DNA of 64,000 nucleotides from the NCBI RefSeq assembly GCF_001194135.2, contig NC_068988.1, positions 25,489,188-25,553,187 of the forward strand. The letters are read 5' to 3'. Shown piece after piece: positions 1-64,000 of this stretch. The position numbers were made by a program, and so were the translations under genes. The stretch's first letter is position 1. Each line of letters opens with the position of its first letter. Below the pieces are notes generated by a model. It did no database searches. It had not been told where the DNA came from and was given only the letters and a program-made list of their open reading frames with translations. The DNA is from Octopus bimaculoides (taxonomy: Eukaryota).

Positions 1-1134
1 TCAAATATATTTGCAGTTGGCTATGTAAAGGAAAAGTAAATGCTGAATAGTTTTGGGATTAGAAAGGATAGTCTATTTATCTAGAGTAATATGTAACCGG
101 AGTGTGAATAGAAGTGTAAGACTGAATTGGTTTATTAGATGAGTGGTACTGATCAAGGACATATATGGCCTCTGAAGATCCATATAAATCGTTTGGGGTC
201 TACGCAACAGAATAGTAAATTGTGGATCCACAATAGTATTTAGAGGGTCCCTGAAAAATTTTACTTTAGATGTACATATTGGTATGTATTACCAAAAACC
301 ACTGGGTTTCTTTCGCTAACATTTCACATCGTTCAACATGTACAAGTTAATGCGTGAAAACAAGATCGGTATTTTGAAAGATATATCTATAAAGCTTTTA
401 AACTTCGAATGAATAAGTGAAGTTGACCAGAACAAAATGGTAATTAAAGGAGTTCAGAAAAAAAAAATTCAGAACCCTTAACTTAGTTGAAGTAGAATTG
501 CAGATAAATGAACAGTATGAAATCCAGGGATCTATATTCTATCTGGTAGTGATAATCAGATTTCTTGGGTGCGGTGTATCTTTTCAACTGGAACGAGATA
601 AATGGCAATTTAAATGGTTTGCCTCAGGAAGGACTATTGTTCGTCCTACAATATGTGGAGTCTAGCTTCCACATGGACTTGGTGAACAATATTGTAGCTA
701 CGTGATGGAAGTGGAAGGGATAACTTTAATTTATGACCTATTTTAGGCGGAATGTATTTTTGATCAATCTTAGTAGTGCTGTGGAGAATAAATTATAAAT
801 AGATATCAATCTAAGTGTTATTTCCAAAAGTGTAATTTTCAACATAATTCTTTGTTTCTCATTATATATGGTCTATTAACTCTATAATTAAACTTCAATG
901 TGACGATCTTTACTGAGAATGTGTACCCAGACATTCATTTCAGCTATCACATTATTCAGAGTTTATTACCAGGAGCCGTTTAGATATATTCTAGAATATG
1001 AAATAAGGGTTAATATCAATTAATTAATATGGATAACACTGACTCTCGAATATATTCTATACTGTCAGAATCAGATATTTAAGTAATAAACTTTTTCTCT
1101 CATAAACGTGTGAAATTTTTTTTTTTTTTTTCAG

Positions 1135-1189
1135 AATTATATCAGGAATATCAGCAAAAACAAGAAATTAGTTATCGTTTTTATGTCAA
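1135..1189 (+). other. Exon-like element on the plus strand
   Basis: Long T tract plus cag acceptor, 55 nt, open as xLYQEYQQKQEISYRFYV(K), donor |gtaatt. Confidence 0.3.
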
Positions 1190-4100
1190 GTAATTTTGGT
1201 TTTATTGTAAAAATTACTACAACATAAATTCTAGGTCAAGAAGCAATTCCAACATGAGTGTCTTAATTAGGGAATCAGCATTTCATGTTGAAAAGCACAT
1301 TTCAAATGGTGTTCGACGTATGTAACCGTCACGATGTTCTGTGTAAAGTTATACAGGTATGTATGAGATTGTATGCATACATACATACACACGCGCACGC
1401 ATACACACACACACATATACATATATATATATGATAAGAAAGGAAGAATAGTGATGCGAAAGAATGGTGATAGTGAGAATCACAGAAAGATAGAGTGAGA
1501 CTGAAATGATTATAAACGCAACTGTATATCTTCAGTGAGATACGAGTAAGAAAGAAACAATAGTTTAGTTGTAACTTACCTGAGAGTCTGGAAGCTTAGG
1601 TATGCACGTATTGAGAATAAAATATGTCATCTGGCATGACTCAACTCATCCTTATGATTTTAGAACAAATTATCAGCACTTCATAGAATCATTAGAATCA
1701 TATATATATATATNNNNNNNNNNNNNNNNNNNNNNNNNNNNNNNNNNNNNNNNNNNNNNNNNNNNNNNNNNNNNNNNNNNNNNNNNNNNNNNNNNNNNNN
1801 NNNNNNNNNNNNNNNNNNNNNNNNNNNNNNNNNNNNNNNNNNNNNNNNNNNNNNNNNNNNNNNNNNNNNNNNNNNNNNNNNNNNNNNNNNNNNNNNNNNN
1901 NNNNNNNNNNNNNNNNNNNNNNNNNNNNNNNNNNNNNNNNNNNNNNNNNNNNNNNNNNNNNNNNNNNNNNNNNNNNNTATATATATATATATATGCATAT
2001 ATATATAAGTAATACCATACATACATACGCATATGTCATGTATATATATATATATATATATATATTTATACATATTATATTAAATATGCATATATTATTT
2101 ATTTGTATACATATATATGCAAATGTATGTGCATATATATATATATCCGTATATATATATGTACACTCACACACAAACACTCTCACACATATATATAGAT
2201 GAACATATGTACACAATACAGTACGTTAGTATAGTGGAATTAAGCGTGGAAAAGCAGCAGCAACGAAAGAGGTGATGAAAAACTGATAATAGATATTAAA
2301 ATTGTCCATTCGTTCAAAAAGCAGTGCTTGTAATAATCAAGTAGATTTTTTTTTTCAAATATCAAAAATGAATGCGTTGCTTTTAAAATAAATCTTATAT
2401 TGAAAAATGTATAGTCACATGCAAGTAAATATTTAGCGTGGTTTCTTCCAGCTGTTTACCGTGTTCGACATTCGGACTTGCAGTGTCTGTAAAATAGTGT
2501 GCAATTAATACTGGACACGATTGAAATGACTGCTGTTTTGTGCCGACATGCAATGACCTAGAATGTTACAATAAAAGCAAAGTCTCCGTACAAACGTAAG
2601 TCTAATTATTATGGAATTACAATCCACGACCATCACAATGGCATTCACTCACACGTACATACTATTATCTCCCCATAGAAGAATACAAGAATAACGCATT
2701 AGAATCAGACGTATGCATGGTGAAGAGTACAACACTCCAGTTTTAGAAGTTGTCAGTTTTCTCGCTAAAGCACTTTCAGCTTTATATATATATATATATA
2801 TACAGAAAATGCATACATACATGCATACACGTACACACACATGCTATGGAAAATCTTTTTCTCAATATAATTTACGATTATTTCAATTGTAATATATTTA
2901 TAAGTAAATAAAAAAAAAATAGAAGGAAAACAGTTTATCATTTCATTATTAAATTCATTCATAATCCTTCGATCAGATTGAACATCGCATATGCCTAACT
3001 ATCATCATATAACTAATGAACATTAATGCCCTTGAAAAATAAATGAACTTCAAAATGATTTATATAAAGATTGCTCCAGAATACGCCTCGTTTTGCCTAT
3101 TCATAAAATTGCTACTTCATTCAGAAATTAAAATTCCCTCTCTATCAAAATATCACACACAGCAAAAGTTCATTACAACTGTGTACGTGGTGAATGATAT
3201 TCTTTCTCCTCTTGCGTCGGTCTATTCATTGAATTCTATTTCCAAAATAAATCCATATTTCAACTATTGAAATCTAACACGGCAGTTGAATGAACCAATA
3301 TGTTATTATAAAAACAGCCATTTTTAGCAACACAGAATTTGAATGGTTTTGAGATTATCAAGTGCATCTCTTTCTTATTAAAATGTTAGCACCCACCAAT
3401 GTTTCTATCAACGCCAGATGCTGTATTTTGTTTCTGAACAAACAAAAAATATACATTCATATTTGTATATATTAATATTTGTATGTTTGTATGCAACATG
3501 ACTACCTATGTATGTACATATGTTTCTATCTAACGATTTCTCTAACTTCTGACTGTCTGCCTTTCTCAGTCTCTACATATATGAGAAAATATATGTATAT
3601 AAATGCACACACTCGTTTATGTGTGTACGTACATATACACATTCGCATATACATGCGTTCGCACGTGAGTGGGAGAGTAAGAGACAGTATAGAAAGAGTA
3701 ACAGAAAGAAAGAGTAACAGAAAGATAGAGGAAGAGTAAGAGCGAGAGAAAGAGAGAGAGAAAGAGAGAGAGAAAATGCGTGTATTTGTCTGCGTATCTG
3801 AGGAGGACAACGTGTGATGCCTATAATTACGTATTCAGAGGATGAGTATTTGTGTAATTGTTTAGTACACAGAAATTTAGATATTTTTGTCCATCCAGAT
3901 GTTTCAAATATAAATAAGTCGCACTGTTTTGACAATTTGCCAACCATTTAGTTTGGGCGGAGTATTACAAATCATGGAAGCTTTAAGTAATTTTATTTCT
4001 AACGTGGCTTACATCACAGAGCTTATGCTTTCGATCAAATCATACCTTAGTAAATCGAATCGCTCAATAAGTATTCTAGGTTTATTACGCATGTATAATC

Positions 4101-4516
4101 GCAGGTAACACATTCAACAAACTTGGTTTAGCTGTACTCAGTTCACAAGAATATGTCGCTATGAAATACTTCTCTTAACATAACACTTAAGAACATGTTG
4201 CAATGCAAAGATAAGTGAGATTTTTTTTGCATCGCTAAAGCATTTAATTTCAAATTCCGTGAGGGTGAAGTTAGCTTTGTATTATTCCGATGTACTTAAA
4301 ATATGTGTGCGCATGCACTTTGCGCGTATTTCTCTCCCCCTCTCTTTATCTCTCTCTTTCTATCTTTATCTGTCTATCTATCTATCTATCTACCTATCTA
4401 TTCGTGTATATATATTCATTTACCTATGTACACACACACTCACACAGACACACAAAATACACATGTGTGTATATATATATATATATAAAGGTATGAATAT
4501 ATACACATATTACATA

Positions 4517-4574
<58 letters not shown>

Positions 4575-6083
4575 CATACGCACAGACATACATACATTCT
4601 TACATACATTCATTCATACATACATACACAAACACACATTCACCAACGCGCCCACCCACACAGTCAGACTCTCACACACATTTCTACAAATATTTTCGAT
4701 TAAATACGCTATAAAAATTTCCATTCTGCACTTGACTTTATTAGTTACACATGAATGAACACTGAAAAAGTAGAGTTCAAACATCAACGATAATTTCACA
4801 GATATAAGTTCTCTATTTAACAGGTTACTTGAATTTTTGAATATAATCTTTCGTCTATTATTTATTAAACCCAAATAAACCTATACGCTTTGAGAACTCT
4901 AGATAGAAATGTTGATATGTAACTAATGACTGCTAGAGAAAAGTTTGAAATAAATATAGTTTACCACTTTCCGTTTTAACTATCTAATTTATCTTAACGC
5001 GATGAATAGTTATAGACTGCATGCTTAGAATATGCATACCGAATAAATTACTGCAAGAATGTTTCATATAAATAATATTATTGGAACGGCACAAATTATA
5101 TCTTATATTACATCTAAATATGTTATTCCCCATAAATGCTATTTAACTGTCAATTTATCGAAATGACACCATTGAAAACATTGATTTAATTTCTTTTTTT
5201 TTTCCGTTATGTGACACGACAAGCTAATACATATATGGAATGGTCAACATTTTTGCGTACATTCAATGAAAATCGAGTATTAAATATAACATAAAATATG
5301 TTCAAGTTAATAGATGCCGAAGCTTTTTGAATCTTGTATACGACTTTTCACGTTTCCGATCAACACCGAAATTCATCTCATACTGTATAGTTTAAACAGA
5401 GACTATGGTACATGACACATCCACAAGAATAGGATTGAAATGGAGCCATACATAGTTTGACAGGTAGACAGATATGGAGAGAGATACATATATATGTGTT
5501 AGCAGAGTGCATAGATAGATATGTAGGGAGAGGCTTGTATATAACTTATTTTATTGATTCTGTTCACAGGCTTACACAAATTAACAAATTGATGAAATTA
5601 CTGTATCATCGGAAAGAATGCGCTGCATTATTTGTTATTTGATCTGGCCGAACTTTTCCTTTCATTTTCTTGGTGGGGGTGGATGGGAAATAGAGGAGTA
5701 TTGATAATAAATTGCCATTTAATTACTGCAATCGATTCTTCTCTATCTTTTAATTCCCTCTCTTCTTTCTTCCCCACGCTCCCTCTCTCTCTCTCTCTCT
5801 CTCTCTCTGTTTCTCTCTTGGTGTTTCTCCCCCTATCAACGAATTAGATACGTTGTTCTGTGTCAAGTGTCATGGAGTACAGTAATAATTTAATTCACTC
5901 GTCAAATAGAAAAAAAAAAGAAGGACGGGGCTAGCAAGTATATATCATAGAAAATAATATGATATGATTAGTAACCGTGGTATAAGTTTAGGTAAGGGCC
6001 TGTCGACGCAAATTTGGTACACCGATGTACGCTACCTATTACAAAACACTAACACTGTAAGGAATAACCAAAATCAATTATTA

Positions 6084-6468
6084 GGCTGTGGTCATGCTGG
6101 GGCACTACCTTGAAGAATTTTAGTCGAATGAATCGAACCCAGCACTTATTTTTTTTTCTTTTAATCCTGGTATTCTATCGGATTTATGTGGCCGAACCAC
6201 TAAGTTGCAGGAACGTAAACATACCAACACCGGTTCTCAAGAGTTGGGGGTGGAGAGGGGCAAATACAGTGACAAAGACACACACACATATGTGTGTGTG
6301 TGTATGAGTGTGTGTGTCTGACAGGCTTCTTTCAATTTCCGCCTACCAAATTCACTCAGGCTTTAGTTCATCCAAGGCTGTGTTAGAAAACGCCTAAGTT
6401 GCCACGCCAGTGAGACCAAACACTGAACCACGGGGTTGGGAAGTAAGCTTCTTATCACATCATACGCC
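6084..6468 (-). mobile_element. tRNA-derived SINE family B (CORE-like motif, internal CA/TG microsatellite)
   Basis: Homologous to 25710-26098. The tRNA-like head is at the right end, and the plus-strand tail reads gctgtggtcatgctggggcac...gccgaaccactaagttgcaggaacgtaaacatacc. Confidence 0.85.
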
Positions 6469-6599
6469 TATTAACTCTTGTAAAGTGGTTTGATACAAGG
6501 AAATATTTATGAATTACATCGCATTTCGATCTATCTATTTGCTCTTGTTTACTTTTCTACGAAAAAAACGTGAAAGCACAGTTACGCTCTTTGAACGCC

Positions 6600-6649
<50 letters not shown>

Positions 6650-6809
6650 AAAATATTAGTAGTAAAGCAGCAACAACAACAACAGTATTAGTAGTATTAG
6701 TAGTAGTCGTAGTAGTAGCAGCAACAGCAGCAGCAGTAGCAGTCACAGCAGTATCAACCGCAGCAGTAGAAGCTGCAGCAGTCGCAATAGCAGCAGCAGC
6801 AGCAGCGGC

Positions 6810-6877
<68 letters not shown>
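6600..6877. repeat. Compound trinucleotide microsatellite (AGT)n-(AAC/AGC mix)-(AGT)n
   Basis: Read directly; it explains the poly-V/T/L/A ORFs in the track. Confidence 0.97.
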
Positions 6878-7711
6878 CTGATCTTCCCATTTATTTATTT
6901 CCACTCGTAATTCATTGCTCAGTCCAGTGCAGCATATTGACGACATCAAACTGGAATATACACGCTTGCAAAGAGAAATCTTAAAAACACAGCCACGCCT
7001 TCGCCCTTTTAAAGTTAGAATTATCAAAACTGTTCAATATTCGGTTAAAATCTCGATAATATTGATTGTTTCTGAACTCAGTGCGTCATTGATTTTAAAT
7101 TCTTGTTAAATTCTGGTATTAAAACCAATTTACTATCTGGAAATGTATTGGGTATTACGTCCTTCCTAAGATAATTGCGGTTAAGGGCTAATACATCAAA
7201 GTGTTATAGTTTATGTATCATTTTAGAACGTTTAAGATATAAGACTACTGTTTCTCCATCAGATTTGATGCAGATTAACAACATTTTCTCTACATTACAA
7301 ATAGCCCCTTTCTCAGTTCATCCCTATAATTGATGTTGCAATGATGTCAGAAAAATAGATGAGCATAAATTATGGTTTGAAATCGAATTACAACATGTAA
7401 CTATGGACTAAGCTCTAATTGCTGATTCACAGCTAAAATCGTCCCCTAAAGTATATAATTCTTCATTATGTTATACAATATTAAGCCGTATTAAACTGAG
7501 GAAATTTGCAACGTTAAGCCGAAAAGTAAATTACAGGGAAGATTTGGTTTAACCAAATGCACAAACTTTTCTATTAAAATCTAAAGAGCATTCTTAACAT
7601 GAAAGGGTTTCTAGTCGGAGATTTCATCCGTTAATTACCTACATGCATGTTTCAATTAAATCCTTCTAACTCAGGTCAATATATATACTCCTACATTATT
7701 TGTAACTACGA

Positions 7712-7931
7712 GGCGGCAGCTGGCAGAATCGCTATCACGCCGGGCGAAATGCTTAGCGGTATTTCGTCTGTCTTAACGTTCTGAGTTCAAATTCCACCGA
7801 GGTTGACTTTACCATTCATCCTTTCGCGGTCGATAAATTAAGTACCAGTTGCGTATTGGGGTTGATCTAATCAAATGGCCCCCTTCCCCCACCAAATTTC
7901 AGGCCTTGTGCCTATAGTGGAAAGGATTATT
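7712..7931 (+). mobile_element. tRNA-derived SINE family A, full length
   Basis: 5' ggcggcagctggcagaatc (A box), gagttcaaattcc (B box), central gaggttgactttaccattcatcctttcgcggtcgataaattaagtaccag and 3' ggccttgtgcctatagtggaaagg. Homologous to the copies at 26126, 29606, 55662 and 46830. Confidence 0.9.
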
Positions 7932-8499
7932 TGTAGCCACACATTTTGGAGAATAAAGCAGTATGCACCGGTTAAATAATTAAAATGAAAGTATTTACTT
8001 AATTAATAGCCACATGATAAGTTTACTTTTCAGAAAGGATAGCATTCAATTAAAATGGTAATATGTTCGCTGACGGAATGCTTAATTTAATAGTATAAAA
8101 TTGATAACTATATCAAATAAAACAACAAATCTAGTTAAATATAAATAAATAATTTAGCCTATCTAAATTTTAAATGAGACTGTAATTATTATGCAGTGCA
8201 CTTTGAACTTTTGTGTGTATGTGTATATATAATTATATTGATAAAATAACCGAATTGCAATGTTTCCGATGCTTAAGACAAACATTTGTATATGCTAACC
8301 ACACATAAAAATGCACGCATACACGTACACACATACACATAAGAATTTACATGCATATACGTGTGCTTGTGTAAATACGTGCGTATGTCTTACTCTTCCT
8401 TTTTCCTTCTCCCTCTAACTCTCTCTGTATATATGCATACATACTCATAGACATACATAGAAACACAAAAACACACTCTCATATATATAAATCTGAAAC

Positions 8500-8668
8500 T
8501 ATGTTTGTATGCATGCATGTATATGTATATCGACCAATGTACACGCACATGCCTACGCACATGCCTACGCACATGGCTTCCGGACACGACCTTCTGGATG
8601 ATTGGCTTCATTGATAGTGACCTTGGTTGTTCATTGCTTTGAATGAGCCACAAAATAGATTTATACCT
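8500..8668 (+). repeat. Copy 1 of a near-identical inverted repeat pair (169 bp, contains a 12-bp minisatellite)
   Basis: Matches the reverse complement of 14284-14476 except for one substitution in the unique core and two fewer cacatgcctacg-type units. Confidence 0.95.
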
Positions 8669-9995
8669 TTGTTTCCATGAGAGATACAAATCACCACGTA
8701 AGAATATTATAAAAGATTGCTATGAAAAATACTTTAAGATCCAATATGGCGATTTCACACTAGTAGAAAACTAGAGAAAACTAGAATAATAAACAGAAAG
8801 ATTTTAAAATGTTATTCTTTATATTTCTAATATTCTGGCATTCTGAAGTTCAGCAGAAGTGATTTCAGCGAATATGAATGCATAATATTGAACTTTATAA
8901 TTTTCACAAATAGATATATTACCATATCTAGAACATATAATTCCTTCCAAATTCTCGCCGGAGAGACACATTGACTAATGCAAGCAATTATCATATACGT
9001 TTTGGAAGAAGAATGAAATCCGTGTAACCAGAAACAAAGAAACATGAAACTGTTCATAGAGAACCTAATATTTTCCCCTATATGGTATTCATGTTTTGCA
9101 TATTTCACTTTTATACATCGAGTTAATTAAATATAAGTCTTGTTTTAACATTTGGGTTAAACGATAAAAGCGTATGGTAATACATACATAAAAATACATA
9201 TGCATGACCTGCTTTGCTAATGTTATATTAGTCATTACAGAGATATAATAGATAGCGTATTCTCAATGTGCGGAGTAGTGATGAATTATAAACCTATGTG
9301 TATGCACATCTATTTTATACAGTTTATATATGTATGTATATATCTACATGTATTTATATATAAATATATATATGTGTGTGCGTGTGTGTGTGCATGTGTG
9401 TGTGTGTGTGTGTGTATGTGTGTGTGTGTGTGTATGTCTATAGACGTACTCGCAATACACATACAAATACAGATATATACGTATATATTTATACGTACAG
9501 TATAAAATTGCACACATACGCCACATGCATATATTATATATGTATAAATTTATCCCTGACTTGCTGCATACAGATTTGTCTTATGTGGTACATTGTAGTT
9601 TTTCCTTAAATAATACCACGTATTTATCAATTAATCCTAATATTTATCATAACAATAAAAATAATAAAATTAATAAAGCTTGATAGAAGACCCAAGTGAA
9701 TGAAAACATTTTCTAGGAACTCACTTCAAATACGGGAATAGTTTGGCGCCAAGCAAAGAAAAATCGATGTCCTTTGGATTCAGTTGCTGTATTGAGGAAT
9801 TATTGAAGGTCACTTATAGTGCAATAAACCAATCGCTTGACCTGTTATTGAACGTCTGTGTATTGGATACTCTAATTGAGATTCTAGACATGAACCGAAT
9901 TTGAATTTACTCGCTAATATCCTACATTCACAAACAGACAACACACTTAAACAATTTCTAATCCTTTATGCAAACGCATAGGCGTAAAAAACGTA

Positions 9996-10051
<56 letters not shown>

Positions 10052-11097
10052 NNNNNNNNNNNNNNNNNNNNNNNNNNNNNNNNNNNNNNNNNNNNNNNNN
10101 NNNNNNNNNNNNNNNNNNNNNNNNNNNNNNNNNNNNNNNNNNNNNNNNNNNNNNNNNNNNNNNNNNNNNNNNNNNNNNNNNNNNNNNNNNNNNNNNNNNN
10201 NNNNNNNNNNNNNNNNNNNNNNNNNNNNNNNNNNNNNNNNNNNNNNNNNNNNNNNNNNNNNNNNNNNNNNNNNNNNNNNNNNNNNNNNNNNNNNNNNNNN
10301 NNNNNNNNNNNNNNNNNNNNNNNNNNNNNNNNNNNNNNNNNNNNNNNNNNNNNNNNNNNNNNNNNNNNNNNNNNNNNNNNNNNNNNNNNNNNNNNNNNNN
10401 NNNNNNNNNNNNNNNNNNNNNNNNNNNNNNNNNNNNNNNNNNNNNNNNNNNNNNNNNNNNNNNNNNNNNNNNNNNNNNNNNNNNNNNNNNNNNNNNNNNN
10501 NNNNNNNNNNNNNNNNNNNNNNNNNNNNNNNNNNNNNNNNNNNNNNNNNNNNNNNNNNNNNNNNNNNNNNNNNNNNNNNNNNNNNNNNNNNNNNNNNNNN
10601 NNNNNNNNNNNNNNNNNNNNNNNNNNNNNNNNNNNNNNNNNNNNNNNNNNNNNNNNNNNNNNNNNNNNNNNNNNNNNNNNNNNNNNNNNNNNNNNNNNNN
10701 NNNNNNNNNNNNNNNNNNNNNNNNNNNNNNNNNNNNNNNNNNNNNNNNNNNNNNNNNNNNNNNNNNNNNNNNNNNNNNNNNNNNNNNNNNNNNNNNNNNA
10801 TATATATATATATATATATATACACGCATTTCTAAGTTTTCACATATTTGCATTTACATTATTATTGTTGTATTTAACGTTGCTTTTTTAATAGTTTAAT
10901 TACTGCTTCTATATCTCAAATAATTGATATTGCTAAATTTGGCAAATTTGATTACATGTTACAACATACATTTTGTATGTATACATGCGTGTATGGGTAT
11001 ATGCACTACATACATACACATGTATATATGTATATGTATACACGCACACGCACACGCACATATGTAAGTGTGTGTTTGTGCGTGCGCGCGTGTGTGC

Positions 11098-11145
<48 letters not shown>

Positions 11146-13021
11146 GGATTTGGAAACAGCTCGCCTCAGACGCCAGTAAGTTTCTAGAGCCATTAAGTGA
11201 GAATATACACTGTTTCTGGACGTTCTCATATACGGGTGCATACGACGTTCATGTTGTCTCTGTACATGAGTGATTGTGGCTATCTTTAACTTGAGCCCCT
11301 TTATTATCGTTCCTGTCTTCATTCTCTCTATTTTATGTTACTTCGGGCGTGTGCTTTTTTATTAGCTTTTTGTTTGTCTTAAAAATCCGCGTATTTTCAT
11401 TCCATAAGTCTGTCCTCTTGTTGTTGACTAACGCATTTACTTACGTCGTTTAAGTTCTGGTTTCCCACCTTGTGATTATAACCTATAAAACTAATACAGT
11501 GTTTATGCTTGTCTGTTTCAATCGACATCAACTATCTATATTTGCGTAGGAGTGTGTCACAACTCTGTCAGCGCTGTTGCGTTTCAATTTACATTTCAAT
11601 AACTCTATTTACGGTACTTTCTAATAATCAATATCGTTGAACTTGTTATAATTTCAAATTTATTCAGTGTACATTTACGAAGCAAAATTCTGATAAATGT
11701 ATTAATAAAGAGAACGTTAAATTCCACTTTGGAGGCATAAAAATGCAACGAAAAGAAATGTCTGTGCAAAAATATTTGCAAACAAGATTCGAAAATATTT
11801 TATAGAAATGGAATGATTTTAAGCTGAATTTTAAAGCTATATGGAAATATTTTCTGAACGTTAATAATTGACTGATGGAATATTTTTCAGCTCCTTCGAT
11901 TTTAAATTTATTATTGTTTTTAATCCATTTTCTGTGGCGAATACATAATGCGAAATATGTTAAACGAAATATGACAATTCATGACCAGTTTCATTTTTCT
12001 ATGACAGCATTTTAATTTGCTACACCTTGTGAGTCTTCGTTTTCTTTAGCGATTGAGAAATAATTTATTTGTCAAGACATGTTTAAAACATTAAAATAAT
12101 CCAAGCTTAGTGAGTCATACATGATTTGAATTACATATCTCAATCAACTCGTATATTCATTCCATTAAATCATTCTTGTCACAAATAGTTGAAAGAAAAA
12201 AATACATGATGGAGGAAAGACAGATTAAGTACAATGCAAAATAAAATGCCTATCAAATTGCGTTTTCTTCTCTCGCTTTTTTATGTAACATGACGGTGGG
12301 GCAATAAACCAATTAAATTTTGTGTAATGTAGTGGATTCAATTTACTATAAAAATTCTAGTGACTGAACTAAATAGTAATGATGCATATAGATAAATTCA
12401 TTGATTTCGTTTTGAAATTTGTGCAGCATAAACAATAATTCGCAGTATCTATTTTAATATTTCTACTTTCAGCGTTGAAATAGTCTCGGCATTGTCTTAT
12501 TAATCCATAATTCCAGCAATTAATAAGTTAAGTAGGAGTCCCTACGCAAACATTAAATACGTATAAAAGTTATTCTTATGAATGAATTCAGTAATTATAA
12601 AAAATATGCAATAGAAACTTTTTTCCTATACTCTGAGATATAACATGAGTTTTATGCTATTGAAGATTTCGTACACGGTCACCGTATACAAAGTTGTGAT
12701 TTGTTCGATTCCTAGATACAAACTTTGAATTCGGACACCGGCAATATTTCAGACGTACTTATGAATGGATAGACTTAATAAATTTGTGTCATGGATGATA
12801 AATCTTGTAACATATTGAAACGTATATATAAATAAATATATTCTCAGACAAGAGCGACAGAGCGATTAATATTTAACTGTTTACCTGGCCGCAGGTCTTG
12901 TATTGAATATTTTGGGACCCGTAATATAAATCTGAAATACTCTGTTGAAACAAATTGAAATTATTTCCTATTTCATTGAAAAACTACGTACTGAATATTC
13001 TAATATATGTGGAATTCCGTG

Positions 13022-13062
<41 letters not shown>

Positions 13063-14283
13063 NNNNNNNNNNNNNNNNNNNNNNNNNNNNNNNNNNNNNN
13101 NNNNNNNNNNNNNNNNNNNNNNNNNNNNNNNNNNNNNNNNNNNNNNNNNNNNNNNNNNNNNNNNNNNNNNNNNNNNNNNNNNNNNNNNNNNNNNNNNNNN
13201 NNNNNNNNNNNNNNNNNNNNNNNNNNNNNNNNNNNNNNNNNNNNNNNNNNNNNNNNNNNNNNNNNNNNNNNNNNNNNNNNNNNNNNNNNNNNNNNNNNNN
13301 NNNNNNNNNNNNNNNNNNNNNNNNNNNNNNNNNNNNNNNNNNNNNNNNNNNNNNNNNNNNNNNNNNNNNNNNNNNNNNNNNNNNNNNNNNNNNNNNNNNN
13401 NNNNNNNNNNNNNNNNNNNNNNNNNNNNNNNNNNNNNNNNNNNNNNNNNNNNNNNNNNNNNNNNNNNNNNNNNNNNNNNNNNNNNNNNNNNNNNNNNNNN
13501 NNNNNNNNNNNNNNNNNNNNNNNNNNNNNNNNNNNNNNNNNNNNNNNNNNNNNNNNNNNNNNNNNNNNNNNNNNNNNNNNNNNNNNNNNNNNNNNNNNNN
13601 NNNNNNNNNNNNNNNNNNNNNNNNNNNNNNNNNNNNNNNNNNNNNNNNNNNNNNNNNNNNNNNNNNNNNNNNNNNNNNNTATATATATATAAATTTTGTT
13701 CTGAGAATATTTATTTAAGCTTCGATAACGATTTTTCCTATACAAGATTTAAGTGTTAATATAGAAGAAATGCAATATAATTTGTAATAACCATATATCA
13801 AATATAATGTAACATAACATATATGAAGTGATATTTTCAGTAAATAATAATAAATCCTAAATATAAAATTCAACAAAAACAATTTTCGGTGACTGGTTTG
13901 TCAAAATGGTTATTTCGCTCGCCAGTCGTACAGAAAATGATATGCCATGTATATTTCAATAAACATATCATCGTCTCAAAATTTGCAATTAGCCTCTTTA
14001 TGACTAGTAGCGTTTCTCAATATATGAATGTTACACGAATATACATCTATATTTTCTATAGTTCTCAAACGACTTGGAGACAATCATTACAATATAACAG
14101 CAGTTACTTAAACAGGTTTCAGAAAAAATTAGTGGAAGATGTGAATATATGAGTGTATGTGTAAGTTTGATTGTGTGTAGATGCGTCTGTATCTGTGTGT
14201 ACATGTGTGTGTGTATATGTGTGTGTGTGGGCGTGTGATAATATGCCAGTGTAACTGTAGCTATTTAGGCAAGCTTGAAACGC

Positions 14284-14476
14284 AGGTATAAATCTATTCT
14301 GTGGCTCATTCAAAGCAATGAACAACCAAGGTCACTATCAATGAAGCCAATCATCCAGAAGGTCGTGTCCGGAAGCCATGTGCGTAGGCATGTGTGTAGG
14401 CATGTGCGTAGGCATGTGCGTAGGCATGTGCGTGTACATTGGTCGATATACATATACATGCATGCATACAAACATA
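14284..14476 (-). repeat. Copy 2 of the inverted repeat pair (193 bp)
   Basis: aggtataaatctattctgtggctcattcaaagcaatgaacaaccaaggtcactatcaatgaagccaatcatccagaaggtcgtgtccggaagccatgtgcgtagg... is the reverse complement of copy 1. Confidence 0.95.
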
Positions 14477-14534
14477 CTTAAATGTGTGCGTATATGTATG
14501 CATATATACATATAGAAATATACATACATATACA

Positions 14535-14576
<42 letters not shown>

Positions 14577-14683
14577 TACATATATATACATATAAATGTA
14601 TATATATATATGTGTGTATGTATGTATAAATAAATATATATACATATATATGTATATATAAATATCTATATACATACACATAC

Positions 14684-14720
<37 letters not shown>

Positions 14721-14777
14721 TNNNNNNNNNNNNNNNNNNNNNNNNNNNATACACACACATATATACATATATAGTTT

Positions 14778-14809
<32 letters not shown>

Positions 14810-15479
14810 TGTATACACACGCACATGCATACGCACACACACATATCTATGTATATAAACCATTTCATATATGCGTATTGAACACTATTTACATATATGC
14901 AATATATTTTCCCTTCCTGTGAATTATATTAACGGATTGTATTTGCTTCCATATGGAATATGACCCATCATAACATCTTCCTATTTGTAGATATATGATT
15001 TCGCAGTCACTTTTTCTACGCTTCGTATTCTTGATGCATTTGACGTTGTTCATATTATTTGGCTTTTTGCCGTTCTCTTATTTTTTTTTCCAAATGTTAT
15101 ATTTGTCCTTCTATAAAGAACATCAATAAATTACCAATGGAGGATTGTTACTTTTAATCAAAATGTGTTGTTCATGTAAACATAGGGAATGAAATATTAG
15201 CAACGAGTAGTTCAGAAGATAATTCCGTTCCAATATTTAATTATGTAGAAATGAGAAATATAAACGGGAATAAAGAAAGAAAGTGTAACAAGAGATGCCA
15301 AAATTAATGATTTCACTGCAATTTTGGTGTAAAAATGCCTCTACGTTTGCGTATATTTATTTTGCATTTGTGTTGTTATATGTTTTACTGAGCATATATG
15401 TGTTAGTTTAAGTGTTTACGTAGTTACTCAGTGAAAATGGTGTGATGAAATATCATCAAGAATGTAACTTTTCTTGTCT

Positions 15480-15700
15480 TTTGATTCTTGTTTTCTTTAT
15501 ATTTATGAGATTTCTTAGACATCAAATTGTATGAAAAATTACACAACGCTTTTTTTGGCACAAGTGAAAAAATTCTGGCACAATCGATACAGTTATAAAT
15601 GGTCTTGTTCTTCTTATCCACAATGGCTTATTCAATATATGATCAATGGTCCTTCAGCTAATTCACAAATATTATTATCTTTTCGTTTTTGTTGCATCTG
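15480..15700 (-). mobile_element. Possible piggyBac-like transposase C-terminal relic
   Basis: Minus frames give ELAEG...KKNKTIYNCIDCARIF and, after a frameshift, TCAKK...LC. This resembles the Cys-rich C-terminal domain (KT...CxxC...C). There is no catalytic core and no TIR visible. Confidence 0.3.
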
Positions 15701-15966
15701 CTGTTGTTTATCATGTGACAAGAATCTAGTTTTATGTTATCCAGGGAATATCATTTTATACAAAAGCAACTAGTTTGTTGAGGGAGATTTGACTGCTATT
15801 GCTAGCAGATCAAGTGGTTCTGTAAGGAACCTCTATATCGGCTCACAATGAAAATGTATTTTTAGGAGATATTTACAAATATAGCTATCGCATAAATAGC
15901 AGTATTTGTTTGTGGCAATCAGTGTTTGGTATGAATATTACGCATGTTTGTTTTTACATGGCTTAC

Positions 15967-15985
15967 TAATAACGAACGGATTGCA
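15967..15985 (-). CDS. 19-nt microexon, likely linker exon following the Sushi exon
   Basis: Acceptor ttgttttctttttgtttgatttcag, exon TGCAATCCGTTCGTTATTA, donor gtaagc. Spliced to the phase-1 end of the Sushi exon it reads G|TG CAA TCC GTT CGT TAT TA| = VQSVRY(Y), open, ending in phase 2. Confidence 0.6.
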
Positions 15986-17479
15986 CTGAAATCAAACAAA
16001 AAGAAAACAATAATCCACTTAAATACAATATAATCTAACTCTACGTGGTACATTTGAATAAAATGAAAGTTTATTATGAAATATGATGTTATAGATGATA
16101 CTCTACAAATCATAAATTTGGCTCTATAACTGTCTGCATTTTCTAACACATAAAATCTCCAAGTTGAAAGTTAGTACCAAAGAGATGATCCTTTCATGAA
16201 ACTACTTGTTGAGTAGAAATTTGAAACGGAAATTAAGGAATAAGGAAGATACATAGAATACCCATATTAAATTTTTGCTTCATTATTACAAAGTTCTTAA
16301 AATATCTAGTCAGTAGTAATCACCTATAACACAATCTTATCCTTTCATGAATCGTCAGCATTGAGATATTTTACTGTAAATGTTCGTTAACATTGTTCTC
16401 GCAATACCTTAAAATGAACACGCATGTAAGCGCGTGTGTGTATCTGTGCATGCTTATGTGAATATCACCGTGTGTTTGTGTGTGTGGGTCTGCACGCTTC
16501 AGTATGTATGCAGTTTTTTGTGCTTCACTTGAATGAGTCCATTTTGAATATACACAGGAATTGTTCCCTAAATTACTTGAGTATTGTTCTTTTTATTGGT
16601 TGTAAAATATTTCCCTAGATTTTATTTCTGTGTAATACCTAAATGTAGATTAATATTCTTGCAAGAAATATTGTTCATATGTCACTAATATACAAGAGTT
16701 TCTGGTGGGATGCAGTATTATCTTATAGTACATGGTGGAATAAATTCTCGGATATACATTTTCAGCTGGCAGGGTTAAATATAAGGGAAATTAGTTTGCT
16801 ATCTCTAGCAGGTCAGCAAATCGCATAGAAACAGCGCTGTTTTTTAGCAGATTCTGTAGAATTGATAAAAAGGTTACTACAACCTTTCTTTGAAAAAAAG
16901 CTCCAGATCATAAGATAGAGCAACCCCCATTGAAAGCTTTCGTCGATAAATTAAGTTACCGATACACTTATGAGAATGTCATTTGAGAATTGTACATATT
17001 TCTGAGTTTTCTCTTACTTATACATTAAGAACGAAATGCCATTTTAAATACAAAGGTTCTATTTACTTTACAAATATTCTTGTTAACTATACTCTTATTT
17101 GATTAAGGTGACATATGTAATATCAGTCTAAATAATAATTAAAATCTCTTTGCAGTTATGTAACTACAAACAAAGACCTAAATTTGAGGATACTGTGAGA
17201 AACAATGAATATAGAAGGGTAGGAAAATATATTTATATATAATAGTTTACATTCATTGCATAAAATGCTACAGTGAATGCTGAAATACTTTGGTACTAAT
17301 ATAAAATATCGCAAGGACTAGATTACATGTGTTAACAAATTTAATATATAAGGATAAATTATGCACTATAGCCTGATGTCATGCAAACCATATTTGTTCC
17401 ATTGCCGTGAAGGGAAAACGCATTCTACATGCACGTGTATATAAGCACATCAACCTATTCCCATAACCGATATAGGTTG

Positions 17480-17513
<34 letters not shown>

Positions 17514-18178
17514 NNNNNNNNNNNNNNNNNNNNNNNNNNNNNNNNNNNNNNNNNNNNNNNNNNNNNNNNNNNNNNNNNNNNNNNNNNNNNNNNNNNNNNN
17601 NNNNNNNNNNNNNNNNNNNNNNNNNNNNNNNNNNNNNNNNNNNNNNNNNNNNNNNNNNNNNNNNNNNNNNNNNNNNNNNNNNNNNNNNNNNNNNNNNNNN
17701 NNNNNNNNNNNNNNNNNNNNNNNNNNNNNNNNNNNNNNNNNNNNNNNNNNNNNNNNNNNNNNNNNNNNNNNNNNNNNNNNNNNNNNNNNNNNNNNNNNNN
17801 NNNNNNNNNNNNNNNNNNNNNNNNNNNNNNNNNNNNNNNNNNNNNNNNNNNNNNNNNNNNNNNNNNNNNNNNNNNNNNNNNNNNNNNNNNNNNNNNNNNN
17901 NNNNNNNNNNNNNNNNNNNNNNNNNNNNNNNNNNNNNNNNNNNNNNNNNNNNNNNNNNNNNNNNNNNNNNNNNNNNNNNNNNNNNNNNNNNNNNNNNNNN
18001 NNNNNNNNNNNNNNNNNNNNNNNNNNNNNNNNNNNNNNNNNNNNNNNNNNNNNNNNNNNNNNNNNNNNNNNNNTGTATACAAACACATACATACATTCAT
18101 ATATGAGTGTGTGTATGTGCAAATGTATATAGTAAAATACTTATGTATACATGTATGTAGAATCTGTACAATTTATGA

Positions 18179-18241
<63 letters not shown>

Positions 18242-18565
18242 CAGCAGCAGCAGTTAAAACAGTAGTAACATTAAGCATAATCAATGTAGTGAAACAGTTA
18301 TACATATTATCGTTCAATAAGCGATAGATGAAAAATAATTTCATAAGAATTATTATAGACTTTACAAGTTAACCATTGAACTGAACCAGTTTTCTTTCAA
18401 TAAGTTAAGCTCCTAAAAAAAGACAACAATTCCAGAACATTTCATAATATTACATCAAATACATACATAATAATTACGATGTCAGAACGGTAGGGTGTAA
18501 TCACAACATATGAGGTCGCAATTAAGTGGATAGATCTGCTTTTAATAATAATCAAAATTATAATA

Positions 18566-18632
<67 letters not shown>

Positions 18633-18642
18633 TAATAATAAT
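18179..18642. repeat. (AGT)n/(AGC) array at 18179-18252 and (AAT)n array at about 18560-18642
   Basis: Read directly. Confidence 0.95.
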
Positions 18643-21067
18643 GCCTTTAAAATTACATAAAATATAAATAATAATCGTTAATTATTTTAATTTCAGCTTC
18701 ATATTTGCACACTGCTTGCGCACGTATATTTTCTACTTTTATTGTTAATTTTTGTACTAGAATTACAAACATGGCAACTACTTTTGTTTGTCGCAAGTTG
18801 TTTATTTATCTGCACTGGAACGTATAAATATGGAACTATTTTATGGAAGTCTTAAAACAGATGTTAATGATTTACATTTCAAAATATTTTCTTGTTTTCT
18901 TGATAACGTTTTGACTAAGAAAGAAATAGCAAAATGTTTTATATTTATTATTGTTTTAATTAATGCACTATTTTCAGAGTCAACGCCCCTATAGGGAGTA
19001 GAAATAAGAGAGACAATTTTTACATCATGACAAACTCATTTTCAAATCGTTCAAGTCTCTGTTGAATTACATATAGCAAGTATGTTCGTTTTGCACAGTT
19101 CCTATTACCAATTCTAGCTCAGATTGTTACCTAATTGACACTGCCAAGACTTAGAGCTGCTGTGTGAACATTCAGTACATCGATTATACTACTCATGGTA
19201 TGGTGTGACGTCATCTGAAGCAATTGTTAGTTTAATCATTCTAAAAGGCATAATTTAAGAAGCAATATATTATGACATTAAATTCAGCTAATTAACTTCA
19301 AATATCATTAATGCATGTTTTTCGTGGATCATAATGTTTGTAATTCACTCCCTATTTATTTATCCAGTTTCTATTCGTGAGCGCCACGAGGAATTGCTAT
19401 TAATGTAAAGTAACTGTATAGTTGGCCAATATAATAAATGTCATTCAATCATTAATGCTTTTCGTGTTTAGCCTTGAGCCAGAAGTTCGCAGCTCAATTA
19501 GGCCGAGTTTTCAAAGATATAAAAAACATCGACTAAAAACCAGCTCATTATTTCAGATGACGTGCGACTTGGTTGCTTTCTATTCTAAATTGATTTTTTA
19601 GAATAGGTGTATAATATGCTTTGAAATGTCATTATGCATTCTTTAAAAATTATTTAAGGTTATTTCCTGAGCAGTGGTGATGAACTCCATACATGCAGGC
19701 AGCATAGTCGGACATTATTCAATCGCCATAGATTTTATGCAATTATGCACTATAGTATTTATATCGTTATCATAATTTTTTCTACTATGTCTTCAGTTAT
19801 TATTCCCCTTTTTACTATTATACTGTTATATTAATGTTCCATGTTGTGGGAATTCGTCGATGCATCGAATTGCCTGTGTTCCTTCACCGTACATGATCAT
19901 ATTGATATATGCATTTGTTTGTATTACATCTGAGACGGCAAGGTTTGCGTTTTTATGTTGCTATTTTAACGTTGAGATTCACAATCGGGAAATACCTTTA
20001 TTTTGACATAAACCTATTTGTTTTTAATATTTAATTATTTCCTTAATTGTTAAAAGTAAAACTCACAACCTCAAAATACCCAAAATTATAAAACTTACTA
20101 TTTTTTACCTTTAAAATTTCTTATTCCAACGTAGACATATTTATTATGTTTATATTTTTGACTGTGTTTATTGGTCAACATCCTATTGACCAGTATTCTA
20201 TACCGGTTTTAGTATTGTTGTTTTTTTTTACTCCTCTTTATCCTAATTTACACGTGGAAGGTCTATCTTCGTGATTTATGTTCTAAATTGTATAATTTGA
20301 GGTCCTTTTTTGTTTCGTTACATATTCTGTCGTTACATATTTTCATATGGCCTCTATCCATTTCTGCCTCTTTTTTTTTCTATATGTAACTCTAAAAATG
20401 TATTTTCCTTATTTAGATGATGCCTTAAGGTCCAAAGTTTTGCTTAGACACGGGCTGTTAATTTTCTAAATTACATCGCAGTTTATTATCGAAATTGCTC
20501 TATTTGGAGTAGAATGTACAGAAATACACTCTTCTAAGCTGGAAACATGTTCTTTACATATCTAATTTCAACTCTTCTCTTTTGTTTATGTCCTCTTTTT
20601 TTTTACAATTCTATCATTTTCGGAAGTTACCGTTTTATTTGATTCTACTGACATAGATGTTACGCACGCTCCACTTCCTGCACTTCTTAAATCTACTCCC
20701 CAAATAAGCATTCGCGAGTTAACCTCGACTTAATAAAACGATGTTTGTATACTTAACTTTTTTTATAATGTCTTCATTAAACAGAGCACGATTGTTTACT
20801 TCACTGACATTACATGAATGACCACTATTAAAGTTTATAGTAGACTAAGTATAGGAGGTAATTTTCAATAAATTTTACAAGATTTTTGTATGTAATTATC
20901 ATTTAACATTTTCATTATTTTCTGATTTGTGGTTTCTAAATATTTTTATTGGATACTTTTAGGAGCAGACATGCTCAGTTCTCTATTGTTAATCATAGTT
21001 GGTGTATTCATTATTATTTTAATCATTCCAATAGTAATGATAATAACAAGTATTATTATTATTATTG

Positions 21068-21105
<38 letters not shown>

Positions 21106-21384
21106 TTCATATGCACTCAACAAAATAGACTTTTAAGAAATAAAAAATCCTAACATCGGGCCACAAGTAACCTTAGATTCCAAGAATCCTCCTAAGTATC
21201 CTAGCTGTCCCTAATAACACTGTTTTCTGGAGCTGTACTAAATTGGCTTTTATGCCCATTTACTCTATCCAATTGTTCAGATCTTTAGAGATAGTTCCCA
21301 ATGCACCTATAACTAGTGGGATACATTGTACCCGAACTTTCCATAGTCTCTGTAACTCAATAACTGGGTCCTGATACTTCGCTA
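21106..21384 (-). mobile_element. R4/Dong-clade non-LTR retrotransposon, 3' end fragment
   Basis: Minus frame reads IAKYQDPVIELQRLWKVRVQCIPLVIGALGTISKDLNNWIE*MGIKANLVQLQKTVLLGTARILRRILGI*, the typical C-terminus of RLE-bearing R4-clade ORFs. It has a 3' UTR of about 65 nt and (TAA)n arrays on both sides. Confidence 0.88.
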
Positions 21385-21400
21385 TTTATTATTATTATTA

Positions 21401-21464
<64 letters not shown>

Positions 21465-21773
21465 CATTATTATTATCATTTTCATTATCGTTATTACTAT
21501 TATTAATCGCAGAATAGTGATGGGGTGGGCTTGGTTATGCACTAATCACCATATGAAAGCAAACAGCACTAAGATCAACAATATTGAATAAGAATAAATG
21601 AACAATAGGAACAATAAAACGTGTAAATAGCAATGATAGGAAGGGGGCAAACAATACCAATTGCATAATAATATAAAACATTGCAGGGTTGGATAGGATT
21701 TTAATCGACAAAGCCAGCAGTGCTTGTGTTTAGTGCAAATTGCAGAGTCAATTGAATGAAAAAATATCCTCAC

Positions 21774-21974
21774 CGGTGCGATCTACCGTGTTGAGAACGC
21801 ATTTTGGTTCTTCTCCACTCCAGGAAAGATCTCCTTGGCATACTCTCATGAAGACGCCAACTAGATTGTATGAGTCCACACAGGAATACTTGGCTACTGC
21901 ACCGAATTGGTTGAAAGGAAAGATAACTACTTTGCCATTGGAAATTTTGGTGTTTATAGCTTTGCATCTGATAT
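21774..21974 (-). CDS. Internal coding exon encoding one complete Sushi/CCP (SCR) domain of a multi-exon extracellular protein gene
   Basis: On the minus strand: acceptor tttttcttttccatttcag|ATATC, donor ACCG|gtgagg, 201 nt, phase 1-1, no stop. Translation xIRCKAINTKISNGKVVIFPFNQFGAVAKYSCVDSYNLVGVFMRVCQGDLSWSGEEPKCVLNTVDRT has the four CCP cysteines plus NG, FG..A.YSC, Y.LVG...RVC and WSG.EP.C motifs. Phase 1-1 is typical of CCP exons. Confidence 0.93.
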
Positions 21975-22959
21975 CTGAAATGGAAAAGAAAAAGTAGTTT
22001 AAATTTATACTAATAATCTATATAAATGAAATATTAACAGCACAATATAATGGAAAGAACTCTATAGTTTATCATAATAAAGACTATATTGCTTTTAGAG
22101 AGCTACGTTCCTTTTGATATGCTAGGTTGTATATCTTTACAGTGATACTGCAGGGAATATCTCTTCAATTTTATATGAAATGGAATCTAAAACTGTAGTT
22201 TCGTATATATTTGCTCTTCTGGCGTAGAATCAACCTGTTAATAGATCTTGTTCGATTCTGGAGTTGTGTACTATCTCAAGAAAGAAAGTATTTTTACGGC
22301 CTATAAGCAGTTATACAAAATAAATAACAAAATTCTAACTTTTCATCTCTGAGTAACCATTAAGAATCATACAGAGATATGTGCGTTGTAATGACTGCAT
22401 CTAAAGAATATTACTGCGTGTTTTTCTGTATGTATATTAGTAATAGATTTATCAAAGAAGAAAATTGATGTTTTTTTGTACATATATATTTACAAACAAA
22501 TAACTAACACACATAAAAAGCAACAAAATGGAAAAAATCAAGTAACTAACATATTTACTCCAAGAATATATTTGATGTGAGCTCCAATCACTGTATAATC
22601 GGATTTTTAGAGGATGCTTCATTAAGTTACCCACAGGCGAATAGATTATTAAATGTTGATATGAGATACAACTTTTATGTAATACAGTATTTCATATGTA
22701 TATACAATGTCACTCTCACCAAAACTTCATCTCTCCTTCTAAAACAGTGTCTATTACGAATATGTAGGGTTTTTGTTTTTTGTTACATTGAAATACTATA
22801 ATCTCGATTGGATAAGACACTTGGCCGCTTCAGTTAAATATGATGAGTTGTTACCAAAATATATTAAAAATAATATACTGTTGTCATTTCATATAATTCT
22901 CAAATTATTCTGAGATATATGTTTAAGTTAGTTTTTTAAATATATCCGACAGACATAAG

Positions 22960-23180
22960 GGCAGAAATTTGGAAGAATCCGTATCACAGCGGCCAAAAGG
23001 TTTAGCGTCATTTTGTCTGTCATTGCGTTCAGAGTTCAACCTCTGCCCAGGTTGGCTTAACAATTTATTCTTTCGGAGACTGTGAAAAAAGTATCACTTG
23101 AGCACTTGGAATGACCTAAGCGACCTAACATCTTCCTCGAAATAGGTGGCCTCGCGCCAGAATTTCAAATTTGAAACCAA
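22960..23180 (+). mobile_element. SINE family A, degraded
   Basis: ttagcgtcattttgtctgtcattgcgttcagagttcaac...ggtggcctcgcgccagaatttcaaatttgaaaccaata is recognisable but diverged. Confidence 0.7.
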
Positions 23181-23866
23181 TATATTTCACACACATATAA
23201 ATAAACACAAGCACACGCATATATATAGATCGNNNNNNNNNNNNNNNNNNNNNNNNNNNNNNNNNNNNNNNNNNNNNNNNNNNNNNNNNNNNNNNNNNNN
23301 NNNNNNNNNNNNNNNNNNNNNNNNNNNNNNNNNNNNNNNNNNNNNNNNNNNNNNNNNNNNNNNNNNNNNNNNNNNNNNNNNNNNNNNNNNNNNNNNNNNN
23401 NNNNNNNNNNNNNNNNNNNNNNNNNNNNNNNNNNNNNNNNNNNNNNNNNNNNNNNNNNNNNNNNNNNNNNNNNNNNNNNNNNNNNNNNNNNNNNNNNNNN
23501 NNNNNNNNNNNNNNNNNNNNNNNNNNNNNNNNNNNNNNNNNNNNNNNNNNNNNNNNNNNNNNNNNNNNNNNNNNNNNNNNNNNNNNNNNNNNNNNNNNNN
23601 NNNNNNNNNNNNNNNNNNNNNNNNNNNNNNNNNNNNNNNNNNNNNNNNNNNNNNNNNNNNNNNNNNNNNNNNNNNNNNNNNNNNNNNNNNNNNNNNNNNN
23701 NNNNNNNNNNNNNNNNNNNNNNNNNNNNNNNNNNNNNNNNNNNNNNNNNNNNNNNNNNNNNNNNNNNNNNNNNNNNNNNNNNNNNNNNNNNNNNNNNNNN
23801 NNNNNNNNNNNNNNNNNNNNNNNNNNNNNNNNNNNNNNNNNNNNNNNNNNNNNNNNNNNNNNNNNN

Positions 23867-23921
<55 letters not shown>

Positions 23922-24270
23922 CTTATGTATACATTCGTCACTAAAGTCAACAAGGGCTCTAGTCAGCACTAGTATTACTAGAAATAAGAATGAAAACTAG
24001 TCAATAGGCACGAAAATACTGACTTTAACCTTAGACGTCGTCAAAGCTACTGATAAGCGTTGGGATGCGTTGAGCATGAAAAGATGAAACCATGGGTGAT
24101 CCGGCTCTACCTGCGACCGTAGCTCATTAACATAATTACTTTCTAGCTATTGAGTTGTTTTGACGCTTATTTCTTAGAACGCTGGTGCTTGCTGATTAAT
24201 GCTCTTGTTCACTTCAGTGACGTATATAGTTCTGTCTTTAGGTTGAAAAATTGGGAATTAGCCTACCATA

Positions 24271-24325
<55 letters not shown>

Positions 24326-25437
24326 TGTATGCATGTATGTATATATGTGTGCATGTATATATGTATGTATGTATACATATATAAATAATATATCACAATG
24401 TAGCTTGTAAACGTCGATATTTTCACTATAGTGATGTTTTTGGGGGAGGGTGGGGCTGGTATTATATAAATTTTTTTTAATAGTAATTCTATTTAATACA
24501 TCAAATTTTAGTTTGTGCGATGAAGTGTTTTCCTTTATTTTATATAATTTAATGCATTGATGCTTCGTCACTTGTCAGTAGTAGGGGAGATTTTTCTGTG
24601 CAGAAAATTTAATAAAAGCCATTAAAACTCCACGTCCACACTATTCTAAATGCAAATTATATTTTCTGCAAATTAGTTTTCGCTTTTGATGATGCGCACT
24701 TCCAACAAACGTCATTTTGCTTTTATTATATTAGCAAATTAATGAATAATATCTGTTATTGAAATGTACTAATTTGTAGTTTAAAGCATTTGTATCAACA
24801 ATATTGACTTATGTTTTCACGGTATGGAGGCATCTAGTATTGAGAGATTAGTAGTAATTGAATATTGATATTTATGGAAGGTAAACAAGAATGAAAACTA
24901 CCGGGTATTCCCGCGCGCAAGTAGTTTGTGAGTACGCTGAAGCAAAATTTTGAAATGTTAATGTTTAATTTGTGAATACAGTGAAGTGCTAATGGTTCAG
25001 CGACTTGAAACACATGCATAGAGGTGTGTGAGAGAATACACGACAATATATGCGCGTCTACGCCCACACACACACATAGATGCATGAAAAATAATAAGTA
25101 GTTCATGAGGCATACACCAGCATGCAAAATACAATCGTACTTACAATTAAATGATAATAAAAATATGGATATACATGTGTAGAATTTATTGATTAAAGAT
25201 GCCAGCAGTTCTGAAGCATTTCGTTCGTGAGGAATTTCCTTGACTGTAATAACTAATTTCCCGTCAGAGCTTCTCATGCAAAAATCCCCTAAAGTACTCT
25301 AAATTTAAAACATCCTGTTCTCTTCCAATCAAATCAGCAGTTTGCCTGTGCATTATTGTAAGTTGTCAGCAATTTCTATGCGATAATCAGGCGGTAATGT
25401 TCTCATATTTACTAACTTCTTTATTATTATTTTGTAG

Positions 25438-25512
25438 GCTAAGAACTTATGTTCTAGGGAAAAGATGCTCAAAGGAATTCAAGGTTAACAAAACATCTGA
25501 AGATGGTTAAGC
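25438..25512 (+). other. Exon-like element on the plus strand (antisense to the Sushi gene)
   Basis: Branch-point-like actaac at 25411, pyrimidine tract, tgtag|, 75 nt, donor |gtaagt. All three frames contain a stop; the longest reads LRTYVLGKRCSKEFKVNKTSEDG*. Confidence 0.45.
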
Positions 25513-25709
25513 GTAAGTATATTGTATGGAAGACTTGTATGGATCTGCTCACTTTTAAATAAACACTTCAAAGTGAAGAAAGCGTTTCGGTCGCAAGAAA
25601 TTTCTAACAATATTCACAGCACTTAAGTTTGCTTTCGTTATTTTCTCTTCTGGCATGTGTCTCTGCCGAAATATGTATGTTAATGTCAATATTATTGTTT
25701 AATTCTTTT

Positions 25710-26098
25710 TTCTTTTACTTCTTTCAGTCATTCGACTGTGGCCATGCTAGAATAGCATCTTAAAGAGATTGTAGTCGAAGAAATCGTCCCCGGTACCTAT
25801 TCTTTGTAAGCGTATTCCTTACTCTATAGGTCTCTTTTTGCCTAACCACCATGTTACGTATGGGTACTATACACACTAACATTCTTGTCGAGCGATGGCG
25901 AACACGGACACAGAGAAATATACACACGCATACACACATATACGGTTTTCTTTGGGTTTCCGTCTACGAAATCCACTCATAAGGCTTTGGTCGACCCGAG
26001 GCTATAGTTGAAGACAATTGCCCAAGGTTCCATGCAGGGGAACTGAACGCAGATCCATGTGACTGAGAAGCAAGCTTCTTCCTACACAGCCATACGTG
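25710..26098 (-). mobile_element. tRNA-derived SINE family B
   Basis: The minus strand starts gctgtgtaggaagaagcttgc...gttcagttcc (B-box-like) and continues accttgggcaattgtcttc, resembling the CORE motif CCTTGGGCAAG, then gggtcgaccaaagccttatgagtggattt. Confidence 0.88.
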
Positions 26099-26125
26099 CA
26101 TTTATAATGTAATGGAAAGAGCTCA

Positions 26126-26340
26126 GGGGCCGAGATGGCAGGATTGTAAGCACGCCGGGCGAAATGTTTATCGTGATTTCGTCCGTCTTCACGTTCTGAG
26201 TTCAAACTTCACCGGGGTCGACTTTGCTTTTATCCTTTCGGGTGTCGATAAAAAAAAGTACAAGTTGAGTACTGGGGTCCATGTAATGGACAAGCTCCCT
26301 CCCCAGAATTCAATGGCCTTCTGCCAAAATTTGAAATAAT
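26126..26340 (+). mobile_element. tRNA-derived SINE family A
   Basis: agatggcaggattgtaagcacgccgggcgaaat, gagttcaaac (B box) and ggtcgactttgcttttatcctttcgggtgtcgata align with the 7712 copy. Confidence 0.9.
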
Positions 26341-28797
26341 ATAATATCGCAAACTGTCGTACATCGCCTCCGTTTTTCCATTTACTAAAGGATTAATAGA
26401 AGCAACACATTAACTAGCCTGTTCTCAACATTAGAATCCTTTGGCATAGTTAAGTTTCTTGATTTGTAATTGTCATTTTTCCTGATTCTATATTATTTTT
26501 CTTTTCCTAACAATGTTGCAGGTTCATATGAGTGTAGTAGAGATTTGATACTACAGCGTATATGAATCAGCTTAGCTACATTGTCATATCTCCAGGTGCA
26601 TTATATGCACTACAGAAGTTACATTTGACATATATGCTTTAATAATCCAAGATACAATCATCAGGATTTGCACAATTCTGGATCATATGCTACATTTTCT
26701 TCGCATTAATTTAACATGTTTGCGACTTACAGCACTCAGAAAATGAGTTAATCATCTCTATTCTAGTGGGCTATCAGATGACTGGTGCACTATTCTCGCG
26801 ACTATCTGAGATTATACACAATATGCCGTTGCACGATGTGGGGAAGTCGGGAGAACGCAGTTGTTTTTGTGCGTTAGGTAATTCAGTTTGTGTGAAGGTT
26901 TCCTTGAAACACCCTCGGCAAATGGTGTTATTGTAATCAAGAGGATCTAGGTTTTGTGACATGTAACAGGCAGTGTTGATTGGAGGTCCGTTCTAGTTTT
27001 ATGCCAGCAATATATTTCTGGATTTGGATGGGAAAATAATTCTCTCGATATTTTTTACTAGAAATTCTCACCAGTCATTCGTGGTTAGTAAATGTATACT
27101 ACATGGAAATAAATCTACGCCAACATTTTAAACAATTACTTCGAACCTATCACATGTTGGATTTTGATGCTGGAGTGATTCCATCATTTGCACATATTTA
27201 ATTTCGAGGATAGTTATTTTAAATAGGACAGTGGTGTAAAGAACTACACATCTTGGAAATTCAAATTCAGAGGTTAGTAGTAAATAAACAACTGAATGTT
27301 TAAATTAGTAGTGAAAACTTGTCTGTGCCAATATTTTGTTATCAAAATCCGAACGGAAAAGGATTTTCCCGAAAACACACAATACAATCTAAACACATAA
27401 TGATTTATGATCTGATATGTTTGTATGTGAAAAGTCATAGCAGGGTTAATGAGACGCCTAGAATCATTTTATAGAAAACTAGCTCCTGAATCAATTCACA
27501 CAATCATTGTCCTACAAACAATTAGAAAGCAATCAGAAAACAATACACTTATTGAGCAGCTGCCATTCAAACACTGAGAAACAATATTATCCATGCAGAT
27601 ATTGTGCAAAACTAAAGCTCGTTAAAATATGAAGCCGACAATTCTATTGTTGATTAAATGAGAGAAAATTCAGAAGGTTAATATTAAAGGAGGAATTCTT
27701 TCACAATTTCTTCTGCTACTAACCACCCCCTCTCCTCTCTCTCTGCCTAACGAGCTATCAGTCTTTATTGAATATATATGCCCATTGAGATGAACAAAGA
27801 ATAATGTTGTATTCGTATTTCATGTATGATATAAATTGCTCTTAAATTTCCGTAAGTGCTCCCACTCAGTCACGGATATAAAAGTTAGTAGGGAGAGCCT
27901 CTCTTAGACGATGGGAATCATCCAAATGAATATGGAACTAATCAACAACAACAAGAAACACAACATCTCAGTTGCAGTTTGAATAGCGATCCAATACTAT
28001 TTACGAAATAGCTTAAGTGACCTTTAAAACAGTTTTGGTTAAAATTACATTTTATTCGAAACTTATCACTAGTATATAATTTACCTTTAAACGAGATATA
28101 TCTCATATTCTACATGAATAGAATAAATTAAATGAAATATAATGAATTGGTTCATTATTCTCAGACAAAACTAGATAAGGAACATTCTCCTCTCTGACAG
28201 CAACATATTGTGTGAAGAAAAAACAATGAGGCCAAATATTAGAGACAAACCGATGACGCTAATCAAATTCGTAATTTCACATCTGCGGCGTTAGCAATGC
28301 TATGAATCAAAGAAAAGAACGAGTAATGAATAAGAAAGTACAGAACTAGATAAGTACTGTAAAATAACAGCTGTTTATTTATTTATCGAACGGCATCAGC
28401 TTCTCTAATCCCTTTTCTTGTACTTTAACATTGCCTTCTGTTTTAGGAAGTTATTAAATCTTGCAATATATTATTACCCTCTTTTTGATTAAATAACATT
28501 TAAAGTGATTTAATTCATTTGTGCAATAAACAATTCAGCGAAATATTCACTTATGATTTATTTCTTCAAAATGGTATTCTTCTACAGAGGACGCTGTCAA
28601 CACAGCTTATCAGCACATGCGTACTGATTATTCTCAGCAAATTTCAATTGCATCCGTTTTACATTTATGCATGTATGTATGTATATGTGTATGTGTTTAT
28701 GTGTGTATGTATGTATGTGGATGTTTATGCGAGTGTGTATGTATTTCTTTGTGCGCGCGTGTAGGGTGTGTGTATGTGTGTGTGTGTGTGTGTGTGG

Positions 28798-28856
<59 letters not shown>

Positions 28857-28974
28857 GATACATATGTCGGTTCTTATTGTATTCAACGATATTTAAAAGG
28901 AAATACTTCATTTGAATTCTAATATTGTGTTTAAAATTTTCCGAAATCGATACCATAATTTCATGGTGCAAAAA

Positions 28975-29028
28975 GTCACTCACTTTGTTTCATGAATAAA
29001 CGTCACTCACTTTGTTTCATGAATAAAC
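28975..29028. repeat. Perfect 27-bp tandem duplication
   Basis: gtcactcactttgtttcatgaataaac twice. Confidence 0.97.
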
Positions 29029-29605
29029 GTTTAAAAATTTCTCTTTTCCTAAAATTTATTTGATAGGAAAGGATAAATCATGTATAGTCTTATGTCTCCT
29101 GGTGGGAGCCATTTTAATTATATTTGATTTTATATGAAATATGCATATATCAAACAAAATATTTTCTCAATCGAAGGTGAGGAAAAGCAATATGTGTTCA
29201 ATATTAATCGATAACATATCCATGATATTTCTCGCAATATCATGCAGTCAATATCCAGACTAACTGGTCGATCCGACTTTTTCTCTTCTCTGAAATTTAT
29301 TGTACTGCCTGAGGAAGAGCCAAGCCTGAAACGTCCTATTTTCACTAATAATTTTCCATATAAAACTTTCATCGAGCGTCAAACTAATACATTCCTTAAA
29401 TATGAAGGGTTATAATCTTTTTGTTATAATGGTAAAATAGTCAGATGTGCTTCTATAGCGTATACTATCGTCAGGCTTCGACAATATCGTTGGATATAAG
29501 ATATGTAAATCTACTGATTCTGAACAGATTAGTTCATGATCAACACAAAGGAGAAGCAGAGTTGCAGAGCAAATAATCTTAATAGCAATATTAATATGAA
29601 TACGA

Positions 29606-29825
29606 AGGCAGCGAGCTGGCAGGATCGTTAGCACGCCTGGCGAAATGCTTAGCGGCATTTTGTCCGTCTGAAGGATCATAGTTGGAATTCCGCCGAGGTT
29701 GATTTTGTTATTCATCTTTTCAGAGGTTGATAATATAAGTACCAGTCGAGCACTGAAATCGATGTAATCGATTTAACCTCAACCACGAAATTGCTGACGC
29801 TATGCCAGAAATTGAAATCAATATT
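29606..29825 (+). mobile_element. tRNA-derived SINE family A
   Basis: aggcagcgagctggcaggatcgttagcacgcc...gccgaggttgattttgttattcatctttt...taagtaccagt, same family. Confidence 0.9.
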
Positions 29826-31636
29826 AACATTACGAGGAAAGAACATTAACTCGTTGCTTAGTAGTATATTTATCATTTCGGCAAAAGGCAACAGAGGACA
29901 TCTTTCGATTTTACTAATATTCTACAGCAATGAGTATACATTACCGTGCTACGCTAGATAGTGTGAGGTTATTACCGAATAGTTTACATTAGATATGAAT
30001 GCCAGTAACAAAGTAACGATCCACTAGGATGACAGCATACCAAGCTTGTTATGTGAAAATTCAAAGAAGAAATATACCAAAGTAGAAATAGATAATAAAA
30101 AGATTTTTCTGCGTATAATATTTCACCTGCCTCATTCTAATTCCATAACCGAATACTATAAATCAAATTAATTATAGATGCATATGTTATGGACGTATTC
30201 TAAGCACGCTGCGATATAAAGATAATTTAAATCTATAGAGAACACTGTCATCTAGTAAAAAATATTAATAACAACGAAAATATAAATATAAGTAAAAAGA
30301 TTAAACATATGGCAATGCCTAACGAAAACAAACAAACACTTGAAGCATAAATCATTAATTAAGTGTTACAGTAATTATTCACCTAGGGTTTGTTTGAAGA
30401 CTGTGTACTTAATATACACTAATAATACTCATTGGAATGGCTTATGCATAATATTTATTTTTTACCGCTCCATGCTAATGTAAAGACAATACAGTTATTT
30501 AATTAACCAAAGTTGGAATGCAGCTAGAAGCCTCATGTTATGTCCTGATATATTACTTCAAATTAATATAAAGAGGAATGCGTATGTTTTTGTTTTCTTT
30601 ATTATTTCATGCAATCAGACTCTTGCATACATTACTGTTATCAGGTATAAAATAACTAGTTAGTATTTTCACGTTCTCTTTTCAACATGTCGGCATAAAC
30701 AGAACGGTTGAAAAAAAAACAAAAAAACATTATTGCTCTACTGGTTACATTATTGTATTAAATTAATTTTGTCTCTTAAATATAACAAATCAATAATTTA
30801 TTCTTTTGACCAAACAACTGATCAATATTATATTACCTGTCAAATTGTTAATATATTACTCCACTTTATACAATTTTCTGACAAGCTAAAAATACAGCTG
30901 CTTTATTACTGCATCATCTATAGCTTTCAGGTGAATAGCACATGATTGAGTGTATAAACCAAAATAGACTAAAATCATTGAAAACAATTAAAGTCACAAA
31001 TTAGGGAAGTTAGAAACCGCAGATTCAACAAATATAACTGAAATAGTAGCTTCAACCATCATGATATAATCCTTCTTCCATCGTTTTTCAGCTGGAAGTG
31101 AGTGTCAGTTTCCACTGTTCCTAATGTTAAAAAGAGAATAACTGGGATGATTGAACCACAAGTGTTAGCGGTTAGGTTCATGAAATGGTTTAACCCAGAA
31201 ATCAGGCCATCGGCTTAGAAGAAAAGAGAAAGGAATTAATCACTACTAATCAAATTAATATAATTCGATTTGTTTTTCATCGTAATATCTAGATTTTAAT
31301 GTAATAATATCATTCCTTGTACCAAAGGCACAATAACTGTGCATAAATTGCCTACAAAGATTTTTTATGGCTTTCGATCATCATGCATTTGATTTGAACT
31401 TAATTTTCAGACATCTATAGCTGTTCTAAAAGCAGGGCTTACAAACTTTTTGTGCCCTTACCCCACATGCTCTCTTACACTTGGAAAGGAAAAATTACGT
31501 TATAGAATTTTTAATGTAATAAAATGTGATGTTACTTTGGTATCAGCTGTAAAAGATAAAGTGACAGGGGTATGTATGTATGTATGTATGTATGTCTACA
31601 CATAGACACATATTCACATGTGTGCATACATCCTTA

Positions 31637-31688
<52 letters not shown>

Positions 31689-32323
31689 TGAATGATCAAA
31701 CAATAGAAAGTAACGCTAAATAGGTTTAGTTGGCGCTGTATTTAGACTCAGCTCCATATTACGTAAAGTTTCGTGGGCAAATGTTCCACATGATCAGATG
31801 CAACATAAAATGTCATCTACATGAAAATGTTGAAGTCTCATTTGGGTAACTTAAGTAACGGGGTTCAGTGGTTTAACTATCTTAATCGCACTAGTCCTTT
31901 TAATGTTTGCGTTGCGTGTGAGAGCAGATAGGATGTTGGCATCAGTTAGAGGGCATTTTGTACAATTTCGCATATCACTGATATTATTTCTATCACCGAC
32001 TAATCGAATGGATGGCCCACGCATAATGATAGAGGAGAGAATCGCTGCTGCTCATGAAAAGATTATACATTTTATCACCGGACTCTTTAGGATTGTGAGG
32101 CGAATCAATATGTAGCTTCACACCGTCAAAACTATTAACTCGCTGAAAATTCTCATCCGCTAGAATGCTCACTAACTGACGTAAACACATTTTCTTTTTT
32201 TCTATGAGGTATCCTGTACCCACAAATCTTCAAAGAATGTGAAGATGTGCAAATCGATTACACACAAACACATACAAATGAATGCGCACTTACTTATTGG
32301 CAGACATTTGAGAGACAGATATA

Positions 32324-32363
<40 letters not shown>

Positions 32364-32622
32364 ACAATTATTACAAATTAAAAGCGTAAAGGTTTATCAA
32401 TTTATTAATTTATTAATAAATCAACAATTAATAATTTTTACCAAGCCCTTCGGTATGTAAGCACCATTATAGGTGGAGAACTTATTTAAAAGTTCATTTA
32501 AAACTGTATTCCATATTCCCGAGCGTCATACTAATACATCCTTTTGTTATTTACACCACCTGTCCGCGTCTGTTGTTGTTTTTTCGTATATTCTCCCGTG
32601 TAGATATATATATATATATATA

Positions 32623-33942
32623 AGCAGTGCAGAGCACTGAAGTGGCTGGACCATAACTACCCAGAACCCTGAGGACAACATTCAAGTGAAAAGAATGATT
32701 GCACATGTAATAAGATCTAGCATAAGAACCACCTTGAAGAACCACATAGTAAAGTTCCACAAAAGATCTATATATGCAGGTTCAAGATGCAGTAATTTGT
32801 GTTGATGTGACTGGAGATGTGTCTGGGCTCTTCATGACCTGGTGGGACAGAAACGTAAACAATCCTTAGCTGAAAATTTACAACTGTTTTGCCTTACTGT
32901 AGGTATGTAGATGACAGTAATATTCTAGTTAGGACACATTCTGTTAACTGTAGTGTAGAAACCGTGAGGAGTATAATGGAGAGCATCCAGCACATAACTA
33001 ACTCCATCCACCAAAGTATCGAGGAAACTATAGATTACCCCGCGAGGCACACTAATAATAAACTCCCTGTCCTTGATATTGAACATTGGTTAGAGACTGA
33101 GAAAAACAGAGTGCAGCTCCTCCACTCCTATTACATAAAACCTATGGCTTCTAAATATGTTGTTCAGAAGAACTCATCTTTGTCACACAACATAAAAATC
33201 AACATATTGATAGCAGATCATAAACAACGTGTCCCCACTATGCGAACCCTGTGAAACTGAGAAATATGTACAGAACTTCATGCACTGCATGTAATTCCCT
33301 GGATATGACCAGATAGATACGCTTCGGGTATAGAGGGGAGCTAGAAAGAAGTCAGATAGCATTATATGTAATGAAACCACTGGTACCTGCCCTAGACAGA
33401 GAAGTAAAGACTATAATAGGATACAGAGAGATTGTGAGAAAACAAACAGAGTGAACACATGTACAAGGGTGACAAATATCAAGGAGTGATGTTTGTAGAG
33501 AACTAGGACGAAGATTTAGGAATGTGCTTGCGGCGGCCAAACTCAAAATTAATATCGTTGAAAAGTTAGGCAAATCTATCAGATCACAGTTGTGTAGGAC
33601 GTACCCCTATGAAAATACCACATGCACCAATGAGGACTGCATGGTATGTAAGATTAACCCTAGCATTAATTTTAGAAATAAAAATGTAGTCTACTGCGTA
33701 AGGGGCATAGAGGGTGCTTGTAAAGGCAAGAAGATGGCATACATTGGTGAGACATCTAGAAGCATTGCAGAGAGACTCAATGTACATTTGAGACAATATA
33801 ACGACAACAAACAGTCATCCGTACTAACATACCAAAGCCCAACATGGAGGCACACTGTGCCGACTTGACATCCGTATTTTATCCAAGCACCCGAAGGACA
33901 TGACACAGATAAATACAGGAGTACATCTTCATAGATGAAACC
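32623..33942 (+). mobile_element. Penelope-like retroelement (PLE), 5'-truncated and frameshifted: RT, Cys-rich linker and GIY-YIG endonuclease
   Basis: Translated pieces: GDVSGLFMTWWDR; YCRYVDDSNILV (RT catalytic YxDD); TIDYPARHTNNKLPVLDI; YYIKPMASKYVVQKNSSL; CTNEDCMVCKINP; VVYCV...YIGETSRSIAERLNVH (GIY-YIG). The Cys-rich linker resembles Neptune-type PLEs (inference). Confidence 0.9.
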
Positions 33943-36900
33943 TATATATATGTGTATGTGTGTGCATGTATGTGTTTGTCTGTGTGTATGTGTATATTTA
34001 TATTTATATATATTTTGTGCATAATTTATGCACGTTGACCGAGAGGTAATTACCTAGTAGGTGACGTAAATCGGAGTTCTCTTCACTTTTACGTTACTTT
34101 CTAGAGCCTTAAAAGGTTTCTTACGAAATTGAGATCCATCGGGTACTTTTTGCATTTCATAATAAACATTAACACTTATCACTGTCGTCAACAGACATTC
34201 AGAAAGTTTTACATGGCCAATTTTCAGAAGGTATTGAAGACCCGGTAATTTTCCTAACTTTTAACACTGTCAATCAATATATTCACCCTGGCTCATATAT
34301 TTTACTGAAGATGACTTGAAGCAACGTTAGGCTTATTATACAGAAATAAATGAAAAAAGACTGCGAAATAATTGTGACTCACCAAATTTGACCATCGGCG
34401 AAAGTCTATGTCAGAAATATGGATTTGCAGCAAAAATAAAATTTAATGCATTTGTATCAATAGTAACTTTGAGATGAGCATTACATACCACAAGCAGCGA
34501 ATATCATAATGAAGTGGTTGAAAGTGATAATCTCCCCAGATGCTAATATTATCAGACATTGATAGTTGGAGCTAAATTATGGTGAATAATAGACATAAAT
34601 ATTATTGTATTCTTCGTCAATCTTATCACCGATAATAAAAATGTGTTCAATAAAGAGAATGTCTTTATGGTAGTAAGTTACATCTGCCGCGATGAACACG
34701 ATCCAATGCACATATGACATTAATATGTCTAAAATTATGTGGAGCTGCTGTTCACAAACTGTTATTAACAAAATTACAACTATTATGGTGTGATATTACT
34801 AGAGCCAGTTGAATTAAAAATGAAGAAAAGGCCGTGTTATGCGTTCTATAACACTGACACTAAGTGGGAAGAAAGTGTGATAACTACCGCTGATATACAA
34901 TTTAACAATATGGCAATCATAATTTCTTACCACATAGTAATTTCGTCAGCTGTATAATAATCTACAAAAAAAAAGTAATATTCCATATCTAGAAAATAGA
35001 ATTCTCAAGCACCTCCTTTATAATTACAGAGACTTGTGTTGAAATAGCCAAACGCAAGACAAGCAGAAACTTATTTTGTGAAGCTACTATATCTAACCAA
35101 ACTGCATGTATATGCACGTTCCACCTGGGTATTCATAACAAGTGACATGCATCAATATTGTATTAGCTATATTGATGGTTGATGGATAAATTTTCTGTGT
35201 TATGCAGAGAAATCGGCGTTAAATAGTTGACATTGAGAGTCGAAATTGCATTACTGAAGATATTCCATCAAATTTTCCACTACAGCAGGAATCAGTTCTT
35301 CATATATTGTCTTTAACATCGAAAGTTTCCAAATGTAATTATATATTGCATTGACTATGATAACCATCTTCCGGAAGAAATGACCAAGAGTAACGAAACT
35401 AACGGGAAAACTGAACAAAATAACGACCAATATACGTATATTACACGTGCAGACGGAAGTGCGAAAGTGATTGCACGGTCTCTCGATCGACCTGCTAGAA
35501 ATAGTAGCAAAAATTTCTTAATAAAAATCAACTTAGCATTTCAAATAATAAATGTTAGATTAGATTTTAGTCTAAAATATGCGAAGATAACCAAAGAAAT
35601 GGTTTTGTTTTAAAATATCCTCGGTCAGAATATATCAGCGTTTTAACAGCAAAAGTAACAAGAACAATGACAACAGCAACAACGAATGACAATATGTTAC
35701 AGCCTTGAGCTTAGTGGTCTCTATGGGAAGAGTTTGACACATTTCAGCCAAACGGAGTTCAATATTATGTATTACACAAATGTCTGTTTAAAAGTTTGCG
35801 TGGCACACTAGTGTGTCATGCAATGTTATTTGGTATTCCAGGCAAGTAATAAAATTCTATATCAAAATGTGTGAAAATACATGCTGAAATCTGAAATTCA
35901 ATTATTAAAATATATCGTTGTAAATTTCTACAAACTAAATTCTAAATGGAAATTCAGTATAGTATGAAAAACAAAATGAGAACTATCGTGGTTCACCTAT
36001 CGCCGGTTATTATTTAAGCTTACTTTCATTCCTCCATGGTGGTTTGCATTTATAATAAAATAAATATCTATAAATTATAAAAATAATTAAAAAGATGTAC
36101 AGTACGATGCTTTTTCTACTTCGTGGGTGTTCACCTATCATGGGGGTTTTTGGAACGTAACATCTGCGGTAGTCGAGGGGTCACTGTATATTAACAGACT
36201 TCGATTTATTTTGTGCGTAAAATACGCCAAAATACCATTTATTCATTGTAAAATGAACCACAAGTTATACAAATTTGCCACCCGATACAATCAATTACTG
36301 CTAGAAATTACTCGCCAGAATATAGTCTCACGCTACGGAAAAGAAACATTTCAGAACAGCTTCACGCTTGGAAAATCTTGTTAACTAACAATAATGAATT
36401 TAATATCAAGAGAGAGATCTACGAGACATCTTTAATAAGTGTAAACAGAGTGTTGAGACAATCAAGAATTTCTTTTTACAAAGAAATACTTGATCGTCTG
36501 TCTCGCTCCTCTCTGACCAAACCTCAAACTTGTCACCTTCCTCATAGAAAGCTAATTTATTCCAATTTTAGATGTTTACTTAATTAACGACTCTAATAAA
36601 CAAAAATGGAGATGTCGGTAGATTTTCAACCACGTCAGTGCATCGTGCTGCTAGTAGTGAATCTCACGGTGTAAATGTTATTATTTGAAATAACGCACTA
36701 TTTAGGCAAAGACGTGGCAAAAAAAAAGAGGACACGAATTGTAATCATTAATGCATAATTAATGCTATCATTGATATTGGACATTCCGAATGTTATTAAA
36801 CGCGACAATAATTGAATAATTTTCTTTTGATATTTCAGTTAAGCTTCACGCAATAATATATCGTGTGCAATACATTGCACAACCAATAAATGGATGCGCA

Positions 36901-37675
36901 CATGCTAACGAAGACATACATCTTCATCCTACGTAGATACATACACACACATGCATACACATGTGTATATATGTATATATACATATATATATANNNNNNN
37001 NNNNNNNNNNNNNNNNNNNNNNNNNNNNNNNNNNNNNNNNNNNNNNNNNNNNNNNNNNNNNNNNNNNNNNNNNNNNNNNNNNNNNNNNNNNNNNNNNNNN
37101 NNNNNNNNNNNNNNNNNNNNNNNNNNNNNNNNNNNNNNNNNNNNNNNNNNNNNNNNNNNNNNNNNNNNNNNNNNNNNNNNNNNNNNNNNNNNNNNNNNNN
37201 NNNNNNNNNNNNNNNNNNNNNNNNNNNNNNNNNNNNNNNNNNNNNNNNNNNNNNNNNNNNNNNNNNNNNNNNNNNNNNNNNNNNNNNNNNNNNNNNNNNN
37301 NNNNNNNNNNNNNNNNNNNNNNNNNNNNNNNNNNNNNNNNNNNNNNNNNNNNNNNNNNNNNNNNNNNNNNNNNNNNNNNNNNNNNNNNNNNNNNNNNNNN
37401 TCAGGAGCCAAGTGTCTATGCATGCACCGCTGCACTTCATGCCTTACTTATTTCCCACGATAAATAATTCTTGTTTAATATGTAATTGATTATTAATAAT
37501 CTTCACTAGATTCATTTAGTCATATTTACATTTATTTCGCATCCTTTCATTTCTTCGTCTAAATTGTAAACAATCGATATTATTTAACAAGTGTAAGTAG
37601 TGAGAAATGACGGAAAGGCTATGAATTGTATTCCTGTCCTTTTGAGGAGGGAGCGTCAACAAGAAAGACAAAACA

Positions 37676-38010
37676 AACGAATGAGTGATCAACAGAAAGA
37701 AAGGCGAATTTTTCTGCTTAGTCTTCAGTCATAATCGGCAAGAGCAATGGTATTAGTCTCTTCATATTCTATTTTTCTCTTCGGAAAGAAAAACGAAATT
37801 AACGAGTGAGTGGTCAATAGAAAGAAAAGCAAATGAAAGCAAATGTGTTACTGCTTGTTTTCAGTCAGAGTAAGAGCATTGGTGCTATTTTCTTTCCATT
37901 CTATTATTTTCGAGAAGGATCGTCGAAAAGAGAGACAGAACAAAAAATTATTGCGTTGTCAAGAATGAGAAAGACAGAGAAAACAGATATTTTACTGCTT
38001 GCCTTCCAGC
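37676..38010. repeat. Old degenerate tandem repeat, unit about 125 bp, two copies plus a partial third
   Basis: aacgaatgagtgatcaacagaaagaaaggc...ctgcttagtcttcagtca...agagcaatggt...attctatt at 37676 versus aacgagtgagtggtcaatagaaagaaaagc...ctgcttgttttcagtca...agagcattggt...attctatt at 37801. The third, partial copy (ttactgcttgccttccag) is near 37990. Confidence 0.75.
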
Positions 38011-38249
38011 CGTGTAAAGCCAGCAGACATGTTGACAACTTATTTCTTTTTTCTCATGAAGTGCTGATGTTTTTACTGTCATGTGCAGCAGAGCTTAAAA
38101 ACTAGCCTATTGAGAGGACTTTCCTGAGGCTTTCCTCATAGTCGGACAGTTTCGACGAGAAACGCATATTTTGTCAATTTACAAATTTGATTTATTGCTT
38201 TCTGATATATTTCGTACGATTATTCGGTACCGAAGTGTACGGATTTTAT

Positions 38250-38450
38250 CTTTTATCTTCTACTCGTTTTAATCAGTAGATTGTGGTCATGACGGAGCAC
38301 CATCTTAGGTAATTTTTAGACAAATAAATCCACCCCAGTACGTTTTTAAAGTCTGATGCTTATTATTTCGTTCTCTTGTGTCGAACTGCTATGTTACGGG
38401 AACGTAAAGACACCAGCGCCGGTTGTCAAGCGTTGGTGAAAGACACACAC
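38250..38450 (-). mobile_element. SINE family B, 3' half
   Basis: tgtggtcatgacggagcaccatctt...gtcgaactgctatgttacgggaacgtaaagacaccagcgccggttgtcaagcg. The head is missing beyond the (CA)n tract. Confidence 0.8.
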
Positions 38451-38489
38451 AGACAGAAAGACATACACTCACATACACACATACTCAAG

Positions 38490-38548
<59 letters not shown>

Positions 38549-40014
38549 CACAGTGTGATCCAGGGTGTTTCCATTTCTTATACCTGCATGATGTATACTG
38601 AACGAAGTCTTACTACGCTGTCGCCAACACATCAAGCGAATGAGAAGCGATTTACTCGTTTATGAATCATATTATTTAGATTAAAATAATTTCAACGAAA
38701 TAACAATTATATGAAAATATTTATTATGCTCAAACACTTAGATGAGCGGTAATATGTATTTTCGTATTTGTGTGTATGAGAGAGTGTAACTATGTGTGTA
38801 TGTGTGTGTGTGTGAGTGTTTTTTTTTGCGCGCATTTTGTTCGATTTGTCTGCATTTAGTGATGTTGTGTATATCTCCAGCAAATTAAAGTAAACACAAT
38901 CCAACGACCACGAAACTTCAATAAGAAGTGTAGGTAATAATGTTGCAGCTATAAAGTATGCTTCCACATGAAAGGACTACGATTTATATTTGTTGAGTCT
39001 GTCTACTCACTAATGTGATCAATCCAAGCTGTTTGTGAGATGTACATCAATACACAAAACCAATTTCATTGCATCCTATTCCATTAATAATCACACAGTA
39101 ATAAAACCCTTTCAAATATGAACCACAATGGATTCCTGCTCTCATTAATAGAAAGGTGATGATATCACACAAGCTATCAGCGTTGACCTCATCGAGAAAA
39201 ATTGTGCCACAAAAACTGGAGAAAGTTCACTCACAAACAATCTAATATCATTGGCTTAGTGTGACGTCGTTTATATCGTTATTTGTTCTTTTGAAATTGC
39301 AACAACCCCTACAAGCATACTCTGCACGCTGTGAAGACCCAACTATGCGTCTCCCCACCTCTCATTAACTCTAGGGAGCCTCATTTCCCAAACGGCATCC
39401 ACTAGATAATTCCCATGATTGTAAGCCACGCAATACCTATTTCGACCTCACTTTTTCTGCACACACCAATACTGATATGTACACACTGAATATAGCTTGC
39501 ATTATTCCCAGCATTTTGCCTGAACCTGGCTTCTGTACAAAAATTTCTCAAGAGTGTACAATCTGAGATCTGATTATGAGTTTCACTCCACTTCTCATGA
39601 CACTGCCTGTGGAAACTTCATCGGTCACTTTTGTGTAACCAGTTGAGTAGAGATGACGGTATAGGGTGTATCTGAAATAGTGTTCGGAGAAAGCCTCATT
39701 ATTTAAAACGCCCGCTTCTAATATTAGAATATGCTACGCTTTCACTATCAGGCAATCATTTATTTCCATCATATGGCAAGCAACAAAAATGAACAGAAGC
39801 GTCAAGCTCATTTCATGACGTCACTTACGTTGTTTTCAGATATCAGTATTATAGTTTTATGATTTTATTTTCCAGGAAACCACCGAAATTATGTGTTTCA
39901 TAAATTCTTTAAATCCAAATGATAGCTCATTACATCTGTGTGGCTGTAGACACACACATACGTACACACATGCATATATAATATAAATATATTTATATAC
40001 ATATATACAAAAGT

Positions 40015-40061
<47 letters not shown>

Positions 40062-40421
40062 NNNNNNNNNNNNNNNNNNNNNNNNNNNNNNNNNNNNNNN
40101 NNNNNNNNNNNNNNNNNNNNNNNNNNNNNNNNNNNNNNNNNNNNNNNNNNNNNNNNNNNNNNNNNNNNNNNNNNNNNNNNNNNNNNNNNNNNNNNNNNNN
40201 NNNNNNNNNNNNNNNNNNNNNNNNNNNNNNNNNNNNNNNNNNNNNNNNNNNNNNNNNNNNNNNNNNNNNNNNNNNNNNNNNNNNNNNNNNNNNNNNNNNN
40301 NNNNNNNNNNNNNNNNNNNNNNNNNNNNNNNNNNNNNNNNNNNNNNNNNNNNNNNNNNNNNNNNNNNNNNNNNNNNNNNNNNNNNNNNNNNNNNNNNNNN
40401 NNNNNNNNNNNNNNNCCATAC

Positions 40422-40488
40422 CTTGCGACGATTCAGTGTGTAATGTTAAGTTGGTGGTTAAGAACAATACAATACCATAAAAAGACAT
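40422..40488 (-). CDS. Candidate first coding exon (signal-peptide-like) of the Sushi gene
   Basis: ATG to donor CAAG|gtatgg encodes MSFYGIVLFLTTNLTLHTESSQ plus 1 nt (phase 1, compatible with the Sushi exon). The hydrophobic core is short and the donor sits next to an N-gap. Confidence 0.3.
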
Positions 40489-43400
40489 ACACAGATATTC
40501 ATGTAAAAAAAGTAAGAATAAACTTAAAATAAAATAAAATAAAAAATAAAAAATAAAAAAATAAAAAAATAAAATAAAAAAATTAAAAAAATAAAAAATA
40601 AAGGGAGTCATATCGGTGGGGCGGGTAATCTAGGAAGTAATAAGAGAAAGACTGGATAGTCAAGTAAGCTACATCTAAGCTATTTCGATGGGTTGGTGAA
40701 GGGTGGTGAGGAACAAACTAAATGTAGAAGAAGATAAAGTGATAAATAGAATAGATACAGAGATCTTAAAGGTCGTAAGGGATAGATATGTATGAGCTGT
40801 GTCTGTCTATCTCAGTGGTGGGTCGTAAATAAGAAGTGTCATGCCAGAATAGACTGGGAACATGAAACATGAAACATGAAACATTTGCATTATATTTACC
40901 ATTATATCCAAATTCACATTCGATATACCCTCAGACTATACAAATGTATATGTAAATAAGTACACTGCACAGAAAAGCTTATATATACATATATGTATAT
41001 ATGTATATATATATNNNNNNNNNNNNNNNNNNNNNNNNNNNNNNNNNNNNNNNNNNNNNNNNNNNNNNNNNNNNNNNNNNNNNNNNNNNNNNNNNNNNNN
41101 NNNNNNNNNNNNNNNNNNNNNNNNNNNNNNNNNNNNNNNNNNNNNNNNNNNNNNNNNNNNNNNNNNNNNNNNNNNNNNNNNNNNNNNNNNNNNNNNNNNN
41201 NNNNNNNNNNNNNNNNNNNNNNNNNNNNNNNNNNNNNNNNNNNNNNNNNNNNNNNNNNNNNNNNNNNNNNNNNNNNNNNNNNNNNNNNNNNNNNNNNNNN
41301 NNNNNNNNNNNNNNNNNNNNNNNNNNNNNNNNNNNNNNNNNNNNNNNNNNNNNNNNNNNNNNNNNNNNNNNNNNNNNNNNNNNNNNNNNNNNNNNNNNNN
41401 NNNNNNNNNNNNNNNNNNNNNNNNNNNNNNNNNNNNNNNNNNNNNNNNNNNNNNNNNNNNNNNNNNNNNNNNNNNNNNNNNNNNNNNNNNNNNNNNNNNN
41501 NNNNNNNNNNNNNNNNNNNNNNNNNNNNNNNNNNNNNNNNNTATATATATATATATATATATGTTTGTATGTGTATAGACATACATATAAGCAAACATAT
41601 ATATATGAAAATGTGGCGTGTGTGTGAGTTGTCTGTGTGTAAACAAGATTTGACAGAGAAAAACTGGATAAAACGAACAATAACTTTAGATTTGCGCAAA
41701 AATTTGAAAGTTAAAAGACAGATACAAACCCAAAAAATTGTTTTCACAAAAGAACGCACTGTGTTATTGAAATCACTGTATGTGCGTGAAATGAGGCTTT
41801 GATCTGCAGCTTTATCTATTATATCAGTCATATTGTAATTCCTAGTTGACAGTTCTTTTGTGTTTTGAACATGAGACATGTTTTAGTCTGATCACTTAAG
41901 AGCTTTTCTCCTGATGGATTAAATACGTTTAGGCAGTGGCCTACATTATATCTAACATGTCACAAACATATGACTTACATATCTGTTAACAGTTATTGAA
42001 GGTTGACGTTTTCTTGATCGTATTAAATCTTCAGATGGTTTGTACAGTTTGTCATATTTCATGATTCTTGTGTTACTAAAAGCTTTAGCTAAAAAGCAAA
42101 ATATAAATAAAAATCTATTTAATGCTCATTGTCACGCTCTAGACCATAACAGTATCGAATGTTATTGTACAATCAACGCCTGCTACATTAGTCAGTTTCC
42201 TCTTAACACTGAACTTGCAATTCGTGTGAGTATATAGACACTATGCCCAACGATAGTAGGTGACAGGAAAGTTTTCAGAATGGTTGGAATGAGGAAAACA
42301 TTGTTCTCAAACAAATAACATCATCTGAATGCTTGTAGCTGAATAGCAGAATGGCCACTTTTAAAGGTTCTCAAGAAGTGAACTGGCGATATTAGAAAGC
42401 TTGACTAGTTCAGTCCACTACTCGAACAAGCCATTGTAGTATATGAACTCAGTACGCAAAATGGAAAATTTGACGTTAAGGTGATAAAGAGGACAATTAT
42501 GAAAATGAAGGCGAAGATGGAGAATTATATCTACAAGAGATTTCTAAAGTTTCGCTAAATTAACATTACATGGAAACGAAATTTGTCAATGCACGAATGT
42601 TTGGCAAATACAAAACGGCCCATCATCCACAAGCTGCTAAGTACACTCTAGACATAACTACTCATTCGTATACGCATACGTACACCAAAATGCACACGCA
42701 TGCTTCATAATCATCAACGAGCAATTCAACAACAAGAGAACGCAAGCACGAAATCACACATACCCTCGTGCTCATGTATACATGCTCTAACACAATAAAG
42801 CCACGTGATTTACAGCGTCAATTGAACTTGGCAGTGTAAAAAAAATATATGCCAGAAGAAATTCTTTTTCCGACAAGGAAGTCTAATAGAGTTATATATG
42901 TGTTTCGCAAAAATATATTTTTGAAAATCCAAACTAATTTCTGAATTACTTCTTCACAATATACAAGTGAACTGAAACAGTGCAAGACATTTTTTTTCTT
43001 TTTTTTTTGGCAACTTGACTCTTCTAATTGCAACGAAATATATATATTTAGAAAAAGTGCCATTCGTTTGTAAACAAAACAATTACCATCTCCCTGTAGA
43101 CAAAGATAACACATTTATTCGTGCAGCAGGAAAATTATGTTCAGTAATGCAATTGCTTTACTGAAGAGAAGTTACAGTCTACGTGGAAATGTCTTGGAAT
43201 GTATAATGCCAAACACTACCTCAGTCAAATGTGCAAAATACGCATGACTCAATGTTTAAAGTCAAAAACAAAAATCAAGTGATAACTGCATTTTCTTTTA
43301 ACCTTTCCATTATCAAATGGCAATATTTTGTTGCGGAAATATTTAATGATTAATAATTTACTTGATTAAAGCACAGCGGACGTTGTAATTCAATGCTTAT

Positions 43401-43762
43401 GAGAATCGATTCTAAACAATAATTACATTACGTTATCATAAAAAAGCGTTATATAATCCTTATGAATACTATTTTTCATGGCAATTTTCAATAGGGTCAG
43501 CACTTATTTTAGAAGTCTTACAAAATTGGTATTGAAGAAATTCAGTAAGTTATAGATATTTGAATGTTAGATTCTTCTTCAGAAAAATAGATTCAATAAA
43601 CTATAGTGTAGCGTTTCTTTAAATTTCCCGGATCAATAATTCGATCACATTACTATTCTATAAAAGACCGGATGTATGCACCTGATGAGATCGCTAATAG
43701 CAAGGAAAGGACTTTGACAAACCTAACTTAGACTGAACAATTACTCAAGCAATCGAATAGTT

Positions 43763-43829
43763 GATGATGATGATCATCATGATCATCATGATGATCATCA
43801 TGATCATCATGATGATCATCATGATGATG
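43763..43829. repeat. Self-complementary GAT/CAT microsatellite with a 21-bp higher-order unit
   Basis: gatcatcatgatcatcatgat repeated about 2.5 times; it contains the perfect palindrome gatcatcatgatgatc. Confidence 0.9.
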
Positions 43830-43854
43830 GGAATAATATTAATAATAATGATAA

Positions 43855-43986
43855 TGCTTTCTACTATAGGCACAGGGCCAGAAATTTTCGAGAGAGTGCT
43901 AATCAATTATATCGGCCCCAGTGTTTTACAGGTACTTAATTTCTTGACCCCGAAACAAAGAAAGGCAAAGTCGACTTCGGTGAAAT
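43855..43986 (-). mobile_element. SINE family A, 3' part
   Basis: tgctttctactataggcacagggcc...ggtacttaatttcttgaccccgaaa...ggcaaagtcgacttcgg is the reverse complement of the family A 3' half. Confidence 0.85.
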
Positions 43987-44176
43987 AATAATAAAGGAAT
44001 TGAAGCAGAACCAGTACGTGTGTTCATTTATGGCATAATGACTCTCCTAAGACACAACAAAAACTTTATCAACAGACTAGTTCACGTGAAAAATATTTTA
44101 AGTTGTATACAAAAACGAAATATTGCTAGCGAAGTTAGCAAGATGCTGAAGAATCCTGATTTTTGATTTCTTAAGG

Positions 44177-44292
44177 TCATCCTTTCGGGCTCGCTGAAAT
44201 AAGTACCTGTTACAGGATGGGATTGATGTAATCGTCTAGCCCCCTCCCTCCAAAATTTTCAAGGCCTTCTGCCTATAATAGAAATAATTATT
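44177..44292 (+). mobile_element. SINE family A, 3' part
   Basis: tcatcctttcgggctcg...aataagtacctg...gatgtaatcg...ggccttctgcctataatagaaa. Confidence 0.8.
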
Positions 44293-45147
44293 ATCTATTT
44301 CAATCTAGCAAAAATCCAGCAAAGATTCATGAGACGAATACATTTCTGTTTTATGTATAAAGGTTTGAAATATGTGTATTTTCTTGTGCATGTATAATAT
44401 ATGCAATCTCCTTTTATTTTTTGTTCACTTCTATCTGCAATTTTGATAAATCCTTAAGGGTGCAATTGGTACGCGCTTTTCTTTAATTTTTCTCCCAAGA
44501 AAAATAACATACAAATATTAAATAAAAAAGAGGATGTTCAATGTTTTAACTATACAGAAATACAGTTCCTCTCTGCATCCAAAGTTATTTCGAGGAGGTT
44601 TGCACAATTTTTCCTTCTACATTTTATATCATTCGAGTTTTAAGATAATTCATTATTTCAAGATTGTTTTGTCTACTTCATGTAGGGTTTTAACTTCAAA
44701 ATATAATTCCTTTCATCTGACACTATCTACACAAATGGAGACTTTTGTGTCTATTTATGAGGGGTTTTTTTACGATATGACAACAATGGCAAAAAGATTA
44801 GACGCGGAATGCAATCAGAGATATTCTTTGAACTGAAAATTCCAAGTTCATTTCAATACATTTTTCTTTTAAATGGTAGTAACGATTATGTTGTCGTCAT
44901 ATCCACCAAACAAAATCATATCCATTCTTGAGTTAATTGCCAGCACACAAATGCAGGAACAGAGGATGATATGAATGGAGAATTTTTTTCTTCTTTTCTT
45001 TCATAAAGGACCATTTGCCTAATCGGAATAATTAAAGCACGATTCTTTCAAAGACAGCTGATTATCATCATCATCATATCGACATGATGAATATCATAAA
45101 TCACCATATCATCATCGTTGTTAGTAGAATCGTAAAGACCCACCAAC

Positions 45148-45148
<1 letters not shown>

Positions 45149-45207
<59 letters not shown>

Positions 45208-45310
45208 GGAAGAAGAAGAGCAACAACAAAACAATAACAACATCAGTAACAACAACAACAACAGCAGTAACAACAACAACAGCAACAATAATAACTACAA
45301 CAACCACATC
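45149..45310. repeat. Compound microsatellite (AAT)n-(AAG)-(AAC)n
   Basis: Read directly. Confidence 0.95.
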
Positions 45311-46314
45311 AACCAAAAGATTTGCAAAACATTTCCGTAAAATATTTATTCAATGCATTTTGATTACAAATGGAGATGGGGAAAAAAATCGGAGATGAAG
45401 TTTATATCTGAAAAGAAGTCACGATGAAAGACCATCACGGCCATTCAGGAAATGGGTGTATGTGAGTGTTTATATGTTTATATGATTGTGTGCCTACCAC
45501 AGACTTTTTAATGTACGAGTGTTTTATGTGAGCGTATCCTTTAGAACTGATGTTTGAAGTTGTATGTTACGGTAATTTAAAACTATATTACTTCAATATG
45601 CATTTCGGTGACATATATGCCAACAAATCGAACGGAAGCATACATGTATACACAGAATATTTGAGGATATTATATTTGCATTCCGATATATGAGTTATGC
45701 TGGAATGAGATGGCAAAAAACGAGAAGCGTCTGTTATTTAACCACATTATGAATAAATTTCTATATACTTCCTTATAAATAGCTATATGATACAGGAACA
45801 GAAAAAAAGCGAATGTGCGTAGATACAACGTAAGACTATGTGCGTATGTCCATGTGTTTTTTCGTGCCTGTATGTGCGCCTGTAACTGAATCCCTGAAAT
45901 AGTCGTAAAGGTCTAACATGAATTTTATTCTTCGTATTTTTTTCACGTATGGTATCTCTGGATATCTTCGTATCTATGAAAGACTAACATAGAATAACTT
46001 CACGATTTCTGTTTAATTACGCTTTTATGTACACTTGCGAAAATGCTTTATAAATGACGCAGTAAGATGAATATCGACCTGTCCAACTTCTATTTTCGCT
46101 TTGCATCTTCACACACAAACACACACACACACACATGCACAACTCACTCTCACACACAAATACATACTTAATCAAACACAAACACAAACACACGCATACA
46201 CACACATTAATTATCAGCAACGAGGATTTGTACTAAAAGGCAAACATGATATCCAAGTCAAAGTGGATTTCTTGTTAGATCAACGAATAGGTATGCGATA
46301 AAAATGAATTATCT

Positions 46315-46825
46315 TCAGTCCTGATAGAGTATCTGTTTTTCAAGTGACTTCCAGTCAGCCTTATAGAAATTTAGGCTGGATAGGGTTTGAGCGCCATCTG
46401 TGCAGAGTTTATCTTTAGTTAATTCCAGGCCATACATTGTCAGTTCTATCATGCTATGGTTTAAGAATATTGTCGGTGATATCTTTAAGTTATGGATAAT
46501 TTTCACATTGTTTGTAAAACAGAGGTCCAGGTTATTTTTGTACCTGGTTGGAGAGAGTATGATCTGCTCCATGAATAGCATTTTCAAAAGATCAAGTAGA
46601 GATTCTGCTTGATTTGGCTCTTTGTACTTCATTCCTGGGGATATGTTCTCCTCAGGCTGTCTGATGTTGGGAAAGTTCAAGTCGCCCATCACCTTTATTG
46701 CACCGAGGCTTTTCTCGAATTTCCCATCATGGTTTGATGCATCAGGTGGGTGATATAATGTGCATCGCACTATATCAAGTTGCTTTACATGTACTATGAG
46801 TGTGTCACACACCGACTTCAATTAC
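46315..46825 (-). mobile_element. CR1/L2-group LINE fragment, apurinic-like endonuclease domain
   Basis: The 168-aa ORF contains LYHPP, MGDLNFPNI, EQIILSPTRYKNNLDLCFTN and FLNHSMI, which correspond to the APE motifs YRPP, GDFN, PTR..N.LDL and SDH. Confidence 0.85.
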
Positions 46826-46829
46826 AATA

Positions 46830-46938
46830 GAAAGGTAAAGTCGACCTCGGAAGAATTTGAAATCAGAAAATAACGGTAGACGAAATACCGTTAAGCATTT
46901 CGCCCAGTGTGCTAATGTTTCTGCCAGCTCGCCGCCTT
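46830..46938 (-). mobile_element. SINE family A, 5' half only, abutting the CR1-type fragment
   Basis: The reverse complement reads aaggcggcgagctggcagaaacattagcacactgggcgaaatgc...gaggtcgactttacctttc and then switches to LINE sequence. Confidence 0.88.
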
Positions 46939-47854
46939 CAAGCTTGCTATAAGAATTTTCTACGAACTATATACACATACACGAGTACATGAACTAAAGA
47001 TAAACACATATAAACATACATACATACATACATACATGCATGCGTACATACATATACATACGTAATAATTATTTACGTAAATATATATACATACATGATA
47101 CATGTATATATATATGTATGAATATGTGATATATATATANNNNNNNNNNNNNNNNNNNNNNNNNNNNNNNNNNNNNNNNNNNNNNNNNNNNNNNNNNNNN
47201 NNNNNNNNNNNNNNNNNNNNNNNNNNNNNNNNNNNNNNNNNNNNNNNNNNNNNNNNNNNNNNNNNNNNNNNNNNNNNNNNNNNNNNNNNNNNNNNNNNNN
47301 NNNNNNNNNNNNNNNNNNNNNNNNNNNNNNNNNNNNNNNNNNNNNNNNNNNNNNNNNNNNNNNNNNNNNNNNNNNNNNNNNNNNNNNNNNNNNNNNNNNN
47401 NNNNNNNNNNNNNNNNNNNNNNNNNNNNNNNNNNNNNNNNNNNNNNNNNNNNNNNNNNNNNNNNNNNNNNNNNNNNNNNNNNNNNNNNNNNNNNNNNNNN
47501 NNNNNATATATATATATATATATATGGTATTTATATAACGATCGCATTTGTAGAAATATAAATCACGTGAAGTGTTTACATAGGTAAATAAATTGCGTAT
47601 GCACACTTAGATATATGTGTGGGTGGGTGTGAGATTGTATATTCATACATTCATATGCATGTATATATATGGTAAATATATATATTTGTATGCATGTATG
47701 TATGTATGTGTGTCTGTATGTATGTGTGTAATATGTGTAATCATACACAGAGACACGCATACACTCGTGTACAATCGGATAATACATACGTAGAGAGGGA
47801 TATATCTATCTGGAAAATACATATGGAAGTTAATGGCTTTCTTCATGGGTGGTC

Positions 47855-47888
<34 letters not shown>

Positions 47889-50800
47889 NNNNNNNNNNNN
47901 NNNNNNNNNNNNNNNNNNNNNNNNNNNNNNNNNNNNNNNNNNNNNNNNNNNNNNNNNNNNNNNNNNNNNNNNNNNNNNNNNNNNNNNNNNNNNNNNNNNN
48001 NNNNNNNNNNNNNNNNNNNNNNNNNNNNNNNNNNNNNNNTCATTAATATTCATGCAAGTCCATGACATCGAATTGAATTTTGGAGACATGCTAATCTTAA
48101 ATACATATATCTAAATATTTTATTTTAAAACTGTATATCTTTCTGGGTATGTTATTAAAATACGAAAACCAATTTCTAACAACTAGTAGAAATAAATATG
48201 TTGGAGATATTCAATAACTGTTTTATCATATATGTTTTTAATAAAAAAACGATTCAGAATAGAATGGACACATGCCTAAAAGATTCCATAGGGTGTATTT
48301 TTAGTGCTTTCTTGATATGTCTTTAATTCTCTGAAAATTTTTGATCATTCAAGAACTTCTTGCTGAAGCGCTGCTTTCAAATGTTCAATACTTGTTTCAG
48401 TTGTTTGGTTTCTAATTTTCAAATCACTAAGTTATAATCATTAAGCATGTGCAACATGAACAGCTGTGGTTTTTGACAAATGTAAATATGTTCAGAAGTG
48501 TAGACGCTACACGTATCAATTTACATTTGTGCAAACTCACACATACATATATGCATATGTATAACACATATACAGTTCTGTAGCCAGACTCTAGAGGCCC
48601 CCTGCAAATTTTAGTTTCGTAGCCCCATCCCTTCAATCAAAATTCATAATCTACACATCTTTTATTCATAGCTATATTTTACTTTATTCTATTTGAAGTT
48701 CAATATTTCACACGTTATCCCAAAGAACATCTTTAAAAGTAGAAGTCAAATTTATTTAGGTCTATTACAAATTTCAATAAGTAAAACTTCCAGATATGAA
48801 TAAAATAGCACTTCCAAAGACAAACACGGTGCAGTTTTCGCTTCGCGAAATCATCGATCGAAGCTAAGTTTGTGTTCAATTGATACGATAGACAATCCAC
48901 AAAGTCTAGTACATGTTCGTGGTACAATGTAATATTTTTTACAAGACTTTTGAAAGTACAATGCATTACCATTTTATATCTTGAAATTTTCAGTTAACAT
49001 AGTTTAATTCTTTTTCAATATCTTAACCAAGGTAAATAGATGACTCATCTACGTACTTGGATCTCAACATGGGGGCCCTCAACTGTGGAGGACCCTGCGT
49101 CTGCAGGGGTTTCGGGGGCTCAGCGAAACATATATATTTATATATATGCACATATATATTTATATATTACCCTGGAAGGACCAGAGTGTGAAATATATTT
49201 CGTGATCAATTCGGCTCCTCAGTGCTACAGACTCATCCACCACCGAAACGACCCGCGTCGGCCGTTAGAGCTATGTATACAAATAAAGTAAAACCTATTT
49301 GTTAGTGAACAGCCGTGAAACTCCGGTAGCCACGCATATATATTTTGTATGTCATATTTAAAATGTATACATTATTGAAGCTATTTTAAATAAAAATTCT
49401 AATCTTGATTTCCTTATGCGCCGCATACGCCCATCATCGAAGAGCTTTATATTATTTGTAAACATACATCTACCATAATTCTTACCATTTGAAAGAAAAA
49501 CGTTTTGAAATGAACTCGAATTTTCAGTTCAAAGAATATTTCTAATTGCATTCTACGTCTAATCTCTTTTGCTATTTTTGGCATATCGTAAAAAAAAAAG
49601 ACATCTATGAATAAGCACAAAAGCGATATCGATTGTCTCAGTGGTGGATGAATGTGCAGGACTGAGGCGCGAGAAAGGCCGTGAAATGTCGATATTTGTC
49701 ACTTCGGGATTGACATTGTTTCTTCCAGCCTCGTGATGTGCTGTGCTTTTAAATACATTTTGTCTTTAAAGAGGCTTCTCTTGGACAAAGTACTGCAGCT
49801 TCACAACGTTTAATTACGCACATACATTGAATATGTAATATGACTAATGTGTGCACGATTTAAGCTGCTTGAAGTAAACATTTTATATTTATATTAATTT
49901 CGCGTTGTTTACCTTTACCACATCTACATACACACTTTTTCTCAACCGAAGAATTTAAATGCATATATGTATATATATGGGAGAATTTACGAAAAAAAAA
50001 CAACAGACGAAGACAGATGGTGTAAACAACAAATGGATGTATTAATTTGACGCTCAGAAATAGAGAAGGTCTTTGACGTTTCGAGCCTATGCTCTGTGGA
50101 AAATTATGTTTATCATACATATATCCATACATACATAAACACACATGTACACACACATTAGGGTCAGTTTATCTATTATACATATAAATGTTTGCACGCG
50201 TTTGTATGTATCTGTGAAAACAGCCAATCTTATTTCTTATGTCGATTGAGTTTCCTTTTAAGTTTGTCTTGTACTTAATTTGTTGTAGACTACTTGATTC
50301 TTCTTGAAATGATGGATGTAAGCAAAAGCAGTATCTTATTTTGCTTGCCATGGGATGGCGTTTTATGTTATACTAGGGTAAATATTAGAAGAATTTCTCT
50401 AGTAAAAATATATGATTTCATGTTTGAAATGCGAAGGTTTTGTTTATATCATTAACACGTTTGAAATGATGAATACGATGTTCGATCAGATACAGTGAAG
50501 TTAAATGGTGGTTGAAATACTGCATTATTTATTACAATAGATATGCAGATGTAACCTTGCTAAACATACTTTCGAAACAGTACAGAGAAAATTATCCTCA
50601 ACAGTCTTTATTTCCACTTAACAATTTATTTTCTATAAACCTGCAAATATTTGTGGAACAAATACTGTTTTAGATTCAACTTCAGGCAATCTTCCCGAAG
50701 AACTGAATGCTTTCTAGCAAGAAACGTAAGAACCACTTGTAGCAAGGAAAGAATGTAAAAAAAAAACAGACAGAAAATACCAGAAGCTTAAGGTAAAGTA

Positions 50801-51686
50801 TAGGAATAAAAAGTAGCGTGATTAAAGTTAGATATGCAAAGTTCCTCTGATACAAATATTTCATAATGGATTCAAATTCTTTCATGCAAATCATGAGGTG
50901 GTTAACTATTTCAAAAGAATATTGAAATTCTAATTGTACATTCTGCATTGTTTCATTTTAAGGGAAAAGTGATACATTTAAAGGAAAGGGCCACTGCAGG
51001 TTTAGAAATCAATATATGATATCCCATTCTTCTACAATGTATTCACAATAGTCTACCATACTGCTAAATAAATGTTATTGCTTTAAAATAATGATAATAA
51101 GCTCCTTTCTAAATATATTAGAGTAGATGATAGCTACCATATTATTAATATGCCGTATAATATGTCTCCTGAAAACGTTTCATGGCGCATTAATCTTCAT
51201 ATATACTAGACTGTGAAAAACTCATAATACATTTTTTAAATATATGTAGATTCCTTTACAAAGAATATAACCTTTCTCTTTGAGAGATTACCTGCAATAC
51301 AGTTAAGCTTCCATCAATAAAATGACCAAGAGTTATTGACATTGCGAGAGAAATTTATCAGCAGCTTCAGTAAGAGAATTTCTTGATTTAGCTGCTGACA
51401 CATGATAACCAAATTGAGTCATTTGAAAAATATTACAAGATACATTGCGCGTTCCCAACAGTTGACAGACAAATCATCCACATCCTAGATCAGCAAAGAC
51501 GGTAATTTCGAAGAATTTAAGCTCAGCAAACCAAGGGCATTTTTATTTCATTGTTTAATCTTGATGTGAATGCTCAGCATCTATTGTTCTGTGAAACATC
51601 CACGTAACATGTCTTCGTTGTAGACGAAACAAATTGTGCATTAATAAAGTAATAACAATTTCGTTAGCTGCATATATACAATTCAG

Positions 51687-51876
51687 ATTTGGGAGCGAGA
51701 AAAATTTACCCTTGAATTATATTGAAGGAGAAAGTATGTCTACTTTCAAAGACAAAAATATTCATCTGAGACTATTAGAAGATATTGATAAATTTGAAAA
51801 TGTTATTGCAAAAGAGTCCACTTTTAGAAAGCCGATTTCGATTGAGAAAATGTATGCAGAAATCGGGGAATATTGA
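51687..51876 (+). pseudogene. Unidentified protein-like open frame or relic
   Basis: After attcag the frame stays open as FGSEKNLPLNYIEGESMSTFKDKNIHLRLLEDIDKFENVIAKESTFRKPISIEKMYAEIGEY* in AT-rich DNA. No family recognised. Confidence 0.25.
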
Positions 51877-54800
51877 TTAAATCCCAACAACGATTAAATC
51901 CTGGTTAGAACAATTTCACTTTTGCTGTTCTCGCAAAGAAAAAAGTACGATTGTTTATATTTTCGAATGTATTCAATTACATTTCTCGAAGATGGTTAAA
52001 GTTTTGTACTACATATCAAAAAAGTTATACTAGCGACGGCATAAAAACACATCTAGTCAAAATATCGAAAACAAGCTCTTTCATGAATTATAAATTAATA
52101 ACTGAACAGAATGTTTCTATAGTATCATCCACTGAGTTTTTGTTAAGATCTCAATAATACTAATTTCCATCTTTTCTCTTGGTGATGTAGCTCCGAGCTC
52201 ACAATACTGTTGTGTCTTTATTTAGATCGACAGGATTCTATCGATTTTCTGCCTCAAATAGATATCTCATGAAATTTTTAATTCCAGAAAACCTGTATTA
52301 TGAAATTTCGTGTTGCTATAAATGTAAATTTACACTGCTATTTCATTTTTACAATGTATATGTTTTAGTTAAACAATGATAAAAGACATAAGCAACATTG
52401 TTTTAAAATCATAAAGAAAATACAATTGCGGCAGATTGTGTATTTCAATAAAACAGCATAATAAAAAGAAATTTTATGTTCTACATATTACAATGCGTGA
52501 TGTTAAATCTAAAAAAGGTAATTAAAATAAATGGAAACATACACATACTTCTAGTAATGAATTAAACATCACTTCTATATGTAAAATTTTACAAATCACT
52601 TTTTTAATGTTATCATTCAGGTTTTTTTTTTATATATATAATTTATAACCTTATACCATAATTATCATTGTTGATAAAACGAAAATAATTAGAAAACTTA
52701 AATTATAAATGTTCTTATATCCATAATAACGCACTCCTTAACCACACGAGACATGATTTGTTAATGTAATTGTTAATTGCCATTAATTACAATAAAACAA
52801 TTACTGCATGGTTATAATATATTTTTATATTTCATGTGAACACCTTTCTTTTAAACACTTTAAATCTAGGAGTGGTAAACAATATTGTTTATTGGAATTT
52901 GTTAAATATGCTGTCTATTGATTAATATATTAAATGATATAATATGTCAATTGTGTGTTTCAAATTAAACTGGGTTTCGTCGTTTTAGAGATTCCTATTT
53001 ACTTAATAGTCAGTTGTGAACCTCTTCATTAATTAATGATTACAACCATGGGAATATTTATACATTTATCTCTACAGTTTTTAATATATAGAGAGTTATA
53101 AACAGTCTGAGACGTAATCTACATCGCCCTAAGCATAAACACTGCTATTATTCTAAATATCGTTTTACACAAAACAATTTCGAAAACGAATTTAATAATA
53201 TATTCAATGTTAGAAAATCCCGAAAACAATATAAAACAATACAGAGTTACAGCAGGAAAAGGTATTTTTTATACTTGAATTCTTTCTAGCCAATGGGCTC
53301 TATCCCTACAGCAAAATAAACAAATTATAGTAAATTTCTCTTAGAATACTGGAAGCTGTACTTTACTATAGTGAATATTATAAAAGAACACACGCACTTG
53401 ACCTTTGAATTCGATGATAACTGTCTCTTTCTCCAATTATGGATCCTTTGAAGATTGTATATTCCTAAACATATTCCCTTTTCATTTGATGGCTGCACGG
53501 TATAGAAGGACGTAGTTGTATCTACAATCGCAGTATTAGCACTGTTACTGCATATGCCACACCAAGTATGTGCTCACGAGAACATTATAATGTCTATAAT
53601 TGAAATTGCTGAAGATGATACCAGCGCGTTGTGCCATATCATGGTGTTGCTGTGAGCATTCCTCGGTGCAACTATCTTCACTGTGAAGTAAAAGAAAAAT
53701 CCAATAGTAAAGGTGATCCCCAATGGCCGTAATTTTAAAAATCCTCTTGTAATTATAAGAGAGTTTTTGAAATCATTTTTATGGGGAACTGCCAAACTCA
53801 GAGTGCACTTCCCAGGCTTTTAGCTTCCTACATTCACGCATAAAGGAGCAGATCAGTTCAGTTAAGCAGAACCCTGCACTATAAGCGAAAACAATTTACG
53901 TATTTCCTAGAAAAGTTTAGACAATGAGTAAGTACCAATCACACCATATATATATATATACATTTCCCTAGGCGCAGGCATGCATATATAGTCAAGTGTT
54001 TCGCATTGCAGCAATGTCGTTTCTGGTTCACTCTCACTTGAGCTGCTGTATTCTATTATTACTCCGTGTTGATCAAAGACTTGTGAGGCAGTTTGGGAAA
54101 CGGAAACTGTGCTGAAGCCCACTGTATGTCAACATGATGTATATATATATATGCGTACACATATATATGTATTCATACATACATATATAAACACACATAC
54201 GTACACACACACACACATATATGCATATGTATATATGTATATGTGTATTTGTGTACATAGATATCTGCCATTATCTGCAACACTCCACTACTACCTTCAT
54301 TATTACATGCCAGATTTGCTTGCGACATGCTTGAAAGATATATGGGGCAATTGCCAGTAATAGTAATTTGGCGCATTTCTAGTGGTGTGAGCTGTTGCGT
54401 TGTCATGTCACAGTGCAGAGAAAATCATACATGATGATCAATTTCAACTGGAATGACAAGACCGCTATGATTATGTGCCCATAACAAGATTGTAAAACGT
54501 TGGAAAGGGCTCAATTACCTTTGATAAGTTTCTTAGTCAAAGGTTTCTGGGATTTGTGCAAATAACCGAATTGCGCTAATTAGACTCCCCCCTGCTTTCA
54601 AGTTCTCTATTTACCGATATTTTATAATTAGATGTTGTTTTTGCTCTCTTTGATTTCATTTTCCTCTACCAACACGCCTGGTCGTCTTTACTTCATTTTT
54701 ATACTGTCCCTAATGCCGTAGGTGCTTGTGGTGGATCAGAAAATTTCTAATAATTACATATATTATGACGATTTATGATTAGGAATATTTCTTATTGATT

Positions 54801-55661
54801 TTTTTTATACCTGCTATTTTGATCACTGTTCCTGCATTTTGAATTTCTATTTTTTGCAGAAAATATTTCGCCTCTTTAATAGAAAAATCGTTCATTATTT
54901 TCATCTATTGTTCTCTCATATCACAAGAGATTTATTGAATCTGTTCTCATTTTCTGCGCAGCCTTTTCCAAACATAATTGTCTTATTTTATAATACATTT
55001 TGACTCTAAAATCCTAGTCTCCTTTCGTCACTTTGCAAGATAGTTTCTATAAATGACAATTAAAGTATTATATTTTAAATGCTATTTTAAATTAACCATT
55101 CTTTCTAGCAATATTAGAGAATCTTCTCTCATTGTTGAATCCATAATTAGGGTGATTTGTAAAATAAACACTTAACAACCAATTCACGTTCCATTAATTG
55201 ATTGTGGCTTTGTTGAGTTGAACATATTTGTACACAAGCATGACTCTATATTCAAGTGGAATTGTAGTCTTAAATTTCAAAGGGCAGTAAAAAAAAAAGA
55301 GATGAAAGAACCTTCCCGATTTCCCCAGATTCTGTGGCATATACTCTCAGCCCCGTCCGCCCGAGACGAGACGCCGATCCGTTGTAAGATTACTCATTTT
55401 TGCTATTGAGTAGACTGGATCAGCATAAAATTATGTGTTTTGCTCAAGAACAAAACGCGGCGCTGGGTCGAGGATCCGAAACGATAATGTTATTATGATT
55501 GTTGTTACTATTGGAGTTACTATTGTTATTCGAAAGCTAATCGACAATGTGTGTAACACCATAAACACTTAGCCACGCGTCTCCTTATATTTCAATAGAA
55601 TTGAAGAATTACTGTTATTATTATGAGGCACAAACTAATTGATAATATTACTATTGTTAGG

Positions 55662-55880
55662 AAAGCGGTGAGATGGCAAAACTATTAGCACGCCGGGGAG
55701 AATGCTTAGCGGCATTTCGTCCGTCTTTACGTTCCAATGTTAAATGCTGCTGCGCTCCACTTTACCTTTCATTCCTTTGGCTTGGATAAAATAAGTACCA
55801 GTTGAGAACTGAGTTCGATTTAATCGACTTAGCTCCACCCCGAAATTGCTGGTCTTGTACTAAAAATGTTAACCAATATT
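55662..55880 (+). mobile_element. tRNA-derived SINE family A
   Basis: gcggtgagatggcaaaactattagcacgccgggg...ggcatttcgtccgtctttacgttc...ataagtaccagttgag, same family. Confidence 0.88.
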
Positions 55881-55899
55881 ACTGTTTTTAGGTTGTGTT

Positions 55900-56003
55900 C
55901 TTATTAGTGTTGAAGTTTCTACGTACCTTATTAGTGTTGAAGTTTCTACGTACCTTATTAGTGTTGAAGTTTCTACGTACCTTATTAGTGTTGAAGTTTC
56001 TAC
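55900..56003. repeat. Perfect 27-bp tandem repeat, about 3.9 copies
   Basis: Unit cttattagtgttgaagtttctacgtac three times, plus a 23-bp partial unit. Confidence 0.97.
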
Positions 56004-56639
56004 ACAAGCAAGACTCGACGCAAATCAACAAAATATTTTGTACATGGTCGTTTGGTTTCTCAAAACACAAGTCAAATTTGGGTAATTTTGAAATGGAAAA
56101 AGGTACGATATTGAGGTGATTATATACTCTAGGAACTATGTAGATATTCATAAATGAACCCAATATTCTAGTGATATAATTCTGGTAGCAAATTTCGAGA
56201 TGAGTGAGAATGTCCACAGCGCATGTAACTACGTTCGAGTCTTATTTATTGGAGCTCCAAACCGAAGCAGAAACCAAACGACTCAACCATGCGCTTCCAG
56301 TTATATAGTAGCTCTAGCGCTGAACTCTCTATTTAAGTACTGGTTAGCAACGATAGCTATCTGTTTATTAAGGAAATTGTGAAATATCAGGAAGATAAAA
56401 AGTTTGTGCAACACAAATATATCACTTGCTCCCGAAGTAATTGTTACCGCTCTCAAAGTGTTACCAAAGACGATGGAGGATATTAAAATTTCGTAACTTA
56501 TTGTAAACCAGCAGAGAAGTGCCCATCTGTATTCTGCAATAATCTTAAGAAAGAATCTTGAATTTTGCAAACGCTTACTGCTACAAAACCTAGGGATAGC
56601 AATAGCATCCCATCACAGTAAATTAGTATATAATTGCTT

Positions 56640-56800
56640 TTGAGCAATAATAGCAAAAACAATAGAAACAACGACGTCAATGATAATAATAACAATAATG
56701 ATAATAGCAAGAAGAAGACGAAGAAGAAAAAGAAGAAGAAGAAGAACAACAACAACAACAACAACAACAACGACGACGACGACGACGACGATGACGACAT
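56640..56800. repeat. Compound microsatellite (AAT)-(AAG)-(AAC)-(GAC)
   Basis: Read directly. Confidence 0.95.
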
Positions 56801-57399
56801 ACTAGCTGAACTAATGAATAAGCTTTCTAAACGAAAAATTAATAGCAGAAGATGAAAGAGAATATCTAAAAGAAGTAACGGTAGCCTAAACACAGGAATA
56901 ATTAAAATATTGATAATGTAATTTTCAACTGTAGAAATAACACGTGCAATAGAAATGATAAACAACGAAATACTATAAATTCAAACCCTGGAATTCTAAA
57001 ATATTGAACGCAAAACGACAAACAAAAACTGCAGAAAATGTAAATAAAGTTACGTAAGAGAAAGATCTTAATATGAAAAAATTCTAAAGGTGAACATCAT
57101 GACTTTAACACTCCAAAACTGTATTATATCGCAATTGAGAGCATTCGATCCTCCTATTGGCCAATGGAAGTATCCTACATGGTTAAATAGCAACAGTATT
57201 ACATCGAACCATGAAACAGCAACAATAATAAAAGAAACGTGAACTTGGTTGTCGCAAATTTAATTAAAAAAAGTTCATCCATTGTCGTGAAATAATATAT
57301 CTATCAGTCACTGTTGTTACAAAGTAAAATTAGTACTCTCTCAAATCCATTCACAGAATAAAATTAAAACCCATGAAAAATGAAATATCCAGAAATATA

Positions 57400-59770
57400 T
57401 AGAAAAGGAGATACATTTGTCAATTTTTAAAATCAATAATGAAACGAGAAGACTAAAAAGGTACACAAAGTGATAAATGTTAAAATAATATGTACCTGAG
57501 ATCAAAGATCTCACTAGGTCGATAAAATTCAGTTATTATGAAAAGCACAAAAGATTATTTGAATAAAAGCTGTTCGACTCAAAATCTAAACGATTCAATG
57601 AAGAAGTTTGTAAAAAAAAAAAATCAATATACAGTACTAAAAGCACCAGAAATAGAAGTCTGAGGGAGAAGTATAGGCAGAAAAAGAATTCTAACAGAAA
57701 AGATTTAAAAAACAAAATGAATGAATGAATGAATATTGCTTTGGGACAATCTTAGGTGTCCATAACAACGGAAAGATTAACCCCAGTACTGCAAACAACT
57801 GGATTTAATCGAACCATGAAAGTATCAAAAGTTTCTGGACAAAATATTTAAAAGAAACACAGAAGTTGCTAGTAGATAAGTACAATGTGATACTGGTGGT
57901 ACCAGAGAAAACAATGCTAGGATATAAAATACAAACAAAAATACCCAACTATATACAAATTTCATCCCCAAATCTACATAAAATCTCATAACATGTCTTT
58001 TTAAAACTTACAAAAACCTTAACTGCAATAATATCGCAGAAGATAAGATATCTGGTAAAAAAAACAAAATGGATGCTGCAAAAGTTCATGGTGTAATGAT
58101 AAATTACTGATTCAGAAAGCTATGACCGAAGGCAATAGAAGCACTTGGTATGGTATAGACTGACTACAAGAAGGTTTTGATAGTATTACTCCCACATGGA
58201 TCCCGGAGGTAAAGTCATGAAAAATGCAGCTCCAGTAAAATGAAAGTACATGGAACATGACTGGGATTTACAGTTAAAGGAAGGAGTTTTAAAAGCTAAA
58301 CGCATTCCTATTAGAAGAGTAATATCCCAGAAGGAATCTATCTCACTGTTTCTTATTCGTCTGGCGCTGGTACCTTTTGGTCGTTATGCTAAACAGAACT
58401 GCATGTGGATACAACAATTATGATAAGGCGATTAACAAGCTTTCGTATGTGAATGATCCCAAGTTGAATGTTGCAAATGATAAGCAAGTCAACGCATTCT
58501 TGCAGACAACAAACAGTTTTCTCACAGAAAAAAACATGAGAATAGCTCAGAAAAAATGTGCCAAAGAATTATCTGACAAGAAGAAAAGTAATTAAAACAC
58601 TAATATCATATGAGATAAAGGGAATGAAATAAGAGAATTAGACCGAACTTATGAATCAATGAACAAGACAGTATAACACCACACGCAATTTGGGAGAAAA
58701 GATTACAAAGGAATATTATAGAAGCACCAGATTATTTCCTAAAAGTGGGTTAAATGAAGAAGAATAAGGCAACAGACATCAATACTCTAGGTGTGCCTGA
58801 AATAAGTTACTTATTTAATATTCTCAATTGTACGCTTATCGAACTGTCTAGACTAGACAGGAAAATAGGGGAAATAATGATAGCATTTAGAATAGGCCAT
58901 GCAAAATGGAAAGACTATATTTACCACGAATATAAAGAATTTGGTGACTTGTGTAACTAGAAAACTAATACAAAATATCCACAATAAAAATAACTATTCT
59001 GAATCATGGACATTTATATAAACAGCTATGAAACATGAACAAAGCATAAAATTACTTTTCATCTTCAAAGAAGACGTCAACTACAAAACATGTTGCAATA
59101 GCAAATAACTATAAAGAAAATAGTGAAAGCGTAACTGAAAGCATGGAGTGCTAAAAATCTAAACTAAAGTCCTGGTTAGAAAATGATAGATAGATAATAA
59201 GAAATCCCATACAAGACTAATACCAGAAGATGCTGCAAACAGAAGCAATGAAAATAGAATAGCTATCACTAACTTGGAAGTGCCGGATTCAAAGCAGATG
59301 CATAATATTTATGTACTGTGGAGGAAATACTCCCACAATAGAAACTATGAAAACTACGTAATGTAGCAGAATATAGTAAAAGCAGAATACTTAGAGAGTG
59401 GAAGAAACAATTGATCACATTATTTCTGATTACTCAGAGTACAACCAAACGTACACCCGAATTGAGAGTTACATACACTAGAAGATATGCCAGCTGTATG
59501 AAAAACCAATAGGGCAAAGATGGTATAATTATGCATAACAAGAGATCGGTGAAAATGGCAAAGCAACTCTATACGGAAATATACCAATATTCAAAGACAG
59601 CGAGATCAAGGTAGTCAGACCGGAGACTGTTCCTGAGCACCACAAAATAACGAAATGCCTCCTAATCAACAAATTAATTCCAAAAGGTGATAATATATCT
59701 TTTGGAGAAATGGAAGAAATATCTAAATATAAAAAATAACCCGAATGATGAGCTTGAAAACAGAAACTAT
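57400..59770 (+). mobile_element. Heavily degraded R4/Dong-clade LINE (RT through zinc knuckle and restriction-like endonuclease)
   Basis: Broken frames give KQNGCCKSSWCNDKLLI (EEQxGC-like), WYGID*LQEGFDS (WIDYxKAFDS-like), IPIRRVISQKESIS (IFQGDSLS-like), NKLSYVNDPKL (LLYMDDLKL-like), TIDHIISD..YIH*KICQLY and ENGKATLY...DSEIKVVRPE. Boundaries are approximate. Confidence 0.8.
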
Positions 59771-59961
59771 CCCTATAATGATAGGGATCTGAGAATTGCC
59801 AAAACTATGCTTACAAATACACACCTAATAGCCCAGTACTCGTACATCAATACATTCATATTTACATACATACATATATATATACACACGTACACACACA
59901 CGCATACACGCACTCACACACACACGCACGCACGAACACACACACACACACACACACACAC

Positions 59962-60130
59962 ATAGCTTCCTCCCATGAAATGTCAATGGTTTTGAGGTCG
60001 TCGATGAAGGTGCGGCGCCAAGTCGCTTTTGGTCGCCCTTGTTTTCTCTTGCCATGCGGTGGCTTCCACAGAATGGTGGTTTTCGCATGCCACGACGCTG
60101 TGGAAAGAGTGCGGAAAATGTGACCCAATT
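59962..60130 (-). mobile_element. RTE-clade LINE C-terminal fragment
   Basis: Minus frame reads LGHIFR...TTILWKPPHGKRKQGRPKATWRRTFIDDLKTIDISWEEA, matching the RTE-type W.P.GKR..GRP..TWRRT...SW.EA terminus. It is cut off by a (CA)n array. Confidence 0.75.
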
Positions 60131-60650
60131 GCTAAGTCGATGTGAGAGCCTTGCACAAAAAGAGTACAAGCGCCGTCACGATGCAATGTGTGTGTATCTT
60201 CATTGGATCTTATGCTGTAAATACCAATATGAAGTAAGAGAGAACTGGTATGAGCATGTATCAAGTAAAGTTATGCAGTAGGACGGGAAAGTAACGACAC
60301 TCTGGGACTATGATATTCAGACGGATTGTGTAATCGAACACCGTGGACCAGATATTATCATATTGAATAAGAGACATACTGTAATATCATTGATGTTGCC
60401 ATAGAAAATGACATGAATGGTGTGAGTAAAGTGAGTGGATAAATCACCATTTACTCCGAATGGAAAGTGGAAATGGCAAGACTGTATGGAATGTAAAAGA
60501 GTAATGTAAAAGTGATACAGTGGTGATCGGAGCGTTGGGCTCAATCGCATTGAAACTTCAATAAGTCTTTAGGCAACTGGAAATCCTATGCAAGATTAAT
60601 GTCTTGCAAAAAACGACGCACGTCTTAAGGAAAGAAGTATCTGTCTGAGA
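60093..60650 (+). mobile_element. R4/Dong-clade LINE 3' fragment (CCHC-type knuckle and PD..D endonuclease), better preserved
   Basis: CGKSAENVTQLLSRCESLAQKEYKRRHDAMCVYLHWILC...WYEH, then TLWDYDIQTDCVIEHRGPDIIILNK, then VVIGALGSI. A (TAA)n array follows about 165 bp downstream. Confidence 0.9.
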
Positions 60651-60814
60651 TCCTTGTTCCGCCATCTTAACTGATTGGAACTGTAATTATGTACATTGTT
60701 ATGTAAGGGTATAAAAGATGGGCTGCAGCAAATATACTGCTCAATACACAGATTTGTCAGTTACTTGACCTTCACTAGTTGAGCATGTCCCTTAATGGCT
60801 GGCGATATGTGCAT

Positions 60815-60829
60815 CATAATAATAATAAT

Positions 60830-60886
<57 letters not shown>
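60815..60886. repeat. (TAA)n array downstream of the R4/Dong fragment
   Basis: Read directly. Confidence 0.97.
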
Positions 60887-60887
<1 letters not shown>

Positions 60888-61089
60888 GTGATTCTTAAAA
60901 TTCGACACGCTTACAAAAGTTTGAGGAGTGAACTTAGTCGAAAACATTGTTTGGTACTATATTTTAAGAATGAGAGTGATTAGAGGGCGAAATACAATTA
61001 TAAAGATTCCTAAGAAACGTATAAAAGCATTTCCTACGACGCTGTAACGAGTGTGCCAGCTTACTACCCTTAATTGTTTATGAATTAAA

Positions 61090-61260
61090 CAGAGGGCCAG
61101 CAAAAGTTAAGTGAAGTTTATTGGTCGACTTAATCACAGGTTTCAGAGCGCTGAAATACAAAGTTGAATTCAATTTAACTTAAAGTCAGAGCATAAAAAA
61201 TTAGATCATATACCAGAGGATATCCCTTCCGGCTCTTTAATGTTTCTGCCATAACTCGGT
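61090..61260 (-). mobile_element. Probable very degraded SINE family A
   Basis: gagggccagcaa...ggtcgacttaatc...aaagttgaattc...atgtttctgcca resembles the reverse complement of family A. Confidence 0.45.
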
Positions 61261-61742
61261 CTCTTCTATTCATTATAATTATAATAATAATGAAGATAGC
61301 TATATTTAGTAAAGTTCTTCACACAATATATAGCGGTTTGTTATGTATAGCTCATGACCTCATTGTACTCATCATAACATAAAAGCGAAAATATATTGTT
61401 TTTTAATGACAATCGAAAATAGATCCCAGAGTCGTCTCACTGAAATAGTTTGTCTGAGTCTCAAGAAACTACCAGATGATATTAGAATCTTCAAAGCAAA
61501 CAGCGATGTGCCCTGTTCTTATCTATAATAAAGAATGCTTCTTAGACGAAAATGAAATTAATTCTAGGCATACATAAACAATTTCTCCTTTTTCTCATAA
61601 AATCCTAACGATAAATGGCGCAACAAAGGAGTTGCAACATGGTTTGAAAGGAAATAAAATTGTGCTGGAATCACGAACACAGAGGGAACATGTGTCTTTT
61701 GAAGATATTCCATAAATATGTACACATACACACACGCATATA

Positions 61743-61816
<74 letters not shown>

Positions 61817-62773
61817 CGTTTATGATGATGTATGCAAATCGTCCATGAATTATATGATTAGCTCGTACGTAATAATATAACAGATATGATAAAAAAATTA
61901 TCGACGCATTTGTTCAAAATGTCAGCTATAAAAGTATGTTATTTTGCAATAGTGTTTAGAAAACTCCAGCATTCGTGTGTGTGAGACAGAGTGTGTCTAT
62001 AAGTATGTATGTTTATAGCTACGTATATTGTACTATAAATATTCGCAAGGAGAGTTCCCTTAAAATTTATTTTATGCACTCGTTGCTTAATTCTTAAGAA
62101 GTTTGGGAAAGTAACCACACTAATGTATTATTGGTAGTGAACTCCCCAAAGAATAAATAATACTAGACGCTCAAAAAAAAATTCCTGTAAAAGTGCTAAT
62201 AACATAAAACATAAATGTACATGCATTTTTTTTTTTTTTTTTGCATAATATAAAATCAAATTGAAATAAATACTATTTCTGTGTTAATATCACATAGAAA
62301 TAGATTGAATCAAAATTGCATTTCTACTTACTTTTATTTACACAGCTCATACCACACTGGCCGTCACATAAACATTTTTTCTTCCTGCTTACGCAATCTT
62401 CGTGAGTTTCACATCTCTTCAGGCAAGTTCGGTTTATAACATTCTCCTCTCTTGGACACGAATCTTCACTGGCTATAAAGATGAAAAGAAAAAGAAATAA
62501 CAAAATGAAGAATCAAACAGTTTATTTGTCATTTTGCGAAATACTTTCATATTTCAGTAGTTAAAGAGAGTAATGTTTTCGTCATTCATATATTAGCCTA
62601 AGGTAGTCAAGATAAAAATATTTATTTTAAATTCATNNNNNNNNNNNNNNNNNNNNNNNNNNNNNNNNNNNNNNNNNNNNNNNNNNNNNNNNNNNNNNNN
62701 NNNNNNNNNNATCACGAGTGTTTCAGTGAAAAACAGCAAACACCATGTTAAATTAATCAGTGATGAATGAATA

Positions 62774-62817
<44 letters not shown>

Positions 62818-63938
62818 GAAATAGGAGACTACAAGTTTTGCTGAGTTTTGTGACCTGACTATTCTGGATAGTTACTGGATACACTTTAGTGGTGCAAGTA
62901 TTCTTTGAGTGACCGCTGACCCCTGTTATCACAGATCATAATAAGCGTAACACGTAAGGTTAGGGGCAGACCATGTCATGCAGGATCAAGTGTAAATGAA
63001 TCTGTTGTGAATGAGGATAAATATGTCATATTTTGTAATGTCATGAATATAAAACTGAAGGGATACTGAATGCTTGCATGTATATCTTGAATATATCATT
63101 TATAGCACAGTCTAGAGTATAAGAACTACACCCTTCTAATGTTATTTATTTCTGCTTTTATACGCTTATTTATTTTGCAATCTGCAAGTCATAGTTATAT
63201 AAGAGAGGGCATTAGCGATAATCTGTACATAACGATGATAACCTCCCAGAGGATACATTAGAACGTATTCAAGAGTATAATTTTAAACGTCTTCACCCAT
63301 TGCTTTTGCTGTTGTCACAATTTACTTCTTTAGAATTTCACTGCAACCAAACGGAAAATGTATCAGTCTACATATACGTAAACAGATTTAACGTGGTTGG
63401 GAAATATATCCCTTTAACATTTTATCATGCATTCGTAACATATTGTGAACGCCTTGGTAGATTTTAAACGTCTAAGTTTTAGTTTTTATAATTCCTTAGG
63501 AAATGTTCTCTCGCTCAAGTATATAAACTGAGGCAAGTGTGAAGTATAAGCTGGAAATTACTTTGGTAGTTGTGAAATAATTGTATATCAACTATACGCA
63601 TTATATTGACAGGATTCAAATAGTACTTATCAAGATTGTACGATAATATTAATCTTTGATTACTTTTTCATATGGCTAAGTCTTCATTTATTTTTCTTTC
63701 AGATATAACCTTTCTGTGATAAAGATAAGAGAATCTCTATATTTTGGCGTATGGAAATACAAGTGTATATTTTATGTTCCTATAGGAATCCATTTACTCA
63801 TTGATTAAAATTGCGTGTGCATATGTATCCATATATTTATGTAAATATGCAACGTATGTAGATATACGTATGTATATGCGTATACATTATATTTATGTAC
63901 ATATACATATGTATATACAAACACACATACGCATATAT

Positions 63939-64000
<62 letters not shown>

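What the first reader, a model, noticed from the sequence alone, without database searches (positions are those of the whole stretch)
8500..14476. Near-perfect 169/193-bp inverted repeat pair 5.6 kb apart in presumed intron: candidate long dsRNA stem
Seen: the copies differ by one core substitution and by the copy number of a 12-bp minisatellite (two extra units in copy 2). The repeat is not one of the SINE families in the window. In a minus-strand pre-mRNA the substitution becomes a G-U wobble, so the duplex stays fully paired; in a plus-strand RNA it becomes an A-C mismatch, a context ADARs favour (established). Inference: such identity implies a very recent inverted duplication, gene conversion or a young element family. 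The stem could be an A-to-I editing substrate (editing is extensive in coleoids), drive back-splicing or skipping, or mark an inversion breakpoint pair.
Basis: partly seen in the sequence, partly recalled or inferred. Interest (0 to 1): 0.7.

Follow-up and report, generated by a model that had tools for sequence, protein, structure and literature searches.

The report
Inverted repeat pair in octopus DNA
Two nearly identical copies (179 and 204 bases) of an unclassified repeat face each other about 5.6 kb apart in non-coding Octopus bimaculoides DNA; they could pair into double-stranded RNA if transcribed together, but such pairs are common in this genome and this arrangement depends on an unverified scaffold join.

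Summary
Arm 1 (8497-8675) and the reverse complement of arm 2 (14277-14480) align end to end. They differ by a 24-nt gap (two extra units of a 12-bp minisatellite), one core substitution (A8653/C14299), one mismatch at the outer edge and two near the inner edge. The strand-specific G·U versus A·C reading is correct. The predicted duplex is about -334 to -338 kcal/mol (z = -43).

The caveats are large. The arms lie in different contigs. Arm 2 sits in a 1,042-bp contig bounded by gaps, with (TA)n at both ends, so its orientation and the 5.6-kb spacing rest on scaffolding alone.

The window is Octopus bimaculoides. The pair lies 7-13 kb downstream of a Sushi exon of a WAP-Sushi ("SRPX-like") gene on the minus strand. 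That exon has a good splice donor, so an intronic location is plausible but not shown.

I found no significant target-site duplication, no transposase, no RNA-family or tRNA match, and no third copy in the window. Genome-wide copy number and RNA editing could not be tested here.

Near-perfect neighbouring inverted repeats are already documented as unusually common hyper-editing substrates in this species. Verdict: an ordinary repeat-derived inverted pair of low interest.

The parts
8497..8675 (+). Arm 1 of the inverted repeat (179 nt): a TG/TA-rich outer 46 nt, then the 12-bp minisatellite, then a 100-nt unique core.
   Evidence: Local alignment; blastn; nhmmer.
14277..14480 (-). Arm 2 (204 nt), the reverse complement of arm 1. 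It lies in a 1,042-bp contig (13680-14721).
8543..8575 (+). 12-bp minisatellite ACGCACATGCCT in arm 1, 2.8 copies.
   Evidence: TRF.
14377..14433 (-). The same minisatellite in arm 2, 4.8 copies including one variant unit. The two extra units form a 24-nt bulge in the duplex.
   Evidence: TRF; cofold structures.
8653..8653 (.). The core substitution. A8653 lies opposite C14299: an A·C mismatch in plus-strand RNA and a G·U wobble in minus-strand RNA.
8676..14276 (.). Spacer of 5,601 nt, of which 1,365 are N. It is AT-rich, rich in microsatellites, and has no recognisable coding capacity.
   Evidence: Six-frame Pfam scan found nothing; ORF scan.
10052..10799 (.). Assembly gap 1, with (AC)n on its left edge and (AT)n on its right edge.
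13063..13679 (.). Assembly gap 2, with (AT)n on both edges. It separates the arm-2 contig from the rest of the spacer.
14722..14748 (.). Assembly gap 3, immediately to the right of the arm-2 contig. Its left edge is (AT)n.
21774..21974 (-). Sushi-domain exon of the host gene (phase 1-1; AG acceptor, G|GTGAGG donor). It is 7.3 kb upstream of arm 2 in the direction of transcription.
62332..62472 (-). WAP-domain exon of the same minus-strand gene (phase 1-1; GTAAGT donor).

Best explanation
This is a genuine but ordinary pair of inverted copies of one young, low-copy, non-coding repeat unit of about 180-200 bp. The unit consists of a TG/TA-rich end, a 12-bp minisatellite and a 100-bp unique core.

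The pair lies in intron-like DNA downstream of the Sushi exon of a WAP-Sushi ('SRPX-like') gene of Octopus bimaculoides. The copies arose recently, either as two ends or copies of one mobile element or by a local inverted duplication. They have since differed only by minisatellite slippage and a few substitutions.

The pair has no demonstrated selected function. Its expected consequence is passive. If one transcript runs through both arms (most likely the minus-strand pre-mRNA), they anneal into a dsRNA of about 176 bp with a 24-nt bulge. That is the standard substrate for promiscuous ADAR hyper-editing.

Shown: the sequence anatomy, the duplex stability, the gene neighbourhood, and the absence of coding or RNA-family signals. 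Inferred: intronic location, co-transcription, editing, and the mode of origin.
For: - Discrete repeat with sharp limits and different flanks on both sides of each copy, so there are two true junction pairs and not one locus assembled twice.
- The arms lie 240-1,376 bp from gap edges, and the window holds no other near-identical duplicate. This argues against a systematic assembly artefact.
- Duplex energy is -338 kcal/mol (plus-strand RNA) and -334 kcal/mol (minus-strand RNA), against -84 to -107 kcal/mol for the arms folded separately. A hairpin mini-construct gives z = -43.
- No Pfam domain in any frame of the readable spacer, no Rfam or tRNA match, and no protein homologue of the open frame across the arm.
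- Host gene: the window's Sushi exon is 96-99% identical to XP_014782940.1 of O. bimaculoides. WAP and Sushi pass the Pfam cut-offs. Both exons are phase 1-1 with consensus splice sites, so the gene should continue past 21774 towards the pair.
- Literature: O. bimaculoides shows the strongest hyper-editing signal of 21 species studied. In it, 0.44% of random 50-mers have a >95% identical reverse partner within 2 kb. Hyper-editing is attributed to neighbouring inverted repeats (PMC5625713).
- Molluscs show no dedicated endo-siRNA pathway (PMC12479628), which leaves ADAR as the likely fate of such dsRNA.
Against: - The orientation and position of the 1,042-bp arm-2 contig are unverified, and 24% of the spacer is unread.
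- No exon was found downstream of the pair within the window, and the only annotated model ends upstream of it. The pair could therefore be intergenic and untranscribed.
- The 5.6-kb loop is longer than the ±2 kb used in PMC5625713 to look for an inverted partner. By general knowledge of inverted Alu pairs, pairing and editing fall off with distance.
- Genome copy number is unknown, so 'low-copy' rests only on the absence of a third copy in 64 kb plus a 20-kb locus from a diverged cephalopod.
Confidence: 0.55

Rival explanations
1. The two arms are the terminal inverted repeats of a single non-autonomous DNA transposon of about 5.98 kb (8497-14480). It would be a long-TIR type with subterminal tandem repeats, comparable to MULE, Foldback or hAT-like elements. 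The dsRNA potential would be a by-product.
For: - Only two copies in 64 kb, inverted and close together.
- The outer limits are sharp, while mismatches cluster at the inner ends.
- Subterminal 12-bp tandem repeats differ in copy number between the arms.
- An 8-bp direct repeat, TAAATCTG/TAAATGTG (7/8 match), abuts the ends.
Against: - A 7/8 repeat of this kind is found in 16% of random position pairs, and it needs ends that are 2 nt asymmetric.
- No transposase or any other Pfam domain in the six frames of the readable 4.2 kb.
- The termini match no known superfamily signature that I can recall (own knowledge).
- No other copies were available to define a family.
Confidence: 0.2
2. This is a scaffolding artefact. 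Both copies exist, but the 1,042-bp contig carrying arm 2 is misplaced or flipped. The true arrangement would then be a direct repeat or two distant loci, and no local hairpin exists.
For: - Arm 2 lies in a short contig bounded by gaps on both sides.
- Both contig ends and both neighbouring contig ends are (AT)n or TA-rich, so either orientation fits the sequence equally well.
- This is a gap-rich assembly: 12 gaps in 64 kb.
Against: - The flanks of the two copies differ on both sides, so this is not a collapsed or duplicated allele.
- The repeats are not at contig edges.
- No other duplicated contigs occur in the window.
- Read-pair scaffolding usually orients 1-kb contigs correctly (own knowledge).
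Confidence: 0.15
3. The pair is a selected regulatory RNA structure. An intronic long-range stem would bring splice sites together (exon skipping or back-splicing) or recruit ADAR to tune the WAP-Sushi gene.
For: - Very stable duplex.
- On the gene's sense (minus) strand the core substitution is a G·U wobble, so the stem stays paired there.
- The location is downstream of an exon that has a good donor site.
Against: - No exon lies between or near the arms, so there is nothing to circularise or skip.
- One G·U is not covariation.
- Only the Sushi exon aligns with the diverged cephalopod locus L001; no homologue of the arms is present there.
- Near-identity is what a young neutral duplicate would show.
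Confidence: 0.04
4. The arms are breakpoint repeats of a polymorphic inversion of about 5.6 kb, generated by non-allelic homologous recombination between them.
For: - Inverted orientation.
- 95-nt perfect and about 176-nt near-perfect homology.
Against: - The homology tract is short for efficient recombination (own knowledge).
- The window holds no evidence of either orientation being variable.
- Inversion would be a possible consequence of the pair, not an explanation of its origin.
Confidence: 0.04

Closest known systems
Neighbouring inverted repeats that form long near-perfect dsRNA and are hyper-edited by ADAR (inverted Alu pairs in primates; repeat pairs in O. bimaculoides; PMC5625713)
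   Same: Two oppositely oriented, highly similar non-coding repeats on one stretch of DNA. The predicted duplex is about 176 bp and nearly perfect. The species is the one with the strongest reported hyper-editing.
   Different: Co-transcription and editing are not shown here. The loop of about 5.6 kb is longer than the ±2 kb searched in that study. The repeat belongs to no identified abundant family.
Long-TIR class II transposons (MULE/Mutator-like, Foldback-like and hAT-type non-autonomous elements)
   Same: Terminal inverted repeats of about 180-200 bp that are nearly identical. Subterminal short tandem repeats vary in copy number between the ends. The interior is non-coding.
   Different: No significant target-site duplication, no transposase remnant, no family copies, and no recognisable terminal motif.
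Palindromic Harbinger MITEs of Xenopus tropicalis (PMC5625713)
   Same: A repeat-derived, nearly perfect dsRNA that is a favoured ADAR target.
   Different: Those elements fold on themselves with a short loop inside about 200 bp. Here the arms are separate units kilobases apart.
Hairpin-RNA (hpRNA) endo-siRNA loci of Drosophila
   Same: A long inverted repeat able to give an intramolecular dsRNA.
   Different: Molluscs, including O. bimaculoides, show no evidence of an endo-siRNA pathway (PMC12479628). The loop here is much longer, and no small-RNA data were available.

Membership tests
ADAR hyper-editing substrate formed by neighbouring inverted repeats | Two oppositely oriented, highly similar sequences able to form a long, nearly perfect duplex | tested here: met
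   About 176 bp paired, with a 24-nt bulge and 1-4 mismatches. Energy -334 to -338 kcal/mol, z = -43.
ADAR hyper-editing substrate formed by neighbouring inverted repeats | Both arms lie within one transcript | tested here: inconclusive
   The pair is downstream of a phase 1-1 Sushi exon with a consensus donor on the minus strand. No downstream exon was found in the window, and the RefSeq model ends upstream.
ADAR hyper-editing substrate formed by neighbouring inverted repeats | Clusters of A-to-G mismatches in RNA-seq reads over the arms | not testable with these tools
   No RNA-seq reads or editing-site tables tied to these coordinates were available.
ADAR hyper-editing substrate formed by neighbouring inverted repeats | Partner within about 2 kb (the search range used in PMC5625713) | tested here: not met
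   The arms are 5,601 nt apart in the assembly, of which 1,365 nt is estimated gap.
Class II DNA transposon with terminal inverted repeats | Terminal inverted repeats with sharp outer ends | tested here: met
   Identity begins abruptly at 8497-8500 and 14476-14480. Outside these points, similarity is at the low-complexity background level.
Class II DNA transposon with terminal inverted repeats | Target-site duplication flanking the element | tested here: inconclusive
   The best candidate is 7/8 (TAAATCTG/TAAATGTG) and requires 2-nt asymmetric ends. An equal or better match occurs in 16% of random position pairs. A TA duplication cannot be told apart from an extension of the inverted repeat.
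Class II DNA transposon with terminal inverted repeats | Transposase gene or a remnant of one (autonomous copy), or a shared-TIR autonomous partner | tested here: not met
   No Pfam family in the six frames of the 4.2 kb of readable interior or in its ORFs. A further 1.37 kb of the interior is unread gap.
Class II DNA transposon with terminal inverted repeats | Multiple copies in the genome with the same paired ends | not testable with these tools
   No cephalopod genome DNA collection could be searched. There are no other copies in the window or in L001.
SINE | Pol III-type head derived from tRNA, 5S or 7SL RNA | tested here: not met
   ARAGORN found nothing. Rfam found nothing at gathering thresholds. 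In permissive mode it gave only sub-threshold hits to TG/CA-rich miRNA models.
SINE | Many dispersed copies | tested here: inconclusive
   Only these two copies occur in 64 kb, whereas the window's SINE-like family has five copies. The genome-wide count was not testable.
Assembly duplication (haplotig or gap-edge duplicate) | Homology continues into the flanks, or the duplicate sits at contig ends | tested here: not met
   The flanks are unrelated on both sides. The arms lie 240-1,376 bp from gap edges.
Assembly duplication (haplotig or gap-edge duplicate) | Independent support for contig order and orientation | not testable with these tools
   No reads or alternative assembly were available. 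Both ends of the arm-2 contig are (TA)n, so the sequence is uninformative.

The most novel reading that the evidence does not exclude
The pair marks a recently mobile, so far unclassified long-TIR DNA element of octopus: about 6 kb, with 180-200-bp terminal repeats carrying a variable 12-bp subterminal minisatellite, and possibly an 8-bp target duplication. It would have landed in an intron of a WAP-Sushi gene and there created a new long-range dsRNA. That would link current transposon activity to the exceptional hyper-editing load of this species.
Probability: 0.1. Interest if true: 0.4.

Novelty: new member of a known kind. Interest (0 to 1): 0.15.

Why it matters
If real and transcribed, this is one more of the many repeat-derived dsRNA substrates behind the very high hyper-editing signal in Octopus bimaculoides. 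It could serve as a clean test locus, because it has only two copies, an almost perfect stem, and a built-in A·C versus G·U strand marker. It opens no new question. Its practical value is as a caution: short contigs flanked by (TA)n gaps can create or hide inverted repeats in this assembly, which affects genome-wide counts of dsRNA potential.

Tried and rejected
- Haplotig or duplicate-assembly explanation. Rejected because both flanks of both copies are unrelated.
- Extension of the repeat inward or outward. None found. The inner Smith-Waterman score equals the shuffle mean. The outer score is about the 95th percentile of random windows and reflects low complexity.
- Known RNA gene or SINE head. 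No Rfam hit at gathering thresholds and no tRNA. Permissive Rfam hits were only TG/CA-rich miRNA models scoring 20-29 bits against thresholds of 83-100.
- Coding origin. The 109-codon open frame across arm 1 has no homologue among 5.8 billion proteins.
- Transposase in the spacer. None in the ORFs or in a six-frame scan.
- Target-site duplication. Not significant.
- More copies. None in the window or in L001, even with a profile search. The exact 34-mer is absent from JGI metagenomes and IMG/VR. These are uninformative negatives, because neither collection is expected to hold octopus DNA.
- Orthologous locus. Found in one diverged cephalopod contig (L001, ENA ERZ21867824), but only the Sushi exon aligns, at 76%. 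Conservation of the pair therefore cannot be judged.
- Retrieving the O. bimaculoides locus from another assembly. This failed: neither a window ORF nor XP_014782940.1 is on record in the contig index.
- Downstream exon search, to prove that the pair is intronic. Nothing found.


Full report
**1. What is in the sequence**

A local alignment of 8440-8760 against the reverse complement of 14200-14520 gives one continuous match. Arm 1 is 8497-8675 (179 nt). Arm 2 is 14277-14480 (204 nt; the alignment covers 203 nt).

The arms differ as follows:
- One 24-nt gap.
- A C/G mismatch at 8499.
- A8653 opposite C14299.
- TT/GC at 8669-8670.

The 24-nt gap is two extra units of a 12-bp minisatellite (ACGCACATGCCT). 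Tandem Repeats Finder reports 2.8 copies at 8543-8575 and 4.8 copies at 14377-14433. One of the extra units carries a variant base.

The longest perfect run is 95 nt, at 8558-8652.

The match cannot be chance: blastn E = 1e-60, and a profile of the 100-nt core gives E about 1e-35.

The highest-ranked 'inverted repeats' from the repeat finder (I1-I11) are runs of N matched to runs of N plus (AT)n. They should be ignored.

**2. Gaps and assembly**

The window has 12 gaps, and three of them matter here.
- Arm 1 lies in contig 1978-10051.
- Arm 2 lies in a contig of only 1,042 bp (13680-14721). It sits between gap 13063-13679 and gap 14722-14748.
- A third gap (10052-10799) also lies between the arms.

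So 1,365 of the 5,601 nt that separate the arms are estimated rather than read.

The gap edges are microsatellites:
- Gap 1: (AC)n on the left, (AT)n on the right.
- Gap 2: (AT)n on both sides.
- Gap 3: (AT)n on the left, TA/CA-rich sequence on the right.

The short contig begins and ends in (TA)n, which is its own reverse complement. The sequence therefore fits either orientation equally well. If that contig were flipped, the pair would be a direct repeat and there would be no hairpin. No reading frame crosses any gap, so 'in frame' is not an issue.

Several points argue against a gross artefact:
- The flanks of the two copies are unrelated on both sides, so there are two distinct loci and not one locus assembled twice.
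- The arms are 240-1,376 bp from contig ends.
- The window contains no other near-identical duplicate.

I put the chance that order or orientation is wrong at roughly 15%.

**3. What the repeat is not**

- It has no third copy, even a degenerate one, in the 64-kb window or in a 20-kb locus from a related cephalopod.
- It is unrelated to the window's SINE-like family, which has five copies at about 80% identity.
- It matches no Rfam family at gathering thresholds and no tRNA. In permissive mode only TG/CA-rich miRNA models score, far below their thresholds.
- The open frame that runs through arm 1 (109 codons) has no protein homologue.
- The readable 4.2 kb of the spacer has no Pfam domain, either in its ORFs or in all six frames with stops masked. 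No transposase is visible.
- The best candidate target-site duplication is an 8-mer with one mismatch (TAAATCTG/TAAATGTG). It requires ends that are 2 nt asymmetric, and an equally good match turns up in 16% of random position pairs.
- A TA duplication would be indistinguishable from two more bases of inverted repeat.
- Similarity does not continue inward beyond 8675/14277 (score equal to the shuffle mean). It does not continue outward beyond low-complexity background.

**4. Where it is**

Two minus-strand open frames looked like exons. Queried together, they hit XP_014782940.1, 'sushi repeat-containing protein SRPX-like' of Octopus bimaculoides, at 96% identity. tblastn of that protein maps residues 7-81 to 21751-21975 at 98.7%.

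Pfam confirms a WAP domain (23.5 bits, cut-off 20.8) and a Sushi domain (39.2 bits).

Reading the DNA:
- The WAP exon is 62332-62472, with a GTAAGT donor.
- The Sushi exon is 21774-21974, with a G|GTGAGG donor.
- Both are symmetric phase 1-1 exons with AG acceptors.

The 81-residue RefSeq model starts at an internal methionine of the WAP exon. It ends by reading through the Sushi donor into a stop, so it looks truncated at both ends. The gene very probably continues towards lower coordinates, which is towards the repeat pair.

I found no further exon in 1-21.7 kb by any of three routes:
- tblastn with Sushi proteins.
- tblastx against the cephalopod locus L001.
- A Pfam scan of ORFs of 50 residues or more.

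The pair is therefore either inside an intron longer than 21 kb that leaves the window, or in 3' flanking DNA. 'Presumed intron' is plausible (I estimate 60-70%) but not shown.

L001 (ENA ERZ21867824, contig ctg123284l) shares only the Sushi exon, at 76% nucleotide identity. It has no counterpart of the arms and is too diverged to bear on conservation.

**5. Would it pair?**

Co-folding the two arms gives -338 kcal/mol for plus-strand RNA and -334 kcal/mol for minus-strand RNA. The arms folded on their own total -84 to -107 kcal/mol.

A hairpin mini-construct of the minus-strand arms folds at -333 kcal/mol, against -100 ± 5 for shuffles, giving z = -43.

The extra minisatellite units loop out as a 24-nt bulge.

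The minus strand is the sense strand of the gene.

A 5.6-kb loop is long. From general knowledge of inverted Alu pairs, pairing and editing efficiency fall with distance.

**6. Comparison with what is known**

Porath et al. (PMC5625713) screened 21 species for hyper-editing.
- O. bimaculoides had the strongest signal, with about 1.05 million unique hyper-edited sites in one CNS data set.
- It also had the highest genomic potential for long near-perfect dsRNA. Of random 50-mers, 0.44% have a >95% identical reverse-oriented partner within 2 kb.
- The authors attribute hyper-editing to neighbouring inverted repeats.

The window itself holds a second, older inverted pair (44765-44878 / 49483-49596; 88.7% identity; 4.6 kb apart).

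The alternative fate of such dsRNA, Dicer processing into endo-siRNAs, is unlikely. A survey that included O. bimaculoides found no evidence of an endo-siRNA pathway in molluscs (PMC12479628).

**7. Origin**

The anatomy resembles the ends of long-TIR DNA transposons in four ways:
- Only two copies, which are close together and inverted.
- Sharp outer ends.
- Mismatches concentrated at the inner ends.
- A subterminal tandem repeat whose copy number differs between the arms.

However, the defining tests fail or are inconclusive. There is no significant target-site duplication, no transposase and no family.

Two neighbouring insertions of a young dispersed repeat, or a local inverted duplication, fit equally well. 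Deciding among these needs a genome-wide copy count, which these tools cannot provide because no cephalopod genomic DNA collection is available.

**8. Verdict**

Everything functional is untested: editing, back-splicing and inversion. No exon lies between the arms that could be circularised or skipped.

The finding is best filed as an ordinary, young, repeat-derived inverted pair. It is a new example of a known and locally common kind, and it carries a real caveat about scaffolding. Interest is 0.15.

Noticed in passing
window 21774-21974 (-) and 62332-62472 (-): The RefSeq model XP_014782940.1 (81 aa, 'SRPX-like') looks truncated. It starts at an internal Met of a WAP-domain exon and ends by reading through the consensus donor of the Sushi exon. 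Both are phase 1-1 exons about 40.3 kb apart, so the real gene is a larger WAP-Sushi protein with exons outside the model.
   Followed up: partly
window 44765-44878 and 49483-49596: A second inverted repeat pair: 88.7% identity over 115 nt, about 4.6 kb apart. It is older than the pair under study and its family is unidentified.
   Followed up: no
window 7707-7862, 26132-26298, 29601-29746, 46830-46937, 55670-55836: A SINE-like dispersed repeat of about 145-170 nt, with five copies at 75-82% identity (one inverted). It is unrelated to the arms of the finding.
   Followed up: no
window 32874-33865 (+) and 46318-46821 (-): Decayed retroelement fragments. One ORF has a weak GIY-YIG nuclease match (Penelope-like). 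Another has a weak endonuclease/reverse-transcriptase (Exo_endo_phos_2) match. Both are below the Pfam cut-offs.
   Followed up: partly
window 55900-56003: A perfect tandem duplication of a 54-nt unit (100% over 50 nt). It lies inside an ORF with the repeated motif NFNTNKVRR.
   Followed up: no
window 21164-21379; L001 2868-3056, 3434-3631, 8430-8645: A translated-level repeat (41-46% identity in tblastx) shared between the octopus window and three places in the diverged cephalopod contig. It is probably an old transposable-element family common to both species.
   Followed up: no
window 10178-10822 / 13035-13679 and 13025-13717: The longest 'inverted repeats' reported by the repeat finder are assembly-gap Ns matched to Ns, plus (AT)n edges. 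They are tool artefacts, not sequence features.
   Followed up: yes
L001 (ENA ERZ21867824, contig ctg123284l, 713 kb): A record filed as a metagenome assembly carries a large contig with a cephalopod orthologue of the Sushi exon (76% nt identity, 71% aa identity). The assembly therefore apparently contains host (cephalopod) genome sequence.
   Followed up: no
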